From: Candidatus Thorarchaeota archaeon | GTDB lineage: Archaea; Asgardarchaeota; Thorarchaeia; Thorarchaeales; Thorarchaeaceae | Assembly (NCBI GenBank): GCA_046482545.1 | Contig: JAWOEX010000010.1 | Location: 96,001-160,000, forward strand | Length of the DNA stretch: 64,000 nucleotides | Direction of reading: 5' to 3' | In this document: positions 1 to 64,000 of the stretch, piece by piece | Layout: the number at the start of each line of letters is the position of its first letter | Position numbering within the stretch: the stretch's first letter is position 1 | Made by a program: the position numbers and the translations under genes | The notes under the pieces: generated by a model | Database searches by the model: none | The model's input: the letters and a program-made list of their open reading frames with translations, nothing else | Told to the model about the DNA's origin: nothing

Positions 1-342
1 GAAAATCTGTTCGAAACCGAGAAATTTGACTAGACCAAGCCTAACCGTTGGATGAAATCTGAGGCCACCCTTGTAAGGGCCGATTGCTGAATTGAATTGA
101 ACCCTAAAGCCACGATTGACATTGATTTTGTTATCTCTATCTACCCAAGGAACTCGAAACATGACTACCCTTTCGGGCTCAACTATACGCTCGAGGATGG
201 CATGCTCCTTGTACTTGGGAAATTTTTCGATAGCCGGCTCAAGGCTTTCCAGGACTTCATATACAGCCTGATGAAAAACATCCTGACGCGGATCTTTTTC
301 ACGGCATTTTTCATAGACTTCTTCGATGTAGCTACTCACCAT
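1..342 (-). CDS. gdhA: NADP-specific glutamate dehydrogenase, N-terminal part (runs off window start)
   Basis: Not in ORF track; manual translation from ATG at 342: MVSSYIEEVYEK...EPERVVMFRVPWVD...NRGFRVQFNSAIGPYKGGLRFHPTV...KFLGFEQIF, canonical GdhA motifs. Confidence 0.95.
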   Translation of the reverse strand, partial: MVSSYIEEVYEKCREKDPRQDVFHQAVYEVLESLEPAIEKFPKYKEHAILERIVEPERVVMFRVPWVDRDNKINVNRGFRVQFNSAIGPYKGGLRFHPTVRLGLVKFLGFEQIF

Positions 343-470
343 AATGCCTCACTCACCATAATGACTGTTGGCATGAACGCTCAGCTGTTTCCCTTACATA
401 AATGTGGTGTTTTAACTAGAAATACCATACCGACTGAGAAAACATATTCTCCGGGTGTGGGAATCATCAG

Positions 471-1238
471 CTACTTGAGTGTGTCTTCTCGTTTTGTCTT
501 CCCATACCCTTTTCGTGTTCTCTCAAACCTTTGCCTTCTGTCAATATCTGCGTTGAAAAACGAACTTCCGATACCAGAACTACACTCTTCACACATTAGC
601 CCAGACGTTTTATCGAAATTAACGATTTTGCCACAAGAGATGCATATCCAAAGGCCGCTTCGATAAAGGCGGTCTCTCCGAAAGACGATCTTCGCTATCT
701 CGTTCATAGATTTAGGACATTCCTTAGAAACCCCAGTTATCTTGCCATCGGACCAGCTGCATATGAGAGACACAAGGGTAGTCAGAAGCTCTATCAGTCT
801 CGTGGTGTTTTCCTCTATTTCATTTGCTGTCTCGGTTCTACTATCAGCAGGGGTTTCCTCAATATCTGAAAGAAATTCTAGGAAAGCAAAGAACGCAGGC
901 ATTGGAAAGCTCGATTCATTTTCAGAAACGGCCATTCTGGCAAGCACTGCCGATATCATGACTGTTTGGCTATAATCCTCGTTAAGAATGGACTCAACCT
1001 CTCTACCAACATCCTCTGGCTTTAGACGAAACTCAGTCAGTGGCAATCCTTCTTCCTTCAGGACAAACCGAACAGATTCCATGAAATCTCTTTTCTGGTA
1101 CATGGCCGCATTAACGCGGTTTGTGAGCTCGCTATATGCAATGCCTGTTTCGTCTGCAATTTTCTGCAATAAGTCACGAGCAGTATTAGGCAAGCTAAAC
1201 ACAAACCATGATTTCAGGTGTGTGATATCGAACAGCAA
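471..1238 (-). CDS. Hypothetical protein with C-terminal zinc ribbon (CISC..CEEC)
   Basis: 255-aa ORF with two CxxC pairs near the C-terminus; true start probably further downstream. Confidence 0.7.
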   Translation of the reverse strand: MLFDITHLKSWFVFSLPNTARDLLQKIADETGIAYSELTNRVNAAMYQKRDFMESVRFVLKEEGLPLTEFRLKPEDVGREVESILNEDYSQTVMISAVLARMAVSENESSFPMPAFFAFLEFLSDIEETPADSRTETANEIEENTTRLIELLTTLVSLICSWSDGKITGVSKECPKSMNEIAKIVFRRDRLYRSGLWICISCGKIVNFDKTSGLMCEECSSGIGSSFFNADIDRRQRFERTRKGYGKTKREDTLK

Positions 1239-1297
1239 GCATTTTAGGTTGTCGCCTATGTCCTAAGAATAGCAAGAGGTAAAGAGAGGTAATAACC

Positions 1298-1840
1298 CTG
1301 CTTTCCGATCGCGACCTAAGAGAGGCCATAGAATCCGGATCAGTTAGAATCGAGCCCTATGACGCTGATTCAGTTGGTCCATGTAGTATTGATTTGCGAC
1401 TTGATTCAGTGTTTCGAACGTATAACCCGGGAACACCGGTAGATATCAAGAAACCGGAGGAAGCTGCCGAGTACACCCAAATCGTTGAAACCCGAGGAGA
1501 ACCATTCATGATTCTCCCAGGACAGTTCGTTCTTGCCCAAACACTAGAAGAAATCGCCATATCAAGTGAATATGCGGGACTTCTGGAAGGACGTTCAAGT
1601 GTTGCCCGATTGGGGATAATTGTTCACGCTGCTGGATTGGTTAATCCTGGTACAGGAATGGAGGAGCCGACGAAATTGACCCTCGAAATCTACTGTTTCA
1701 ATCTTAGTCCTGTGTTGCTTTATCCTGAAATGAGAATCGTTCAGATGATGTTAGTTCCTCTCAGTTCTCCAGCAGCGGTGGGCTATGACGAGAGACCATC
1801 GAGTAGGTACATTGGGCAGGAGTCTCCCGATATGAACTGA
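1298..1840 (+). CDS. dcd: dCTP deaminase
   Basis: LSDRDL...SIDLRL N-terminus upstream of the track start; GRSSVARLG and TLEI motifs; probable CTG start at 1298 after GAGGT. Confidence 0.9.
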   Translation: MLSDRDLREAIESGSVRIEPYDADSVGPCSIDLRLDSVFRTYNPGTPVDIKKPEEAAEYTQIVETRGEPFMILPGQFVLAQTLEEIAISSEYAGLLEGRSSVARLGIIVHAAGLVNPGTGMEEPTKLTLEIYCFNLSPVLLYPEMRIVQMMLVPLSSPAAVGYDERPSSRYIGQESPDMN

Positions 1841-1883
1841 CGGAAGGCCTATAAACAAGCTGGTATGAATTCGGCACGGCGTA

Positions 1884-2873
1884 TTGTTGATGAAGGCTTA
1901 CGATGTGGTTTTGGCAAGTGGCGCCGAGCATCTCAGGTCGAGATTTGAGGAGAAGGGTTACCGCGTATACTGTTGTGGAGAAAATTATGACGAGAGGCGA
2001 GTATTTCCAAATGGTGACTTGTACGTCAGGATAGCAGGAATAGAGGATCTTTCGGATAGAAGAGTCGTAGTTGTACAGACTTGTACCGGAACAATTCATG
2101 ATGGCGCGTTCTTTTCAACAGCGGACAGTGTTGTTGAGCTGCTGCTCATGCTTGATGCGCTTAAACGACCTGTGGAAGTTGAAAGAATACGAAGTAAAGA
2201 ATACAAAACCACACCAATCCCACCACCATCTCATGTAGAGGTAGTTCTTACGTTCCAACCGTTTGGACTGCAGGACAAAGCCTTCGAGACTGGCGAAGCG
2301 GAGTCTGCTAGATGGGCGACTGAAACAATAGCCCGGAACTGCAACAAAATTTGGGCAGTCAACCCCCATGCTACAACAAACCTTGAATGGGTTCAAAATT
2401 TTATGGAGCGTGACCTACTAGAGTATATTGATATTACACCCCGACTCATCGAATTTGGTGCAAAGAAGTTTGGATTCGAAGAATTTGAAGTCGTTACACC
2501 TGATTTGGGAGGACAACAGAGATTCAGTGTGAAGGGTTTCAGCAAAGAGAGGTCTGATTCATTCCATGTACAGCTTACTGGCGATTTGGACGTCAAGGGT
2601 AAGAATGTGATTGTACTCGACGATTTGACGAAAAGCGGTAGCACACTCTTGAATGCACAAGAACGACTACGAGAGCAAGGAGTAGCCGATGTTGGCCTTG
2701 CAGTTGTGCATGTACTTCCATTAGTAGGAAGAGGAGAAGAACTGCTCGAAAACTTGTTTGAAAAATGTGATGGATCTATTGTGACCACTAATACAGTCCG
2801 AACATCTCTCTTTTGGGAGAAGCACCCCGACCGCACGTATAACATTGTTGACAGCTTAGTGGGAATTCTCTGA
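1884..2873 (+). CDS. prs: Ribose-phosphate pyrophosphokinase-like protein (divergent)
   Basis: FPNGD, QDK, PDLGG and KGKNVIVLDDLTKSGST (PRTase PRPP-binding loop). Confidence 0.75.
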   Translation: MLMKAYDVVLASGAEHLRSRFEEKGYRVYCCGENYDERRVFPNGDLYVRIAGIEDLSDRRVVVVQTCTGTIHDGAFFSTADSVVELLLMLDALKRPVEVERIRSKEYKTTPIPPPSHVEVVLTFQPFGLQDKAFETGEAESARWATETIARNCNKIWAVNPHATTNLEWVQNFMERDLLEYIDITPRLIEFGAKKFGFEEFEVVTPDLGGQQRFSVKGFSKERSDSFHVQLTGDLDVKGKNVIVLDDLTKSGSTLLNAQERLREQGVADVGLAVVHVLPLVGRGEELLENLFEKCDGSIVTTNTVRTSLFWEKHPDRTYNIVDSLVGIL

Positions 2874-4610
2874 TTGAGAAGAAAGAAGCCACAGCAAGAG
2901 TTAATTAATAGACTACTGAACCAGAGTCTGAGTGGAGCGTGTGCGGAGATGGTCAGAAGACTTAGACTCCCCTTTGCATTAAAGAAGAAAGATTTGGGGC
3001 TGGAAGCGACTTCAGAATCAGAATCCACCGTTGTGGCTCTGGCAAGAGCAGAACCCAACATAGAAGATGAAATGACTTATGCGCTGGCTAGAATTCCCAT
3101 TCCATTCTGGTGCGTACAGATATCTGAGCATGAATCCATCATTCTCTCTGCAATCATGGATGAGCCCCAAATCTTTGAATTCACCAATGATAAGAAGCTA
3201 GGCACAATCAAGCGTATGCTAAGAAGTGATATGGATAGCTGGCAAACTATTCCAGAAAGTGCTGAACACATCCTTCCGCTTATTGGGAGCATAGAAAAGG
3301 AAGTCAAGTACATGAAAGGGTTGGTCAATCCTTCCGTGTTTTTGCCAGTCGGTAACCATTTTTCAGAGCAAGAAGGGCAGAAAAGTACGCAAGTTCTGAA
3401 TGAAATAATTGATTCCCATAACGCGTTGGATACAAGTGAGCAATTCCAAGAAATTTTGGATACCAGAAGAATTAGGCTCGAAAGCATTCAAGAAATCCAA
3501 CAATTGTTGGAGAAAAAGCTAGAAAGGGAAACAGACAAACTTGATAATTTCATTAAAAGAGAGCGGGAACGGACCGAACAACGTACGAGAAACTTGCATG
3601 AAATTGCCGATATAGAAATCTCCATGCTGAAAGAAGAGGTAGAAGAGCAGCTAGAGAAGCTTGAGCAAGAGGAAACCATGGATTTAAGGGCATTGACTGC
3701 AGAGTTTGCACGAAGCACAAACCAGCTAGAGATTTTCTTCTCGAAGGATATTCTTGAAAAAATCAGGAAGCAGCGTAGTAAGATAGGTCAAAGCAAAGCG
3801 GATGTTGAATCAGCAACTAGTCACTTCGTCGAGCTTGCCGAGTGTTTGCACAACAATGTACACGAGTATAAGGAAATTATCTCTGAACTCAATTCCGAGA
3901 GCGAGCGAATACTTGCTCGCGGAAAGGAAATAAGGCAATCCTACGAAGACAAACGGAACAAGATTCATGATGAGATTAACGTACAAATACGAAATCATCA
4001 GCATCGCATTGTTGAGTTTGATCTTGAGCGTGATCAAGCTGAAAACAAATTACTAGAAGCAAGGGCCCGATTAGACGATGCTCGTGAAAGATTAATTGAA
4101 ACAATCCAAGAACGGGTCCATACGCTTAAAGAGGAGCTGAGAAACCTACAAGAATTCGCTTTCAAAAGTGTGAATATCCCGGGTCTAGCTTCGCTGACGA
4201 AGCTCAACGTCGAGATCTTCTTGCATAACCAAAACGAGCGGCTGGAAATAATGACCCCTTGCATCATACCCGAGGAGGGAGTAACATTGGGTTTGGAATG
4301 TGAGGAAACCAATCATGAACTTAGTTCTTTCCTTAGAGAGATGGTTGAAAATAGAATTGATTCCAGAATGTCATTTGCTAATGAATTAGAACGAGTGTGT
4401 ATTTCAGAGAATTTGTTTCTCGCTCCACAGATGAGCGAATCCCTTCAGGAAGGTGTTGATGAACTGCATCATAGCGGACTTTTAGAAAGCCATAGAAAGA
4501 GAGCCCTCACAAAAAGATTCAGCTTAAGAGCTCGAAGGTGCCCATATTGTGGGGCTGAAATTGCTGAATCTATCCGCTTCTGTGGAGAATGTGGAAAACC
4601 GCTTCAATGA
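2874..4610 (+). CDS. Long coiled-coil protein with C-terminal zinc ribbon
   Basis: E/K/L/Q-rich heptad region of roughly 250 aa; C-terminal CPYC-x10-CGEC. Confidence 0.75.
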   Translation: MRRKKPQQELINRLLNQSLSGACAEMVRRLRLPFALKKKDLGLEATSESESTVVALARAEPNIEDEMTYALARIPIPFWCVQISEHESIILSAIMDEPQIFEFTNDKKLGTIKRMLRSDMDSWQTIPESAEHILPLIGSIEKEVKYMKGLVNPSVFLPVGNHFSEQEGQKSTQVLNEIIDSHNALDTSEQFQEILDTRRIRLESIQEIQQLLEKKLERETDKLDNFIKRERERTEQRTRNLHEIADIEISMLKEEVEEQLEKLEQEETMDLRALTAEFARSTNQLEIFFSKDILEKIRKQRSKIGQSKADVESATSHFVELAECLHNNVHEYKEIISELNSESERILARGKEIRQSYEDKRNKIHDEINVQIRNHQHRIVEFDLERDQAENKLLEARARLDDARERLIETIQERVHTLKEELRNLQEFAFKSVNIPGLASLTKLNVEIFLHNQNERLEIMTPCIIPEEGVTLGLECEETNHELSSFLREMVENRIDSRMSFANELERVCISENLFLAPQMSESLQEGVDELHHSGLLESHRKRALTKRFSLRARRCPYCGAEIAESIRFCGECGKPLQ

Positions 4611-4612
4611 AT

Positions 4613-4840
4613 TTACTCCAAGTAATCATCCGCATCCCCGGTTGCTATCCAGCTCTTGGTACTGTATCGTTCAGCCAAATCCTTCTCTTCTAAGGAGTTT
4701 AAAGCGCCGATTATCTCATTTCGAGTATAGCGGGTTTCTTGGCTGCTTAATGCTTTCTGGATTGCTGATGCACGATGATTGTCATCATATATGAAGCGGA
4801 GAATTTTCCGCTCAAGCTCAGAAATGTCTTCGTCACTCAT
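4613..4840 (-). CDS. Small winged-helix protein
   Basis: 75 aa, SELERKILRFI...LNSLEEKDLAER...W wHTH-like pattern. Confidence 0.6.
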   Translation of the reverse strand: MSDEDISELERKILRFIYDDNHRASAIQKALSSQETRYTRNEIIGALNSLEEKDLAERYSTKSWIATGDADDYLE

Positions 4841-4953
4841 GGTAATCTATTCAACTCCCGCAAAACTGAATCTTAAAAACGCTGTCATTGGGGGTAAGAC
4901 ACTACGAAACCCTTTTTACAACTCTGAATTGCACCCCACTAGTCAGTGAATGG

Positions 4954-5706
4954 ATGATGAACAGATCTGAGTACCATATCAGGATAGCCAAAGGGGAGAT
5001 GCCACAACGAGTCTTGCTGCCTGGAGACCCCGGTAGAGCTAAGGCCATTGCACATACCTACTTTGATAATCCTTCAGAAGTAGCAAGGAACCGGGAGTAC
5101 TGGAGTTTTAAGGGCGAATATGATGGCATAGAAGTTGGTGTCTGTTCAACAGGAATCGGCTGTCCCTCTGCGGCTATCGCAATCGAGGAGCTTGTCAAGG
5201 TAGGATGTAAGTCGTTCATACGAGTCGGTTCGGCAGGTGCCATAGATAGAACGCTCTCGGCAGGAGACCTCGTAATCTTTTCTGGATCCGTTCGGGATGA
5301 CGGCACATCAGTTCAGTATGTACCCATCGAGTACCCCGCCGTTGCTGACCCTGTAATGGTCCAATCACTGGCAAGAGCAGCAGAAAGAAGGAATGCACCA
5401 TACAGAATCGGAATCGGACATAGCAAAGATGCCTTCTACAGTGAACATCCAGATATGGTATCTAATCCAACTGCTCTCAAACAAAAGTGGAAATCTATGG
5501 AACGTGTGGGTGTACTGGCTACTGAGATGGAATCGGCAGTTCTTTTTGTACTGGGACATCTTAGAAAAGTCAGGGTTGGAACTGTATGTGTGATAATTGG
5601 TGAACCCATTCAGAACAAAGCAGAAATTACAGAAAAACCAAAGCTAGAACACTTAGTTCCTGTGGCGCTGGATGCCATAACCGCGACTGATATCGACTTG
5701 ACATGA
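4954..5706 (+). CDS. udp: Uridine/nucleoside phosphorylase (PNP_UDP_1)
   Basis: LPGDPGRA, STGIGCPSAAIAIEEL, IRVGSAG and EMES motifs. Confidence 0.9.
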   Translation: MMNRSEYHIRIAKGEMPQRVLLPGDPGRAKAIAHTYFDNPSEVARNREYWSFKGEYDGIEVGVCSTGIGCPSAAIAIEELVKVGCKSFIRVGSAGAIDRTLSAGDLVIFSGSVRDDGTSVQYVPIEYPAVADPVMVQSLARAAERRNAPYRIGIGHSKDAFYSEHPDMVSNPTALKQKWKSMERVGVLATEMESAVLFVLGHLRKVRVGTVCVIIGEPIQNKAEITEKPKLEHLVPVALDAITATDIDLT

Positions 5707-5761
5707 TTTGAAACAATCGCATCTAATACCTAGTAGGGATAATGCTCCTATTTTCAAAACG

Positions 5762-6547
5762 CTACACTCTTGCGCCCCAAACACGCTTTTGTAGTTTTAT
5801 CAGCAAATCGTCTGCTTCGGATTCTTCTATACGTGCTAACCTAGCGAGATTTTTTGGACTTGAAGAGAGCAGATCTGTTACTCCCGTCAACCCAGCATCA
5901 ATAATTGATTGAACAGTCTTCTCAGAGATACCGATTTCACGAAGAGTGGTTCTCATCTCTTCTGTCACTGTTTCATCTTGAGCAGGGCGGGTAACATCTG
6001 GTAAATCCTGGACATCTTCCGATGACTCTTGACCAACATCGCTAACTTCAATCTCATCGAAATCAGCCATCTTGCCCGCGAGAGAGAACTGATTAACAAA
6101 ATTTGGTCGCAAGAGAAAAATGCCAATTAGAAAAGAACCTATAAGCAAGGGAATTAGGATGACAGGACCCAAGTTAAGCCCAACAATCTCACCTTCAGGC
6201 CCAAAAATGGGCAGGGCATTCTCTACACCAAACAATAGAATGTCAATAATGAAGTCGCCTGTCAGCTCGATATCAAGAATCAACCATAGCGGTGAGAAGA
6301 ATGCCAATCCGCCCAGCTCGAATATGAGAATCTCTCTTAGAGCCTCTCTCCAGCGATAATAGACAAACAGAATCGGCAATATCATAATTATTAACGAAAC
6401 TATGGTCCATATCGTGTATATACGCCAGATTCTTTGCAGCACAGCAGAATCCGAAACACCATAACCCATCATCTTAATGATAGCTGCACCATTAAATATG
6501 ATGCCTGAAATGAGCGCTGAAAAGACAATTCCGTGGGCATATCTCAA
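5762..6547 (-). CDS. Membrane protein with C-terminal helix-hairpin-helix domain
   Basis: About 4 hydrophobic segments, an acidic linker, then LREIGISEKTVQSIIDAG...LARLARIEE (HhH-like). Confidence 0.65.
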   Translation of the reverse strand: MRYAHGIVFSALISGIIFNGAAIIKMMGYGVSDSAVLQRIWRIYTIWTIVSLIIMILPILFVYYRWREALREILIFELGGLAFFSPLWLILDIELTGDFIIDILLFGVENALPIFGPEGEIVGLNLGPVILIPLLIGSFLIGIFLLRPNFVNQFSLAGKMADFDEIEVSDVGQESSEDVQDLPDVTRPAQDETVTEEMRTTLREIGISEKTVQSIIDAGLTGVTDLLSSSPKNLARLARIEESEADDLLIKLQKRVWGARV

Positions 6548-6722
6548 AGAGTATCAACACCTCTAAGCCTGCTGTTCGCTTAATGGGGCATCAACTCACT
6601 TAAAGTTATTCCGAGAGAAACGCTCTTTTCCTGATGACACTAGCAAGAATTTGACCTTAACAAAGATAAAACATTCACCATCCTTATTTGTAGCATGTAC
6701 CTACAAGTTCTTGTGAATTGGA

Positions 6723-7808
6723 TTGGAACCGTTTCTGGTCGTAGGGACTCGCCCCGAAATCATAAAGATGGCACCAGTTGTCCATGCTTGGGAGAACAGG
6801 GGCCAAAAGCTATTCCTGCTTCACACAGGGCAACATTACTCAAACTACATGAGTGATGCATTCTTCCAAGACATGGATTTGAGAGAACCGGATAAGAACT
6901 TGAATATTGGTTCAGGTTCGCACTCTGAACAGACAGCAAAGGCATTACTCGGAATAGAAAAGCAATTGCAAATACTAAAGCCACCACTTGTTGTAGTGGA
7001 AGGTGATACAAATGCCGTGCTGTCTGCTGCACTAGCAGCTGTAAAGCTCAACATACCTGTTGCTCATGTAGAAGCCGGCCTTCGAAGCTTCGATATCAGA
7101 ATGCCCGAAGAACATAATCGCAGACTGACTGACCATGCCAGCACTCTGCTTTTTGCACCGACAAAAGATGCGGCTGAAACGCTGAAAGAGGAGAATGTGT
7201 GGGGAGAGGTGCATATAACTGGAAATACAGTAATTGATGCAGTTGAAAGATACATGCCTATGGCATTAGAGAAGAGTGACATTCTAGATAGACTGCAACT
7301 CGACAAATATGCACTTCTTACTCTCCATCGGGCAGAGAATGTTGATGATCCTGATATCCTGAAAGGACTCATAGATGGTATTCTCAAACTGGAGACGGAT
7401 ATACTATTCCCAGCTCATCCTAGAACTATCGCCCGACTTGTAGAATACGACATGATGGATAAAATCAAAGCGAACGACCAGATAGTACCCATCGAACCCG
7501 TGCCATATTTGGACTTTCTACGGTTAATGCATGGTTGCTCCTATATCCTTACAGATTCTGGAGGAATCCAAGAAGAAGCAACTGCCCCGGCTGTGAACAA
7601 GCGTGTTTTTGTCCTCAGAACATCGACAGAGCGCCCCGAGGCCGTAGATTCGGGATATGCTCACGTCATCGGTACTGATTCTGAAGTATTCCCAGATCGC
7701 GTGAAGGATCTTTTGGAAAAGCCCTTTGAACCAACGGAATGTCCATATGGAGACGGTAAGGCTGGTGAGAAGATTGTTCAGATAATAGTGGACTGGGCAG
7801 AAACGTAA
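6723..7808 (+). CDS. wecB: UDP-N-acetylglucosamine 2-epimerase (non-hydrolysing)
   Basis: GTRPEIIKMAP, HTGQHY, HVEAGLRS, PEEHNR and TDSGGIQEEA motifs. Confidence 0.95.
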   Translation: MEPFLVVGTRPEIIKMAPVVHAWENRGQKLFLLHTGQHYSNYMSDAFFQDMDLREPDKNLNIGSGSHSEQTAKALLGIEKQLQILKPPLVVVEGDTNAVLSAALAAVKLNIPVAHVEAGLRSFDIRMPEEHNRRLTDHASTLLFAPTKDAAETLKEENVWGEVHITGNTVIDAVERYMPMALEKSDILDRLQLDKYALLTLHRAENVDDPDILKGLIDGILKLETDILFPAHPRTIARLVEYDMMDKIKANDQIVPIEPVPYLDFLRLMHGCSYILTDSGGIQEEATAPAVNKRVFVLRTSTERPEAVDSGYAHVIGTDSEVFPDRVKDLLEKPFEPTECPYGDGKAGEKIVQIIVDWAET

Positions 7809-7967
7809 TTCGTCCCGAAAAAAGACATGTTGTTCGAAAAAAGCGAATGTTTCTACAAAACAAGGCGAGGGGGCTTCTACTGCGTGTCTGGCGAAGTCTT
7901 ATAAGGCATCAATGCGTTGCTTCTATGCATTCCTATACGAGGAGTGAGGAAAAACGGAGGAAAAACA

Positions 7968-8141
7968 ATGGCAGACTATGTAGTCAAGAAAGCAATTCAG
8001 GACTTCGCACGAAGTAACGACCTTATGGTAGCATCAGATTTCTACGATGAGCTTGATAAGCACGTAGAGAAGCTACTACAGGCCGCGGCAAAGAGAACCA
8101 CGGCTAATAGACGAAAGACACTAAGCCCTCACGATTTGTAG
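7968..8141 (+). CDS. Short histone-fold protein (alpha3-truncated, DUF1931/face-to-face-like)
   Basis: 57 aa MADYVVKKAIQDF...VASDFYDELD...AAKRTTANRRKTLSPHDL; RKT-x4-DL end; GGAGG SD; own terminator. Confidence 0.85.
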   Translation: MADYVVKKAIQDFARSNDLMVASDFYDELDKHVEKLLQAAAKRTTANRRKTLSPHDL

Positions 8142-8159
8142 AATCTGGAGGGCTTAGGG

Positions 8160-8201
8160 ACTGGAACTGTGAAGAATTCAGTTCCAGTTCATCTTTTTTT
8201 T
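8160..8201 (+). terminator. Hairpin plus T-tract terminator after histone gene
   Basis: ACTGGAACTG...CAGTTCCAGT inverted repeat followed by T8. Confidence 0.7.
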
Positions 8202-8281
8202 GAGCTGAATATCTGGATACCAATCATAGCACTCATTAGGAGCTCAAAGAGCACACCTAACAGTAATTGGAGTGATTTCGA

Positions 8282-9058
8282 TTGGAAATATGCCTAACAA
8301 ATGATGACGGAGCAGACCATCCAGGCTTGCTCAAGTTGGCAGCCAATCTCAGTGAGATAGGCAATGTCACAGTAATTGTACCAAGCAATCAGCGGAGTGC
8401 AACAGGAAAGGCACTCACCCTCAATAGTCCCATTAGAATAAGCGAAGGAATATTGAAAGATGATTATAGGATGATTAAACATTCTGGATTGCCAGCGGAT
8501 TCCGTTATATTGGCGAAGGCATTTATGACTAATATTGACCTAGTAGTTGCAGGGATAAATGGGGGTGCAAATTTGGGCTATCAGAGTATGCTAACAAGTG
8601 GAACGGTAGGAGCTGTAATGGAAGGGGCGATTATGGAAATCCCAGGGATTGCATTTTCTATGGTGGTTGAGCCGCATGAATGGTTCAATTCCCATGGTGT
8701 ACAAGAGAATTACCAAAAGGCAGCTGAAATTGCGACAAGTATTGTTGAAAAAGTCTTGAACAAGAAACTTCCAGAAGGAATAGACGCAATCAACGTCAAC
8801 TTCCCGGCAGAAATAGAGAATGATACTGAAACCATAATCACAAAGCCAGCGAAGGTACGTATCAAGAATGAGCTCGATAGGCGCATAGATCCCAACGGCA
8901 GCCCTTACTATTGGTTGAAGGGGGTAACGGCAGACGCCCCAACTGGTACTGATGCCAGTGAAGTACTGCAGAATGGGAATATCTCAATCTCGCCGATAAT
9001 AATCGATACAGTTGAAGAGAAGGAGACTAAACAACTCAGGTATCTACTCTCTCATTGA
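8282..9058 (+). CDS. surE: 5'/3'-nucleotidase SurE
   Basis: LTNDDG, GINGGANLG, SGTVGA and NVNFP motifs. Confidence 0.92.
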   Translation: MEICLTNDDGADHPGLLKLAANLSEIGNVTVIVPSNQRSATGKALTLNSPIRISEGILKDDYRMIKHSGLPADSVILAKAFMTNIDLVVAGINGGANLGYQSMLTSGTVGAVMEGAIMEIPGIAFSMVVEPHEWFNSHGVQENYQKAAEIATSIVEKVLNKKLPEGIDAINVNFPAEIENDTETIITKPAKVRIKNELDRRIDPNGSPYYWLKGVTADAPTGTDASEVLQNGNISISPIIIDTVEEKETKQLRYLLSH

Positions 9059-10070
9059 GTGTGCTTAATGCATTCCATAATGCATCTGTATCATATCTTT
9101 CAACATGATGCGACTGGAAGTCTTCGACAAGCAGTCTCGTTTCCGTGTCATTAGATATGGTGCCAATTATGGTGGCTTGGATGCCCCTCTCCTCAATTGC
9201 ATGTACGACTTCTTCGGCATAACCAGATGAACAGGTTATCAACATACAACCACTGCTTATCAAATTGAGCCAATCCACTCCAATTGCGTCGCATATTGCG
9301 GTTGTTGCTGGATGAAAGGGAATACTCTCCAAGTTCACTTCAAAACCAACATCACTTGCATCACATAGTTCGTGCAAGCCACCAGAAATCCCGCCTTCTG
9401 TCGGATCGTGCATTGCAGTTACGTGGCCGGTTCCAAAAGCCGTAAGGCCCTCCTCAACAACGCTAATCTTATCTCGGATTGCGATTCCCTCCTCGACCAA
9501 ATCTATACCAATGACTTCAGTTAGATATTCACGTCCTTCTGAAGCCAGAATTGCGGTTCCCTCGATGGCAGCGGTCTTTGTCATAACAATTGCATCCCCC
9601 GGTTGCGCCCCACTTGATGTCACATATTCTCCAGGATTAGTCAACCCCAGCATAAATCCAGCTATTATAGGACGCGGAAGACCCTGAGTTATCTCTGTGT
9701 GTCCACCAGCTACCGAAATACCTAGAGAGTCTGTCGCTTCGTTAATCTGTTGCATAATTTTGGCTAAGTCATCTTCATTAGACGCTTCGGGCAGCATAAT
9801 CGAGTTCAGGAACCATTTCGGAGCCACTCCGAAGGTTGCTATATCATTGGCATTTACGTGCACAGATAGCCATCCTGCATCTTCTATCGAGCCAGTTATA
9901 GGATCAGTTGCCGCCACAAGCACCTTGTCACCAAACCGAATCAGGCAAGCATCTTGTCCAATACCTGGACCGAGAATCAGATCTGAATCTTCCTTTCCGA
10001 GGTGAGTGAAAACGAGCTCCTTGAGCATCTTGGGGGGAATTTTTCCGGGCAACAACGTTTCATTCTCCAT
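9036..10070 (-). CDS. AIR synthase/HypE-like (PurM superfamily) protein
   Basis: GPGIGQD, TDPITG, HVNANDIA, GGHTE and MHDPTEGG motifs. Confidence 0.85.
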   Translation of the reverse strand: MENETLLPGKIPPKMLKELVFTHLGKEDSDLILGPGIGQDACLIRFGDKVLVAATDPITGSIEDAGWLSVHVNANDIATFGVAPKWFLNSIMLPEASNEDDLAKIMQQINEATDSLGISVAGGHTEITQGLPRPIIAGFMLGLTNPGEYVTSSGAQPGDAIVMTKTAAIEGTAILASEGREYLTEVIGIDLVEEGIAIRDKISVVEEGLTAFGTGHVTAMHDPTEGGISGGLHELCDASDVGFEVNLESIPFHPATTAICDAIGVDWLNLISSGCMLITCSSGYAEEVVHAIEERGIQATIIGTISNDTETRLLVEDFQSHHVERYDTDALWNALSTLNERVDT

Positions 10071-10198
10071 TCTGTCGCTTGCATGAATATTGGTATGGAT
10101 ATCAAATTTGAGTATCATCACAACGGAAGGCGATGAATTCAGCTGCACAGTTCATACAAATTCCTGTGAGTGTGTTGGGGTTAATAATTCAATCGAGT

Positions 10199-12865
10199 CT
10201 ATTGCAGGTAGCCACTGACGTCCTTCAGGTCGTGAGCCTGCAACGAGGGGGTATTAGCGGCAGCCTCTAGTAGGGTATCGATTACCGAATCTGCGCGTGT
10301 TACTTCTGTACAAAGCAGAGCCCGACTCCCAGCGATTTTTGCTACAAGGTAGGCACCGAATTCTTTCCGGAACGCTGAAACTGATAGAATTGTCTCAATT
10401 GGATCCGAGTGGCCCTCTTTGCGCATGCGAAGATATGTAGCAAGTTCCAATGCCTGATGATAGGGCCGCTTCAAGATGGAACTCCACTTGATTTGGTTTC
10501 GGTTCACATTGACAGGTACAACCGGCACATCGTTTTTCTTCAAAATACGCGTGGACTTGATGATGTCGCGTACTGGTGTATATCTAGGATGACCTGGGCC
10601 TGCAGATTGTTCTAGTGGGATATTGGGCGCAAAATCGGAGAGAAGAACAACTAATGGTTGAACTCCTCGATTCCTCATCCGCTCTCGTTTCACAGTCTCA
10701 AGTGATTTCATAAGTCCCTCAGCCAAAGGAGTCAATCCTGAAATCCTGAGCTTTAGAAGAGCACGATATAGACGATTCCAGTTTGTTGTTGGAGCCTGAA
10801 CCTCAATGGCTCCGCTATCCTTGAAGGCGATAATCCCTACACGATCCTTGGAACCGCGCGTTTCATCCTCAATTCGTTGCACAATCTCACGAATATGTTT
10901 CAGACTTCCTTTGATAGACATACTCACATCTATGACGAGCAGAACTGTCAGTGGTGTCTTGCCCGAGAATATTCGTTCTCTCAAATCCGATTTTGTAATC
11001 TGCAGGTAATCAGTGTCATCAATTTGGCCAGTTCTGGCAACAGCTGCAACTAACGACGCAGGAAGATCTATGCTCTGAACCTCCCCTACAGGTATCCGTG
11101 ATCTTGTGGAGCGACCATGTTGGGCGATTTCCGAAGATTGCATCGAACCCACAGAACGAGTCGAACGATTTTTTCTAGACCATGCACCGGAAGTGACTCT
11201 GGACCGCACCAGTGACCTCTTCTGAATCTCTTCCTTCTCAAAAACAGGTTCACCAGCATCAAGGTCAGGAGTCTTAACGAAAAACGTATTTTCGAGGTCC
11301 AAAGGTGGTTGACGGATGTCTGACTTGGATCCAATTACTTCAGATTTCTCCGTCTCACTGTATTGCCCAGTGGCTATCCCCCATTCATCTCCCGCTTGTG
11401 GTTCTGCCTTGCCGGGTTCGACTACATCAATACCTGCTGCAGGACCACTCTTTCGTTTCTGCATGGTCCGAAGCCACCGTCGGATAGTTAGAGCAATGAG
11501 TGGGACATAGATTACTGCGTTCAAAACGAGTAGCGGCGGAGGAGGAAAGACTCCAATCCCAGATCCAAAGAGAATATTGAGGGGACTCAGGTAAATCCAA
11601 GCAAAGAAACCAAAGAAAGCAACCATCATGACAACAAGGATAGTTCCTCTAATCGGAAGGCCTCTAGGATTCCTTACTTTCGACGTTTTTTTTTTGCCTT
11701 CTTGGCCTCCCCATGCGGCAAACGAAGACTGTCTTCCGAATTTCCACCCGCTCTTTCGTTCATCAGTCTCTTCTGAGGAAGCTGGCACTTCGGTGGGCGA
11801 TTTCCTTTCATCGTCAGTCTTGGTGATGTCCGCAGCCCGAGTAATTGCTTTATCAATCTCGGAAGGAGACGGAGGTTCCAAGAGACCGCCGCGCCGTGTC
11901 CTGTGACTAAGCGCCAGTTGAGCTCCAAGCTTCATATCTTCCAAAGTAACGTATTTCCGTCCTTGGAAGGCTGCGTGGGTTATAGCCGCCTTACTGATAA
12001 CAATATCAGGTCTGACTCCATCAACCTCTAGAGCATCACAAGCCATTGCTATTGCCCGTAATTTGGATTCACTAAATACAATTCCGTCAAGAATATCTCT
12101 AGCTTTGACAATTCGCTCCCGCAGCTGTGCTTGCAGCTCGGACCACTTTTCTCTAAATTCCTTAGGATTCTGCTCAAATTCAAGATTCCGTCGAACTAAT
12201 TGCATCCGTTCTTCAATTGAATGCCCACCTCCCACAGATACATGCAAAGGGAATCGATCCAACAATTGAGGTCTGAGCTCTCCTTCTTCTGGATTCATAG
12301 AACCCATCAATACAAAATCTGCAGGATGGGAGACGGATATACCTTCACGCTGTACAACATTAACTTTCGTTGCTGCCGCGTCAAGTAAATCGTCAACAAG
12401 GTGATCAGGAAGCAGATTGACCTCATCAACATACAGAATATTCTGATTGGCCTCTGCCAGAATTCCCGGCTGCAATGCCCGAATTCCTTCTTGGAGTATA
12501 CGTTCTATATCGAGAGAGCCCACAAGGCGATCTTCGGTTGTCGAAAGCGGGAGATTAACGACGCGCATCTTCCGTTTTTCAGTCGAGAGAGACTCACCTG
12601 ATTCAACCCTTGCTCGACAATCAGCACAGAGGAGTTCCTCATTCAAAGGGTTGCAGCTAAAGGGGCAATCGCTTACGACTTCCACTTTAGGCAACAGGTC
12701 GGCTAACGCCCTGACAATAGTTGTCTTGCCGGTACCCTTGGCTCCAGAAACCAACACGCCTCCAATTCGCGGATTGACACCATTCAGAATCAGAGCAATC
12801 TTTAGTCGTTCCAGTCCCACTAGAGCGGTGAATGGTAGAACAGACCTTCCGCGAGGCTCACTCAC
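10199..12865 (-). CDS. ChlI/ChlD-like AAA+ ATPase fused to vWA domain, with internal transmembrane hairpin
   Basis: PFTALVG, GAKGTGKT Walker A, LYVDEVN Walker B, MNPEEGELRPQLLDRF; DVSMS MIDAS, GLTPLA; two hydrophobic helices between the domains. Confidence 0.88.
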   Translation of the reverse strand: MSEPRGRSVLPFTALVGLERLKIALILNGVNPRIGGVLVSGAKGTGKTTIVRALADLLPKVEVVSDCPFSCNPLNEELLCADCRARVESGESLSTEKRKMRVVNLPLSTTEDRLVGSLDIERILQEGIRALQPGILAEANQNILYVDEVNLLPDHLVDDLLDAAATKVNVVQREGISVSHPADFVLMGSMNPEEGELRPQLLDRFPLHVSVGGGHSIEERMQLVRRNLEFEQNPKEFREKWSELQAQLRERIVKARDILDGIVFSESKLRAIAMACDALEVDGVRPDIVISKAAITHAAFQGRKYVTLEDMKLGAQLALSHRTRRGGLLEPPSPSEIDKAITRAADITKTDDERKSPTEVPASSEETDERKSGWKFGRQSSFAAWGGQEGKKKTSKVRNPRGLPIRGTILVVMMVAFFGFFAWIYLSPLNILFGSGIGVFPPPPLLVLNAVIYVPLIALTIRRWLRTMQKRKSGPAAGIDVVEPGKAEPQAGDEWGIATGQYSETEKSEVIGSKSDIRQPPLDLENTFFVKTPDLDAGEPVFEKEEIQKRSLVRSRVTSGAWSRKNRSTRSVGSMQSSEIAQHGRSTRSRIPVGEVQSIDLPASLVAAVARTGQIDDTDYLQITKSDLRERIFSGKTPLTVLLVIDVSMSIKGSLKHIREIVQRIEDETRGSKDRVGIIAFKDSGAIEVQAPTTNWNRLYRALLKLRISGLTPLAEGLMKSLETVKRERMRNRGVQPLVVLLSDFAPNIPLEQSAGPGHPRYTPVRDIIKSTRILKKNDVPVVPVNVNRNQIKWSSILKRPYHQALELATYLRMRKEGHSDPIETILSVSAFRKEFGAYLVAKIAGSRALLCTEVTRADSVIDTLLEAAANTPSLQAHDLKDVSGYLQ

Positions 12866-12948
12866 TGGATTTCCCTTCCCTTATTTGAGAAAAGAATGAA
12901 AAATAGCCAAATAAGGGTGTGCTTCCCCGTAGTATATGAGTTGACACT

Positions 12949-14097
12949 ATGACCTCACGAATGACTCATCTTCACTGTCCAAACTGTGGAAAGAAATACA
13001 AGGCTGAACCCGGAATTTCATACTGCTCATGCGGCTCTCCCATTTTTGCACAATATGATATCAAAGCTGTTTCGGAGGATATTGCAAACAATGATTTCCC
13101 CGGAAGGGAGAATTCGATGTGGAGATATGCCAGTCTGTTACCTGTTGACTCGCGAAGAGCTGTCACATTGGGTGAAGGTTGGACTCCTTTACTTTCATCA
13201 AAACGTATCCATGAATACATGGGCCTAGAATCGGTCTATATCAAGCAAGAATCGCAAAACCCTACGTTGAGCTTCAAAGATCGTGGACTCAGTGCCGCTA
13301 TCTCCAAACACACTCAACTTCGGAGCAACCATTTTGTAATTCCATCAGCAGGTAATGCAGCCATATCCATGTCAGCTTATGCTGCAGCTGCTGGGGCTCT
13401 AGCGACAGTTTACATGCCTGAAAATACACATGAGTCATTTTTCCAAGCTTGTTCCCAATATGGAACAGAAGTCATTGCTGTGAAAGGAACTATCGCAGAT
13501 TGCGGTACAGCGGTACAGAAAAATGAGGGGGTTTGGACCGATATCTCAACAACAAAAGAGCCATTTCGGGTGGAAGGTAAGAAAACACTAGGTTTCGAAA
13601 TATGTGAACAGATGAACTGGTCACTTCCTGAAGTGATTATCTGTCCTACCGGCGGAGGAACCGCACTTCTCGGTATATGGAAAGGAATACAGGAGCTTGA
13701 GAATGTGGGACTCATCGATGGGACCCGGCCCCGTATGTTTGCAGCGCAGAGTGATGGTTGTGCGCCCGTCGTCCGAGCGTTCAAAGCCGGATCCAAGACA
13801 ATTGAGCCTTGGGAAGATAGTGAGACAAAGGCCTTAGGTCTGCGTGTTCCAAAACCATTCGCAGATGAATTGATTCTAGATATACTGCGAGAGTCAGAAG
13901 GAGGAGCAGTAGCAGTAGATGAAAAATCGATTGGAAAAACTAGACGATTAGTAGCAGAAGACGAGGGTATTGATATGTGCCCCGAAGCTGCGGTGGCTAT
14001 CGCTGGAGCAAAGAAACTTGTTGAACAGAGAAACATAGACAAGAATGAAGATGTCGTGGTTCTGAACACCGGTTCAGGGGTCAGATATCCAAGCTAG
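12949..14097 (+). CDS. thrC: Threonine synthase-like PLP enzyme
   Basis: LGEGWTPL, NPTLSFKDRG (PLP lysine), SAGNA, EGKKT, PTGGG and NTGSG motifs. Confidence 0.8.
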   Translation: MTSRMTHLHCPNCGKKYKAEPGISYCSCGSPIFAQYDIKAVSEDIANNDFPGRENSMWRYASLLPVDSRRAVTLGEGWTPLLSSKRIHEYMGLESVYIKQESQNPTLSFKDRGLSAAISKHTQLRSNHFVIPSAGNAAISMSAYAAAAGALATVYMPENTHESFFQACSQYGTEVIAVKGTIADCGTAVQKNEGVWTDISTTKEPFRVEGKKTLGFEICEQMNWSLPEVIICPTGGGTALLGIWKGIQELENVGLIDGTRPRMFAAQSDGCAPVVRAFKAGSKTIEPWEDSETKALGLRVPKPFADELILDILRESEGGAVAVDEKSIGKTRRLVAEDEGIDMCPEAAVAIAGAKKLVEQRNIDKNEDVVVLNTGSGVRYPS

Positions 14098-14735
14098 GTT
14101 TTATTTGGCAGGTGGTCAAGAATAAATCTCAAATCATTCTCTTTTATTACAACGTCAGCTGCTTCTGCTACTTCGTCATCTTCCGGACAAAACGCTATTG
14201 AAAGTCCCACATGAGAAAAAGCGCTGACATCATTTTTCCCATCACCTACGTATGCGGTTTGTTCTAGTGGAACAGCAAAGCGATTAGCGATTTGTTGGAT
14301 TAGACTACCCTTCTCCCCCCATTCGACACGCACATCCACTTCACCTGTAATCTTACCATCCTCGTGTAGTAAGCGATTTGTCATAACACAGTCTATGCCT
14401 AAACGATTTCCGACATGTTCTGCTACTATATCTAACCCTCCAGATATGATGGCCAACTCAGCCCCCGCATCCTTGAGAGCTTCAACTGTCTCCATCGCCC
14501 CCGGAGTCAAGTCGGATGTCTTCGCTAATTCTGCTGCATCTTCAATTTTTTTGCCTTTCCATAATGATGCATCTAGAGTTGCCCATTGTTTATAGTTAAT
14601 ATCACCAGCGAAGTACCGATTGAAATACGCCTTACCTTCAGCTTGGGTTCCAAAATGCTCGTGCAGTCTCCACCAGATAGAGGAATGGGTTGTAAGAGTG
14701 CCATCAACATCAAACACTACAAGGCGTATTGTCAT
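14094..14735 (-). CDS. serB: HAD-IB phosphatase, phosphoserine phosphatase-like
   Basis: FDVDGTL, ISGG and GDGKND motifs. Confidence 0.8.
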   Translation of the reverse strand: MTIRLVVFDVDGTLTTHSSIWWRLHEHFGTQAEGKAYFNRYFAGDINYKQWATLDASLWKGKKIEDAAELAKTSDLTPGAMETVEALKDAGAELAIISGGLDIVAEHVGNRLGIDCVMTNRLLHEDGKITGEVDVRVEWGEKGSLIQQIANRFAVPLEQTAYVGDGKNDVSAFSHVGLSIAFCPEDDEVAEAADVVIKENDLRFILDHLPNKT

Positions 14736-14766
14736 TTATTATCCCGTACCAAATCACAAATCAGTA

Positions 14767-15417
14767 TTATGAACTTCGCTCTCGTTCAGTGCGTGCTTCT
14801 TCTTCCAACTCTAGTAGAAGCTCCTCAACCCTATTAGAAGCAGCCTCATTTCGTTGCTTCACAGCCGCCTGTTGCTTCTCGACCGATGGAACAGCAGTTT
14901 TTTTCTCCATAAGAACTTCGGCTTCAATATTGCTCAGCCGTTTCTCAATCTGTTCTTCTTCCGCAATAGTTGTTCCTGACCCAACTAAATCCTCTGATAG
15001 GAGCTCACTCGATATGGACACTCGCTCCAGAGAATCTGAGAGTTTATCCATTTCTTCCTGAATTTCAGCAGGTGAAAGCATATCCCGAGCTTGATTCAAT
15101 GCCCGGTTTGCAGTGCGAAGGGTTTTGAGAATCCTGGTCTGATCGCTAGATTCTTCTATGCTCATCAATGCAGATTGAAGAGTCTGGAATTGCTGCTGAT
15201 ACCTACCAAGTCTCTTCTCAAGGTCAACCGCTACTCCAAGATGAGTTCTGGCTACGCTTTTGTTTCCTTGTTTTACAGCCTTCTTCGCTGCACGATGCTC
15301 CTCGGAAATACGGGTTTCGAGCTTCCTTATGCGGAGAGTGATAGCGTTCATAGTCCCTTTAATCTCTAGAATTCCTCTCTCGGCATCAACTTCCTTCTTG
15401 CCGCTTAGGAAACCCAT
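14767..15417 (-). CDS. ESCRT-III Snf7-family protein
   Basis: MGFLSGKK start, basic helical hairpin (AKKAVKQGNKSVARTHL), LKTLRTANRAL, acidic C-terminal half; typical Snf7 layout. Confidence 0.8.
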   Translation of the reverse strand: MGFLSGKKEVDAERGILEIKGTMNAITLRIRKLETRISEEHRAAKKAVKQGNKSVARTHLGVAVDLEKRLGRYQQQFQTLQSALMSIEESSDQTRILKTLRTANRALNQARDMLSPAEIQEEMDKLSDSLERVSISSELLSEDLVGSGTTIAEEEQIEKRLSNIEAEVLMEKKTAVPSVEKQQAAVKQRNEAASNRVEELLLELEEEARTERERSS

Positions 15418-15506
15418 AATGTGCACCAGTCCGGTTCTACAACCTGTCTCCTCAGCGAGAGCATTTAAACGATTGGACTATCCAGACATATAACGGAAGT
15501 CTCAGC

Positions 15507-16325
15507 ATGAGAATTATTGACACTCTCCGAAAGGCAGTAGAATCCGCCCGTGAATTGATCCTTGACAACATTGAGAGAGCACGTGTAAAAACAGGGAAAA
15601 GGAATCCTTTTGGTGACCAGACCCTCGCTCTTGACAAGGAAACTGAAGATATAGTCATCAATGTGCTCCAAGAATCTGACACAACTTTTTCGATTATGAC
15701 TGAAGAACAGGGTATTGTCGAGCAAGACAGCCGGCCTGACTATATTGCTATCGTCGACCCCATTGATGGTTCTGCGAACCTAGAAAGAGGCATACCCATT
15801 TGTTCAATTGGTATTTCGGTTTTGCCCTATGGCGAAAGACTCACGACAGATGACCTCGAAGTGAGCATCATCCAGTCATACTTTACCAATGAAACCTATG
15901 TGGCAATGAAGGGTAAAGGTGTGACCCTCAACGGCAAGCAGATAAGACCAAGGGAGAAAAGCCCGATTGCGGAGACGATAATCTCATACGATACAAAAAA
16001 GCAGTGGGATGAAGAATTCTCTGCGGCTTCTTTGCGGGTACTGAAAAATGTCTTTGATATGCGCCGCAGTGCAAGCAATCTGCTCGACCTGTGCTGGACA
16101 GCCGCAGGAGGCCTTGATGCGATGCTCGATCTTCGCGGTGTCTTGCCAATTGTGCATGTCTCTGGCACCCACATGGTTACTGAGGCTGGAGGATTCGTTG
16201 TTGATTTCCAAGGATCCAGATTGAAGCTCCCAATAGATTACGACGAGAGAATGAGTTTCGTCGCGGCGTCGAATGAAATATTGGCTAGAAATCTTTTAGC
16301 TCTTTGGCAGGGCACTAAGAGCTGA
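15507..16325 (+). CDS. suhB: Inositol monophosphatase / FBPase (FIG superfamily)
   Basis: TEEQG, DPIDGSAN and EAGG motifs. Confidence 0.85.
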   Translation: MRIIDTLRKAVESARELILDNIERARVKTGKRNPFGDQTLALDKETEDIVINVLQESDTTFSIMTEEQGIVEQDSRPDYIAIVDPIDGSANLERGIPICSIGISVLPYGERLTTDDLEVSIIQSYFTNETYVAMKGKGVTLNGKQIRPREKSPIAETIISYDTKKQWDEEFSAASLRVLKNVFDMRRSASNLLDLCWTAAGGLDAMLDLRGVLPIVHVSGTHMVTEAGGFVVDFQGSRLKLPIDYDERMSFVAASNEILARNLLALWQGTKS

Positions 16326-16401
16326 AGCGCAAATTTTAGTCGTATCTAAATTCTTTTTTGTGAGGAACGAGTGTAGGGAAACAGCACAGAGGAGTATTGA
16401 A

Positions 16402-17217
16402 ATGTCTAAATCAAAATCAATGGTGCCTCCCGAAGTGGAGAAGGCGATGAAAAATGTCAAGCATAAGATTGTCATACTCAGTGGGAAAGGTGGAGTAGGC
16501 AAGACCACAGTAGCGACTAACCTAGCCATGTCCTTTGCAAAAAAGGGAAAGAAAGCTGGGATTCTGGACGTAGATATATACGGTCCTAATGTACCCAAGC
16601 TTCTCGGCTTAGAGGGGCAACATCCAACAGCTGAGGAGAAGATGATCCACCCAATTGAAGGCCCATTAGATACGAAAGTTATGAGCATGGCCTTCCTGTT
16701 ACGGAACAAGGATGATGCTGTAGCATGGAGAGGTCCACTAGTAGCGAAAACTATCAGCCAGTTCCTGAGCAATGTTACCTGGGGTGAGCTTGATGTCCTA
16801 GTTGTTGACCTTCCGCCAGGTACAGGTGATGAAATCCTAAGCATCCTTCAATCCATTCCAGACATAGACGGTGTTGTCATTGTGAGCACTCCTCAAGAAG
16901 TTGCAGTAATGGATGCAAGGCGTGCTGTTCGACTTGTTAAGAAAATGGGGGTACCAGTGCTTGGAATCGTTGAGAACATGAGTGAATTTGTCTGCCCCAA
17001 TTGCAGTGAATCATTCAAGCTATATGGTGAAGGAGCAGCTAAGGAAGCAACAGAAGATTTCCAAATCGATTTGCTTGGTTCTCTTCCTTTTGACCCTAGA
17101 GTGATTCAGCGCAGTGACCAGGGAAAACCTTTCGTTATTTCTGAGCCTGATACTGAAGTTTCGAAAGCGTTTGCGAAGGTTGTGGAAAAGCTCACTAAGA
17201 AAATCAATATTGAATAG
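16402..17217 (+). CDS. apbC: Mrp/NBP35 Fe-S cluster carrier ATPase
   Basis: SGKGGVGKTT, DVDIYGP, DLPPGTGD and ENMS..CPNC motifs. Confidence 0.93.
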   Translation: MSKSKSMVPPEVEKAMKNVKHKIVILSGKGGVGKTTVATNLAMSFAKKGKKAGILDVDIYGPNVPKLLGLEGQHPTAEEKMIHPIEGPLDTKVMSMAFLLRNKDDAVAWRGPLVAKTISQFLSNVTWGELDVLVVDLPPGTGDEILSILQSIPDIDGVVIVSTPQEVAVMDARRAVRLVKKMGVPVLGIVENMSEFVCPNCSESFKLYGEGAAKEATEDFQIDLLGSLPFDPRVIQRSDQGKPFVISEPDTEVSKAFAKVVEKLTKKINIE

Positions 17218-17356
17218 TATCAAAAAAAGGGAAAACGGGAATCTGGGATAACTCTTACAAAGACTGAAAACGAGTGAGCATGGAAATACAAGAATAAGTC
17301 AGTATGTCTGGCATTTTTCAATTCCGCTGGTGGAATTGATTTGAAAATGTAATTTT

Positions 17357-17656
17357 CTATTCCTGAGGAACCTCTTCTTTATCAATTCGAACTAGATATG
17401 CTTGGAGGAGCAGAAAGCTAGAAACCGCCATACCAACTTCTATCCAGAAAGTCAGGTGCGCCCCGAACCACTTGATAGGATTAATGGCGAGGTCGCCAAA
17501 GGCAGTCCCAAACACAACAGATTGAATCCACATTGGAACAATGAAAGCTAGTGGCAGAGATACCAAAAGTACCAAGATTATTGAAGCTAGAATCTCAGCT
17601 GTGTACATAAGGACCCGCTTGAGCGATTCGTTAATTTTTGAAAGAGTCTCTGACAT
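17357..17656 (-). CDS. Small membrane protein
   Basis: 99 aa with two hydrophobic helices; purine-rich SD upstream. Confidence 0.6.
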   Translation of the reverse strand: MSETLSKINESLKRVLMYTAEILASIILVLLVSLPLAFIVPMWIQSVVFGTAFGDLAINPIKWFGAHLTFWIEVGMAVSSFLLLQAYLVRIDKEEVPQE

Positions 17657-17729
17657 TGTTTTCCCTTTCCTAGGAATTCAGTTTTCACCGTCCTTTTAAC
17701 GCTTGCTAGAACATGAACAAATCTCGAAT

Positions 17730-17810
17730 AAAAGAAGACGGGGTGACCCCCGAGAGATGATCAGGGATTGAGTGTGGATGTCCGAGAGGGAGAGATGTGG
17801 GTCACCCGCT
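17730..17810 (-). ncRNA. Candidate small RNA, unit 1
   Basis: 9-bp stem GGGTGACCC/GGGTCACCC closing a strand-biased loop; T-rich 3' end and TTATATAA about 20-25 nt upstream on the minus strand. Confidence 0.35.
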
Positions 17811-17904
17811 AGTGACAGCTATGTAATATTATATAATAAGTGTATATAGTATAGATGGATTGACGAATCACAATCGAATTCCCTGTAAAGAAGGAAGATG
17901 GAGC

Positions 17905-17985
17905 AAAAAGAAAGGGCAGGGGGCCCATTCAGAACACAGAAGGAGAAGAGAGAAGATCGTTCGTGAAAGAGTAGCCCCCAGTCAC
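17905..17985 (-). ncRNA. Candidate small RNA, unit 2
   Basis: GGGGGC/GCCCCC stem closing a CU-rich loop on the minus strand, followed by a T-tract; same GTAATATTA upstream motif as unit 1. Confidence 0.3.
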
Positions 17986-18261
17986 CTTCAGTAATATTAC
18001 TGAGAGAATGCATATAATCAATTTCATGATGTAATAACAAAGAAGGGCCGGAAACTCCTACATCCTGTTTGCACGGGTAACGTGCACACACTCCTCTCCT
18101 CCTCAAGCGCGGGCGTATAAGCCTGTTACAACCAGGGAATCTTTTTCTCGGGCGCTCCTAGCACCTTCACATTTTTCTTGTGGATTGCAAGGTGGTCAGG
18201 AAAATGGGGGCACCCTTGATCAGGTGGGTTCCATAAACTGAAAGAGATTTAGATAGAATGC

Positions 18262-18933
18262 TCATTCCAATGGAAAAGCATACTCTCTTTTCAAATCCTT
18301 GAGTATTGAGCGGACAGTTTGTTCCCGCAGATTCAATTTGCTAGAAATACTTGTAACCGTTTCATCTTGGCTATCAAGGATGCAATACAAAACCCTACGA
18401 ACATTGGGTCTATCAATCTTCTTTACAATATGCGATGCTTTGTGTACAACCCTATTTCGGATATACAATAGAATCGCCCGTTCTCGTTCCATTCTATCAA
18501 GTAATGCATCTATTCGATCCAGTAAATCCGCAAATTCACCTATCTGCTCGCGTTCGTTTTGTTCAGAAATTAACTCGAGCTCTTCAAGAAGCCCAGAAGA
18601 GGATTTGCGAAAATTGGCGGCATCAGGCTCAGTCCTGAAAGATATCATTCGTAGATCAAAAAGATGGGGAGCTAGTTCGATAGTAATCAACAGATTCTTA
18701 CTAAGCGAGTATACTCTCCTCTTGGGTCCTCTTGTGCTATCCTCTAGCTCCGACTCTATTAGCCCCCCTTCTTCCATGATTCTCAGGTGGGACGAAACCA
18801 ATTGTTGACTTATTCCTAGCTCTTTTGCTATACGCAAGGAATAGCCAGGTTCGTGGCTTAAGCGCTCCAGAATTCGTCTTCTGGTGGGATTCTCAAGAAG
18901 GGTTATGAAATCATCAATACTTTCAGTTGTCAT
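18262..18933 (-). CDS. ArsR-type wHTH regulator, archaeal heat-shock regulator-like
   Basis: LENPTRRRIL...GISQQLVSSHL...GPKRRVY, coiled coil and a second HTH; directly downstream of hsp20. Confidence 0.8.
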   Translation of the reverse strand: MTTESIDDFITLLENPTRRRILERLSHEPGYSLRIAKELGISQQLVSSHLRIMEEGGLIESELEDSTRGPKRRVYSLSKNLLITIELAPHLFDLRMISFRTEPDAANFRKSSSGLLEELELISEQNEREQIGEFADLLDRIDALLDRMERERAILLYIRNRVVHKASHIVKKIDRPNVRRVLYCILDSQDETVTSISSKLNLREQTVRSILKDLKREYAFPLE

Positions 18934-18991
18934 TATAGGGTTGCTCCGATTAGGAAAGAAAAAAGAAGGAAGGAGCGTAGATAGAACTCGA

Positions 18992-19513
18992 CTATTCAAG
19001 TTCTACCTTTGTCATTCGCTCCTCAGGTTTTGGTTCTTTCTTCGTGACTTTGAGCTCCAGCACGCCATCTTTCATTGTGCCTTTGACTTTTGAGGGGTTA
19101 ACTTCCTCAGGAAATCGCACTGTTCTGCTAATTTGTGAATATGTTCGCTCCCTATGTATGTAGTCTCCTTCTGTCTCTTCCTCCCGATTTTCTATCTCCG
19201 CCTGTACTCGCAGGGTATCCTTGTTTACCTCAACATCCACATTGTCCTTGTTGAGACCAGGGAGCTCCGCTGTGACAAGATACGTCTCGCCCTGATCTAC
19301 GAGATCACAGAGAGGATACCTAGTGGGAAGACGCCCACCAGTTCTTGCCGCTGTTCTCATCGGCATAAAGGGTGCCATAAGATTGTCAAAAGATCTCCTG
19401 AAATCATCAAATATCGCATCAAATCCGCGTGCTAGTGATCTGTTACGCTCGGGAACACGACTGTCTGATCTCGGTTCAATATTCTTGTGTTCATCGATAT
19501 TTTCTTTAGACAT
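18992..19513 (-). CDS. Small heat-shock protein Hsp20
   Basis: AELPGL, RERTY, FPEEV and DGVLEL alpha-crystallin motifs; C-terminal VEL (IxI-like). Confidence 0.92.
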   Translation of the reverse strand: MSKENIDEHKNIEPRSDSRVPERNRSLARGFDAIFDDFRRSFDNLMAPFMPMRTAARTGGRLPTRYPLCDLVDQGETYLVTAELPGLNKDNVDVEVNKDTLRVQAEIENREEETEGDYIHRERTYSQISRTVRFPEEVNPSKVKGTMKDGVLELKVTKKEPKPEERMTKVELE

Positions 19514-19524
19514 TTGTGCACCTC

Positions 19525-19551
19525 CATTATACATATTTGGTTTGTATAATG
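19525..19551. promoter_or_regulatory. Inverted repeat, candidate operator of hsp20
   Basis: Perfect CATTATACA-N9-TGTATAATG abutting the GGAGG SD of hsp20. Confidence 0.55.
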
Positions 19552-19804
19552 TCGCAGTATCTATTTGAATTTTTCGGTAGATTGGTCATTTGTTATGTGA
19601 ACACACAGGTATAAACCCCCGAACTCGTTAAACATACAGAGGATACTTCACTGCGCTTTACAGGCATAGGAGAATATCAGCTGGTTCAATGATCTCCTTT
19701 TCACAACAATCATAATCTACGTTCTGTCAGTACAACCAAACACCTGTGGTGAAGACCAATAGTAGTTGGGATAGCCCAAGGGTGAAAATTCCTCAATGAA
19801 GCAA

Positions 19805-20281
19805 TCAAGAGAAAGTCCTTCCAAGCCGTACGTCGCAGCCATTTGCTAACCGGATCCGTATGGGAACAGATCCATGAGAGAAAACCTCGACAAAAAATGG
19901 ATTTGAGGATTCGGCCACTTTCAGCCAAAAATTGTTTTCATTCCGGTAGTAGCTGTACTTGAGATTGTTCTCTTTCACCTCTATAATGGAGCCCTCATAC
20001 AGCTTATTCAAATCCTCAACAATAAGCCTAGAATTATTCGATTTACTATGACAGATAGGATGCGAGAGATAGAATTTCTCAACTCTTCCAGCTTCGATGC
20101 AAAGAACTGCAACATGGGGGCGCCTGCAAGAATCCCATTCATTTGGAATAGGAGGGCTGCGACAAAGATAAGCACCTCTTGCTGACGCTAATACTGAATA
20201 TGCACCCTCATCGATCATCATTGACTCATTATCCTCTATTTCTCTTCCTTGTACCGTGGACGAGGGACTGCCCAATAGCAT
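19805..20281 (-). CDS. Hypothetical protein
   Basis: 158-aa ORF in otherwise empty space; TATA-like TTTATTATA upstream; no recognised motif. Confidence 0.4.
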   Translation of the reverse strand: MLLGSPSSTVQGREIEDNESMMIDEGAYSVLASARGAYLCRSPPIPNEWDSCRRPHVAVLCIEAGRVEKFYLSHPICHSKSNNSRLIVEDLNKLYEGSIIEVKENNLKYSYYRNENNFWLKVAESSNPFFVEVFSHGSVPIRIRLANGCDVRLGRTFS

Positions 20282-20493
20282 ATCCCAATTACTTAGATAG
20301 AATATAATAAACTGTTACAGTCTCATAATGAGAAAACCATAGTTCTAATACCATGTTCTATGCCTCGTAGAGAGCCTTTAGGAGGCATTGGGCAGAAACA
20401 AATACTGAACAAATGTTTTTCAGACAGAAAGTATAGATGCAGTTGGAAAGGCCGACACGGATTTAATTGTTTATCTTAACAATCGGACATCAG

Positions 20494-21183
20494 TCAAGAA
20501 GAGACTAATCCATTCAACTGCTTTCGCAATGCGGGAAGGATTTCTTTGAGCTCATCAAATACTTCCTCTGCACCTGCTTCCAAAAGATCTTCCTTTTTGA
20601 CTTCGCCAGTTGCAACTCCCCAGAAGGGAATATTAGCTCGTTTAGCGGCCTCAGCATCTATTGTAGCATCACCAACATAAACAGCCTCCTGTGGTTGTAC
20701 ATCCAATCTCTCCAAAACGCGCAATAACCCATCAGGAAAAGGCTTCGGATTTGGTGATTCATTACGCGTCTGAATAACGTCAAAGAGGTGTTCTACATCG
20801 ATTTGATCCAGTATTCTGTCAACGGCTTCTCTGCCATTATTGGTCAGGATAGCAGTCTTCAATCCCATATCAGATACGGATTGTACAACAGACCTAGCGC
20901 CATCCAGCAACCGAACCTCACTAGCTGCATCAGACTCGTGCTTATTGAGTACAACATCAACCTCTTTCTGAAGCTGCTGCCATTCTTCCTCAGACATTCC
21001 ATCATTTCTAAAATACTCTCTTGCCTTCATAGTAGAACTGGATATACCGTCGGTTGAATCAAGCAGATGCGGAGGGAGACCCTTTTCTAGATAGAATTTC
21101 TTGGTGTCATTGCGCATCTTGTTTAAGGGTAGCATCAGAGCTATTATTGTGCCATCAAGATCAAAAATTACAGCTTCAAGCAT
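20494..21183 (-). CDS. HAD-IA hydrolase (phosphoglycolate phosphatase-like)
   Basis: FDLDGT, LTNN, KPFPD and VGDATID motifs. Confidence 0.88.
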   Translation of the reverse strand: MLEAVIFDLDGTIIALMLPLNKMRNDTKKFYLEKGLPPHLLDSTDGISSSTMKAREYFRNDGMSEEEWQQLQKEVDVVLNKHESDAASEVRLLDGARSVVQSVSDMGLKTAILTNNGREAVDRILDQIDVEHLFDVIQTRNESPNPKPFPDGLLRVLERLDVQPQEAVYVGDATIDAEAAKRANIPFWGVATGEVKKEDLLEAGAEEVFDELKEILPALRKQLNGLVSS

Positions 21184-21369
21184 TCAGGGCTTCACCCGTG
21201 TGGCCTACAGGAAAAACGTGAGGGTCGTTATGGCTACTAAAACCTATCGGATTCACAATATTCATGAATGATGAATCCAAGAATAACAGAAATCTTACAA
21301 AATCCTAGAAGAGTCGAGTACAAAAGTGCAAGATAACTGTAAAATTTTCTGCAGTGCTATTGTAGCCTT

Positions 21370-21660
21370 GGAGGGGAGTTTATGAGGCCCAGTACGAGAG
21401 ACCGGTCTAGTGGGACTAGGGCGGTGGGCCACTCCCCGCGGGAGAAGCGCTCAGCCCCGAAGGCTGTGAGAGGGACTCGTTCCACTAAGCAGAAGTCCCC
21501 ACTCTCCACTAAAGGAACTCCATCAAGTTCCGGAGTGTCCGCGGTTGTTCACATTGTCTGTAATGAACCTCCTCAGCGGCAGCGACAAAGCCCCTGCTGA
21601 CTCAAGGGCATACTGGGTACCCTTGCAGGCGGCGACGCTGGCAGGGGAAGGGTGGAACAC
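21370..21660 (+). ncRNA. Unclassified structured RNA of about 290 nt with long-range pseudoknot (strand uncertain)
   Basis: GC-rich intergenic island with more than 8 complementary stems and a GTTCCAC/GTGGAAC loop-to-3'-end pairing. Confidence 0.6.
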
Positions 21661-21751
21661 AGAAGTTTCAAACAGTCTAGTAAACTGTAAGTAACAAGTC
21701 ATATCAAGAGCTGTGGCTGTCCCAAGTCAAGTCAATACAGGATGCTATATT

Positions 21752-22255
21752 TCATTCGGGAGCACCACTAATCACAAGCGATTTTACGCATGTTCTTTCC
21801 TCATTGGCCGGTTCTAAAACCTCCATCTCAACCGATGGAGTGACACCTTCAGCAATAGCCCTGACATATGGCAAACAAACAGATTCACAGTACAGCATTC
21901 CCCGTTCTTTGAACTTCTCATACTGTGGACAATACGGATGCTCAGTATTGACTCGAGTCTCTGATACTTTTACAACTTTCATTTTTGCCCCCATCACATG
22001 GCCTACAACTCTCCATGCATCCACAGCATCTACCAATGTTTCACCCAAACCAAGCCGATCCTTCAGTTGCATAGCGTCTTCCTCACCAAGCTTCCGGAAG
22101 ACCTCAGAAAGTGCATCTAGACCTTCACTCCCAAACCGGTCATGGAACACTACGGCTGACTCCACCATGAGCCTAGCTAGGTTATCCCTAAGCTCGGATA
22201 CCTTCTGACCCGAAGGAATGAGGCCCCGTTTCGCAAAGACCCTTGTTAATCCCAT
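21752..22255 (-). CDS. ATC-hydrolase/V4R-like small-ligand-binding protein
   Basis: HPYCP...YCESVC...CV cysteine pattern typical of this fold. Confidence 0.55.
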   Translation of the reverse strand: MGLTRVFAKRGLIPSGQKVSELRDNLARLMVESAVVFHDRFGSEGLDALSEVFRKLGEEDAMQLKDRLGLGETLVDAVDAWRVVGHVMGAKMKVVKVSETRVNTEHPYCPQYEKFKERGMLYCESVCLPYVRAIAEGVTPSVEMEVLEPANEERTCVKSLVISGAPE

Positions 22256-22400
22256 AATCAAAACCTACCCGAATGCATCCTTCGCTTCTAATGAAGCTTG
22301 TTGATGATGCCGTGGATTAAGGCAAATCAGAATGTAGGGATTCATTAAGTCATGAAGAATGATATATACCTAGTACGGACAAGAAGAGCTGTGATATGCA

Positions 22401-23429
22401 TTGCAGGAAAATGTAAACATTACACGTAATTCGATGAGCAGCTTAGTTGATGCCTTCTTCTCTTTGTTAGCTAAGAAAACACTACAAGAGAATACACAGC
22501 AAGCGGCAAAGAAACTTGCAATTCCAAAGACAGAAGGTATCTGCACAGTCGGTATGGGAGGAAGTTCAATTGCAGGTCAAATTGCCATTGCCTTACTTAA
22601 CGATTCCTCATCTATACCTTTGACATTCGTAAGGGACTATCAGCTGCCAGCGTTTATAGATGATCGATGGACTGTAATTGCTGTAAGCTATTCGGGAACT
22701 ACCGAAGAAACGTTATCTGCATACAACGACGCAGACTCAAGGGGTTGTGAGCTATTCTGCGTGACAACGGGAGGAGAGCTCGGAGCATTGTGTAGTTCAG
22801 ATAGAACTCATGTCCTACCGAAGGGAATTCAGCCGAGGGCTGCCCTTCCCATGATTCTAGCGGCTGTATTGCCTCTTATGCAGTGCTTGCTTGGTAACAG
22901 GCCTACAGATTTTGAGCGCTTATCAGAAAAGCTGACTGATAGGCAGAAGGAATTGAAAGGTTCTATGAAGGAGCCCCAAGAAATAGCCACTCATATTCAT
23001 CAACGGATACCCGCCTTCATAGGTTGGCGACATCTTGCACCTGTAGCATACAGAGCAAAGACCCAAATCAATGAAAATGCCAAATCAACGGCATATAGCC
23101 TAGAACTGCCCGAGGCCAATCACAACGAGATAGAGGCCTCAGCTGCTTACGCTAATCAATCAATAGCTCCAATTCTATTAAGAAGTGCATACGAGGACGA
23201 ACAGACAAGAAGACGCTTCGAGGCAACAAGCAAGATTCTCGAGCAAGAAAGCGTCGAGGTTGAGAGTATACAGTTTTCTGGTGAATCCAAGCTCGAAGAG
23301 GTTCTATACGCAATACAATATCTCGACGCGGTATCAGTACGCCTTGCTGACATCCGTGGAGTGAATCCGATGGATGTTCCTCAGATTTCATTGCTTAAAG
23401 CAATTCTCGCAGGAAACAGTGAACTCTAA
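22401..23429 (+). CDS. Bifunctional phosphoglucose/phosphomannose isomerase
   Basis: GMGGS, SYSGTTEET, PRAA, QINENAK and PEANHNEI motifs. Confidence 0.9.
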   Translation: MQENVNITRNSMSSLVDAFFSLLAKKTLQENTQQAAKKLAIPKTEGICTVGMGGSSIAGQIAIALLNDSSSIPLTFVRDYQLPAFIDDRWTVIAVSYSGTTEETLSAYNDADSRGCELFCVTTGGELGALCSSDRTHVLPKGIQPRAALPMILAAVLPLMQCLLGNRPTDFERLSEKLTDRQKELKGSMKEPQEIATHIHQRIPAFIGWRHLAPVAYRAKTQINENAKSTAYSLELPEANHNEIEASAAYANQSIAPILLRSAYEDEQTRRRFEATSKILEQESVEVESIQFSGESKLEEVLYAIQYLDAVSVRLADIRGVNPMDVPQISLLKAILAGNSEL

Positions 23430-23972
23430 AGGCTCTACGATATCCACTCCTACCTGACTGAACGATACCACACGAACCTCAGAGGCGTCAGAGTCGAAAG
23501 TATGATAGAATATAGTTAGAACAACTGAAAAGGTCCAGTTCGATTCTTCATATGCATTGTAGAGAATTTCTTTATCTGAATCTACCGTGATTGTGGAGCC
23601 AATCGTGTGATTCTTGTCATATCCTGGAAATAACTCCCTGTCTTCCATTGATAGTCGCTTTCTAAAGAAAGTATAATCGAAGGATTCGCCATTGAGGTAA
23701 ACGCTCGCCCGGAGAAAAGTGACTGACGCCTTACCTGAAAGGCCATCAGGAACCTGCATATTGAAAGACAGAGTTAAGGAGGGGTTTACCGTCTCATTCT
23801 CGAGCTGAAGATTTTGAGCTTTTATCCCGAGCAAATCTACTTCTAGATATCGAACCATAAGATAACTGCCCGAGTAATACGCCGAACTACCTGCTAGACT
23901 AACACCACTCAATACCCCGATAATTAGTGTTATTGCCATGATTGCGTTTTGTGAGCGTTCACTAGATATCAA
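23388..23972 (-). CDS. Membrane-anchored hypothetical protein
   Basis: N-terminal TM helix followed by a beta-rich domain. Confidence 0.6.
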   Translation of the reverse strand: MISSERSQNAIMAITLIIGVLSGVSLAGSSAYYSGSYLMVRYLEVDLLGIKAQNLQLENETVNPSLTLSFNMQVPDGLSGKASVTFLRASVYLNGESFDYTFFRKRLSMEDRELFPGYDKNHTIGSTITVDSDKEILYNAYEESNWTFSVVLTIFYHTFDSDASEVRVVSFSQVGVDIVEPLEFTVSCENCFKQ

Positions 23973-24029
23973 TCAAATCTCTCCCTTGAATTCGCATTAC
24001 TCTTTGCATCAGCAACACTTGCCTGTTAA

Positions 24030-24896
24030 TCATACTAGGTATATCAATGTGGCCAAATGAGCAGCCCAAGGAAACATACCTAAAATTGCAGGTATTGGAA
24101 TAGCTGGGAAGATCTTCCCTTTCTGCGCCAGTACGGTCAAATTAATCACGACTCCCAGGAAGGATAACGCCATTGAACTTAGCCAGACATGAAACGGGAA
24201 GAAAAGAAGTGCATGCGATGAGATAAGAGAATAGGCGATGAAATCCCCAACCCCGACTACGGTATCCTTGGATTTTATTCTTGTGTAGTCGAAAGGATCC
24301 TCTCCCACATTTCCAGTCATCTGTGCGGACCGAACAACAGGAGAATACCGAGTAAGGAAGTAGTCTTCAGCTACAATGGTGAATACAAGAACAAACATTG
24401 TCGGGGTCGCCAAAGTGGCAGCGAGGAAAGTGCCAAAGACTGCACCATAGAACGCGACGTATATATTTCGTATTGAAGTAGGAATCGCATCTACTACTAC
24501 CAAGATAATGGATAACATAGAAATCCCTATCGAGAGAACCATTACAAGACCCTCCAAAATTGTCTGACTCCCCTTGAATAATATCAGAAGAAAGGCTTGA
24601 CCTAAAAACAGAGAGACAAAGAAGATGATGGGCGATACAACAAATGCTACAACTATCTTCCGTGCACTTCGACTACGCCTGTGAAGTATCCAGAACAGTG
24701 AGAATACAACCAATGAACCTATGACTGTCGACACTAGGGCTTGCAAGACAAGCTCCAGAGGGGTGAACGAATCTCCATTCCCTATTGTCCGCCCAATCAG
24801 AGATGTGTTCCGCACAACATAAGCCAAACCTGAGCCAACAAGAAGGGGAAGAGATGAAATTGTTACTCCTATCAAGTGATGTCTATCCAGTCTCAT
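24030..24896 (-). CDS. Presenilin/signal-peptide-peptidase-like GxGD intramembrane aspartyl protease
   Basis: Polytopic; AED (YD equivalent), GVGDF and PAI (PAL equivalent) in canonical order. Confidence 0.75.
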   Translation of the reverse strand: MRLDRHHLIGVTISSLPLLVGSGLAYVVRNTSLIGRTIGNGDSFTPLELVLQALVSTVIGSLVVFSLFWILHRRSRSARKIVVAFVVSPIIFFVSLFLGQAFLLILFKGSQTILEGLVMVLSIGISMLSIILVVVDAIPTSIRNIYVAFYGAVFGTFLAATLATPTMFVLVFTIVAEDYFLTRYSPVVRSAQMTGNVGEDPFDYTRIKSKDTVVGVGDFIAYSLISSHALLFFPFHVWLSSMALSFLGVVINLTVLAQKGKIFPAIPIPAILGMFPWAAHLATLIYLV

Positions 24897-24994
24897 TTCT
24901 GGCCAGCTGAAATGACAATGAAATTAGAAAATAAATCAACTGAGTTTGGCGCAATGCGTGTTATCAAACTGTAGAACATCTCAGAAGTGCATTC

Positions 24995-25027
24995 AAAAAA
25001 AAGAGGGGATGGGGACAAGAAGTCCCC
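24995..25027 (-). terminator. Hairpin plus T-tract terminator after SBP gene
   Basis: GGGGAC/GTCCCC stem and A8 on the plus strand. Confidence 0.65.
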
Positions 25028-25036
25028 AAGATTATA

Positions 25037-26857
25037 CTATCGCTGTCTCATCAATACATAGCCGCCAACGAGGATAACCACTGCTGCACCAACTGCACCG
25101 GCAACTACTGCCAGAGTGTAGTCAGGACCGAGTGGACCGCCGTTCTCATCTACTGTGTAATCTGGAGCGAAGAAGTAGTTCGGGTTCCTGCTAATCTCAC
25201 AGAACTCACCGGGCTGGTACTCCGACACATTGAACGGACCAGAGGTAACCATCTCGTCAGATGGTGGATCGGGATTCCACGTATTCCAACCCTCAAGACC
25301 AATTTCGGTGAAGATATGCTTGGGGAGGACAGGCTTGTATGCGATGTTGTGTAGGTGCCAATATGACTCCGTGCTGAATTCAACCTCAAGTGTGTAAGGT
25401 GTCTTCGCGTAAGCCGCAGTCACATCGGTCAGATCAACACCGTATGGATTACCAGGTGCATCACGGAAGTAGTTGAGTGAGAATGCAACATCTTCTGCCG
25501 TAAGCGGTTCACCATCTGTCCAAGTAGCATTCTGGACCATATCGAAGGTAAACCGTGTGTGACCATCTGGTACATCGGAATCGTCGTCGTGTGTCAGTGC
25601 CTCGTAGTCCGTGCACAGCCAGTTGAGGTCTTCGCCGTTCCAGTCAATGGTTATGAGGCTGTCATACAGCATCATCAAGATGTTATTGGTGTACGCAGAA
25701 GAGCTAACCATAGTATTGAAGGTATCAAGGTCGAGCGGATTGCTCCATGTGAAAGTACCTCCGTATGGTCCACCCTCGTCATCTTTGAGATGAACCTTGT
25801 AGTTTGTCCAGTATCCTGGAACACCACCGCTAACATCATTGACGAAACCTTCGAACCGGTCAGTCCTGTAGGCTGATATCTCCTCGTTCTCGTAGGCGAT
25901 AATCATTGGGGATTGATAGACCCAAATCTTCTGCATCTCTTTAGCTGCTTCCATCACGTCCTCTAGTTCAGTGCTGTAAAGCAACTGTTCCCTCCACGCG
26001 TCATAACTATCGTTGGCGAAATTCGGGAAGTTCCAGTATGGCTCATCAACGTATTCTGACCAGTACTCGTAAGCTAGCCAGTCAACATCAAAGCTGCTGA
26101 ATGATGAACCAAGGAAGACCATGTCATAATCGCCATGGAAGTATAGCCTGTTCAGGTATTCATAGAAGTCCGTTGGTTCGGAAGTGGCTTCAACACCAAG
26201 CTCCACAAGAGCGTCGGCTACGTATTGGCCAACCTCAATGGCAATCGGTGATGATTGAGCGCACTCAATGAGAACATCAAACTCCTCACCATTAGGTGCT
26301 TCTAACCAATTGTCGTCATTATCATCCACGAACCCGGCGTCTTCAAGCAATTGCTGACCAAGTTCGACGTTGGCTTCGTAGTAGTGGTAGTTCAAATCTT
26401 CTTCAACTGAGAACGGATTCACCTTTGGAACACAGCTATCCTGTGGTTCGGACAAACCATCCCAAACATCAGCTGAAATAGCCTGTTTGTCCACAGCAAA
26501 ATTAAGGGCTCTCCTGAAGGCGGTTATGTTGAATGGGTATTTCGCACAGTTTATGGTTATATACCCGTATCCATTTCTCAGAACTGATTCGGTCTGTATA
26601 TCCTCTGCCTCATCTAGCTCCTGCAAAAAGCTTGGGTCGACCATGTCACCAATCAAGTCGATACTACCATCTTGCAGAGCGAGAACAGCCTGGTCTTCCT
26701 GCGAAATCACATCGTAGACAATTTTTTCCACGAACGGGCCGGTCTTCGTGTGGCCAAGATCATCCTGTGCCTTAGCAAACAATGGCGAAGCGGCCATGAA
26801 TAAGAACGCAGCGACCAAGAATACAGCGAATATTCTTTTCTTACGACTGCTTAACAT
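25037..26857 (-). CDS. Peptide ABC transporter substrate-binding protein (family 5), circularly permuted, C-terminal TM anchor
   Basis: Signal peptide; FRRAL, WTDGEPLTAEDVAFS, TSGPF and RNPNYF motifs in permuted order. Confidence 0.88.
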   Translation of the reverse strand: MLSSRKKRIFAVFLVAAFLFMAASPLFAKAQDDLGHTKTGPFVEKIVYDVISQEDQAVLALQDGSIDLIGDMVDPSFLQELDEAEDIQTESVLRNGYGYITINCAKYPFNITAFRRALNFAVDKQAISADVWDGLSEPQDSCVPKVNPFSVEEDLNYHYYEANVELGQQLLEDAGFVDDNDDNWLEAPNGEEFDVLIECAQSSPIAIEVGQYVADALVELGVEATSEPTDFYEYLNRLYFHGDYDMVFLGSSFSSFDVDWLAYEYWSEYVDEPYWNFPNFANDSYDAWREQLLYSTELEDVMEAAKEMQKIWVYQSPMIIAYENEEISAYRTDRFEGFVNDVSGGVPGYWTNYKVHLKDDEGGPYGGTFTWSNPLDLDTFNTMVSSSAYTNNILMMLYDSLITIDWNGEDLNWLCTDYEALTHDDDSDVPDGHTRFTFDMVQNATWTDGEPLTAEDVAFSLNYFRDAPGNPYGVDLTDVTAAYAKTPYTLEVEFSTESYWHLHNIAYKPVLPKHIFTEIGLEGWNTWNPDPPSDEMVTSGPFNVSEYQPGEFCEISRNPNYFFAPDYTVDENGGPLGPDYTLAVVAGAVGAAVVILVGGYVLMRQR

Positions 26858-27010
26858 TATATCTCTATCTCCTTTACCGAGTCGAATCGGATAGTTTTAC
26901 CTATTCAATATGCAATAAAAGGCTTCTGTTGGGTTTTTTCACACAAAGGAATTTGTCGAGAACACTCTCGATATACGACGATGTCATATGATACGAATGG
27001 CAACTGGCAC

Positions 27011-27049
27011 AAAAAAAGGGAGAGTACCCCAAGCTATGGGGGTAGTCTC
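27011..27049 (-). terminator. Hairpin plus T-tract terminator after dppB
   Basis: GAGAGTACCCC/GGGGTAGTCTC stem and A7 on the plus strand. Confidence 0.6.
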
Positions 27050-27065
27050 AGAGGCTGTACGTCAA

Positions 27066-28115
27066 TCAAGTATACTTGATTCTGGGATCTAGGACTCCAT
27101 AGAGCAGGTCTGCAATGAAATTAGCTAGAATCGCTGTGATAGCGATAATCATGAAAATGGCCTGAACTACTGGAAAGTCCAAAATAACCAGACTATCATA
27201 GATAAAGCGCCCAAGCCCATACCATACAAAGACTGTCTCTGTCAGAGTAGCTCCATTGATGAGAAAACCGAAGGTCATTGCAATGATAGTAACCATTGGA
27301 AGCATAGCATTTTTCAGACCATGTTTGTACAAGACCTGACTCTCATTCAGCCCCTTTGCGCGTGCAGTTAGTATGTAATCCTCTGTCATGACGTCAATTA
27401 GATTGTTCCGCATGTAGAGGAAATAACCGCCATAACCACCAACACCCAAGGCAACAACAGGCAAAACCAAGTGATGCAGGATATTGGCGGCAATCATAAG
27501 AGCCCCGAATGGACTATCTTTCGCCGCTATCCAAACGCTATAAGAGATTGTCCCCTTCAATGGGAAGCCGATTAAACCTCCTGTCATGTTGGGAAGATAA
27601 TAGCCGAACACCATAAGCAACATCATACCAAGCCAGAAGATTGGAAGCGAATAGATGAACAGCGCCACAGTCACTGCACCAACATCCTTTTTGGAGCCAG
27701 GATCAGCAGCGACTCTCACTCCTGTCCAAATTCCTAGAGCAATAGAGACAATGGATGAAGTGCCCATCAAGAGTAGGGTGTTTGGGAGTCTCTCCATGAT
27801 TTCCTCAATCACTGGTGCTTGTGTGACGAAGGAGATGCCGAAATCGCCCGTAAACATGTTGACGAGATATCGCCAGAACATATAGATCCAGTCAAAGATA
27901 TCTGGGTCAGGAACAAGGCCAAACCGCAGGTATAACTCTTCAAGAGCCTTCTGTGTAAGATTACGCCGCAACTCCTCGTTTATCATGAGATCAACGGGGC
28001 TCACGTTCAGGACCAAAGTTGGAAGTCTGAATAAAAAGAAGTTGAAACAAACAACGGCAACTACAAGCAGGAACATGTAGATGGATCTTCTGATGACATA
28101 TTCTCTCAGTCCCAT
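27066..28115 (-). CDS. dppB: Peptide ABC transporter permease (DppB/OppB)
   Basis: GDFGISF, RLPNTL, EDYILTARAKGL EAA motif, LDPRI. Confidence 0.9.
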   Translation of the reverse strand: MGLREYVIRRSIYMFLLVVAVVCFNFFLFRLPTLVLNVSPVDLMINEELRRNLTQKALEELYLRFGLVPDPDIFDWIYMFWRYLVNMFTGDFGISFVTQAPVIEEIMERLPNTLLLMGTSSIVSIALGIWTGVRVAADPGSKKDVGAVTVALFIYSLPIFWLGMMLLMVFGYYLPNMTGGLIGFPLKGTISYSVWIAAKDSPFGALMIAANILHHLVLPVVALGVGGYGGYFLYMRNNLIDVMTEDYILTARAKGLNESQVLYKHGLKNAMLPMVTIIAMTFGFLINGATLTETVFVWYGLGRFIYDSLVILDFPVVQAIFMIIAITAILANFIADLLYGVLDPRIKYT

Positions 28116-28274
28116 TTCTAGTATTCCTCGAATTATTGATAGGCCATACCTAGTATTGCTAGGTAGAGCATTCGATTATTGAAAAGTGTACTAATGGTAA
28201 TAAAGGTGGCGTTGTACGCTAACGTAGTTGGTACAAAGCCGCCTTCAAAAGATACTAGATTTTGAGAAATTCAC

Positions 28275-28320
28275 AAAAAAAGAAAGATGAGGCACTATCC
28301 ACCTAGGGACTTCGTGCCTC
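28275..28320 (-). terminator. Hairpin plus T-tract terminator after dppC
   Basis: GAGGCAC/GTGCCTC stem and A7 on the plus strand. Confidence 0.6.
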
Positions 28321-28329
28321 TCTCCGGGG

Positions 28330-29901
28330 CTAACGTTCTCGCAGTTTCGGATTGAGAACCTGGTCCATTGTATGTCCAACAAAGGTAAATGCAAGAGACA
28401 AGGTGGTGATGGCCATACCAGGGAATATCACGAGCCACCATGCGCCATTTGCAAAAGCTCCTGCTGATTGAGCATCAGCCAGCATGCGTCCCCAGCTGGC
28501 TAGACTAGGGTCTGTCAAACCCAAGAAAGCGAGTCCAGATTCTGACAGGATGGCCCCTACCACACCAAGCGTGATGTTTGCAAAGAGAATTGGGGTCACA
28601 TTTGGCAGTATATGGCGGAACATGATATAGGTATCCGATGCACCAATGGCGCGAGCAGACTCAACATATGCTTTGTTCTTTTCTGCAAGGACCTGCGATC
28701 GAATCAACCGAGATGTTCCTGTCCAACCAAGGATTGCAATTACAACGATGATATTCCAGATATCTCTACCCAAAAACGCGGCGAGAACCATCATCAAAGG
28801 TAGACTCGGTATTACAAGCAAGAAGTCTACAACCCTCATGAGAGATTCGTCTACTTTTCCACCGAAGTACCCTGCAACAAGCCCTACAATCACACCGACA
28901 GCAGTAGAAAGTGCCGTAGCTAGTATACCCACAATAAGAGACACTCTAGAACCAAACACTAGCTGACTCCAAGCATCAGCGCCCTTATCAGTAGTTCCAA
29001 GGATTCCGAAGTATTCACCATACACGTACATGCTCATTCTGGTGACAGTTAGATTGACAGAACCAGTATAATCATCCTGAGGTGACTCACCGCCGTAGGA
29101 CAAGAATCTCTTGGTGGGGGCGAGCACACATGCAACTGTCAGCTCATCCGTTGGATCTTCTTGACTGCCTTCTTCTTCTACCATTCCGCCCCAGCCCTCC
29201 AACATGTCCCAATAGCTCAATGAGACTCTTCGGCTTTGGAGATTTGGATTGTAGGGGGGATATGATTGGTAAATTCTCCACCAATTGTCAGAACTGTCTA
29301 CTAAGTAGAGGAAGACCTTAAACATCAGCCCACCTTCATCTTTCTCGGCAAAATCACCCGTGAGTTCAACAGCAAAGTCAAATGTCATGTTAACCCCGCC
29401 GGGTATTTTATTGAACGGCCAGTCTATGCTTTGAGTGAAATAGACGTAGTCATTACAAGCTGGCCCATTCTTGGTATCTAGTGGAAGAGGCGTAGGCCAA
29501 TCCATCGACCCGGGTGTATGGTCCCATCGCAATTCAACCTTGGATTGATTAGGTCCTGAACTGGGCTCATGTCGATAGTCAAATTCATCCGTATTAGTTC
29601 CTTCGACAGTAAACTCTGGTTCTTCGTAGAAGTATGGGTCCGGCATATACTGGCCTGATGTGACTCCTTCAGGGTCAAAAACAGATGCCCATGAGGGAGC
29701 TCTAAAGGTTGGCGCAACTTTATTGTTTATTTTTGGATCGTGTGTGGCGAGATATGGAGCAGAAAACGCCATGCCAACATAGAACACCAGAATGGCAAGC
29801 CCGACGAAGCCTATTTTGTGACGTCGAAACTCTTTCCAGAAGCCCATAAAACTAACATACCAGCTACTGTCTTTCCAACTGGCTTTGTCTTGTTCGGAAA
29901 T
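28330..29901 (-). CDS. dppC: Peptide ABC transporter permease (DppC/OppC) with large extracellular insertion
   Basis: LGTTDKGAD, GSRVSL, YVESARAIGAS, HILPN, NPKLR; possible ATT start at 29901 after GGAGGT (ATG alternative at 29847). Confidence 0.88.
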   Translation of the reverse strand: MSEQDKASWKDSSWYVSFMGFWKEFRRHKIGFVGLAILVFYVGMAFSAPYLATHDPKINNKVAPTFRAPSWASVFDPEGVTSGQYMPDPYFYEEPEFTVEGTNTDEFDYRHEPSSGPNQSKVELRWDHTPGSMDWPTPLPLDTKNGPACNDYVYFTQSIDWPFNKIPGGVNMTFDFAVELTGDFAEKDEGGLMFKVFLYLVDSSDNWWRIYQSYPPYNPNLQSRRVSLSYWDMLEGWGGMVEEEGSQEDPTDELTVACVLAPTKRFLSYGGESPQDDYTGSVNLTVTRMSMYVYGEYFGILGTTDKGADAWSQLVFGSRVSLIVGILATALSTAVGVIVGLVAGYFGGKVDESLMRVVDFLLVIPSLPLMMVLAAFLGRDIWNIIVVIAILGWTGTSRLIRSQVLAEKNKAYVESARAIGASDTYIMFRHILPNVTPILFANITLGVVGAILSESGLAFLGLTDPSLASWGRMLADAQSAGAFANGAWWLVIFPGMAITTLSLAFTFVGHTMDQVLNPKLRER

Positions 29902-30162
29902 AATCGTAACCTCCTTTCTTCAGGAGTAGCAAAGAAACCCGCTGTTATCCCAATTGGAGCACTTGGGTCTCTTGGCACACCTGATGGGTAATGATACTCA
30001 CAAACAACGGCGGGGAGCTTGCCCTAAAAAAAGTGTCTGTCTACGTAGCAAGGGCAAAAAGAAAATGACCCTTTAAGAGTATATGAGTCGGGCATTAGAA
30101 CAAACTTCGGAAGAACGCTACTGAACTGGAACGAATCTTTAAGACTGACTGAAAATCCTGAC

Positions 30163-30483
30163 CTATTCTGCTGTGTGATGCTCGCTCTCACCCAAGAGTT
30201 CAACAAATGGATCCTCTAAATCCTCCTCGGTACACTCCCGCTCGCTCTCTTTTCTTGCCTTAATGATGTCTTTAGTTCTTCTAGAAGACGCCCACAAATC
30301 TGCAAAAACCATACCCACCAAGAATATGCTCAATGTCCCTGCAAAGGCAAGGATGATACCAATGAATCTCAAAGCAGGATGAAGATTAGCAAGTAAGAAA
30401 CCCACTGCAATCAAAATAATCGGAATTAGCAGAATCCGCTTGCGTGGTTCCTCTCTTGTTCTTGGGAATGATTTAACCTTCAT
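30163..30483 (-). CDS. Small membrane protein
   Basis: Two TM helices and a charged tail. Confidence 0.55.
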   Translation of the reverse strand: MKVKSFPRTREEPRKRILLIPIILIAVGFLLANLHPALRFIGIILAFAGTLSIFLVGMVFADLWASSRRTKDIIKARKESERECTEEDLEDPFVELLGESEHHTAE

Positions 30484-30791
30484 CGCTATTCCGGGTTTTT
30501 TGGATTTGTCCTTTTACGGTTTTCGGCCAACGCTCTGAAGCGGCAATCTAACTTCAATCGCGGTAAGTTGTGGTACTAAATGCAGCAGAATAACCATCAT
30601 TCGTTCGATCCTAAAATGAGCTGAACCTGTTTTGCAAATGATCAAAAAAAGCTTCGAACCATAAAGAATAAGTAAAGCACGTACACGACAACTAAAGACA
30701 GCCATCCCATGCTTCAAGAAGAACATATTTAAGAAGTCGAAAGTCCCCCCAACTCGATACGCATAGGGATGTTCCGCCGGAGCGCGACAAT

Positions 30792-31781
30792 ATGACTTTG
30801 TTAGATGTCCGTAATCTACGCATGTATTACCAGACACAAACGGGCTTAGTTAAGGCCGTTGATAATGTCTCGATGGAGTTAGATTCTGGTGAGTCGTTGG
30901 GACTTGCAGGAGAAAGTGGCTGTGGCAAAAGCAGCTTGGCTTATTCCATTATGCAACTCCTTCCGCCAGCAGCGAACATTGTCGGTGGGAATGTCTACTT
31001 CAAAGGCAGTGATTTGCTCAGAAAGTCTGCACAGGAAATGAGGGATATCCGTTGGAAGAACGTAGCAATCGTGTTCCAAGGAGCAATGAATGCCCTTAAT
31101 CCGGTATTTGAAATTGGTGAGCAGATAGCCGAGGCTATTCTGATGCACGAAAACGTTACCGAGGAAGAGGCCCTCGATAGATGTGCCAAGCTCTTTGAAA
31201 TGGTTGGTCTTGATCCTGGAAGAATCCACAACTACCCTCACGAATTTTCTGGAGGTATGAGACAAAGAGCAATGATTGCAATGGCGTTGGCCTGTAACCC
31301 AGACTTGGTTATTGCTGATGAGCCGACAACTGCTCTCGATGTCACGATCCAGGCTCAAATCCTGACACTTATGCAAAAGCTACAGAAGGACCTTGGACTC
31401 TCCCTGATACTCATCACTCACGACCTCAGCGTCATTGCGGAGACATGTGATAAAACAGCAATCATGTACGCAGGGAGACTCGCGGAGTTGGCTGATGTTG
31501 TCTCAGTCTATAAGGATCCCATCCATCCATACACGACGGGATTGGTTGGAGCAATTCCAAGCATGGTAAAGGCTGAGAAAAAGAAGCTAACCTCGATTCC
31601 AGGGATACCCCCTGACCTTGTTAATCCGCCCACCGGTTGCCGTTTTCATCCACGGTGTCCTTATGCTCAGGATATCTGCACGCGAGAAGAACCGACATTT
31701 GATGAAATCGAACCTGGTAGATTCGTACATTGTCACTTTGCTGAGCAGCTCAAAGGTGAACTCAAACTAGATCTTGATTAG
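30792..31781 (+). CDS. dppD: Peptide ABC transporter ATPase (DppD/OppD)
   Basis: [24 protein letters not shown] and GCRFHPRC Fe-S motif. Confidence 0.93.
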
Positions 31782-31794
31782 GAAGGGTTGATGA

Positions 31795-32841
31795 ATGTCT
31801 ATTGAACAACTCCAAGCAGAAGTCGAAACCGAAGAAGTCAAGAGAGGCGAACCATTAATAGAAGTCCGCAACATGAAGAAATGGTTCCCGGTCAATACGG
31901 GCTTTCTATCGTCACTCCTTTACAAACAAGAGCTCTTCGTGAAGGCAGTGGACGGTGTCACTTTTGACATCAACAAAGGTGAGGTCCTGGTCTTAGCAGG
32001 GGAATCCGGGTGTGGAAAAACAACAGCGGGTAGGACAATACTGTACTTAGACGAACCCACCGATGGCGAAATATTCTATGCAGGTCAGAGACTCTCGACC
32101 TTGGATAGGAACGAGATGAAAGAGCTTAGGAAGCAAATGCAAATCACATTTCAAGACCCTTATGAAGCTCTCAATCCAAAGCAGAATGTATTCAGCATAG
32201 TCAATGAACCGCTTTCGGTACACAAGATTCCATTATCACAAAGCGAAAAAAGAGAGCGGGTGCTTGAAGCACTTGAAAGCGTCGCCATGACACCAGCCGT
32301 GGACTTCATAGACAGGTTCCCACACGAATTGTCCGGTGGACAGCGGCAGCGTGTCTCGGTTGCAAGAGCACTGATTCTGCATCCAGATTTCATGGTTGCA
32401 GACGAGCCGGTATCTATGCTTGACGTATCCATTCGTGCAGAAATCCTCAATCTCCTTCTCAACCTGAGAGAAGAAATGGGTCTCACATACCTATTCATCA
32501 CCCATGACCTTGCTGTCGCAACATACATTGCAGATAGGATTGCAATCATGTACCTTGGAAAAATCATGGAGATAGGCCCTGCTCATGATGTAGCCTTTGA
32601 CCCAATACATCCGTACACCAAGGCCCTTATATCCGCAGTTCCAACAGGCGATCCAACGGTTAAGAAACGGACTGAATCTTTGAAGGGTGAACCTCCAAGT
32701 CCAATCAATGTTCCATCAGGATGCAGATTTCATCCACGGTGTCCTTACGCTCGAGAGATTTGTACCAAGGAAATTCCCGAAGAAAGAGAGATGGATGAAG
32801 ATCATTACGTAGCCTGTCATTTTGCAGGAGAGCTTTGGTAG
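31795..32841 (+). CDS. dppF: Peptide ABC transporter ATPase (DppF/OppF)
   Basis: GESGCGKT, LSGGQRQR, DEPVSMLD and GCRFHPRC motifs. Confidence 0.93.
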   Translation: MSIEQLQAEVETEEVKRGEPLIEVRNMKKWFPVNTGFLSSLLYKQELFVKAVDGVTFDINKGEVLVLAGESGCGKTTAGRTILYLDEPTDGEIFYAGQRLSTLDRNEMKELRKQMQITFQDPYEALNPKQNVFSIVNEPLSVHKIPLSQSEKRERVLEALESVAMTPAVDFIDRFPHELSGGQRQRVSVARALILHPDFMVADEPVSMLDVSIRAEILNLLLNLREEMGLTYLFITHDLAVATYIADRIAIMYLGKIMEIGPAHDVAFDPIHPYTKALISAVPTGDPTVKKRTESLKGEPPSPINVPSGCRFHPRCPYAREICTKEIPEEREMDEDHYVACHFAGELW

Positions 32842-32919
32842 GCAAATCAAGCTCCTGACCAGTCCAAGAAGAAGCCCTTGCTGCCCCAGGTAGTAAGGGG
32901 CAAAGGGAGAGTGTTGCCA

Positions 32920-33357
32920 ATGTCGGATGATTTACCACAAAAAAACATTCTCCGAGCTATCAAGAAATGTCTTTCTGATACCTATGCTCATTTTCAAGAA
33001 GCAATGGATATCCTTGATGAGATTGGGAGGGGTTCGCTTGGCGCTAGTGTGACACCAATTGTTGGGGGATACGCCATGAAGGATCCCAAGGAGAGGTACA
33101 GGAAGGCACTCATCGAAGTTGATGCTGGAGAAAAGAGTCTGCAGCCGCTTGCAAAACGTTTCCATGAAGGGATTGTTAATTCAACCCATTTCGAAGACGA
33201 GACGGCATTGGTTTTGCTCAAGGATATTGTGGATTACGATTACGATATTCTTATCCGAAAGCTAGCTGAGCGGAGGAGTAGAGAAAGCGTATGGTACAGG
33301 CTTGACGAGATGAGCAAGAAAATACGCCAGCTCTTTGAGGAAGTAAGTGACCAATGA
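32920..33357 (+). CDS. Hypothetical alpha-helical protein
   Basis: ATG after GGGAG; helical composition. Confidence 0.6.
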   Translation: MSDDLPQKNILRAIKKCLSDTYAHFQEAMDILDEIGRGSLGASVTPIVGGYAMKDPKERYRKALIEVDAGEKSLQPLAKRFHEGIVNSTHFEDETALVLLKDIVDYDYDILIRKLAERRSRESVWYRLDEMSKKIRQLFEEVSDQ

Positions 33358-33607
33358 ATACTGTTTTAGAAACGTGCCGGTTGCCATAGTTCGAGTTTGG
33401 TTACAGTTTTTTCGTTAATAATTCATCGAAGGGAACTTCGACATTTCACTTCATCAATGGCAAAGCTATAATAGGGTAAATTCAGCCGGTTTTGAGTAAC
33501 AAGAAGCATCTTACTATGAAATGATATATGCTGATAGAATAACTCACACTTGGTTGTCACAAGAATTGCAATGAATGCGCATCTTTGATGCATGGACGTG
33601 AAAATGG

Positions 33608-34516
33608 ATGTTTGAACTATTAACGCAGCCTGTAGTTTCGGGTCTATTACTCATGGGTTTCATTGGTCCCTTAAGTTACAAGTTGGGTTTTGTTGATGTT
33701 TCTGGTTTGATCAGCGCATTTGTTGTTGGATTTACTGTCTGGTATACAGGCGGTCCAGCTGCGTTTACTGTCCTCCTATTCTTCTTTGTCAGTGCCGGAT
33801 TCGCTACCAAGTTCAAATACAAGGCAAAGGCAAAGAAGGGGATAGCGCAAGAATCGAAAGGGAAACGTTCGTACAGAAATGTGTTGGCAAGCGGCATCAT
33901 CCCCATGTTCTTCTCTATTGGAATGTACCTTTCACCTATGTTAGGAATCAACCCGTATTGGATGCTTGGAGGCTTTGTTGGTGCAGTTGGGACAACGTCT
34001 GCTGATACTCTTGCGAGCGAAATAGGAGTGTTCAGTACTCGGAAACCCAGACTCATTACCAATCTCAGGCGCAAAGTTCCAAGTGGGACAATCGGAGCTG
34101 TCTCATTACTCGGAGAAGCTGTAGCAGCTTTCGCAGGTCTTGCTATTGGCATAATAGTAGCTCTTTTTGCAATTATCACCCCTGGTTCCGTCCCTGTTTC
34201 AGGGGTGTTCGAATTAGTTTTGGTCATTCCTCTTGCGGTTCTTACGGCTTTTATCGGATGTAATCTGGACAGTTTCATTGGCGCCGTTGTTCAGGACAAA
34301 TACGTCTGTGAAATCTGTGGAGCGATAACGGACAAGCAATTCCATTGCGACTACGAGACCAAACATATTGGAGGGATCAAGCAGTTTAGTAATATCCATG
34401 TCAATCTTGGCTCGTCTGGCATGGGTGCAACCCTAGGTATTGTTCTAGGAGCGGGACTGTTCATATGGATTCTCGGCGGGCTCTTCTTCTGGATTCTTGC
34501 ATCCTCAAGTAATTAG
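33608..34516 (+). CDS. DUF92 (TMEM19-like) membrane protein
   Basis: R-x3-V-x-A, ADTLASEIG, DSFIGA, CEICG..HC and N-x2-VN motifs. Confidence 0.85.
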   Translation: MFELLTQPVVSGLLLMGFIGPLSYKLGFVDVSGLISAFVVGFTVWYTGGPAAFTVLLFFFVSAGFATKFKYKAKAKKGIAQESKGKRSYRNVLASGIIPMFFSIGMYLSPMLGINPYWMLGGFVGAVGTTSADTLASEIGVFSTRKPRLITNLRRKVPSGTIGAVSLLGEAVAAFAGLAIGIIVALFAIITPGSVPVSGVFELVLVIPLAVLTAFIGCNLDSFIGAVVQDKYVCEICGAITDKQFHCDYETKHIGGIKQFSNIHVNLGSSGMGATLGIVLGAGLFIWILGGLFFWILASSSN

Positions 34517-34670
34517 GTGCTTCTCATCACTCCATATACTTTGCATTTTCGATAAGCTATTCTCGCCAAGAAAATCCGGACTTTCAGGCCTGACACAACA
34601 CTTAACGGTATCAGGATGCAAGAATTGGATTGATTCAGTTATCGGTATTGCTGAAAGAAGGAAAGAACCA

Positions 34671-35441
34671 ATGGCACATACGAAAACATACGAATGGGCA
34701 CTCACAGGCATCTTTGCGGCCTTTCAGCTTGTTCTCTCGATGGTTCCACTCTATCTCTTAGGAATGGGAGGGGGCTTCATTTCATGGGGTCTTGTCTCTG
34801 CACCAATTATCGGGTTTTTACTCGGTCCGTTCTATGGACTGCTTGCCGTCATGATTGGTTCTATTCTTGGGACCTTGTTTTTTAACATCGGAGGTATTCT
34901 GGGGCCCATAATCCCAATCTTCGCACCAATGGCTAGTGCCTTAGTGGCAGGAAGTATCCGTTTCAAAAGATATCATGTTGTCACTGGTGTCTTCATTCTG
35001 GGCCTAGCAATATACCTCCTCGGTCCGATAGGTCTTGTCACAGCACCATATCTCTGGCTTCACACAATCGCTGCATTTTTGTCAATTTTAGTGCTCACCC
35101 CGGTGATTTCGCATAAATTTGACAGGATACTCGAACCTACCGAATGTGGAACCAAAGGCAAATCCTCTGTGTTCGTGTGGTTAACGGGTTTCTTGGCCCT
35201 GATGGCAGATCACCTCGTTGGAGCCACTATGTCTCAATACTACTTCATCTACGTGTTGGAAATGGAAACAAACCCTCTTGCCGCGTCTTACTTGGCTACC
35301 ATTTTCATCTATCCAATCGAGAGAATCTTGGCATCCATCATCGTTGGATTTGTGCTCATTCTTCTCAGAGTTGGCATCTCATACGGTAGCATTCCCCTGC
35401 CGGAAATCCTAGGGAACAATGGCACTCAGATTGACTGCTAG
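34671..35441 (+). CDS. ECF transporter S-component-like membrane protein
   Basis: ALTGIFAA...PIIGFLLGPFYG pattern; about 7 TM helices. Confidence 0.6.
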   Translation: MAHTKTYEWALTGIFAAFQLVLSMVPLYLLGMGGGFISWGLVSAPIIGFLLGPFYGLLAVMIGSILGTLFFNIGGILGPIIPIFAPMASALVAGSIRFKRYHVVTGVFILGLAIYLLGPIGLVTAPYLWLHTIAAFLSILVLTPVISHKFDRILEPTECGTKGKSSVFVWLTGFLALMADHLVGATMSQYYFIYVLEMETNPLAASYLATIFIYPIERILASIIVGFVLILLRVGISYGSIPLPEILGNNGTQIDC

Positions 35442-35501
35442 TTGCAAAGGCGTAAGGCATTACTGGAGCAACGCCTAGACCTATTTGGTAGTTCAACAGA
35501 T

Positions 35502-36356
35502 TCACAAGTTCTGTCCGCCGATTTCGTCCTTCTTTCTCAAGTTCAGAATTAACCACATTACTACTAAGCCAATAAGAAAAGCCGGAATGGTGGTAAGACC
35601 CCACTCAATCTGAAGAATTGCTGGATTTTCAACCGGTTCTGCAGGAAAGACCGGGAAGGCAATATATGCAATCATATTCCATGCGAAATGAAATCCTGCT
35701 GGTGCCCATAATCGTTTTCCCGACAGGAAGAATCCGAGACTCAAAACAACGCCACCGAGGAACAGGTTGAAAGTGAACAACAGCGTAAGATGCAAAGGTA
35801 TACTTCCTAGCGGTGTCCACCAGCTATAATGAAGCAAAGAAAACGCGATGGAACTCAGAATGATTCCAAATCGCTTGCCTCCGCCAAGCTTGGAAGCTCT
35901 GGTGAGGAGGTAGCCGCGGTAGACCAATTCTTCCACGTAAGATACGAGCACCGTGACAACTGCATTGCCCGTCACCAGAGCAAGGGTAATTTCCGATAGG
36001 GAGCGTAAATCCCCCCCGAACAGGAGAGCAAGAAGAACTGTTAGACCTGAACCTACGATTCCCCCGGTAAGACCCACCATCAGACCATGAGCAGTTTCAT
36101 CGTCTATGTCCCCACCAAGGTCACCTATGGATGTGTTACTCTCCCATCGCAAGAATATAAGAACCGTAGCGTACATCAGCGGATATACAAGCAAGGAGAG
36201 AAGTGATGCAACCATCTGTCCACTCTCGGTGCCTACAATGAGCCGACTAGCCGCATTTGGCAGTTCAATCAGGACAAACATCACGGTGATAAACAGAACT
36301 ACCTGCAGCGTTCTCTGTAGTTGCTCTTGTTTCAAAGACAGACCCGGCGAGAGCAA
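35502..36356 (-). CDS. CPBP (CAAX/Rce1/Abi) intramembrane metalloprotease
   Basis: EELVYRG, FSLLH and H-x3-N (FHFAWN) motifs. Confidence 0.88.
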   Translation of the reverse strand: MLSPGLSLKQEQLQRTLQVVLFITVMFVLIELPNAASRLIVGTESGQMVASLLSLLVYPLMYATVLIFLRWESNTSIGDLGGDIDDETAHGLMVGLTGGIVGSGLTVLLALLFGGDLRSLSEITLALVTGNAVVTVLVSYVEELVYRGYLLTRASKLGGGKRFGIILSSIAFSLLHYSWWTPLGSIPLHLTLLFTFNLFLGGVVLSLGFFLSGKRLWAPAGFHFAWNMIAYIAFPVFPAEPVENPAILQIEWGLTTIPAFLIGLVVMWLILNLRKKDEIGGQNL

Positions 36357-36576
36357 TACAAAGCCATCCTAAATCTGTTTTCCAATACCTCTCTTAGTGG
36401 AGTGACAACCAATAGACAGGAAATGGAAATAGGAACTATATTTATCAATAATGTTGAAACTATAATAAGTAAGCAAAATAGTGACAAACAAAATACAATC
36501 ATAAGGCCCGATACAAACATAAGGTCGAGCCATGAATTCAACACAAGGAGTTACGCATTGCTGTTGAAAGCCCGAG

Positions 36577-37956
36577 GTGAGGAGAACCTTGAATACAAGA
36601 AGCCTTCTACTAGAGTTCAAAATTGAAGAAGTCGGAAGGCAGGCACGCAAAGATGCTTCCGTCAGAGAAGACTTGCTGCGCGCATTTGAGGATTCATCCG
36701 AAATTGTTAGAGAAAGGGCATTACTTGCAGCCATCGAGCTGACCGACCCTGCCATCGTCAAGGAAGCAAAGAATCTTCTTGATGATGAGAACGAGGATGT
36801 AAAGATAGCAGCAGCTCAAGTTCTGGCTTGGTACCATCAGCCTCGGACAATTCCGAATTTGCTGGAAGGTCTCAAGGATTCGAGTACGTGGGTACGATCG
36901 CATTGCGCCAAAGGCCTTTCCAAACTACTTCCTGGACCTATTTGGGCGAGGGTTGAAAAAGATCGAATTGATACTTTGCTTGCTGATTTCCCGGACATGA
37001 GCGAAGAAGAAATCAGGATGTTTCTTACGGAAATTGGACTTACTTCTCTGGCAATTGAAGATTATCTCAGATGGCGAGATGAAGATTTCGATATTGATAT
37101 CGATTTGAGCTCCTTTATCGATGAACTGGAAGGAAAACCAATTATCTTGGAAGGAGTCTCTGATGTTGAGGCAGAAATTGAGGCCAAAGGGCTTGCACCT
37201 GCTGAAACAAGAGAAGGCATCTCTAAGGAAGTCGCTAAGATAATTGACGAGCTACCCACTCATGTGCGAGAATCACTTCCCATAGAGGAATTGAGGAGAC
37301 TAACACCCGAAACTGCGAGAGAATTGGTTGACTCATTGAAATCAAAAGTGCCGGCCGAAGAAGAACTCGAAGCTGAAACCAAGGTGAGCCTTGATGATAT
37401 TCAAGGAGTCGGACCTAATATCAACGCGGGGCTCAGAGATGCAGGATACGTTTCAGTCGAAGACCTTGCACAAGCAGACCCCAAGGCGGTTTCTGAAGAA
37501 GTCAATGGCATCAGTGAAGAAAGCGCTAAGGATATAATTTCAGCAGCAAAATCAAATCTTCCACCTCCAAAGAAGAAAAGGGTTCGGCGTGTCAGGAAGG
37601 TCAAAACGGTTAGAAGCAAAAAGAAACGGGAAGCACTTCTTGAGCGCATACCAGCAGAAGTACGGGAAGCAATGGAACCGGAAGAACTGGAAAAACTCTC
37701 TGCTGATGAATTAGAAGCCATTGCCCTTTCAACTTCAGGAATAACTGAGGAACCAGCTCAGATTACTACAGACGATGAAAATACAATCAGCAGTGAAGAG
37801 GATACATCCAGACTGGAAGAGTTGACAAACAAATATGGAAAGGAGAAAGCAGATCTTCTGGCTCTTATTCCAGCTGAGATGCTTGCCGATATTCCTGAAG
37901 ATCAAATAGAGGAAATGGATCTTGAGACGATTCGAAGCCTAACACAAGCACTTTAG
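36577..37956 (+). CDS. HEAT-repeat protein with HhH domain
   Basis: D-x3-VR/K-x2-A HEAT repeats; IQGVGP...AGY.SVEDLA...NGISEE HhH; basic KKKRVRRVRKVK patch. Confidence 0.75.
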   Translation: MRRTLNTRSLLLEFKIEEVGRQARKDASVREDLLRAFEDSSEIVRERALLAAIELTDPAIVKEAKNLLDDENEDVKIAAAQVLAWYHQPRTIPNLLEGLKDSSTWVRSHCAKGLSKLLPGPIWARVEKDRIDTLLADFPDMSEEEIRMFLTEIGLTSLAIEDYLRWRDEDFDIDIDLSSFIDELEGKPIILEGVSDVEAEIEAKGLAPAETREGISKEVAKIIDELPTHVRESLPIEELRRLTPETARELVDSLKSKVPAEEELEAETKVSLDDIQGVGPNINAGLRDAGYVSVEDLAQADPKAVSEEVNGISEESAKDIISAAKSNLPPPKKKRVRRVRKVKTVRSKKKREALLERIPAEVREAMEPEELEKLSADELEAIALSTSGITEEPAQITTDDENTISSEEDTSRLEELTNKYGKEKADLLALIPAEMLADIPEDQIEEMDLETIRSLTQAL

Positions 37957-38102
37957 GTACTTATGAATAGCTAACGCAAAGTACTTCTAAGATAAGACAT
38001 ACATTGCGTAAGCAATACTATTTTAGGTGAATCTGATGTATTTGGGAAGTGAATCGGAGCACTTTCTGAAATACTATTTCACATATCCAGTTGGTGTTAG
38101 AT

Positions 38103-38486
38103 ATGAGCGAGAGCGAAACTCAGATTGCTATCGAGTTCGAAGACGGGACGACACTCAACGGCATACTCGATAGGGTAAGAGGGCCTATGATTACCGAGGA
38201 AATCATCTCACGTCTCCCAATCCAAACGAGAGCTGCGATGATTAGAGGGGAAATGAGAATGAATCTGGATATCGGTAAGGGAAATATCAAACCAACGAAG
38301 GAAGTAGCACGGGGAGACATTGCATATATGCCACTGGGGGATTCACTTGTGATTTATCTTGAGGACTCCAGAACATTCAGCAAGGTTAATGTAATTGGCA
38401 CCATAGAACCCAGCAGTCACAACAAATTGGATAAGCTAAGAGAGATAAGAAGGGGGAGTCAGGTTGTCTTAAGAACCCCTTCTTAG
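38103..38486 (+). CDS. Cyclophilin-like fold protein (DUF369/UPF0288-like)
   Basis: LPI...EV-x2-GDIAYMPLG.SLVIY...VNVIG pattern. Confidence 0.7.
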   Translation: MSESETQIAIEFEDGTTLNGILDRVRGPMITEEIISRLPIQTRAAMIRGEMRMNLDIGKGNIKPTKEVARGDIAYMPLGDSLVIYLEDSRTFSKVNVIGTIEPSSHNKLDKLREIRRGSQVVLRTPS

Positions 38487-39034
38487 AGCCTTTGGATATT
38501 CCGAAGAAGTGTTTCATTCTTATCAATTTGTTTTTCAGAAGGATCTACAACGAAGCCAGATTCGTGGCATTCAATCATGACTTCCACGCCTGAGTCCTTC
38601 ACAGCCTTGAATCCACTGTTAGACAAAGGTCTAACTCTCAGCTGTTTTGTATCGAACTCTATTCTGTCATGAGCCTGTTGAATCTCGGCATCCTTTCGGA
38701 TCTTCGACTTTGCGATACGGAGCTGTTGTTTGAGCTGGGCAACCTCTACTTGAAGCTCCTTCTTTTGCTTCGTCACCTTCTCCAATTCTTCTTTTGTTGC
38801 CTCATATTTGTCTTTTTCAACAAACCGATCTGATTCATCAACCCAGGTTATCGTAGTTCCATCAAACCGCCGATTGGTCTCCACCTTGCCCATCGCTTTC
38901 AGAATAGCGATGACATCATATATTCTCCTCTTGGGAGTCTCCAATCGTTCGGCAAGTTGGTCACTACGTATACCATCTTCGCCTTCTTCTTTTATTACAT
39001 CAATACTGCGTTCTGCAATTTCCACTAGTTTCAC
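38483..39034 (-). CDS. E2F/DP-like winged-helix transcription factor with coiled coil
   Basis: LAERLETPKRRIYDVIAILKAMG...ITW matches the E2F/DP RRxYD helix and wing Trp; followed by a heptad coiled coil. Confidence 0.75.
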   Translation of the reverse strand: MKLVEIAERSIDVIKEEGEDGIRSDQLAERLETPKRRIYDVIAILKAMGKVETNRRFDGTTITWVDESDRFVEKDKYEATKEELEKVTKQKKELQVEVAQLKQQLRIAKSKIRKDAEIQQAHDRIEFDTKQLRVRPLSNSGFKAVKDSGVEVMIECHESGFVVDPSEKQIDKNETLLRNIQRL

Positions 39035-39302
39035 ATGTGCACCCCAAGCGGACAGAGTATTACCAAGGCAATATCTCCGGTTTTAACACCTAGCGAGATA
39101 TTTAATGGTTTGTATTCTTATTGTGATTTTTCGACCCTCTAAATGTTTGTTCCATAAAAAGAACAACTGTTATAGGTTTTCGATAAATCGAAATAAATCT
39201 ACCTATAACACTCGGTACAATCACCTTTTGCTATATCGAAGCTTATTAATGGATGCCCGGATGACTATGATTTAGTTTTCCACACCCGTACGGTGGTTTC
39301 CA

Positions 39303-40643
39303 ATGAGTAAAGAGAAAATCAAAGTAATTATTATGGGTGCGGCTGGACGTGATTTTCATAATTTTAACTCCTTCTTCAGAGGAGATTCTCGCTATGAAGT
39401 AGTCGCGTTCACTGCACAGCAGATTCCAGGAATCGGAGATAGGGAATACCCACCCGAGCTTTCAGGCGACTTGTATCCGGATGGTATCAAAATATACCCC
39501 GAAGAAAAGCTACCTGAACTGGTTGAGAAATTCGACGTTGACCAATGCATTCTAGCATACAGCGACCTTTCTTACGACTACGTAGGCCACAAAATAGCTT
39601 GGGTCAACTCTCTAGGTCCAGATATCCGCTTTATGGGACCAGAACTTACGATGTATGAAAGTGAGAAGCCAGTGGTCGCAGTCTGTGCTGTTAGAACCGG
39701 ATCCGGTAAGAGCCAGACATCAAGGCGTGTAAATCAGATATTCGTCGACATGGGATTGACACCTATCAACATCCGTCATCCTATGCCATACGATCCGGAC
39801 TTGACCATGCAGATTGCTCAGCGATATGAGAAGCTTGAGGACATGGACAAATATCGATGCACCATTGAGGAGCGCGAAGAATATGAGCCCATTATCAATA
39901 TGGGTGTCACTTTGTATGCAGGTGTTGACTATGAAAAGATTCTTCGTCAGGCGGAAGACGAAGACCCTGACGTAATAACTTGGGATGGTGGCAATAACGA
40001 CTTCCCATTCTACAAGCCTGACCTCCTTATAGTCCTGACAGATCCGCACAGACCAGGCCATGAAATTTCCTACTATCCAGGAGAGACTAACCTCAAGATG
40101 GCTGATGTCGTAATCATCAATAAGGTAGAGACTGCAGACTACGAGGATGTTCAGACGGTTAGGGAAAACATCATGAAGGCAAACCCAGATGCCACGATAA
40201 TCGAAGCGGCCTCACCAATATCTGTCGAAGAACCAAGCAAAATCAAAGGTAAGCGAGTTATCGTTGTCGAGGATGGACCAACAGTCACTCACGGCAATAT
40301 GCCTTATGGTGCAGGTTACGTTGCAGCACGAAGATTCGGTGCAGAAATAGTTGATCCAAGACCATTTGCGGTTGGAAGCATAAAAGACACCTTCGAGAAA
40401 TACACACATCTTGAGAATGTCCTACCAGCCATGGGTTATGGCGAGGAACAAATGAAAGAACTGCAAAAGACTATTGAGAAGGCTGATGTGGATGCCGTCG
40501 TTGTAGGGACACCAATCGACCTAGCGAGGCTCATCGACATCGACAAGCCCAATACACGGGTCAGATACGACCTCCAGGAAATTGGCAAGCCTGACCTCGA
40601 GGACATCCTTGCTGAGTTTGTCGAAAAACAAGGTATCAAGTAG
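39303..40643 (+). CDS. arcE: Arginine synthetase ArcE-like / cDPG-synthetase-related P-loop enzyme (COG2403)
   Basis: GAAGRDFHNFN, RTGSGKSQ, RHPMPY, TIEEREEYE, WDGGNND and EDGPT motifs. Confidence 0.75.
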   Translation: MSKEKIKVIIMGAAGRDFHNFNSFFRGDSRYEVVAFTAQQIPGIGDREYPPELSGDLYPDGIKIYPEEKLPELVEKFDVDQCILAYSDLSYDYVGHKIAWVNSLGPDIRFMGPELTMYESEKPVVAVCAVRTGSGKSQTSRRVNQIFVDMGLTPINIRHPMPYDPDLTMQIAQRYEKLEDMDKYRCTIEEREEYEPIINMGVTLYAGVDYEKILRQAEDEDPDVITWDGGNNDFPFYKPDLLIVLTDPHRPGHEISYYPGETNLKMADVVIINKVETADYEDVQTVRENIMKANPDATIIEAASPISVEEPSKIKGKRVIVVEDGPTVTHGNMPYGAGYVAARRFGAEIVDPRPFAVGSIKDTFEKYTHLENVLPAMGYGEEQMKELQKTIEKADVDAVVVGTPIDLARLIDIDKPNTRVRYDLQEIGKPDLEDILAEFVEKQGIK

Positions 40644-40662
40644 TGCTACTACGAGTGAACAT

Positions 40663-40707
40663 GAGAACAGGTAAATCCTGTTTTCTTGTTCCCTGTTCTC
40701 TTTTTTT
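40663..40707 (+). terminator. Hairpin plus T-tract terminator
   Basis: GAGAACAGG/CCTGTTCTC stem followed by T7. Confidence 0.7.
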
Positions 40708-40787
40708 AGTATCTAATGTAATGCACACAAGATACCCTTTTAGATGGTGACTTCATCGACAGCATAGACCTACACGAGGAAGCTACA

Positions 40788-41165
40788 ATGGCAGAAATAC
40801 CAATGGCTGATGCTGATGAACCGAGTGACAATAAGGGCCGTCCTCTTGGAATAACAGTTTTGGCAATTCTACAGATGATTGGTGCGCTGATAACATTAGG
40901 CCTGGGCGTGACAATCATGGCTTTCGGATCCATCTCGCCGTTCTATGGAATCATGGGAGGAATCTTGGTAATTTTTGGGCTTATTTCATTCTACGTTGGC
41001 TATGGTTTATGGACCATGAAATCGTGGGCTTGGAAGCTAGCCATGATAGTCAACATCATCAACATAGTAATTGGTGTGATAACCCAAAACTGGGTAGGTA
41101 TCATCATTCCGCTAATCATAGTTATCTATCTGAACCAAGAAGACATCAAGCAGCGATTCAGATAA
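40788..41165 (+). CDS. Small 4-TM membrane protein (RP.GITVLAIL type)
   Basis: RPLGITVLA...GLW..KSWAW...YL....K..F pattern. Confidence 0.7.
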   Translation: MAEIPMADADEPSDNKGRPLGITVLAILQMIGALITLGLGVTIMAFGSISPFYGIMGGILVIFGLISFYVGYGLWTMKSWAWKLAMIVNIINIVIGVITQNWVGIIIPLIIVIYLNQEDIKQRFR

Positions 41166-41340
41166 TCAGAGCGAGAACAAGCTTATTCCGGGCAAAAAGC
41201 TCGGCCCCTCTTTTTATTTCAGCAATTCTTTGTACTAGTGCATAGGCTAGTCAAATACTGTTACAATGCTGACTTGGTTCGCCATCACCGTCATGGCAGG
41301 ACCCTTCTTGGGATTCAGCCGCGACATATTCTGGAGCAGG

Positions 41341-42933
41341 CTATGCAGGCTTCGGCCTGATATCATGAACTTCCATGAACTTCATGCCTCCTGCCTTTTC
41401 TAGTAGTTCCTCAAAGGACAACACAAACACGCGCGGAGTAACTTCAGTTGCGTTCTTGGTTACAGTTTGTATTTCTGAAACCAATGCGTGCTCATCAACT
41501 TCTTCTTTCTCGCTTGGGGCAACATAAAGGTTGAGTACGTCCATACTATAAGGATCACTCATATCCTCCTTTGCCACTTCAATCTGCACTTCGTCGACCA
41601 TATCTATTGAAAGCAAATCACTTCTCAGAGCAGTGAGATTCACCGTTGCCCCTTTCACTTTCTTCTCGCTCAACCCCATTATGTCAAGTTGAGCGCGAGC
41701 ATCGTTTTCTCGGCCAATATCCCAGAAGTAAGGACCATCCATGCCACAATTTGGACATTTGCCGCGCTCATGTTCAGCAGCTACATCGCCAAGCAGGAAT
41801 CCTTCAACAACAGTGCCTGTGCCGTCGAGGTGGAAGAGGGTTACATGACCCGGCTCGCCCTCGCTTACGAAATCGTATGTACCGTCATCATTGAAGGTGG
41901 CATACCTGAAAGCTAGCATCAATGGAGAAACATTGTGATACGGACCATCCAAACCACATTGCACAGCAAACGAAATCTTCGTTTCTGACGAGGCATATCC
42001 TCCAACAACCCTAACTTCTTTCGCCCCCTTTTCTTTTAAGATGTGTATCATGTCTTCAACTACAGGCGGATAGATTTTCTCGCCAGCTAGGAGAATAACA
42101 ACTTTCTCAGGAGCATCATAGTCAGATTTCTCCATAGCCTTAAAGAATCGATTCCGGAGGTAGCTAGGCATTCCGGCAAATCCGTTGGCCTTGAACACTT
42201 GTGCCATTTCTACCAGTTTCTCACTGGGTATGGCTCCCCCAGCGCTTGTCGCCAGATAAAATTTGGACATCTGCTTGAGACCTCGATTTACAGCATGCCA
42301 ACCAAGATGGGGAGCATATGGGAAAAGATTCATGCTTACAAGCTCCCAGCCGCTATCTATCCACGGATCAACAGCCATCTGGCCAACCTTGACGCAGTTC
42401 TTTTGCAGTAAGTCATTGTCATGTCTTGTCAAGAACACAGGTGAAGGTAGTCCGGACGATCTACCCGAGCTAAGCCAAAATTGGAGTGGTGCATAGGTAG
42501 TGGTGACCTGTTCCCTTATTCGCTCCTCTGCTCCGTCCTTCCCTATGTGAAGCTTCACCCTGATACCATCATTGCGGAGAGTCTTATACTTGTCTTCATA
42601 TCCAGCGGCCTTGTAGTAGTTCATCAGGTTGCGTACAATTTCAGAAGGCTCACGTTCTTTACCATCCACCTCAGACGGATTAAGCACAAATGACCGGAGA
42701 TTATTTTTGTATTCGAGCTTCCGAACCAATGGTAGCTGATACTTGGCCCAGTCGTCTATACAGGTTATGTCCCAAGGATCCACGTCGTGTTCTTTGAACA
42801 TCCTACGGTAATATGGATGATTGGGCCAGACTTGATAACGGATGAACGCTTTGAATTTCTTCTCCTGCATGCGCTGGATTTCTTTGTGGTTGGTCTTCTT
42901 CAGTTCTTCAAATGTGAATGTACTGCGGGTCAT
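41341..42933 (-). CDS. Phenylacetate-CoA ligase/F390-synthetase-like adenylate-forming enzyme
   Basis: HPYYR, SSGRSSG P-loop, AGE, YASSE, GD and KVKG motifs. Confidence 0.75.
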   Translation of the reverse strand: MTRSTFTFEELKKTNHKEIQRMQEKKFKAFIRYQVWPNHPYYRRMFKEHDVDPWDITCIDDWAKYQLPLVRKLEYKNNLRSFVLNPSEVDGKEREPSEIVRNLMNYYKAAGYEDKYKTLRNDGIRVKLHIGKDGAEERIREQVTTTYAPLQFWLSSGRSSGLPSPVFLTRHDNDLLQKNCVKVGQMAVDPWIDSGWELVSMNLFPYAPHLGWHAVNRGLKQMSKFYLATSAGGAIPSEKLVEMAQVFKANGFAGMPSYLRNRFFKAMEKSDYDAPEKVVILLAGEKIYPPVVEDMIHILKEKGAKEVRVVGGYASSETKISFAVQCGLDGPYHNVSPLMLAFRYATFNDDGTYDFVSEGEPGHVTLFHLDGTGTVVEGFLLGDVAAEHERGKCPNCGMDGPYFWDIGRENDARAQLDIMGLSEKKVKGATVNLTALRSDLLSIDMVDEVQIEVAKEDMSDPYSMDVLNLYVAPSEKEEVDEHALVSEIQTVTKNATEVTPRVFVLSFEELLEKAGGMKFMEVHDIRPKPA

Positions 42934-43267
42934 TGTTCGACAAGCTCCGAAAGTTTCTACGTCAAGGTTGAGAGTTGATTCAACTAGTGAAAATAAAGAT
43001 TGTGTGCCAAGTAGTTTGTCGAATTTACATCATGGGGTACCAACCAATCTGAATCTATCTTCTTGCAACGTATAAGAGGCATACGGATAATATAAGAACA
43101 CTCCATACTATCTAGGAAAGGGTTTGTTTTGGGAATATCGTACACGCTGAAAAGAAAAAGGTACGGATAAATCCTGCAGGTGAATCTCAAAACAGATTCC
43201 AAACACTATAATACACGAAACTATTATGAGTTTATCAAATCATGAGCAATCATGGGGCGATTGATCA

Positions 43268-43696
43268 TTGTCCACCAGCGATGAAAAACTGCAAAACGCG
43301 ATAATTCAGCTAGATCAGGGTAATGATAAGAAAGCGTTCAACCTGTTCAAGGAAGTGTACGAAGAAAGGCATGACAAGCTGATTACAAAGGTGCAGGAAA
43401 ATCCTAAGTCGCCCACGCTTATGCTGGATTCCCTGTACATGGTTCACGCCCTAGTATGGCTGAGAGTAGCAGAAGCAGGAGTCAACAAAGAAAAAAGTAT
43501 GGAACTCCTTGGCAAAGCAGTGGGAACCATTGAATCAGCCAGAGCCGCCTTTGGACCACTCGTTACTGGTTTGGCGCAATGGGCTCAGGAAAAGAACATA
43601 CAAGTGGTGCACAAGAAAGCAAGAAGCTTGCTTGAAATCACCAAAGATTTGGAAGACATGACCAAGAAGGCATTAGAAGCGCGACGTAAGATGTAA
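43268..43696 (+). CDS. Hypothetical helical (TPR-like) protein
   Basis: 142-aa alpha-helical ORF. Confidence 0.6.
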   Translation: MSTSDEKLQNAIIQLDQGNDKKAFNLFKEVYEERHDKLITKVQENPKSPTLMLDSLYMVHALVWLRVAEAGVNKEKSMELLGKAVGTIESARAAFGPLVTGLAQWAQEKNIQVVHKKARSLLEITKDLEDMTKKALEARRKM

Positions 43697-43802
43697 CCTG
43701 TGATGGAAACGTCTAAAAAACAGTAAAACTCGGGCGCTTTCACAAAGTCCATAAATATAAGGCAAACGCAAAATGCAATGTCTGAAAAGTGGAGGTCTAT
43801 AA

Positions 43803-44051
43803 TTGATTACGGCTTTTGTCAGCATGTCAGTCACGCCCGGTTCTGATGAAGAACTGATTACTGAATTTGCTAGAGATGATATCGTTTCAGAAGCATGGCT
43901 CACCACCGGCGAATTCGATGTCCTTCTTATTCTAGAGGCAGCTGATCAAGAGGAAGTAAATAGCTACGTGAATAACACCGTACGCAATGTCGAGGGTGTA
44001 ATCCGGGTAGTCGTTGCATTTGGCATAGAATCCGTGACGGACAGTGATTAA
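43803..44051 (+). CDS. Stand-alone Lrp/AsnC ligand-binding (RAM) domain
   Basis: TAFV...TGEFDVLL...VRNVEGV pattern; GGAGG SD. Confidence 0.8.
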   Translation: MITAFVSMSVTPGSDEELITEFARDDIVSEAWLTTGEFDVLLILEAADQEEVNSYVNNTVRNVEGVIRVVVAFGIESVTDSD

Positions 44052-44386
44052 AACCGATTCATGTATTCAGCCCATTTATCTGCAGGAAACCGTTCCTGCA
44101 TAATCTCAAGCTCAGCAGAAAAAGAATTCTCTAAATCAACATCGAAATGATTGGCTAGCTGAACGAATAGTGATAAGACTTGAGCAAATTCCCGCTCAAT
44201 CTGATTCTTTTCTGGTTCGTCATGGCCAAGTCCAGTGGCTTTGTAGCCCTCTTCAATGAGGATATAGTCAGACAGCTCACCCAGCTCTTCCAAAAGATGA
44301 GTCATGACCAAAGAAGCTGAGAATTTGTTCCAGCCTCGTTCTGTATGGAATTGCTTCAGCATATTTTGGATATCGCTAAGATGCAA
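44048..44386 (-). CDS. MazG-like nucleotide pyrophosphohydrolase
   Basis: LLEELGEL...EFAQV...LAN motif. Confidence 0.8.
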   Translation of the reverse strand: MHLSDIQNMLKQFHTERGWNKFSASLVMTHLLEELGELSDYILIEEGYKATGLGHDEPEKNQIEREFAQVLSLFVQLANHFDVDLENSFSAELEIMQERFPADKWAEYMNRF

Positions 44387-45091
44387 TTATTTCACCTTCT
44401 CTGTGATATTCACCACTTGAGCCGCGGCTTGGTCAAGTGCCTCCTGAGGGGGTTCATCCAAGAATCCCAAGAGAGTATCTTTAGCTAGAGGCGTCCTATG
44501 AAGAAACATAGCTTCACTCACTCGACCCATCAACTCTGCCGGCGGTAACACTCCCACAGCCATCCTCATTCCCGATTCGACTGAGTCGATGTTCGTAAGA
44601 ACTCTCCAAATTCGGCTACCGTCAGTACATCTGCACGCTAGTAGATTATCAGATTCCTCCACATCGGATACTTGAGTAATTTCAACACATAGAATATCTA
44701 TAGCAAAGGCAGGATTCGGTGGCCGAGTTAAACGATTGTGGAAACCGAAAACAACCCTAAAGACATATTCTGTTTCAGCTAGTAATCTCTTCTCGCTGGT
44801 TTTTGTAGGTTTGAAACCACGCTCATCTCTTGCTGTGGTATAGATGCTCTTGAATTTCTTGATCGCATTAGTTAACGTCTTCAACGATTCGCTTGTTCTC
44901 AGCTCCTGTGGTTCCATATACGAGTATTTGATAGCATAATAGGCCTCTTTTGCCTCACCAAGTAAGTTGAGCAGTTGATTATAGTCGACTTGAAAACGCA
45001 ATAGCCTCTTAGAAAATATGCCTTCTAGACGCCTCAGTGCATCTTCAAGTATCAATATTCGTGCATCTTTTGCAGTATCCAAGAAATACAC
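44387..45091 (-). CDS. tRNA-binding protein with C-terminal EMAP/Trbp OB fold
   Basis: DTAKD.RI N-terminus; VLTN...LPPAELMG.VSEAMF. Confidence 0.8.
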   Translation of the reverse strand: MYFLDTAKDARILILEDALRRLEGIFSKRLLRFQVDYNQLLNLLGEAKEAYYAIKYSYMEPQELRTSESLKTLTNAIKKFKSIYTTARDERGFKPTKTSEKRLLAETEYVFRVVFGFHNRLTRPPNPAFAIDILCVEITQVSDVEESDNLLACRCTDGSRIWRVLTNIDSVESGMRMAVGVLPPAELMGRVSEAMFLHRTPLAKDTLLGFLDEPPQEALDQAAAQVVNITEKVK

Positions 45092-45305
45092 CGAAGGATG
45101 ATTCTAGATTGGAGATAAAAAGGGTATCTCTGAATGTGAGTTTGCCAAGAAACAAAAATAATTTCACTCTGACCCTTCTGCGAGGCAGCGAGGCGTCTTA
45201 GGGAGCCCTCGGAGATATGACATACACCGTAAACCTATCCGGGCAAGTGATATATAGCCAAGAGGTTAAACCTATTCAGGCACAGGCAAGTGGAGATAGA
45301 GTGAC

Positions 45306-45923
45306 ATGATGCAAGCTGTTTACGTGCTGGTGGCTGACAGCGGCCTCTGCGTTCTGGACCGAAAGTACGGAACAGCAGAAATGGACCCAAATCTGATCAG
45401 TGGATTTCTCACTGCATTGATGCAGTTTGGAGATGAGCTTAGCTCGGGAAATCGTGTTCACGTTATTGACTTTCGTGATTTCGATATATGCCTCTCCTTG
45501 AGGAATAATATCATGGTTGCCGCGGCTATTGACAAAACTGATGATGGTAATGCCGCCATGGCTTTGCTTGCTGATATCAATAACGCATTCGTCAACAAAT
45601 ATTCGGATGTATTAGAGGGGTGGGATGGAAATCTTCAACCCTTTCAAGGATTCACTGAAACCATAGATGAGATTACGCAAAAGGGGAAAGCATCCGAGAA
45701 GAAGGTTATGGTGCCTATTCTTGACGGGAGAGTCTCACCTATGCTGGTTAGGCTGGGCCAGATGAAGCAGTCCACCTATGATGTAGCTGAGATGTGTGAG
45801 GGAAAATTGACTCCTAGAGCTATAGCTGACCAGCTTGGTGTCAAAGTCAAAGAGGTTCAGAAGAACCTACACAAGCTTGAAGACATGGATATGCTCGAAT
45901 GGGTGGAAATTGGCAAGGAATAG
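45306..45923 (+). CDS. Longin-like domain protein with C-terminal wHTH
   Basis: YVL..SGLC...DPNLISGFLTAL..F..E Asgard longin signature; C-terminal TPRAIADQLG...LHKLE. Confidence 0.75.
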   Translation: MMQAVYVLVADSGLCVLDRKYGTAEMDPNLISGFLTALMQFGDELSSGNRVHVIDFRDFDICLSLRNNIMVAAAIDKTDDGNAAMALLADINNAFVNKYSDVLEGWDGNLQPFQGFTETIDEITQKGKASEKKVMVPILDGRVSPMLVRLGQMKQSTYDVAEMCEGKLTPRAIADQLGVKVKEVQKNLHKLEDMDMLEWVEIGKE

Positions 45924-45991
45924 AGATATCCTTTAAGCAGTCTGATGCTGTATTCTTGATTTAAACAAATGTGATCGTTCTAGAACGACTC

Positions 45992-46711
45992 CTACTGTGC
46001 CTGTCCCCATTCATTACCTGTGGCAATAAGAATCAGACCAATAACTATCAAGCCAGGCGCCAGTACACCAGGAATAGTGTAGGTTCCAAAAACGGAATCC
46101 ATCAGGAAATGCCTTCCGGCGTGCACAACTCTGCCCGCAAATAGAACTAAGAATCCCAAGCCAAGCAAGAAATTCGACTTCCGCAGCATACCCCCTGACA
46201 CCCAAGCAAGGTACCAGAATAGGAGGGGGATGAAGAGAGCGTATACAACTCCTGCTAAACCTGAGAGTAGTAATCTCTGTATGTCGGTAAGCGGATAAAA
46301 TGCAAGCACAAAACCAATGATGACAGCGGGAATAGCAAACAGGATTTCAGCCCCCCTCTGACCGAAAATCATGAACCCCGCCGTCGCAGACAGGATTGCT
46401 AAAGCCATCCACTGGAAGAAAGCCCCGGCACTAATCCATGGTGAAAGCTCAGGAAGGAAAGGATTCAATCCAAATGCAGGCAAATCTCCATATAGCGAGG
46501 TTGGATCTGCGTAGAAGTCACCCACAAAGTAGAAACATCGTCCAAGAGCAAGCAACAGGAAGAACAGTGCCATGGCGAGCTGGAATGGGTTTTTACTATG
46601 GCGATATCGGAAGAAAAGTAGGAACAAGAATATGAAGAAATAGTAGCCGACAACGAGGAACCATAGGCCAACATGCACTTCACGGATAACCAGATCTAGA
46701 GTTTGTAGCAT
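45992..46711 (-). CDS. 7-TM membrane protein
   Basis: Seven hydrophobic segments and no soluble domain. Confidence 0.7.
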   Translation of the reverse strand: MLQTLDLVIREVHVGLWFLVVGYYFFIFLFLLFFRYRHSKNPFQLAMALFFLLLALGRCFYFVGDFYADPTSLYGDLPAFGLNPFLPELSPWISAGAFFQWMALAILSATAGFMIFGQRGAEILFAIPAVIIGFVLAFYPLTDIQRLLLSGLAGVVYALFIPLLFWYLAWVSGGMLRKSNFLLGLGFLVLFAGRVVHAGRHFLMDSVFGTYTIPGVLAPGLIVIGLILIATGNEWGQAQ

Positions 46712-46883
46712 TATGTGATATTCTCCTTTGTGGATTCGGTCAAAGTGTAGTAAGCACAACTGTATACTCTACCAAGTATTGGAACCAACAAATAAAGATA
46801 TTCTCTCTGGGGTGTATAAGCAAGTAATCCCTATATTATTATCATACGAAGCCTAAATTGCTGTCTGCTTGAGAGGAAGTAAC

Positions 46884-47279
46884 ATGTGGAAACTAAAAGG
46901 CACAAACAATGTTGAGGAGTTTTATGATATCCGCATGAAGGTGGGCAACAAAATCATTCGGTCATATCTGCTTGACAAATCTTTCAAAGAGAACCGTGTC
47001 GACAAAACAAAGCTTTCTCTGAGGGGACCCAAGAATGATTTCTTTGATGCAGCCAAGTTCTTGGTCGTGAGGATTCATAAAGATGATGAATCGTATGCCT
47101 TCTTGATTCAAGCAGGAGTCTATTCGAACCTTAGAATAGTTGGGTCTAATTCAGAGAAAATCACCAGATTAAAGTCAGATGAAATAGTTGACCTGGTGAC
47201 AGAACCTCTTGAGAATCCTTCCAAATACGATTGCAGAATAACTCTGAGTGATGACACAAAAGTAACCGCTTCTACCTAA
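46884..47279 (+). CDS. Hypothetical protein
   Basis: ATG after GAGG; about 131 aa. Confidence 0.6.
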   Translation: MWKLKGTNNVEEFYDIRMKVGNKIIRSYLLDKSFKENRVDKTKLSLRGPKNDFFDAAKFLVVRIHKDDESYAFLIQAGVYSNLRIVGSNSEKITRLKSDEIVDLVTEPLENPSKYDCRITLSDDTKVTAST

Positions 47280-47325
47280 TCGACAAGACACTTGACGATA
47301 ACCCAAGGGGAGGAGAGAACGAAAA

Positions 47326-47514
47326 ATGCTAAGGAAAGTCGTCTGTCCTGTGTGTTCAAAAAGTTTGGAAGTAAAAGTCACGAAGGACATGATTAAGGAT
47401 GAGGAACGATTCCCCGTGACCGTTCGAATTGAGCACGGACAGCACTATTTCTATGTAAACCTTGATAGCAAGGCGGCAATAACAGATATTCTGCATCCAG
47501 ACCTTGTTCAATAG
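47326..47514 (+). CDS. Small CPxC..H..H putative zinc-binding protein
   Basis: CPVC...RFP...HGQH...D; strong GGAGG SD. Confidence 0.65.
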   Translation: MLRKVVCPVCSKSLEVKVTKDMIKDEERFPVTVRIEHGQHYFYVNLDSKAAITDILHPDLVQ

Positions 47515-47516
47515 GC

Positions 47517-48311
47517 CTAACCAATGTATCTTTCGGGAGGTTTCTGGTCCACTTCACCAGATGATATTTCTCTCTGAGATAGCTCTTCCTCAGCCCATTC
47601 GATGAGCTCTTCTACGCGCCTTGTTTTCTCCTCAAGAATACTGAAATCAGCCTTCAATCCTACTAAGTCACTAAATCGTTCTACTAGAGCCTTTGAGGAA
47701 CGGTAATCCAGCTTGACAACACCCAGAGTTTCTCCGAGAAGGCAAGCGCCCTCCATGTCATACATCGTTGCGGCCCATGAAGGAATAACACCATTGGCAC
47801 CAGTGATAACACCATTCTCTGTTGCAACAGCACCAGGCATCTCCATTATTTCTTCGAGTAGCGCATCTGAGCTGGCGGAAGCAAAAACACGCGGCGGTTT
47901 TGGATAATGGGCGAAGAAGCTTTTGTATTCCTGTTCATAAGCTGCGAGAGCATACACGTTGGATATGCCTATCTTGGTGAACTCCTGAATGACATAGTCA
48001 GCATACTCTAAGACACCACCCTCGGACTGGGGTTGGAAGTCAGCAGTAAGGAGGATAATGTCATGGCTCTCATCTGGTGCAGATCTGTAAAGATGCATTG
48101 ATGAGCGGGGAAAATGCGATCGGCCATTCCTAACCAGTATTTTTGGAGGAAAGTATTTGCTGAAGAAATCGGAGATGTGCCTTGCATCAAGAACTTGACG
48201 TAGCGTTTCCACGGAAATCTTGCCAACAGCGCCTATCCCTGGCAATCCTACCACAGCAATCGGGTCACTTAGTGACTTCGGGTCAATATCCATGAAGTAG
48301 CGGCTATACAA
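47517..48311 (-). CDS. PAC2 family proteasome assembly chaperone
   Basis: GLPGIGAVGKI, TADFQP, ITGANG, CLLGET motifs and C-terminal YIG. Confidence 0.85.
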   Translation of the reverse strand: MYSRYFMDIDPKSLSDPIAVVGLPGIGAVGKISVETLRQVLDARHISDFFSKYFPPKILVRNGRSHFPRSSMHLYRSAPDESHDIILLTADFQPQSEGGVLEYADYVIQEFTKIGISNVYALAAYEQEYKSFFAHYPKPPRVFASASSDALLEEIMEMPGAVATENGVITGANGVIPSWAATMYDMEGACLLGETLGVVKLDYRSSKALVERFSDLVGLKADFSILEEKTRRVEELIEWAEEELSQREISSGEVDQKPPERYIG

Positions 48312-48374
48312 TGTCTCTTAGCACCTGTCATATTCCCTTGTAAATGGTTGCTTTTGGCCCTATTGGTTTCGTCT

Positions 48375-49127
48375 TCATAGATTGTAGAATTCTAGGGCAT
48401 TACTGGTAGTTATTTGCGCAATTTCGTCTTCCGGGAGGTCTAAGTGCTTTGCGAGCTTCTTACACCCAATTCTTATGTTGGCAGGTTCATTCCTATCACC
48501 TGTCGGGGATAGATAAGGGCCATCCGTCTCCAACATAATCTGATCGATCGTCATAACCTCGGCAGCTTTCCGTCGTTTTCGGTATTTATCAAAATTGGCG
48601 GGGAGTGTAATGTACCAGCCGTTATCTCGAACACGTTGGGCCACTTTAGCAGCGCCTTCAAAGCAATGCATGAGCACATTACCGTCGAAAAGTTCTTCCA
48701 GAATATTTGTTGCATCAGCTTCGGCGTCCCTAGAATGGATAACGATCGGAAGATCCAGCTCTTCGGCTAGGTCTATGAAATCAACAAATATCTCTTTCTG
48801 AACTTGACGCTTCTGCTCATCTTTCACCCAGTGATAATCCAGACCAATCTCTCCCACGGCCACAATATCATCCGCATACTTTCTTGTCATATCCATTATG
48901 GATTCGGCTTCATCTCTCGTAAGTCGGCTGACTTGAGTTCCCGGGCTATGATAAACAAATGAGGAGTATTTCTTGAGTAAACCGAGTGTTCTCCTGAATG
49001 AGGCGGTGCCTATAGAACAGGTGACCATACCCACAAGTCCAGCATCCTTAGCCCTTTGGATAACTTGTTCACGATCGTGCCGATAGTGGCGCATATCAAG
49101 ATGGGTGTGTGCGTCGAATAAATCCAT
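48375..49127 (-). CDS. tatD: TatD family DNase
   Basis: DAHTH, GEIGLDY, IHSR, MHCF and LETDGPY motifs. Confidence 0.92.
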   Translation of the reverse strand: MDLFDAHTHLDMRHYRHDREQVIQRAKDAGLVGMVTCSIGTASFRRTLGLLKKYSSFVYHSPGTQVSRLTRDEAESIMDMTRKYADDIVAVGEIGLDYHWVKDEQKRQVQKEIFVDFIDLAEELDLPIVIHSRDAEADATNILEELFDGNVLMHCFEGAAKVAQRVRDNGWYITLPANFDKYRKRRKAAEVMTIDQIMLETDGPYLSPTGDRNEPANIRIGCKKLAKHLDLPEDEIAQITTSNALEFYNL

Positions 49128-49160
49128 GATTATTGCCCCCGTTAGTGCCATTGGTATAAG

Positions 49161-49577
49161 CTAAGGAGTGGATTCCTTGTCCTTCTTGATTGCTTTGCGA
49201 ACATAGCTGGCAAAATCAGATGTCTCGCCATCTCGCTGAATCTTTATTTTGGGGCCTTCGCCTTTCAAGCGGCGTTCGATGTATCTAATCTCTTGCCGTC
49301 CTATTTGCCTCCTAATCCCTCTATAGACTATGATGGACAGAACGATACTTTCAATTCTGGATCCGATAGAAGCCTGATTTTGCTTGAGTGCGTCAAGATA
49401 CGAAAGTGCATCTGGGGTGAGAAACTTCTGTAAGATTCGTTCTCGTTCGGCCTGACTCTTCTGCTCACGCTCTTTCTGTGCTTTGAGTTTCTTTTCGCGA
49501 GCTATCATCTTGGCCATCTTTTTTCTCCTGAGCATAGCCAATTCAGGATCTTCAGGGTCATTGTCGTCCATTTCCAT
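49161..49577 (-). CDS. PDCD5/TFAR19-like dsDNA-binding protein (divergent)
   Basis: DPELAMLRRKKMA...ILQKFLTPDA..YL...KIKIQR pattern. Confidence 0.7.
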   Translation of the reverse strand: MEMDDNDPEDPELAMLRRKKMAKMIAREKKLKAQKEREQKSQAERERILQKFLTPDALSYLDALKQNQASIGSRIESIVLSIIVYRGIRRQIGRQEIRYIERRLKGEGPKIKIQRDGETSDFASYVRKAIKKDKESTP

Positions 49578-49685
49578 GACTTCGAAGCAACCCTCTAGAT
49601 TAGCCTGAAAAGGCTACCGATACGGAGGTGTGTTCATTCGGAATGAAGATGGAGTTGTATCTTTGCGAGAGTAGATTGAGCAAGT

Positions 49686-50088
49686 TCATAGTTTTCCTCC
49701 ACAATTCTCGCAATACAATCTACCTAGTTCGTTCTTGGTTCCCCAATGAGGGCAAACGACAAGATACTTCTCAGTCCTGATTTCTCGTTCGGTAATTCGA
49801 GACTTTTTCAGGCTCATGTGGTGTCCTTCCTCCACTATCCTTGGTTCTAAAGGAGTATGCTACACCAATTGCTAGGACCCCATCCATCAGCATGAGACCA
49901 ATAACAAGCTCATCTGAAGTGATAGGATATCCCTCACCATTGCTGTCAGTTGTTACTTCCTTGCCGTCATCCGTTTCGTCTGTGGTTGTCCCAGCTTGTG
50001 TTGCGGTGGTCGTAGTTGTTGTGGTTTCAGTAGTTGCAGTAATATCTGCCGTTCTGATAACCCGTTTCTTACAGTTGGGTGAACTCAA
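49686..50088 (-). pseudogene. Decayed C-terminal remnant of a surface protein (Thr linker-TM-zinc ribbon)
   Basis: Thr-rich linker, TM with an Asp, frameshift into TEREIRTEKYLVVCPHWG..CENCGGKL (Trp in place of Cys); no N-terminal domain. Confidence 0.6.
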
Positions 50089-50191
50089 CTATAGTAAAGG
50101 CTTCTTCCGATGCCGATACAACCAAAGCTTACTTTTTAGGGCAATGTAGAAGACAAGAATGTGATTGAGAGCTAACTCTCGGAGAATGAGA

Positions 50192-51139
50192 ATGTCTGAA
50201 AGTCAGAGATGCAAGTGGCTTGATAGAATCAAGAACGGTTATGCATGCAAAATCCGCAAGCAAGTGCTTCCCTTAGCTGAGGTAACTTCAAAATGCTCCA
50301 AAGCGAAGCTCGCCAAGCTTTGTGTAGGTGCCTATAAAGCCTTGACCGAAGCAGAAGAAGCCGGTCAGAAAAAGAGCACTGATACATTTCCTTGGTTGCT
50401 TCAGGCAGCACGAAACTTCCAGCAACTAGATGAAAAGGACAATGCGATTTTGGCCTTTCGAAGAGGGGTGAATCTCGCCGCGGAAATGGGTCTTGTTGCA
50501 AGAGGATACGACCTTTTCAGACAAGCACGGGAGCTCTTTGAGAGTGGGGTAGATGCCTCTGATGAAGATATTGAACAGATAAAGAAGAGACTTGCCGAGG
50601 CAGGATGGAAATTGATTGAATCAGCTGAGAGAGTCTCCGAACGGGATGTACAAGCAGACCTTCAAGCGGAATTGAAGGCGAGCATCATGGGAGGTCTAAG
50701 CCTAAAGACAGTTGAAAGAGAAGAGGAGGAGCATTTCGTCGTGGTCGACAGGAGAGAACTCTATGCAAAGAAATCAGAGGAATACCGTGAAGGTGCTCAG
50801 AAGTACTTGGAATCAGGCATAGATCACAATGCTATCCTGTTTGCCTGTATGGCCTCAGTCGCGGACCTGATGATGGGGAATGCGAAACGGGGATTAGATT
50901 ATCTCAAAGAATTTGCCAAATCTGAGGGGTTAAAACAAAAGCTACGAAACAACGTTTGTTTCAAATGGGTCAAACTTCTCTTCAAAGGTGCTATAGAGCA
51001 TGACATAGAGGCATTAGATCAAGCACGAACGGTCTTTCTGCAGGTCCCATTCGCTTTCAAGAATGATAGCGAATTCGGTAGACGCGTGATGGATAGCATT
51101 TACAGAAAAGTTAACGAGGAATCCGAAGTTTCGAAATGA
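50192..51139 (+). CDS. Alpha-solenoid/TPR-like protein with Cys-containing N-terminus
   Basis: Repeating amphipathic helices; four Cys in the first 45 aa. Confidence 0.6.
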   Translation: MSESQRCKWLDRIKNGYACKIRKQVLPLAEVTSKCSKAKLAKLCVGAYKALTEAEEAGQKKSTDTFPWLLQAARNFQQLDEKDNAILAFRRGVNLAAEMGLVARGYDLFRQARELFESGVDASDEDIEQIKKRLAEAGWKLIESAERVSERDVQADLQAELKASIMGGLSLKTVEREEEEHFVVVDRRELYAKKSEEYREGAQKYLESGIDHNAILFACMASVADLMMGNAKRGLDYLKEFAKSEGLKQKLRNNVCFKWVKLLFKGAIEHDIEALDQARTVFLQVPFAFKNDSEFGRRVMDSIYRKVNEESEVSK

Positions 51140-52460
51140 AAAATCCATTCGTTTTGTCAATATGTGGAAATGGACGGCGTACCTTGTCACTACACTTGAA
51201 TCCTGCATACCCTCGAGAACAATCCAAATCAATATCAACTAGCTCAATGTTGTGTGAATTCATCGCTGAGTCAATCTGGGACTCACCTTCGTGGGGTAAT
51301 AGCGAACATGTAGCATAAAGAATCTCGACTCCAGGAGAGTCTTTGAATGCCGTGATGATAGAATCAAGTATCTTGTGCTGAACAGTCATCATGGTGGAAA
51401 GATACTCTTTGTTCAGTCGCCATTTGTAGGATGGATCGCGCTGAAGAATGCCAGTAGAAGTGCAAGGAGCGTCGATCAGAATCTTGTCGATATTCCGAAC
51501 TGGAGGGTACGAAGCATCGGCCAGAAGCCATTGAGAAGAATCGCATCCCATCTCTCGGCATCTGTTGTGTCCAAGACGCATGCGCTCGGGATAGACATCG
51601 CTGGCTACCAATCTGCCCCTTGACCCAAGTATCTCAGCGATTAGCTGTGTTTTCATTCCAGGGGCTGCACATGAATCCCAGACTGTATCATTCTTGTTTG
51701 GTGCGAGAACATCGACTGCAATCACACTTGCCTTATCATGAATTAGTAGCCGGCCATCTTGAAAAATCTCGGACTGGACTACCTTGTCAATTCCCTCCGT
51801 AACATGATATAAATTCGCAAAGTCTTCATCGGGCACGAATCTGACATCAGTGTTCTTCATTAAATCCGTTCGATTCTCTTCTGGTACAAGCAAGCGGTTT
51901 ACTCGGACGTAATGCTCGGGAGTAGCGTTGTTTGCTTTCATCAGCTCGATAGCTTCCCTTTCAGGAAGATGTTCCAGAAGTGTGTGCACCATAAAGGTTG
52001 GATGTGATAGCCTAATACTTAGTTGACCTACACGATCAAAATGGGCAATTGCATCTTCGACATCAAGTGTGAGGGCCCTCCGAATAGCTTCTGTCAGCTC
52101 ATCCCCATTTTCCAGATACTGGTTTTTTAGGGTCTTGAACGAAACTCGCAACCATCGTCCCTCAAAAATAGCCAAGCGTAACATTGCTCTTCTGGGTATC
52201 GATAAGGAGCTAGGGCTTCGGTTTCTCAATACCCTCGCTATGATGAAATCAATCGTATTGAGGCGCTTGAGAACCCCCAATACAAGCATATTCAGAGATG
52301 CCGCTTGCGCACCAGAAAGACCTGTCCTCTTAGCTGTATCTCGCAGTATCGTTCTTGCTGATGCTGAAATCCTTTCATATCTTGAAAGTGTTGAAACCGC
52401 AAGATTTCGAATTCTCGAGTCAGGGCTGATCGCATTCGAACTCAAATTCGTCACATTCAC
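51111..52460 (-). CDS. RsmB/Sun-family RNA m5C methyltransferase with NusB-like domain
   Basis: DSCAAPGMKT, DAPCTSTG, YATCS and GFFI motifs. Confidence 0.9.
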   Translation of the reverse strand: MNVTNLSSNAISPDSRIRNLAVSTLSRYERISASARTILRDTAKRTGLSGAQAASLNMLVLGVLKRLNTIDFIIARVLRNRSPSSLSIPRRAMLRLAIFEGRWLRVSFKTLKNQYLENGDELTEAIRRALTLDVEDAIAHFDRVGQLSIRLSHPTFMVHTLLEHLPEREAIELMKANNATPEHYVRVNRLLVPEENRTDLMKNTDVRFVPDEDFANLYHVTEGIDKVVQSEIFQDGRLLIHDKASVIAVDVLAPNKNDTVWDSCAAPGMKTQLIAEILGSRGRLVASDVYPERMRLGHNRCREMGCDSSQWLLADASYPPVRNIDKILIDAPCTSTGILQRDPSYKWRLNKEYLSTMMTVQHKILDSIITAFKDSPGVEILYATCSLLPHEGESQIDSAMNSHNIELVDIDLDCSRGYAGFKCSDKVRRPFPHIDKTNGFFISKLRIPR

Positions 52461-54127
52461 AGGTTTGGGCTATTTGGGCCGCTGTGCACGTACTTCATAC
52501 GGGAGAGCATAACGGGGAAAAACTTCCCACCGATGATGCCAGAATCCTTGTATCCGCCCAGATGTGGCATATGGGGGTCGAAGTACAAATGATCCTGATT
52601 AATAGTCACACCGGCTGCTTCAATGCCTTTGGTCCACTTCTGAATAACCGATTCATCTTCAGTAAACACCGAAGAACGTAAGCCAAAACGGGAAGCATTG
52701 GCGATGGAAATTGCTTGATCAACGCTGCTAACTGAGAGAACTGGCAGAGCTGGAGCAAATACTTCTTCTCGCATAATGGCCATATCCTGTTTGACATTTG
52801 TCAGGACAGTGGGCTCGTAGAACAGGCCAGCAGGGTCTTCCTCGCTCAGATAATTAAGACGTCGTCCACCCGTAACAACTTCCGCGCCTTTGGCTCGGGC
52901 ATCTTTCATTTGGTTCAGTAAACCGTAGAGCGCATTGATACCAAGAGGAGGTAGATCAGTTTCGGGATTTGAGGGGCGACCAACGTTCAGCTTTCTTGCT
53001 TCCTCCACAACCCGCTCAACTAAATCGTCATGAAGATCCTCTTGGACCAGCAATCTCTTGATAGCCATACAAGCTTGACCACTTCCGAGATATCTTCCTT
53101 TAACAATCATCCGAGCGGCAAAGTCGAGGTCAACATCACGCCCCCAAACAAGACAGGCGTCGCTTCCAGCCAGTTCAGGAGCCATTTGGATCCTTCTAGA
53201 CAAAGCCTTCGACCAAAGCTGAATACCTGTATCACTATCACCATACCAGACAATTGCGCTTGTTCGGGAATCATCCATGAATCTCTTCATGAGCTCCTTG
53301 CCGCCGCCAGTCAGAACCTGTACCATCGCTTTCGGAAAGCCCATTTCCAAGAAACGGTTCATGAACACCCGACCCAAGAGTATGGTGCTCAGAGGGACCT
53401 TGCTTGGCGGCTTGATAATAGTGGCATTTCCAGCCAGAATCGATGAGGTTATGCTCAGAATCCCCAAAGCGAGAGGTGAATTGTAGGGGGTGAAGAGACA
53501 AGCTACTCCGTAAGGCTCTCTGAAGCGATAGTTATTCCCTCCATCACGGCCCGGGTCTTCTTGGATATCAAGCTGCTCAGCCCAGATTTCAAAGGTTTCC
53601 CTTTCCAGATATTCAGTAAACATATCCCACGTCCATTCAAATGTCTTGATAGGGACACCCTCTTTGATAGAAACTTCACGGACTTCTTGGAACCTCTCTT
53701 TCACATCAAGGCCCGCTTTGTAGAGACCTTCAACCCTGTCTTCAATTGTGAGACCGTTTCCCGAAGTCTTGAGAGGGTTGAAGAGCTGTTTATGGTCGCG
53801 CACACCCACACCTAGCGCTTCGTCGATGTCCTTTTCTCGAGAGAGGCATACTTGAGCATACATAACCTCCTCCAACTCATCTTTCGAATATTCCGGTACG
53901 CCATGATGCTTTCTGTAGTCGCGGAGATACCTCATAGCCCCCTGATTGGATGGGATGAGCCAAGGTAACTTTGTGAAGGCTAATCTCTCAAATGTAGAAG
54001 CTTCTTGCAGCTGGAGTGCTATGGCTAATCCAGGATCAGCTACAACTGCATCCATATCTGGGAATCTTACGTAGTTTCCTGTATCTACAGTATGAGAATC
54101 AACCAAAATGGGGTAAAGGCTCATCAC
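52457..54127 (-). CDS. Aldehyde dehydrogenase family protein (divergent)
   Basis: PYNSP, PELAG, SGQAC (catalytic Cys), EEVFAP and GGYKDSG motifs. Confidence 0.85.
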   Translation of the reverse strand: MMSLYPILVDSHTVDTGNYVRFPDMDAVVADPGLAIALQLQEASTFERLAFTKLPWLIPSNQGAMRYLRDYRKHHGVPEYSKDELEEVMYAQVCLSREKDIDEALGVGVRDHKQLFNPLKTSGNGLTIEDRVEGLYKAGLDVKERFQEVREVSIKEGVPIKTFEWTWDMFTEYLERETFEIWAEQLDIQEDPGRDGGNNYRFREPYGVACLFTPYNSPLALGILSITSSILAGNATIIKPPSKVPLSTILLGRVFMNRFLEMGFPKAMVQVLTGGGKELMKRFMDDSRTSAIVWYGDSDTGIQLWSKALSRRIQMAPELAGSDACLVWGRDVDLDFAARMIVKGRYLGSGQACMAIKRLLVQEDLHDDLVERVVEEARKLNVGRPSNPETDLPPLGINALYGLLNQMKDARAKGAEVVTGGRRLNYLSEEDPAGLFYEPTVLTNVKQDMAIMREEVFAPALPVLSVSSVDQAISIANASRFGLRSSVFTEDESVIQKWTKGIEAAGVTINQDHLYFDPHMPHLGGYKDSGIIGGKFFPVMLSRMKYVHSGPNSPNL

Positions 54128-54188
54128 TAATCCTCTTCTAGCTTCTCAAGTCATAACGGCAATACAGCAGCTCTAAGAATATTTCGGC

Positions 54189-54677
54189 CTAGTCCAATGG
54201 CCTTTCGTACATCTGAACTAGCATACCATCTGTTTGTTCATAAGGTTCGCCCCATGGTTTGAAGCCGAATTTCTCCATCAATCGTTCGCCTACCTCATAT
54301 CCAGCTAGAATGTTACAGTAATTCCTTTCACAACCATGCTCGCGTCCGTACTCAGCAAACTGTTTGTACATGGCAGATGCCAACCCCGACCCACAGCACT
54401 CAGGTGCCACTGTCTGATGCTCTCCGTACAGTCCCTTGTCGGTAATCTTTGCTTTGTATACGCCCACTATTTTCCCTCTGAGTCTGCTGCCGAAGTAGTG
54501 GTACCCTTCGTGCATTTCTTCAATGATTTGCTCCGGTTCATAAGCTCGTGATTCCCGCCAGTGCTTCGGATAGACCTTTGCCGTCGGCCAGACCTCTTTA
54601 AACAGCTCCGAGATTTCCTCAGCATCTTCTTCATCGAATTCGACTATTACAATCTCGTCAGCTGGAATATGAGCCAT
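54189..54677 (-). CDS. GNAT acetyltransferase
   Basis: V.PE..GSGLA acetyl-CoA motif and KFGF. Confidence 0.8.
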   Translation of the reverse strand: MAHIPADEIVIVEFDEEDAEEISELFKEVWPTAKVYPKHWRESRAYEPEQIIEEMHEGYHYFGSRLRGKIVGVYKAKITDKGLYGEHQTVAPECCGSGLASAMYKQFAEYGREHGCERNYCNILAGYEVGERLMEKFGFKPWGEPYEQTDGMLVQMYERPLD

Positions 54678-54733
54678 GGGATGCTAGTCTCCCATTCTTT
54701 ATGAATGAGAACGTGCTCATAAATGAAATGGAA

Positions 54734-55858
54734 TTAACAATAGATTTTTGCCCAAGCGTATGCTTCTTGGATGGGGGTGCAAGCACCGCATTTGTGGCAC
54801 CCAGCAACGGTTTCCTTCGGGTTAAGGTTATATTGGAATAGAATTTTCCCCACATTCTTGTAAAATTCCAGAGTTTCATCAAGATTCGAAATATAAGAGG
54901 GGCGGTAATCTTTCAGCTCACTCCGATAAGCTGGGCGTACTGGAGCTACAACCGGAAGAACACCCATTTTGGCAATTTTTCTCATGAATCGCAATATGGA
55001 TTCGTGATTTTCACCAAAACCATGAAGCAAAAATGTGCTCACATGACCTCGTTCAAAGTGTTCTAATGCGTATTCCCAGCTCTTCAGGTATAGCTGGACT
55101 GTTCCGTGTTCAGCCTTCCCGGGGCAGATTCGCTTTCTCAGCTCTTCGTCAGCAATTTCAAGATGCATACCAAGAGCGTCAGCTCCTGCTTCGGATACGC
55201 GGGATATGTAGGAATTCTGTTTCGGCGGCTCAAATTGCACACCTATGGGGATGTCACTAATTTCTCGAATCGCCCGGATTGTCTTCTCCATCCGTAAAGC
55301 ACCCATGTCATCCGAAGGGGGAGTTCCTGTTGTTAGAAGTACATCTTTTGCTACACCTTCATTTTCAGCTTCAGCCACTACTTCTGCTAGTTGAGAAGAT
55401 GTTTTCTCCAAGAGTGTGTTACCATTCCTGTATGATAGCGGAATGGTACAGAACTGGCATTGAGTGCCACACTCCCAGTATCTGCAGGTTTGGTACAAGG
55501 TTGTAGCAAGAGTCCCCGTACCATGAAGAAGCGCAATCTTCCGATATGGGACCCCGTCGTCTGTTTTCTTCTCATAGAATCTTGGATGGGGAACCATTTG
55601 GAGTTCAACCATATCATCATAGACCCATACCATCGGGTCTTCAGTGGCCTCTAGAGGAGCAGAACCGTATTCGCTAGCTTCATTCCCCCGTCTTATTGGA
55701 ATCCCACAAGTAGTCCCATTGGGTAGGATGAAATATCGACCTTTGACAGGGCCAGCTCCACCCGTTCTTCCACCATATTCTTCGGGCGGAAGTGTGGCTC
55801 CTTCAGTAAGAAGGCGAGCTTTCAAACGAAGGACACGTTCTGGATCCATTGAACTCAC
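54734..55858 (-). CDS. Radical SAM protein, MSMEG_0568/LipS1-like
   Basis: GRTGGAGP, LATT..QTC-x8-C-x2-C, LTTGT, PGKA and C-terminal AGCHKCGAC. Confidence 0.8.
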   Translation of the reverse strand: MSSMDPERVLRLKARLLTEGATLPPEEYGGRTGGAGPVKGRYFILPNGTTCGIPIRRGNEASEYGSAPLEATEDPMVWVYDDMVELQMVPHPRFYEKKTDDGVPYRKIALLHGTGTLATTLYQTCRYWECGTQCQFCTIPLSYRNGNTLLEKTSSQLAEVVAEAENEGVAKDVLLTTGTPPSDDMGALRMEKTIRAIREISDIPIGVQFEPPKQNSYISRVSEAGADALGMHLEIADEELRKRICPGKAEHGTVQLYLKSWEYALEHFERGHVSTFLLHGFGENHESILRFMRKIAKMGVLPVVAPVRPAYRSELKDYRPSYISNLDETLEFYKNVGKILFQYNLNPKETVAGCHKCGACTPIQEAYAWAKIYC

Positions 55859-55878
55859 ACATTCTTTTCTCTGTAGCC

Positions 55879-57012
55879 CTAATCTCTCTTAGCTTTCCGG
55901 CTATCTGATGAGCTATTCATAGCTTTGAGTACGACCTCGGGTAAATCAAGAACTTGAATTGCTTCTCCTGCCTGTCTGGCCAACATGTTTTTGCAGAACG
56001 GGCAAGCCGTAACCAGAACATCCGCTCCTGTCCTAGCAGCTTCAGAAACTCGCTCCTGACCGATATTGCCCGCATGATCAGGAAAAAGCGTCCTCAATCC
56101 TGCACCATTTCCACAGCATAAGGAATCATCACGGTTGCGCTCCATTTCATGGATACCGTTTGAACTGACCGCGTTTAGAGCTTGCCTTGGTTCTTCATAG
56201 ATGCCCATATGTCGACCCAAATGGCAAGGGTCATGATAGGTCAGAGAGGTATCGGTCATCTCGATATCAATCTCGTCCATATTCTCACTTAGAAACTGGC
56301 TGATGTGTTGCACTGGTTTATTGATTTCAAGCCCCTGTTCTGCATAATCAAGAGAAAGCGCTTTGTAACAACCAGGACAGGTCACGACAATCACTGAAGC
56401 GTCAATAGCATTGAGAATCTCAGCATTGTGTTCTGCTTGTTCAAGAGCTTCATTTCTGAAGCCAGTTCTGAACAGAGGAGAGGCGCAACACCACTCCTCA
56501 TCTGTAATGATAACGTCGTAGTGTAGATGTGACAGCAAATCCACTGTCGCTTCTGCAATTTCCCGTTCTCTGTATACAGCAGTACATCCTGTAAAATAGA
56601 TAACACGTTCTTTTCCGTCCTCTTTAGATTCTAGCCAATCATTGCGTTTGGAATGCGGCTCACCGAAGGGATTATGATCTGTAAGAACGGCATCTACCAT
56701 AGAATCAAGTGCGGGGGGATATCGTTTCTCATCCACTAGTTCAACCCTGACTTTTTCCACAATGTCAGCTATGTCAATCTCCGGCAAACACCATGTCAAA
56801 CAATTGGAGCACTCCAAACACTGATACAGAACTTCAATGCCCCGCTCATCCAGAGAACGTGTTCCTGTAACATGTTGATGAATGAGAAGAGCTCTTCCGT
56901 GAGGGGTTGGAGAATCCGAACGCCACGAAATGAAAGTCGGACAAGCATGTCTGCAAAGCTTGGGACACGCTGCGCACATCCGCACATCTTCCTGTGACTC
57001 TTCAGATAGCAT
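55879..57012 (-). CDS. Fe-S oxidoreductase, HdrD/GlpC-like with two CCG domains
   Basis: CAACPKLCRHACP, CLECSNC...CL, FTGC, CCA, YHDPCHLGR, CCG and ACPFC motifs. Confidence 0.88.
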   Translation of the reverse strand: MLSEESQEDVRMCAACPKLCRHACPTFISWRSDSPTPHGRALLIHQHVTGTRSLDERGIEVLYQCLECSNCLTWCLPEIDIADIVEKVRVELVDEKRYPPALDSMVDAVLTDHNPFGEPHSKRNDWLESKEDGKERVIYFTGCTAVYREREIAEATVDLLSHLHYDVIITDEEWCCASPLFRTGFRNEALEQAEHNAEILNAIDASVIVVTCPGCYKALSLDYAEQGLEINKPVQHISQFLSENMDEIDIEMTDTSLTYHDPCHLGRHMGIYEEPRQALNAVSSNGIHEMERNRDDSLCCGNGAGLRTLFPDHAGNIGQERVSEAARTGADVLVTACPFCKNMLARQAGEAIQVLDLPEVVLKAMNSSSDSRKAKRD

Positions 57013-58436
57013 TAGCGCACCCCCAACCCGAGCTTGCCGGGGTTCATAATGCCATTCGGATCAAGCTCATCCTTGATTTTCTTCAATACCCCAAATCCTG
57101 ATTCCAACTCATCCTCAACATACGTGCTCCGAAGGATCCCAACCCCATGCTGATGACTCATCGTTCCGCCATTCTTCAAGCATGCTTCAACACCGTCATC
57201 CCAGATTTTCTCATAGGTATTCCAAGCGGTTTCTGCATCGGGTTGTGAGCTGAAGAAAATCATGTAGATGGACCCCCCATTTTCATACATGTGGCTGAAG
57301 TGTGAAAGGACAAATGCTCCATGTTTTTCCATGGCCTCTTTCATACCATGATAAACATCCTCAAGGCAATCGTAAGTGGCTACAATGTCAATTGTATCAC
57401 CAATGGCATAACCACCGGTAGTGAGCTTTGTCGGGTAATACATATCGTAGCGGTGCTCCCACCAGTATTGTGAAGGCTCAACACCGAAGTCTTCACCACC
57501 TTCTTCAAGATAGATTTCTGTGCTGACCTGTTCATCAAGTTCAACCTGCTCTAGACGGCCATCAAAAGCCAGCAATAGCATGCAATCACCCTCAGGAACA
57601 TCAAAGCGTGTAGAAATGTGCATTGCGGTGTCCTCCGGGTCATATAGTCTGACTACTGATGGTTTAAGACCTGCTCTGAAGATACGCTTGATTGCCTGCA
57701 AACCACTATGAACATCAGGAAAGCTCATACTACGGAATCGGCGTTCCTCCGGCCTTGGGAAGAGCCTCACCGTAGCCTCAGTGATTATTCCGAGTGTTCC
57801 CTCGGATCCAATGAATAACTCACGAAGATCAGGCCCAACAGAGTGCCTAGGAACCGCCTTGCATCTCGTTATCGTACCATCAGGAAGAACAACCTTGAGT
57901 CCTAGTGTGAGGTCCTCAATTTTGCCGTACTTCGAAGACATGGATCCTCCAGACCGCGTAGCAATGAACCCGCCAAGATTAGAAGCTCTCATGGATGTAG
58001 GCGTATGACCAGTGATGTAACCGTGACGGTTGACTTCCCGCTCCAACTCGATTCCTATGATTCCAGCCTGAGCAGTCACTAGCATGGATTCCTCATCTAT
58101 GCTAAGAATCTTGTTCATCCTCTTGAGGTCTAGTTGAATACCACCATAGATAGGCAAGGTGCCACCGCATACGCCAGCTCCACCGCCTACTGGAATCACT
58201 GGAATTTTCATCTCATTCGCCAGTTTCAGAACGGCAGCTATTTCTTCCTCATCTGCAGGAAATACAACGAAATCAGCTTTGGGAAGAATCTCCCCAGCGC
58301 GAATCTTAGCCTCGCTTAGCGGCCAAGCATCGTGAGCATTGAGAATCGCATCTGTTTCCTGGGTATATACGTGCGCTTCACCAACTATTTCTACAAGAGT
58401 TTTAAGAGCTTGATTCTTGGTTTCAGCATCAATCAT
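57012..58436 (-). CDS. FAD-linked oxidase, alkyl-dihydroxyacetonephosphate synthase-like
   Basis: GHTPTS, GGFIATRSGG..S.KYGKIED, PRHSVGPD, VRLYD, GSIY and GGTMSHQHGVG motifs. Confidence 0.8.
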   Translation of the reverse strand: MIDAETKNQALKTLVEIVGEAHVYTQETDAILNAHDAWPLSEAKIRAGEILPKADFVVFPADEEEIAAVLKLANEMKIPVIPVGGGAGVCGGTLPIYGGIQLDLKRMNKILSIDEESMLVTAQAGIIGIELEREVNRHGYITGHTPTSMRASNLGGFIATRSGGSMSSKYGKIEDLTLGLKVVLPDGTITRCKAVPRHSVGPDLRELFIGSEGTLGIITEATVRLFPRPEERRFRSMSFPDVHSGLQAIKRIFRAGLKPSVVRLYDPEDTAMHISTRFDVPEGDCMLLLAFDGRLEQVELDEQVSTEIYLEEGGEDFGVEPSQYWWEHRYDMYYPTKLTTGGYAIGDTIDIVATYDCLEDVYHGMKEAMEKHGAFVLSHFSHMYENGGSIYMIFFSSQPDAETAWNTYEKIWDDGVEACLKNGGTMSHQHGVGILRSTYVEDELESGFGVLKKIKDELDPNGIMNPGKLGLGVR

Positions 58437-59685
58437 TTGAAAGTCCCTCTTCGAAAGGCAGGTATTGAGCAACGAACACACTCAAATCATCGACATCAAT
58501 GGACGAGCCACTTTTGAAAAGTCGCGCCTCCAGTTGAGCAGTACAAAGCGGACATGGAGTGACGACTCGGTCGGCATCGGTCTGTTCTATGCAGTCTATA
58601 TTCCCCTGTGTGACGGCATCAGCAACATCACCAGAATGATACGCGACAAGACCACCTCCTCCACAGCACGAGTCTTCAGCTTCTGAAAGAGAAATATCTA
58701 CACCCGGGAGACAATCAAGAATTTCCAAAGCTTCTTGCATAAGCTGTCTCGAGGTATGTCGAATAAGATGGCATGGATCATGCACAGTCACAACAAGTCT
58801 GCTTCTTCGCGTTTCTTTCGTTGTGTTTTCTCTTAGCTTATCGAGACCGATGACTTCAGTCAGATACTCAACGAGATGATAGACCGGTATGCCCCAGTGA
58901 TCGCGAGATGCCAGATAGGATAGGTTGGATGTGCACCCTGCACAAGTGGTAACAATCTTTTCAATGCCAAGATTATCGATTTTTGCCTTTAGTTCATCAG
59001 CTAGTTCTCGGGCGGTCATATCATCTCCCATCAACCTAGACGGAAGACCACAGCAACTCAATTCACCAAGTAACGTGTAGTCTACTTCAAAAAACTCGAG
59101 AACCGCCTTGCCAGCTTCTTTCACTTCTTGAGCTATTTCTTCAGCTTGGCAACCGGGATAGAAAAGAACTCCAGCGTCTTTCACAACACGGTCTGGAATG
59201 GCCGGTAATCCAAAGCGCTCTCGCCTCATATCGCGGCTTGCTTTTCTCTCTTCTTCGTCATCCCATGGCTCGAAAGCAAGATGATGCTCCAAGATGATTT
59301 CACGTACAACGTGAAGCCCTTTTGGCACTAAATCTGGCCGATGCTCGAAAATTCTAGCTCTAATGATGTTGACAATTTCAGGGATATTGACGTTCTTTGG
59401 ACATACCTCACGGCAAGTTCCGCAGCCTGTGCAAAGATAAACCATGTCACCAGTACTCCAGAATTCAGGAGATGATCTGCTCAGCTCCACAGCAATACTC
59501 CGAGGGCCAGAGAAGCGATTGACTCCTACTGCTGCAACAACCGGGCAATGATTAATACAAGTGCCACAATTTATGCAGTTCTCAATGCTTGATATAATGT
59601 CGAGTTCATCCGGTTTAAAGGGCGATATGCCCTCTTCCTGCAGGGACTCCTGAACAGTTTCATACGCTTCTTCCTCACTCATCAT
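58429..59685 (-). CDS. glpC: Anaerobic glycerol-3-phosphate dehydrogenase subunit C-like
   Basis: Two CxxCxxCxxxCP motifs plus CCG domains; ATGA overlap with the glpB stop. Confidence 0.8.
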   Translation of the reverse strand: MMSEEEAYETVQESLQEEGISPFKPDELDIISSIENCINCGTCINHCPVVAAVGVNRFSGPRSIAVELSRSSPEFWSTGDMVYLCTGCGTCREVCPKNVNIPEIVNIIRARIFEHRPDLVPKGLHVVREIILEHHLAFEPWDDEEERKASRDMRRERFGLPAIPDRVVKDAGVLFYPGCQAEEIAQEVKEAGKAVLEFFEVDYTLLGELSCCGLPSRLMGDDMTARELADELKAKIDNLGIEKIVTTCAGCTSNLSYLASRDHWGIPVYHLVEYLTEVIGLDKLRENTTKETRRSRLVVTVHDPCHLIRHTSRQLMQEALEILDCLPGVDISLSEAEDSCCGGGGLVAYHSGDVADAVTQGNIDCIEQTDADRVVTPCPLCTAQLEARLFKSGSSIDVDDLSVFVAQYLPFEEGLSND

Positions 59686-61055
59686 TCTGCACCTTCTAGA
59701 TATTGGGCCACTTGCTTCCCTGCAACATACCCAGACAATAGAGCAACTCCCAAGCCGCTTTTCTCCGTCGGATATCTGTAGCCTGCGATGACAGAACCAG
59801 CACAGAAGAAATTCTTTCCCACCGGTTTTCCGTTTCTTCCAACAGGTTTCAAAGAGCTGTCGACAGGAACACCACATCCGTACAGGGCATGGCCTTCTTC
59901 AGAAACCGCCACACGCTTTGTGAGTTCTCTCGGAGGTGTGTGGCTTGCCGACTCGTATTTTTCTGTTACAACGGGTATATCGAAAACTGTCTCGCTAAGG
60001 CCATCTTTATCACCAGCTATTCCACCGCCGATGAATTTCCCAGTCGCCAGCACAATTGCCTTTGTCTCTATACTGAGCGATCTAGCTGGTCCACTGATCT
60101 CAATTGAACGAAGATTTGACTCTTCGAACGATTTAGGTTTACATTCATAACCAATCATCAATGAGCCTCCACTTTTCTTGAACATCTCATCAAGGGACCG
60201 CTGAAGGCGCATTCCGGGTACAGAAGGCGGCAGAGCTAACAATTCGAGAACAGTAGCATCCGTAGCTTCTTCCATGTTTCTACGAATCTTATGAGGGTGC
60301 TTCAGTCCTAAAACAGACGGGAAGGCTATGTGAGTGGCACCCACAGACTCAGCTTCGTGAGTCAATTCATTAAGCATAGGCTCTAATCCGTCACCCCCAT
60401 GGTCGAAATGACGTGCTAATCCAATGGAGGAGATATTCTGTTTCGAGCCATGTGGAGAGACAGATAACTCACAATGAGCGACCTTTTGCGGCGGGATCTG
60501 ACCTGACAGCTGATTATCAACGAAGGTACGAGCCGCCACTTCAGCATCGAAATCTTGGTGACCTGAAAAGCCAGCAAAAAGAAGACAGCTATCAGAATCA
60601 GACATAAGATTACCTGGATTCATACCCTTCTGGACAAGACAAGTTGGTTTCGTCGTGCCCAGCATCGTAATAGCTTCGAAGTTGTTGTTAAGTGAGCCAT
60701 GTAGGGCCGCAGGTGATTTCTGGAGGCGATTCTTGAGGTAAGATATAGCTTCAGCAATACGGTAATTCGATTGATTGGATTCCTCACGGACAGCAGAAGA
60801 TACGTCTTCGAGGAATCCATAGGGATGAAAAGCGTGTGTACCAGCCAATGAAATCATCCCTTCGATTGGAGAAGAAAAAGGAAAACATGATTCCGGCATG
60901 TAGCCAGCAACATCAATGGCTCCCGATGAATATGCAGTTGCACTCTGTCCTTTCCTGAGTGCTACAACATCAAAGTCTGATTCTGCTGCGATGCTACCTG
61001 CAACTAAGCCGGCCATACCGCCTCCAATAACTACGAGATCACAGTCAAAATCCAT
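59682..61055 (-). CDS. glpB: Anaerobic glycerol-3-phosphate dehydrogenase subunit B
   Basis: GGGMAG, SATAYSSGAID, PPSVPGMRL, LATGKFIGGG and SGLGVA motifs. Confidence 0.88.
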   Translation of the reverse strand: MDFDCDLVVIGGGMAGLVAGSIAAESDFDVVALRKGQSATAYSSGAIDVAGYMPESCFPFSSPIEGMISLAGTHAFHPYGFLEDVSSAVREESNQSNYRIAEAISYLKNRLQKSPAALHGSLNNNFEAITMLGTTKPTCLVQKGMNPGNLMSDSDSCLLFAGFSGHQDFDAEVAARTFVDNQLSGQIPPQKVAHCELSVSPHGSKQNISSIGLARHFDHGGDGLEPMLNELTHEAESVGATHIAFPSVLGLKHPHKIRRNMEEATDATVLELLALPPSVPGMRLQRSLDEMFKKSGGSLMIGYECKPKSFEESNLRSIEISGPARSLSIETKAIVLATGKFIGGGIAGDKDGLSETVFDIPVVTEKYESASHTPPRELTKRVAVSEEGHALYGCGVPVDSSLKPVGRNGKPVGKNFFCAGSVIAGYRYPTEKSGLGVALLSGYVAGKQVAQYLEGAE

Positions 61056-62710
61056 CAGCACATTCCCTCCCATGGCTTTCGCCGATATTCAACATCTGAT
61101 CGGTCAATATTGCCCACACACGAGTATATGCCATGAACCAGCTCTTCCTGACTGAGCTGCTGTCCTCTCAAGGAAGGGCGTTTTCCCTTCCATCGTTCAG
61201 CCAAGTAATCCATGATTTCGAGTTGATGGTCGATACCGGACCAGTCCAGTTCCTTGGTAAGAATGGCTGAAGCTTTGTATGTGCAGAAGGTGCCTTGACA
61301 CGGGCCTGTGCCCAGTCGCACGCGTCTTCGCAAATCATTCAAAGAGCGGGGAAACTCTTCCTGAATAGAGTATCTAAGTTCGGCTTCCATGACCGGCTCG
61401 CATGTGCAGACAGTTGTCTTCCACTCGGGATGTGCATCCGCAAGCTCTAACACTTGCTCCGTTTCTGTCCCTCGTCTGGCTCGCATCCGCTCCACCGTAT
61501 GTTGGGAGACACCATATTCCTTAGCCAATGCCAGTACGTCAACATCGTCCGCCATCCCTGGCAAAGCTCCTGAATGGGTAGTGCATTCTCTGTCCAGTCC
61601 TAGTTTTTCGCAAACTAGGTCTGTAACAGCTTCTGCCATGTGACGACACATTACGAGTTTACCACCGGTGAAACTGAAAATCCCAGCAGCTCCTTCATCT
61701 TCATGGTCGATAATCTCATACCCACGGGTCACATCGCCTTCCGGTTTTTTCCAGTCAGCTACCAAAGGACGGACACCTTCCATCGTCCGAATTATCCGTG
61801 CATCGCGAATGGACGGAACGACCCACTCCATGCTTTTGAGTAGGTATTCAATCTCATCATGAGTGGCGACAAGCTTGTCAGGATCCTCCCATGTGTCGAG
61901 AGCGGTCGTTCCCAACAATGCTGTGTTCTCGTGAGGAAATAGGTAAATCAAGCGTCCGTCCACAGCCTTTGCTATTATGCCTACGTTCACAATCCGTCTG
62001 TCAAGAATGACGTGTGCTCCTTTGTTTGGTCTGAGATCCACATTTGCTGAAGCCATGTCCGCAACTTCAGTAGCCCATGGGCCTGAGGCGTTTACAATGC
62101 ATTTTGCAGTAACAGATTGAGTTTCTCGGGACACTCTATCAAAGAAAGTAACTCGGTTTCCATCTTCAGCCAAGGTTTCAATGTCATGTACTTCGCAATA
62201 TGTCCGGACTGATGCACCGTTCCGTTTTGCATCTATAGCTTGTAGAAGACATAACCGGAAAGGATCAATAAAGTATTCTTCAAAATAAATTGATGCGATT
62301 ATATCCGAATTCAGTTTCGGTTCTATCTTGAGTGCATCTTCGGGAGTCAAGAAAAGAACAGGTGGAACGTCTCTCGTTTCAGCTCGCTTCGAATATTCTT
62401 CTGCAAAGTTCCCACCCGTGGAGACATCGCTCATTTTCATCAACGGAGTCAGGATTGGATTCTTCATGATAAGATGCCTTGCGATTCGTTTGAAGTGCAC
62501 AACTTCTTCAGAACACATATCCACAATCTCAGGCTCATCCATATACTTGAGACCTGAGGAAATCATCCCTGCACAAGTTCCAACGGTTGCAGAAGCGATA
62601 TCGTCCCGTTCCAGTAGGAGCGTCTCAAGCCCTCTCATGGCACAGTCGCGTGCCACAGCTGTTCCGGTACTGCCGCCACCAATGACAACAACGTCATAAT
62701 CGTAGGTCAT
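61055..62710 (-). CDS. glpA: Anaerobic glycerol-3-phosphate dehydrogenase subunit A
   Basis: GGGSTG..ARDCAMRG, GVRPL, GGKL; BFD-like CTCE...R.R.GTGPCQG.FC. Confidence 0.9.
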   Translation of the reverse strand: MTYDYDVVVIGGGSTGTAVARDCAMRGLETLLLERDDIASATVGTCAGMISSGLKYMDEPEIVDMCSEEVVHFKRIARHLIMKNPILTPLMKMSDVSTGGNFAEEYSKRAETRDVPPVLFLTPEDALKIEPKLNSDIIASIYFEEYFIDPFRLCLLQAIDAKRNGASVRTYCEVHDIETLAEDGNRVTFFDRVSRETQSVTAKCIVNASGPWATEVADMASANVDLRPNKGAHVILDRRIVNVGIIAKAVDGRLIYLFPHENTALLGTTALDTWEDPDKLVATHDEIEYLLKSMEWVVPSIRDARIIRTMEGVRPLVADWKKPEGDVTRGYEIIDHEDEGAAGIFSFTGGKLVMCRHMAEAVTDLVCEKLGLDRECTTHSGALPGMADDVDVLALAKEYGVSQHTVERMRARRGTETEQVLELADAHPEWKTTVCTCEPVMEAELRYSIQEEFPRSLNDLRRRVRLGTGPCQGTFCTYKASAILTKELDWSGIDHQLEIMDYLAERWKGKRPSLRGQQLSQEELVHGIYSCVGNIDRSDVEYRRKPWEGMC

Positions 62711-62807
62711 TCTTGCTCATGTCTCCAGCTTCGGAGTCTTATTTGGATTAGCAAAGGTCCCTGTCCCTTAATAGATACAAGACTTTCGAAATGTCGAACA
62801 TTCTAAA

Positions 62808-64000
62808 CTATGAAATCAACTCGAGGATTTCGTCCATCTCTGCCATCATCAGCTTGTTGAACGTGGCAAAGCGCTGCATGTATACCTCCACGTGTTCAGA
62901 GATTGGTTCTCTGCGCTCATCAATGTGAAACATGTTGTCGACTGCTTCTTCATAGGAGCTGTAGAGCTTTGTTCCGACAGCACCAAGCATTGCAGCACCA
63001 ATGACTGTTGAATCACGAGACCTTGGAAGAACGGTTTCCTTGTTTGTGCAGTCTGCCTGTATTTGCCGCCACAAAGGTGAATTAGCTCCACCACCATCGA
63101 TTCTAAGCTCATCAAATTCTAGCTCAAGCATACCTTCCATCATTTGCACATACGATTGGATGCCGTAACCATTGGCCTCCATAATGGCACGAGCCACATG
63201 AGCCCGAGTATGATTGAAGCCGAAATTGTAGAAAATGCCCTTCTGGTACGCCATGAAAGGAAACACAACTAGTCCATCACTGCCAGCTGGGACAGACTCA
63301 GCGGTTTCGCAGATAAGCTCGTATACATCTTGATCTGTTTTATCGGCTAGACGGCGTTCCCTCTCACAGAACTGGTCGCGGTACCATCGAAAAGCGAGAC
63401 CGGTACCTGGAATAACTCCCTCAAGAATCCACTCGCCAGGTATCGCCGAAGGGTTACTGAACATTACGTACGAATCCTCGATGAAACTGTCAGTTGGTGT
63501 GGCAACGAAAGTCCCTGTGCCAGTTGTGGCTTTGACTAGACCCGATTTGATGGTGCCTGTCCCCAAAGCCGAACACTGCTGGTCTCCACTTCCCATTATG
63601 ACAGGGGTTCCTTTCTTAAGGGAAGTTCGCTTTTCAACAGAAGCTGAAATCTCTCCTATGAAGGTGCCAGGTACAACAATCTCCACAAGCTTCGATTGAG
63701 GTATCCCGGTTTCCTCGCAAAGCTCATCAGACCATTCAAGTGTGTCGTGGTCAATGGGGCCGTATCGTGCGTTAGCAGGTTCACTTACCATTCTTCCGCA
63801 CAGCTTGCTGTTGATGTATGCATCGAGATGCGCGAACTTAGTAGCCTTTTCGAAAATCTCAGGCTCATTTTGTTTGAACCAGAGGATCTTGTTAACGCTC
63901 TTGCGTGGTCCAATCTGGTCAGACATCTCTTTGGCTTTCTTTGAGGATCTATTGTCTACCCATGTGACAGTTGGAGCAAGTGGTTCATGCTCCTTGTCAA
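62808..64000 (-). CDS. FGGY-family carbohydrate kinase (N-terminus outside window)
   Basis: TWVDNR, GSGDQQ, TTGTG, DGGGANS.LW.QI.AD and GAAMLG motifs; reading frame open to the window end. Confidence 0.9.
   Translation of the reverse strand, partial: DKEHEPLAPTVTWVDNRSSKKAKEMSDQIGPRKSVNKILWFKQNEPEIFEKATKFAHLDAYINSKLCGRMVSEPANARYGPIDHDTLEWSDELCEETGIPQSKLVEIVVPGTFIGEISASVEKRTSLKKGTPVIMGSGDQQCSALGTGTIKSGLVKATTGTGTFVATPTDSFIEDSYVMFSNPSAIPGEWILEGVIPGTGLAFRWYRDQFCERERRLADKTDQDVYELICETAESVPAGSDGLVVFPFMAYQKGIFYNFGFNHTRAHVARAIMEANGYGIQSYVQMMEGMLELEFDELRIDGGGANSPLWRQIQADCTNKETVLPRSRDSTVIGAAMLGAVGTKLYSSYEEAVDNMFHIDERREPISEHVEVYMQRFATFNKLMMAEMDEILELIS

Follow-up and report, generated by a model that had tools for sequence, protein, structure and literature searches.

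A probable homodimeric E2F-family factor of Thorarchaeotes and the GCGC-core sites that it may control

Introduction

Is the E2F/DP-like protein of Asgard archaea a bare DNA-binding domain, or a factor that pairs and acts on sites and targets of its own? Such homologues were reportedly first noted by de Mendoza and Sebe-Pedros in 2019. They occur across most Asgard groups, and close Thorarchaeote orthologues of the gene studied here are listed in the published sequence table, so that the gene family itself is already known (Eme et al., 2023, PMC10307638, supplement 4.1.5); a review has repeated the presence of Asgard E2F (PMC7617429). In the published description nothing beyond the DNA-binding domain is homologous, and a dimerisation domain is missing; E2F-like DNA motifs were predicted, with no sites or targets given (Eme et al., 2023, PMC10307638). 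So far, then, the Asgard E2F is a domain match said to lack the pairing module, and what is at issue is the origin of eukaryotic cell-cycle transcription.

The gene and its family

We have analysed a member of this family in a Thorarchaeote genome, together with its surroundings in the window (the whole stretch of DNA analysed, 64,000 nucleotides) and its orthologues. The features of the locus are the following:

38483-39034, minus strand: E2F/DP-family gene, 183 aa, GTG start (open reading frame list, Pfam)
38837-39034, minus strand: winged-helix DNA-binding domain, residues 1-66 (Pfam E2F_TDP over residues 6-64, and model)
38915-38932, minus strand: KRRIYD recognition-helix motif, residues 35-40
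38699-38815, minus strand: predicted parallel in-register coiled coil, residues 74-112 (monomer pLDDT and a/d self-contacts of the dimer model)
38537-38671, minus strand: four-stranded beta domain, residues 122-166, candidate marked box
38489-38521, minus strand: short C-terminal helix after an acidic linker, kept in Thorarchaeotes, of putative role
39040-39045, minus strand: Shine-Dalgarno-like GGGGTG, 5 nt before the GTG, kept in orthologues
39099-39105, minus strand: TATA-like box of the E2F gene, about 65 nt upstream, kept in orthologues
38091-38486, plus strand: cyclophilin-like gene (Pfam PF04126), convergent with the E2F gene, the stop codons overlapping

The GTG start is supported by the GGGGTG and the TATA-like box, since both recur in orthologues. 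The open reading frame is intact and carries the KRRIYD helix, as the first-pass annotation had read it, and the wing tryptophan that it saw in the winged helix is W64. In the structure model this domain consists of helices 3-17, 24-30 and 35-47 and strands 51-56 and 59-64. The cyclophilin-like neighbour is found in 14 of 14 Thorarchaeote loci and in 19 of 53 other Asgard loci. Elsewhere in the window, a 459-aa protein (36577-37956, plus strand) has HEAT repeats, a helix-hairpin-helix domain, a basic stretch and acidic repeats, and a 205-aa protein (45306-45923, plus strand) has a C-terminal HTH and, at its N-terminus, a weak longin-like match.

The search against Pfam gave E2F_TDP 35.6 bits (cut-off 25.7, E 8e-9, residues 6-64 in a single stretch), while TrmB (PF01978) reached 17.7 bits against a cut-off of 25.6 and the other winged-helix models were likewise below theirs. 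Among 64 diverse Asgard members, 63 matched E2F_TDP and 54 gave weak TrmB scores. The best PDB sequence matches were E2F8 (4YO2, E 2e-7) and E2F4, the profile match to eukaryotic E2F was 99.1% and extended through the coiled coil, and close homologues that carry names were Thorarchaeotes or other Asgard bins. The annotation had asked whether generic archaeal winged-helix families would match best, and here profiles and folds part: by profile E2F_TDP stands above its cut-off and TrmB below, whereas the folds matched are those of generic winged-helix families, all tied. As a discriminator of family we have rejected the fold search with the full model, in which these families were indistinguishable; the winged-helix fold matches generic families and Z-alpha equally well and therefore the family call rests on sequence profiles. 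These support the assignment of the DNA-binding domain to the E2F/DP family (PF02319).

In 35 close homologues R36, R37, Y39, D40 and W64 never vary, and across 64 diverse Asgard homologues their conservation is at least 90%, so that the RRxYD residues are kept as expected, with a variable third position. Actually, 108 of 127 Thorarchaeote homologues read KRRVYD, and M48 varies among the 35 close homologues. The mosaic of an E2F-like I and a DP-like AM that had been proposed is hence not a trait of the family, and the argument drawn from it is weak because it is based on variable residues. One helix position holds Ala in 127/127 Thorarchaeote homologues, where eukaryotic E2Fs have Asn (21/21).

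The gene is single-copy, as had been claimed: this genome, 98.9% complete, has one PF02319 match. Within the Thorarchaeaceae, 75 of 85 genomes had an E2F match, one each; over the Asgard phylum the figure was 139 of 400 genomes, and several other families had none. A separate E2F and DP pair was not found in this genome or in the 75 of the family (one PF02319 match per genome), nor two DNA-binding domains in one chain, since there is a single E2F_TDP stretch. The tree (69 columns, long outgroups, without DP rows) recovered an Asgard clade (83/63) with the root unplaced, and the protein is at most a candidate for a pre-duplication E2F/DP ancestor. We have also observed a second Asgard E2F-like clade with an unrelated-looking C-terminal domain, some genomes having both types (loci L009, L016, L021, L035, L036, L041-L043, L050 and L058; P0102, P0109).

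Pairing of the protein

The winged helix is followed by a predicted helix (residues 74-122) with heptad a/d positions from 77 to 112, in agreement with the coiled coil of about 35 aa first described. The monomer model was confident in the winged helix and had pLDDT above 90 for residues 81-110, with low confidence over 128-169. Modelled in two copies, as had been suggested, the protein scored 0.53, whereas the best of three controls scored 0.00, and it passed the mark, as do 20 of 30 solved pairs and 1 of 23 single chains. The runs agreed in at least 93% of contacts, with pLDDT of at least 77. Contacts were predicted between the winged helices (residues 2-11 and 40-50), along a parallel in-register coil (69-112) and over nearly the whole of residues 123-166. 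Winged helices, coil and beta domain also make up the interface of E2F-DP (1CF7, 2AZE), and because the layout is the same the pass may be due in part to such complexes having been learnt by the predictor; the coiled coil alone may explain it as well. We consider that the protein is probably a homodimer.

The C-terminus is beta-rich, as the annotation had it. Residues 120-170 (51 residues), folded alone with 89 Asgard sequences, gave four strands with pLDDT 89. Compared with 48,161 solved chains, this isolated domain found first the E2F1 marked box (2AZE_B 261-301, Z 2.1, rmsd 2.9 A over 37 residues), a weak match tied with two unrelated chains, these three being the only ones at Z of at least 2; the query lacked winged helix and coil, and the E2F1 match is the domain expected at that position. 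Foldseek placed the same chain at rank 7 of 24 weak matches (E 8.2). An Atlas feature search had E2F_CC-MB on top at 0.78 when the tail stood inside the whole protein, and we have discounted this match since it was lost when the tail was given alone. A PDB profile search with the tail found nothing. The beta domain persists in many Asgard homologues from which the coil has been lost. Taken as a whole, homology of this domain to the E2F/DP marked box appears quite likely, and against the published view the pairing module of E2F seems to be retained. A literature search of incomplete coverage found no paper joining marked box, E2F and archaea.

Two other readings of the protein have to be weighed. 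It might be a generic winged-helix or Z-alpha-like protein that merely resembles E2F and reads alternating CG DNA by its shape, and in fact Z-alpha, IclR, ArsR and MarR domains led the fold searches, tied at Z 10-12. Against this, E2F_TDP is the sole model above cut-off and is matched by nearly all the members, the top of an exhaustive profile search was Asgard and what followed consisted almost exclusively of eukaryotic proteins of E2F type, and 153 of the 177 conserved cores described below are not alternating CG, which makes this reading highly improbable. A more serious one accepts the DNA-binding domain as homologous to E2F/DP and takes coil and beta tail as an independent archaeal addition; the protein could then still dimerise and bind its sites, not by way of an ancestral marked box. 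This agrees with the published view (Eme et al., 2023, supplement 4.1.5), with a profile-profile comparison of the tail to eukaryotic marked boxes that was not significant (8 of 100 shuffles scored as well), with the absence of Pfam E2F_CC-MB and DP from the commonest families matched by 64 members and of a CC-MB match from the Atlas shape search, and with the different tail of the second Asgard clade. However, the order of domains and the four-strand layout equal those of E2F/DP, and the E2F1 marked box came first in the isolated-domain search. The beta domain, moreover, has no order when the monomer is modelled at full length and lies entirely within the interface of the modelled dimer, which is what an intertwined module should show. 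We judge the independent origin of the tail unlikely, and continue with a retained pairing module as the preferred reading.

Candidate binding sites in Thorarchaeotes

A GCGC-core site had been proposed for this protein. We have found an E2F-type palindrome with the core SGCGCS and A/T flanks, whose best form is TTTSGCGCSAAA; as probes for predicted binding we name TTTGGCGCCAAA and TTTCGCGCGAAA. There are four copies of the best 12-mer in this genome and none of its reversed control, genome-wide counts being blurred by matches in coding regions. One exact match (C20:188) was rejected as a promoter site since it lies inside a coding region; a further one is at C23:2929. The first two loci, thyA and a gene for a 244-aa protein, were found by searching the E2F consensus, and a matrix from both sets chose further candidates, of which four held in footprinting (core SGCGCS within 300 bp upstream of orthologues) and two failed, those before a 285-aa and a 109-aa open reading frame. 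In this genome the sites are at C5:2218, C26:26583, C9:63927, C28:33156, C26:110754 and C6:73014. The core is thus conserved before six loci:

244-aa gene: core in 29 of 29 orthologous upstream regions, exact 12-mer in 24 of 30 orthologues
thyA, divergent from a thioredoxin-like gene (grx) and class III ribonucleotide reductase nrdD: core in 27 of 30
open reading frame without family match, divergent from an EMC3/TMCO1 gene: core in 26 of 26
CdrS-like RHH gene, divergent from a Ras-family GTPase: core in 28 of 31
AAA gene, first of an operon that also codes for an SMC protein and has two small genes: core in 26 of 30
PolD small subunit, divergent from a PhoU-type regulator: core in 14 of 30

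Shuffles gave mean core counts of 2.6-5.2 and maxima of 7-12; the genomes of these sets are kin. In a prior-free count, a hexamer of the motif led the GC-rich hexamers in five of the six sets and ranked second in the other. The core was present in 39 of 954 promoter-bearing gaps of this genome, fewer than in shuffles, and in 0-3 of 12-29 regions of seven control gene sets, which indicates that it is not a general promoter element. Around the best site the distal region had diverged almost as far as shuffles, with 44% identity against 42% (one set). The thyA/grx-nrdD arrangement was kept in 29-30 of 30 loci. Several of the sites are flanked by divergent genes, and there it is ambiguous which gene is regulated.

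The cores most used were CGCGCC (100), GGCGCC (53) and CGCGCG (24), and of 176 regions only 9 had the heterodimer-type GGCGGG. GGCGCC is bound by E2F homodimers, E2F/DP has a preference for GGCGGG, and GCGCGC is the canonical site (PMC4686757), so that this usage fits a homodimer.

Several of these loci have other features. The 244-aa protein (L106:1501-2235; C5:2426), before whose gene lies the best-conserved E2F-type site, is present in 46 of 60 genomes of the family and in a few other Asgard families, and had no Pfam, NCBIfam or PDB match. In its promoter (L106-L135), the stretch from the E2F-type site to the TATA box has conserved repeats of ATAC/GTAT type, probably as sites of a second regulator. 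At an open reading frame of about 90 aa without family match (C9:64133; L229-L258), several copies of a palindrome like GTAAACGTTTAC flank E2F-type site and TATA box. Searches gave no name to a 99-aa gene either. The SMC operon (L393; C6:73100-78740) codes for a degenerate AAA protein, a 1131-aa SMC protein and open reading frames of 215 and 170 aa, with a divergent MoxR-type ATPase and the site in the common promoter. There are four CdrS-like RHH paralogues (C26:110843, C26:219893, C20:174013, C38:49870), one directly before ftsZ and another, with the E2F-type site, divergent from the Ras-family GTPase and upstream of an ABC transporter. In 25 of 30 loci of the family cdc6/orc1 converges on the PolD small-subunit gene (L174; C28:30131-33011).

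No E2F site was found before the E2F gene itself, and we have discarded autoregulation. Neither was there an E2F-type site before cdrS-ftsZ, nor one above background in the gaps before GINS-MCM or RFC genes. Outside the Thorarchaeaceae, in genomes with or without E2F, no site was found before homologues of the 244-aa gene (including E2F-bearing families), other thymidylate synthases or the PolD small subunit (including 10 E2F-bearing genomes). Co-variation of site and factor is hence not supported by the genes tested, and the regulon may be specific of Thorarchaeotes, its overlap with eukaryotic targets perhaps being convergent.

Regulation

The distance of the sites to the basal promoter elements may bear on the sign of regulation. 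At the CdrS-like RHH promoter the BRE is separated from the site centre by 19-20 or 30-31 bp, and at the SMC-operon promoter by 18-19 bp in 20 of 22 cases measured. A fixed spacing with a shift of one helical turn speaks for contact with the basal machinery and suggests activation, which we consider reasonably likely provided that the protein binds.

Two alternatives concern who binds these sites and to what effect. The palindromes could belong to another Thorarchaeote regulator, the E2F protein having other targets: the link between both consists only of motif identity and co-occurrence in the family, the tested genes have no sites in other E2F-bearing Asgard families, and the same promoters hold further conserved motifs of unassigned factors. 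On the other side, motif and flanks equal the eukaryotic E2F site, the base-reading residues are invariant, 75 of 85 genomes of the family have a single E2F-family match, and 13 of 14 exact 12-mer matches sampled in E2F-less families were inside open reading frames; another binder is in our opinion quite unlikely. If the E2F protein does bind, it could be as a repressor or DNA-looping factor like E2F6-8. It has no eukaryote-type transactivation domain, and at the 244-aa gene 117-120 bp separate the site from the TATA box in 26 of 29 cases. But the other measured sites lie off BRE and TATA, in helical phase just upstream, where archaeal activators such as Ptr2 bind, and repression or looping seems somewhat unlikely.

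In the mechanism that we propose, two chains would pair via their winged helices, the parallel coiled coil and a beta domain that intertwines and corresponds to the marked box, and the two RRxYD helices would read a symmetric (C/G)GCGC(C/G) site with A/T flanks, as judged by its identity with eukaryotic sites. By predicted binding, the protein would coordinate thyA and grx-nrdD (dNTP supply), the PolD small subunit, the SMC operon, the CdrS-like/Ras GTPase pair and two genes without family match. Activation would most likely proceed through contact with TFB/TBP from a site on one helical face just upstream of BRE-TATA, as in two of the promoters, with the conserved acidic linker and last helix as candidate contact surface.

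Comparison with known E2F proteins and implications

The protein is of the same family as the Asgard E2F/DP of Eme et al. (2023), to which we propose to add a self-pairing coil, a marked-box-like domain and six conserved sites. With typical E2F1-6 and DP (1CF7, 2AZE) it shares the succession of RRxYD winged helix, coiled coil and four-strand beta domain and, as candidates, the A/T-flanked GCGC-core site and targets in dNTP supply and DNA synthesis. It differs in being one gene without DP partner, in the rarity of the heterodimer-type site, and in missing the short helix between coil and marked box and any pocket-binding or transactivation tail; a search for RB_A in five genomes found no match, and no positive control match either. 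The atypical E2F7/E2F8 (4YO2) include its best PDB sequence match and also function without DP, but they have two DNA-binding domains per chain and prefer GGCGGG, whereas here a single such domain is joined to a pairing tail. TrmB and other archaeal winged-helix regulators have the same fold; the E2F protein falls below the TrmB cut-off, has no effector-binding domain and carries RRxYD. The list of candidate targets overlaps the classic E2F programme, which includes thymidylate synthase, ribonucleotide reductase and DNA polymerase (PMC9956157); the cdrS-ftsZ operon is not on the list.

On the whole it is likely that Thorarchaeotes have a compact homodimeric E2F-family factor, pairing via winged helices, coil and marked-box-like domain, that acts on GCGC-core sites of a Thorarchaeote regulon, most likely by activation. 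There are good computational grounds to revise the published description of the family. The two conserved genes without family match are flagged as likely linked to replication or growth. More tentatively, and with somewhat less than even confidence, the unit of E2F/DP DNA-binding domain, coiled coil and marked box, its palindromic site and the control of dNTP, replication and chromosome genes would predate eukaryotes, and Thorarchaeotes would run an Rb-independent, homodimeric E2F programme of growth or S phase. If this is true, a homodimer with named sites and targets would show a role of E2F before DP, Rb and CDKs.

Follow-up and report, generated by a model that had tools for sequence, protein, structure and literature searches.

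A conserved Thorarchaeota operon with variant GlpK- and GlpABC-like enzymes and a compact AGPS-like flavoprotein, possibly for catabolism of C1-substituted glycerol

On which substrate does an operon act that joins a variant glycerol kinase and a GlpABC-like dehydrogenase to a relative of alkyldihydroxyacetonephosphate synthase (AGPS)? The operon lies in a window of 64,000 nt from Candidatus Thorarchaeota archaeon (GCA_046482545.1, contig JAWOEX010000010.1, positions 96,001-160,000, forward strand). The original prediction was a route from alkylglycerol via alkyl-G3P and alkyl-DHAP to ether cleavage or exchange and aldehyde oxidation, either in anaerobic ether-lipid scavenging or in the synthesis of G3P-based ether lipids.

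Gene order and conserved core

The nine operon genes, for kinase, GlpA, GlpB, GlpC, oxidase, CCG protein, radical SAM protein, GNAT acetyltransferase and aldehyde dehydrogenase (ALDH), are all on the minus strand (Table 1). From glpA to the CCG gene, start and stop codons overlap as had been predicted: by 1 nt between glpA and glpB (TGATG at 61055), 4 nt between glpB and glpC (ATGA), 8 nt between glpC and the oxidase gene and 1 nt between the latter and the CCG gene (TAATG at 57012). Gaps separate the other genes (kinase-glpA, 97 nt; CCG-radical SAM, 20-29 nt; radical SAM-GNAT, 56 nt; GNAT-ALDH, 61-64 nt). The co-oriented run extends into rsmB, a passenger that overlaps the ALDH stop, and thus takes in unrelated genes. 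A promoter and terminator scan around the kinase gave signals at chance level only, and no transporter gene was found inside the Thorarchaeota operon.

Table 1. Operon genes and the adjoining rsmB, in window positions.
Feature	Coordinates	Strand	Remarks
FGGY kinase, GlpK-like variant	62808..64000	-	489 aa; start beyond window edge, ~64277; core
GlpA-like flavoprotein, variant	61055..62710	-	below TIGR03377 cut-off; core
GlpB	59682..61055	-	above TIGR03378 cut-off; core
GlpC-like 2x[4Fe-4S] + 2xCCG protein	58429..59685	-	core
Compact AGPS-like FAD enzyme, VAO fold	57012..58436	-	474 aa; core
Second Fe-S/CCG protein	55879..57012	-	predicted direct partner/electron acceptor of flavoprotein; core
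MSMEG_0568-like radical SAM protein	54734..55858	-	probable passenger
GNAT acetyltransferase	54189..54677	-	probable passenger
Aldehyde dehydrogenase (ALDH)	52457..54124	-	optional or passenger
RsmB/NSUN-type RNA m5C methyltransferase (rsmB)	51111..52460	-	overlaps ALDH stop by 4 nt

The order from kinase to GNAT recurs in 16 further Thorarchaeota loci, so the layout is not due to chance. Kinase, GlpABC-like proteins, AGPS-like flavoprotein and CCG protein make up the core, to which wider conservation extends. It does not extend to the remaining genes. The radical SAM gene is widespread in Asgards and adjoins the core in Thorarchaeota alone, the GNAT gene accompanies it in Asgards without adjoining core genes, and in several genomes that have the complete core the ALDH gene has moved or was not found. 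This lack of linkage rules out all three as the obligatory pathway members they had been taken for; they are probably passengers, although the pathway may use, without requiring, the ALDH. The latter is extended at its N-terminus by ~120 residues, retains both catalytic motifs (Glu and Cys) and is weakly closest to glyceraldehyde/lactaldehyde dehydrogenases. For the radical SAM protein, membership of the MSMEG_0568 family was considered by the TIGR04043 cut-off (296.3 vs 303.7 bits), CxxxCxxC and a C-terminal CxxCxxC; its Atlas features score 0.99 to this family.

The compact AGPS-like family is present in 72 of 121 sampled Asgard genomes. Some Asgards retain kinase, oxidase and CCG genes without GlpABC, and the CCG gene is missing at the locus in one Thorarchaeota genome. 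In Promethearchaeota loci an alpha/beta hydrolase gene comes after the kinase, and a 492-aa protein is encoded upstream of the cluster.

The flavoprotein and its Fe-S partner

The flavoprotein matches PF01565 and PF02913, with a VAO-type FAD fold. The predicted AGPS-type motifs are all present, as GHTPTS (H144), RLYD (R263), GSIY (Y391) and SHQHG (H428-Q429-H430). H144, R263 and Y391, invariant in 23 Asgard sequences, correspond to AGPS His300, Arg419 and Tyr578, and H430 to His617; the importance of R352 (Arg419) and Y508 (Tyr578) has been described for Dictyostelium AGPS (PMC3509576). The HHH loop of AGPS (615-617) reads H-Q-H in Thorarchaeota and H-H-H in most other Asgard orthologues. The second catalytic Arg, of the YxRD motif (Dictyostelium R447, mapped here to Cavia R515), aligns with T336; judging from the alignment, the invariant R329, seven residues before, might substitute for it. 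Absent as well are the amphipathic gating insert (25 residues between 266 and 290 vs ~47 in the nearest AGPS-clade neighbor) and the long N-terminus (the first FAD motif is preceded by ~50 residues vs ~100 or more in long types). In AGPS an additional gating domain/helix sits where the lipid channel opens (PMC3509576), and by sequence comparison the helix equivalent to the region of its C16-length hydrophobic tunnel carries bulky or charged residues (W325/W326/H328/R329/Y333) where those of AGPS are small.

GlcD and D-lactate dehydrogenases are recognized by the metal-binding HAGDGNxH and GEHG motifs, the PPDP loop and a family cut-off, none of which applies to the Thorarchaeota enzyme (234 bits against TIGR00387 for GlcD, cut-off 568). 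The predicted absence of HAGDGN(xH) and GEHG thus holds, and in our tree the enzyme falls on the AGPS side of a split from GlcD/Dld with 100/100 support; together these rule out a GlcD/Dld assignment and bear out the predicted affinity to AGPS. Its best PDB match is AGPS (226 bits vs 131-160 for GlcD/LDHD-type proteins), as are the top Foldseek matches of its model (pLDDT 78.6; TM ~0.79). The compact body superimposes slightly better on D-lactate dehydrogenase (Z 33.1, rmsd 3.4, 427 aligned) than on AGPS (Z 30.2, rmsd 3.9, 447 aligned). The AGPS clade of the tree (100/100), made up of metagenomic sequences with the AGPS motif rather than PDB proteins, is nested within a long bacterial clade (100/100), with the Thorarchaeota enzyme outside. 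Forcing the two into one clade gave a borderline result that is not formally rejected (p-AU 0.057, log-likelihood 52 lower). The nearest bacterial branch comes from sugar clusters with FucI-like, IolB and aldolase genes.

The second Fe-S/CCG protein is translationally coupled to the flavoprotein, its cluster cysteines show little or no variation among 19 Asgard orthologues, and P0160 is a fusion of an AGPS-like enzyme with this partner. Some bacterial relatives (Mesorhizobium, Lentisphaeria) have partly lost these cysteines. A complex of the two proteins was predicted with a score of 0.92 (best control 0.00); runs agreed in at least 96% of contacts, with partner pLDDT at least 90. Among solved complexes 58 of 80 attain this mark, among mismatched pairs 2 of 110, and it may reflect likeness to solved complexes. 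Predicted binding to an intact Fe-S protein, together with the missing gating insert, N-terminal extension and YxRD Arg, suggests that the flavoprotein is probably a redox enzyme. The proposed non-redox exchange was not supported, given an Fe-S partner dedicated to the enzyme.

Substrate sites and candidate reactions

Glycerol kinases carry the signature R83-E84-Y135-D245-F270 (PMC3245297), which we used as reference. The operon kinase deviates from it at two positions (R/D/R/D/F, i.e., E84D and Y135R) and has a ~13-residue deletion ahead of position 135, while R83, W103, D245, Q246 and F270 are retained; its best-scoring models are LsrK, XylB and GntK. E84 is replaced in each of the 16 aligned AGPS-linked GlpK-like kinases, which belong to two distinct clades, and is present in all seven unlinked canonical GlpK kinases. 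We take E84 and Y135 to bind the C1 hydroxyl of glycerol. Single-sequence fold prediction of the kinase gave no usable model (pLDDT 31.6). The GlpA-like protein scores 424 bits against TIGR03377 (cut-off 553); in E. coli GlpD numbering it has H50S, R54K and D272A, and keeps R317, R332 and K354. Its HxGxRY flavin-site motif, which in GlpD includes His50, reads ISSGLKY instead of LHSGARY, whereas canonical Asgard paralogues retain the His and Arg. By alignment, kinase and GlpA are thus altered at substrate-binding residues. GlpB exceeds its cut-off (191.9 vs 174.2 bits, TIGR03378), and all 18 cluster cysteines of the GlpC-like protein are intact.

Four Asgard genomes (G030, G040, G060, G078) carry a canonical glpK-glpAB(C) operon beside the separate variant one, which suggests that the operon substrate is probably a modified glycerol and not glycerol itself. 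The Thorarchaeota genome encodes a canonical GlpK with full signature on another contig (G000:C11:2008-3528) and a GDPD elsewhere. No GlpA, GlpD or GpsA was found in it beyond the operon GlpA-like gene, so the operon GlpABC may also serve plain G3P. Across the family, an FGGY gene lies near 11 of 27 AGPS-like loci and none of 34 GlcD-type loci. Bacterial relatives occur with FGGY and GlpD, with FGGY and a GlpO/DUF1667-type dehydrogenase, with FGGY and a glycerol dehydrogenase/SDR (E. coli ygcUWE, with ETF) or with PdxA and a DUF1537 kinase, often beside sugar ABC or MFS transporters; several routes, including that of E. coli YgcU, converge on C1-substituted DHAP.

Our preferred, still tentative reading, to which we give somewhat less than an even chance, is that the operon would degrade a glycerol bearing a small, water-soluble substituent X on C1, removed oxidatively. 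The kinase would phosphorylate the free primary hydroxyl of X-glycerol, and GlpABC would oxidize C2 to give X-CH2-CO-CH2-O-P. Conserved residues and the known AGPS mechanism suggest that the flavoprotein could then carry out the first half of the AGPS reaction, in which a C1 carbanion forms an adduct with flavin N5 and X is lost to leave an iminium. Water instead of a fatty alcohol would hydrolyze the iminium, yielding XH, hydroxypyruvaldehyde phosphate and reduced FAD, and the Fe-S/CCG subunit, predicted to be bound, could reoxidize the FAD without oxygen. This reading draws on the kept His300, Arg419, Tyr578 and His617 equivalents and the placement with AGPS in the split from GlcD, on the coupled, cysteine-complete and P0160-fused partner with its predicted complex, and on the E84 pattern, coexisting canonical operons, bacterial contexts and FGGY linkage. 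Methyl or other short ethers (e.g., from 3-O-methyl sugars after aldolase cleavage), sulfonate (DHPS), amines and thioethers were considered for X. Against it count the cysteine losses in bacteria, the CCG-less Thorarchaeota genome, the GlpABC-less Asgard loci, the lack of an operon transporter and a sole GlpA-like protein that may serve plain G3P. Of the route first proposed, the skeleton from X-glycerol through X-G3P and X-DHAP to cleavage fits, supported by the changes at the kinase and GlpA sites, by canonical glycerol operons that stand apart and by gene context across the family; exchange and the ALDH step do not.

The altered residues would likewise accommodate a polyol or sugar acid with a longer carbon chain (C4-C5), with neither ether nor leaving group. 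We consider this possible, if on balance unlikely: phosphorylation and C2 oxidation would give a ketose 1-phosphate, comparable to the erythritol EryA/EryB steps, and the flavoprotein-CCG pair would oxidize the free alpha-hydroxyl. The kinase models, the sugar clusters of the nearest bacterial branch, the slightly closer D-lactate dehydrogenase fold and Y135R, suggestive of a polar or anionic tail, favor it. However, the AGPS adduct residues are conserved across the whole family, the kinase retains the R/W/D/Q/F set of GlpK, the same layout of kinase, G3P dehydrogenase and oxidase is also seen with lipid kinases, and ketose 1-phosphates have simpler exits via isomerase or aldolase.

Anaerobic scavenging of long-chain 1-O-alkylglycerols of bacterial/eukaryotic stereochemistry, with the fatty alcohol passing to beta-oxidation, shares the pathway skeleton, and to that extent the original prediction stands. 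Beta-oxidation genes (crotonases, thiolase, 3-hydroxyacyl-CoA dehydrogenase, SCP2) form a block 0-9 kb upstream of the kinase, and the missing transporter, the Promethearchaeota hydrolase and one compact relative beside CCG, DAG-kinase-family and GlpD genes would agree with it. Yet the lipid-handling parts of AGPS are missing and the equivalent helix carries bulky residues, which leaves a long-chain substrate doubtful; a membrane ether lipid is a poorer fit than a small soluble compound. Archaeal dialkyl lipids have C2 blocked and are of opposite stereochemistry, and archaeal diether lipids were rejected as substrate. The kinase is moreover an FGGY enzyme that has acquired an Arg, unlike the DAG-kinase-family enzymes of lipid-type clusters and unlike ACAD10, the alkylglycerol kinase of eukaryotes (PMC13596139). 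The ALDH gene has no fixed association with the core. PF07993 (FAR) matches in the genome are partial, in frames of 296-352 aa. Should this rather improbable case apply, flavoprotein and Fe-S partner would form an oxygen-independent etherase on long-chain 1-O-alkyl-DHAP, used by sediment Asgards to scavenge monoalkyl ether lipids of bacteria or eukaryotes, and biosynthetic myxobacterial/eukaryotic AGPS would derive from a catabolic family. The alkylglycerol-cleaving enzyme AGMO requires oxygen, and a lipid substrate would mean an anaerobic route to ether cleavage.

An ordinary glycerol/G3P operon with an unrelated second dehydrogenase is very improbable: the sole GlpA-like gene, the GlpB score and the canonical GlpK and GDPD elsewhere would suit it, but kinase and GlpA depart from the canonical signatures, four Asgard genomes have canonical paralogous operons besides and the kinase/AGPS-like linkage recurs across phyla. 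Least credible of all is that the operon makes G3P-based ether lipids through acyl/alkyl exchange, with an enzyme ancestral to that of eukaryotes. This reading can invoke the AGPS matches by sequence and Foldseek and the borderline AU test, and is unsupported since no PlsB/PlsC/GNPAT (PF01553), PlsY (PF02660) or GpsA (PF07479) family member was found in the 98.9% complete genome (G000; as positive controls, PF01553 and PF02660 profiles match in 10 and 8 of 14 genomes), which does encode GGGPS and a candidate G1PDH. Moreover, an exchange without redox chemistry would not require an Fe-S partner, true AGPS nests among long bacterial enzymes and a myxobacterial origin has been reported for other ether-lipid pathway enzymes, with too low a signal for AGPS itself (10.1101/2025.10.10.681575). 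The suggested bearing on the archaeal-to-eukaryotic lipid transition is not supported, given this nesting with the Thorarchaeota enzyme outside (borderline in the AU test).

Relation to known systems

The compact AGPS-like family is large and includes E. coli YgcU, and databases name its members 'alkyldihydroxyacetonephosphate synthase', which a LUCA reconstruction places under lipid synthesis (PMC11383801). Judged by sequence, at least the Thorarchaeota branch is probably a catabolic dehydrogenase, so lipid-synthesis inferences from this annotation need care. If a C-O bond is cleaved, the reaction would be new flavin chemistry, an AGPS half-reaction coupled to Fe-S. The operon offers three soluble enzymes amenable to direct screening. 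Our literature search, which included ygcU and Rv2251/agpS, found no characterized compact prokaryotic member and no characterized actinobacterial or Leptospira cluster of glpD, AGPS-like and DAG kinase genes.

Those clusters (e.g., on a Kitasatospora plasmid) likewise combine kinase, G3P dehydrogenase and AGPS-like enzyme, but the latter is longer, has a YLRD motif and is closer to true AGPS, the kinase is lipid-type and these examples have no CCG gene. GlcD-GlcF and D-lactate dehydrogenase pairs also couple a compact VAO-fold flavoprotein to an Fe-S/CCG acceptor, in contrast to which the Thorarchaeota enzyme forms a separate branch beside an FGGY kinase. With GlpABC and GlpK the operon shares the three-subunit layout, the phosphate-site R317/R332 and K354 and most kinase signature residues, and differs in the GlpA and kinase substitutions described above. 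AGPS/ADPS (EC 2.5.1.26; PDB 4bby, 2uuu) shares the fold and equivalents of five residues including His615, whereas the Thorarchaeota enzyme is compact, lies outside the AGPS clade, has Gln for His616 and His for Arg566, lacks the Arg515 motif, and pairs with an Fe-S protein in a genome where no acyltransferase was found. Similar to the Thorarchaeota enzyme in its compact motif set, E. coli YgcU (33% identity over 477 aa) is encoded with an FGGY kinase (YgcE), a dehydrogenase (YgcW) and an ETF-like electron acceptor (YgcQR/YgcNO), although there an SDR takes the place of GlpABC and ETF that of CCG, MFS transporters are present and YgcE belongs to another FGGY branch.

Extent and conservation of the operon

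All nine genes of the originally predicted operon, from the kinase to ALDH, lie in the expected order on the minus strand of the window (G000:C20:96001-160000, in its own genome, G000), and the overlapping start and stop codons described from glpA to CCG are present, with overlaps of 1, 4, 8 and 1 nt along glpA/glpB/glpC/oxidase/CCG. The remaining junctions are gaps of 20-97 nt, and further downstream rsmB and the ALDH stop overlap by 4 nt. The order from kinase to GNAT is unbroken in 16 further Thorarchaeota loci, and an oxidase orthologue (E<=1e-75) occurs in 72/121 sampled Asgard genomes and 25/27 genomes of the own family; as related genomes are not independent, these counts are patterns rather than statistics. 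Outside this family the cluster takes the forms kinase-glpABC-oxidase-CCG, kinase-oxidase-CCG or oxidase-CCG, and among the loci read rSAM, GNAT and ALDH never accompany it. By conservation, the core is smaller than the nine genes.

Away from the operon the rSAM gene (in 78/121 Asgard genomes) neighbours GNAT or an ORF resembling an ADP-forming acyl-CoA synthetase. ALDH is inverted and ~15 kb off in two genomes (G006 and G021), and was not found, with the window ALDH as query, in three families having the full core; in G017, a further genome, ALDH and rSAM are present and the oxidase and GlpA gave no match. rSAM, GNAT and ALDH are thus best read as passengers and not, as had been proposed, as pathway members. 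Kinase-GlpABC-oxidase-CCG is a real, conserved module, probably of catabolism.

Positions of operon genes and of neighbouring or related loci (bare positions, window numbering; L, loci; P, proteins; C, contigs of G000)
Feature	Position	Strand	Observation
Kinase	start ~64277, beyond window edge	-	
Oxidase, 474 aa	57012-58436	-	
CCG	55879-57012	-	
rSAM, MSMEG_0568-like	54734-55858; L321-L328	-	nearly always single-copy in its Asgard genomes; often adjoins GNAT or acyl-CoA synthetase-like ORF
ALDH	52457-54124	-	~120 extra N-terminal residues outside every family model; found in few Asgard families only
Short Thr-rich ORF	49771-50088	-	hydrophobic tail; looks like a surface protein remnant
Beta-oxidation block, upstream of kinase just past window	L002:2344-10943		divergent MBL hydrolase and crotonase (ORFs of like size there in most Thorarchaeota loci), then nicotinate phosphoribosyltransferase-like, isochorismatase-like, DUF35-like, thiolase, second crotonase, 3-hydroxyacyl-CoA dehydrogenase, SCP2
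Glycerol kinase, own genome	G000:C11:2008-3528		canonical signature
CCG gene adjoining another FAD oxidase	L067:8217-9346 (G000:C9 about 14000-15150)		two frames (133 + 243 aa), a possible frameshift or assembly error
Cysteine-poor CCG-like partners behind oxidase, several bacteria	L277:11428-12552; L069:9427-10461; L070; L077; L078		annotated hypothetical
AGPS-like gene, Methylobacterium nodulans plasmid	L279:9953-13568		coupled to PdxA and DUF1537 four-carbon acid sugar kinase
Lentisphaeria-type sugar clusters	L078 (883-8071); L069; L079; L086		FucI-like isomerase, IolB, FGGY, oxidase-CCG, class II aldolase; may serve to break down O-methyl sugars via methyl-DHAP
Promethearchaeota-specific 492-aa protein	L075:6329-7807		upstream of oxidase; weakly like an alpha/alpha-toroid in Atlas; Pfam gave no match
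Other family architectures	P0121; P0209; P0230; L087		tandem double oxidase (~950 aa or two adjoining genes); HAD-oxidase and PfkB-oxidase fusions

Candidate substrates

The GlpK signature comprises R83/E84/Y135/D245/F270 (PMC3245297). At these sites the window kinase has R/D/R/D/F, with a ~13-residue deletion ahead of position 135. E84 is replaced in 16/16 aligned AGPS-linked GlpK-like kinases, which form two separate clades, and kept in 7/7 unlinked canonical kinases aligned. Since E84 and Y135 bind the C1 hydroxyl, the non-phosphorylated one, their loss fits a glycerol modified at C1. The window GlpA retains R317, R332 and K354, carries H50S, R54K and D272A, and falls short of the family cut-off. 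Loki/Thor glpK homologues were likewise described as mostly carbohydrate kinases (Manoharan et al., PMC6737245).

Bacterial relatives of the oxidase lie beside FGGY and GlpD (Caulobacter, Paraburkholderia, Novosphingobium, Microbacterium), FGGY with a GlpO/DUF1667-type dehydrogenase and a CCG-like gene (Gelria), or FGGY with a glycerol dehydrogenase or SDR (Roseibium, Enterococcus), the last joined by ETF in Ilyobacter and E. coli ygcUWE; further contexts are PdxA with a DUF1537 kinase (Methylobacterium nodulans) and isomerase with FGGY and class II aldolase. Each could lead to X-CH2-CO-CH2-O-P, X being a substituent on C1 of glycerol. Sugar ABC or MFS transporters occur in many of the clusters, and an FGGY gene is nearby in 11/27 AGPS-like loci vs 0/34 GlcD-type loci. 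Our tentative reading is that the operon removes a small soluble C1 substituent by oxidation.

A longer polyol or sugar-acid phosphate is a somewhat less likely substrate. The Arg gained in the window kinase suggests a polar tail on the substrate. Scavenging of long-chain ether lipids seems unlikely. In lipid-type clusters the kinase gene is of the DAG-kinase family and the enzyme is mostly long; one such cluster has a compact enzyme and CCG, so compactness alone is no bar to a lipid substrate. A plain glycerol operon is very improbable given the kinase replacements; in each of four genomes (G030, G040, G060, G078) the variant operon coexists with a canonical glpK-glpAB(C) one. G000 has its canonical GlpK on C11, and a second GlpA, GlpD or GpsA was not found there. 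Ether-lipid synthesis, also suggested originally, is hardly credible: members of PF01553, PF02660 and PF07479 were not found in the own genome (98.9% complete), which holds GGGPS and a G1PDH candidate, so that an acyl-DHAP source is not evident, whereas the genes point to the canonical archaeal route. Published trees of bacterial-type lipid genes do not compellingly support the view that eukaryotic lipids arose by way of archaea (PMC6431249).

The CCG partner and its putative redox role

All 18 cluster cysteines are intact in the window CCG protein, and in one relative CCG is fused to the oxidase. The predicted oxidase-CCG complex scored 0.92 (best control 0.00; the score mark is reached by 58/80 solved complexes and 2/110 mismatched pairs), a result that may stem from resemblance to flavoprotein/Fe-S pairs already solved. 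Runs shared at least 96% of their contacts, and partner pLDDT is at least 90. Counting against universality, partner cysteines are lost in large number in some bacteria, and the CCG gene is absent from the locus in one Thorarchaeota genome.

AGPS catalysis involves no net redox change and passes through a reduced flavin-DHAP iminium (PMC3509576). If this intermediate were hydrolysed, an attached electron acceptor would make sense, the reduced flavin passing electrons to the bound Fe-S/CCG protein. The putative chemistry would be the first half of the AGPS reaction coupled to an Fe-S acceptor.

Comparison with AGPS

AGPS is the best PDB match of the oxidase by sequence (226 bits vs 131-160 for lactate/glycolate dehydrogenases) and also in Foldseek; VIA-align places D-lactate dehydrogenase slightly above AGPS (Z 33.1 vs 30.2). 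GlcD types separate at 100/100 in a mixture-model tree of 68 sequences, in agreement with the prediction of an AGPS-like rather than GlcD/Dld enzyme. The true-AGPS-motif sequences, which came from metagenomes, form a clade (100/100) nested within another, made up of long bacterial enzymes (100/100), with the Thorarchaeota oxidase outside. Forcing the latter together with AGPS was 52 log-likelihood units worse (p-AU 0.057), so a joint clade is disfavoured, not formally rejected. On the features tested, the operon oxidase is not an AGPS member. In a plasmalogen study PEDS1 and FARAT were traced to myxobacteria, and AGPS could not be resolved (10.1101/2025.10.10.681575).

The oxidase is a compact body with an AGPS-like active site. 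All motifs named earlier were found, and H144, R263, Y391, H428 and H430 correspond to His300, Arg419, Tyr578, His615 and His617 of Cavia AGPS, the HHH loop reading HQH. A review (PMC3509576) restricts the extra gating domain to AGPS and lists R447 as important; we infer that R447 is the arginine of the YxRD motif. In contrast to AGPS, the oxidase lacks that arginine, the amphipathic insert after RLxD and the long N-terminus, and has W325, W326, H328, R329 and Y333 along a helix where AGPS has small residues.
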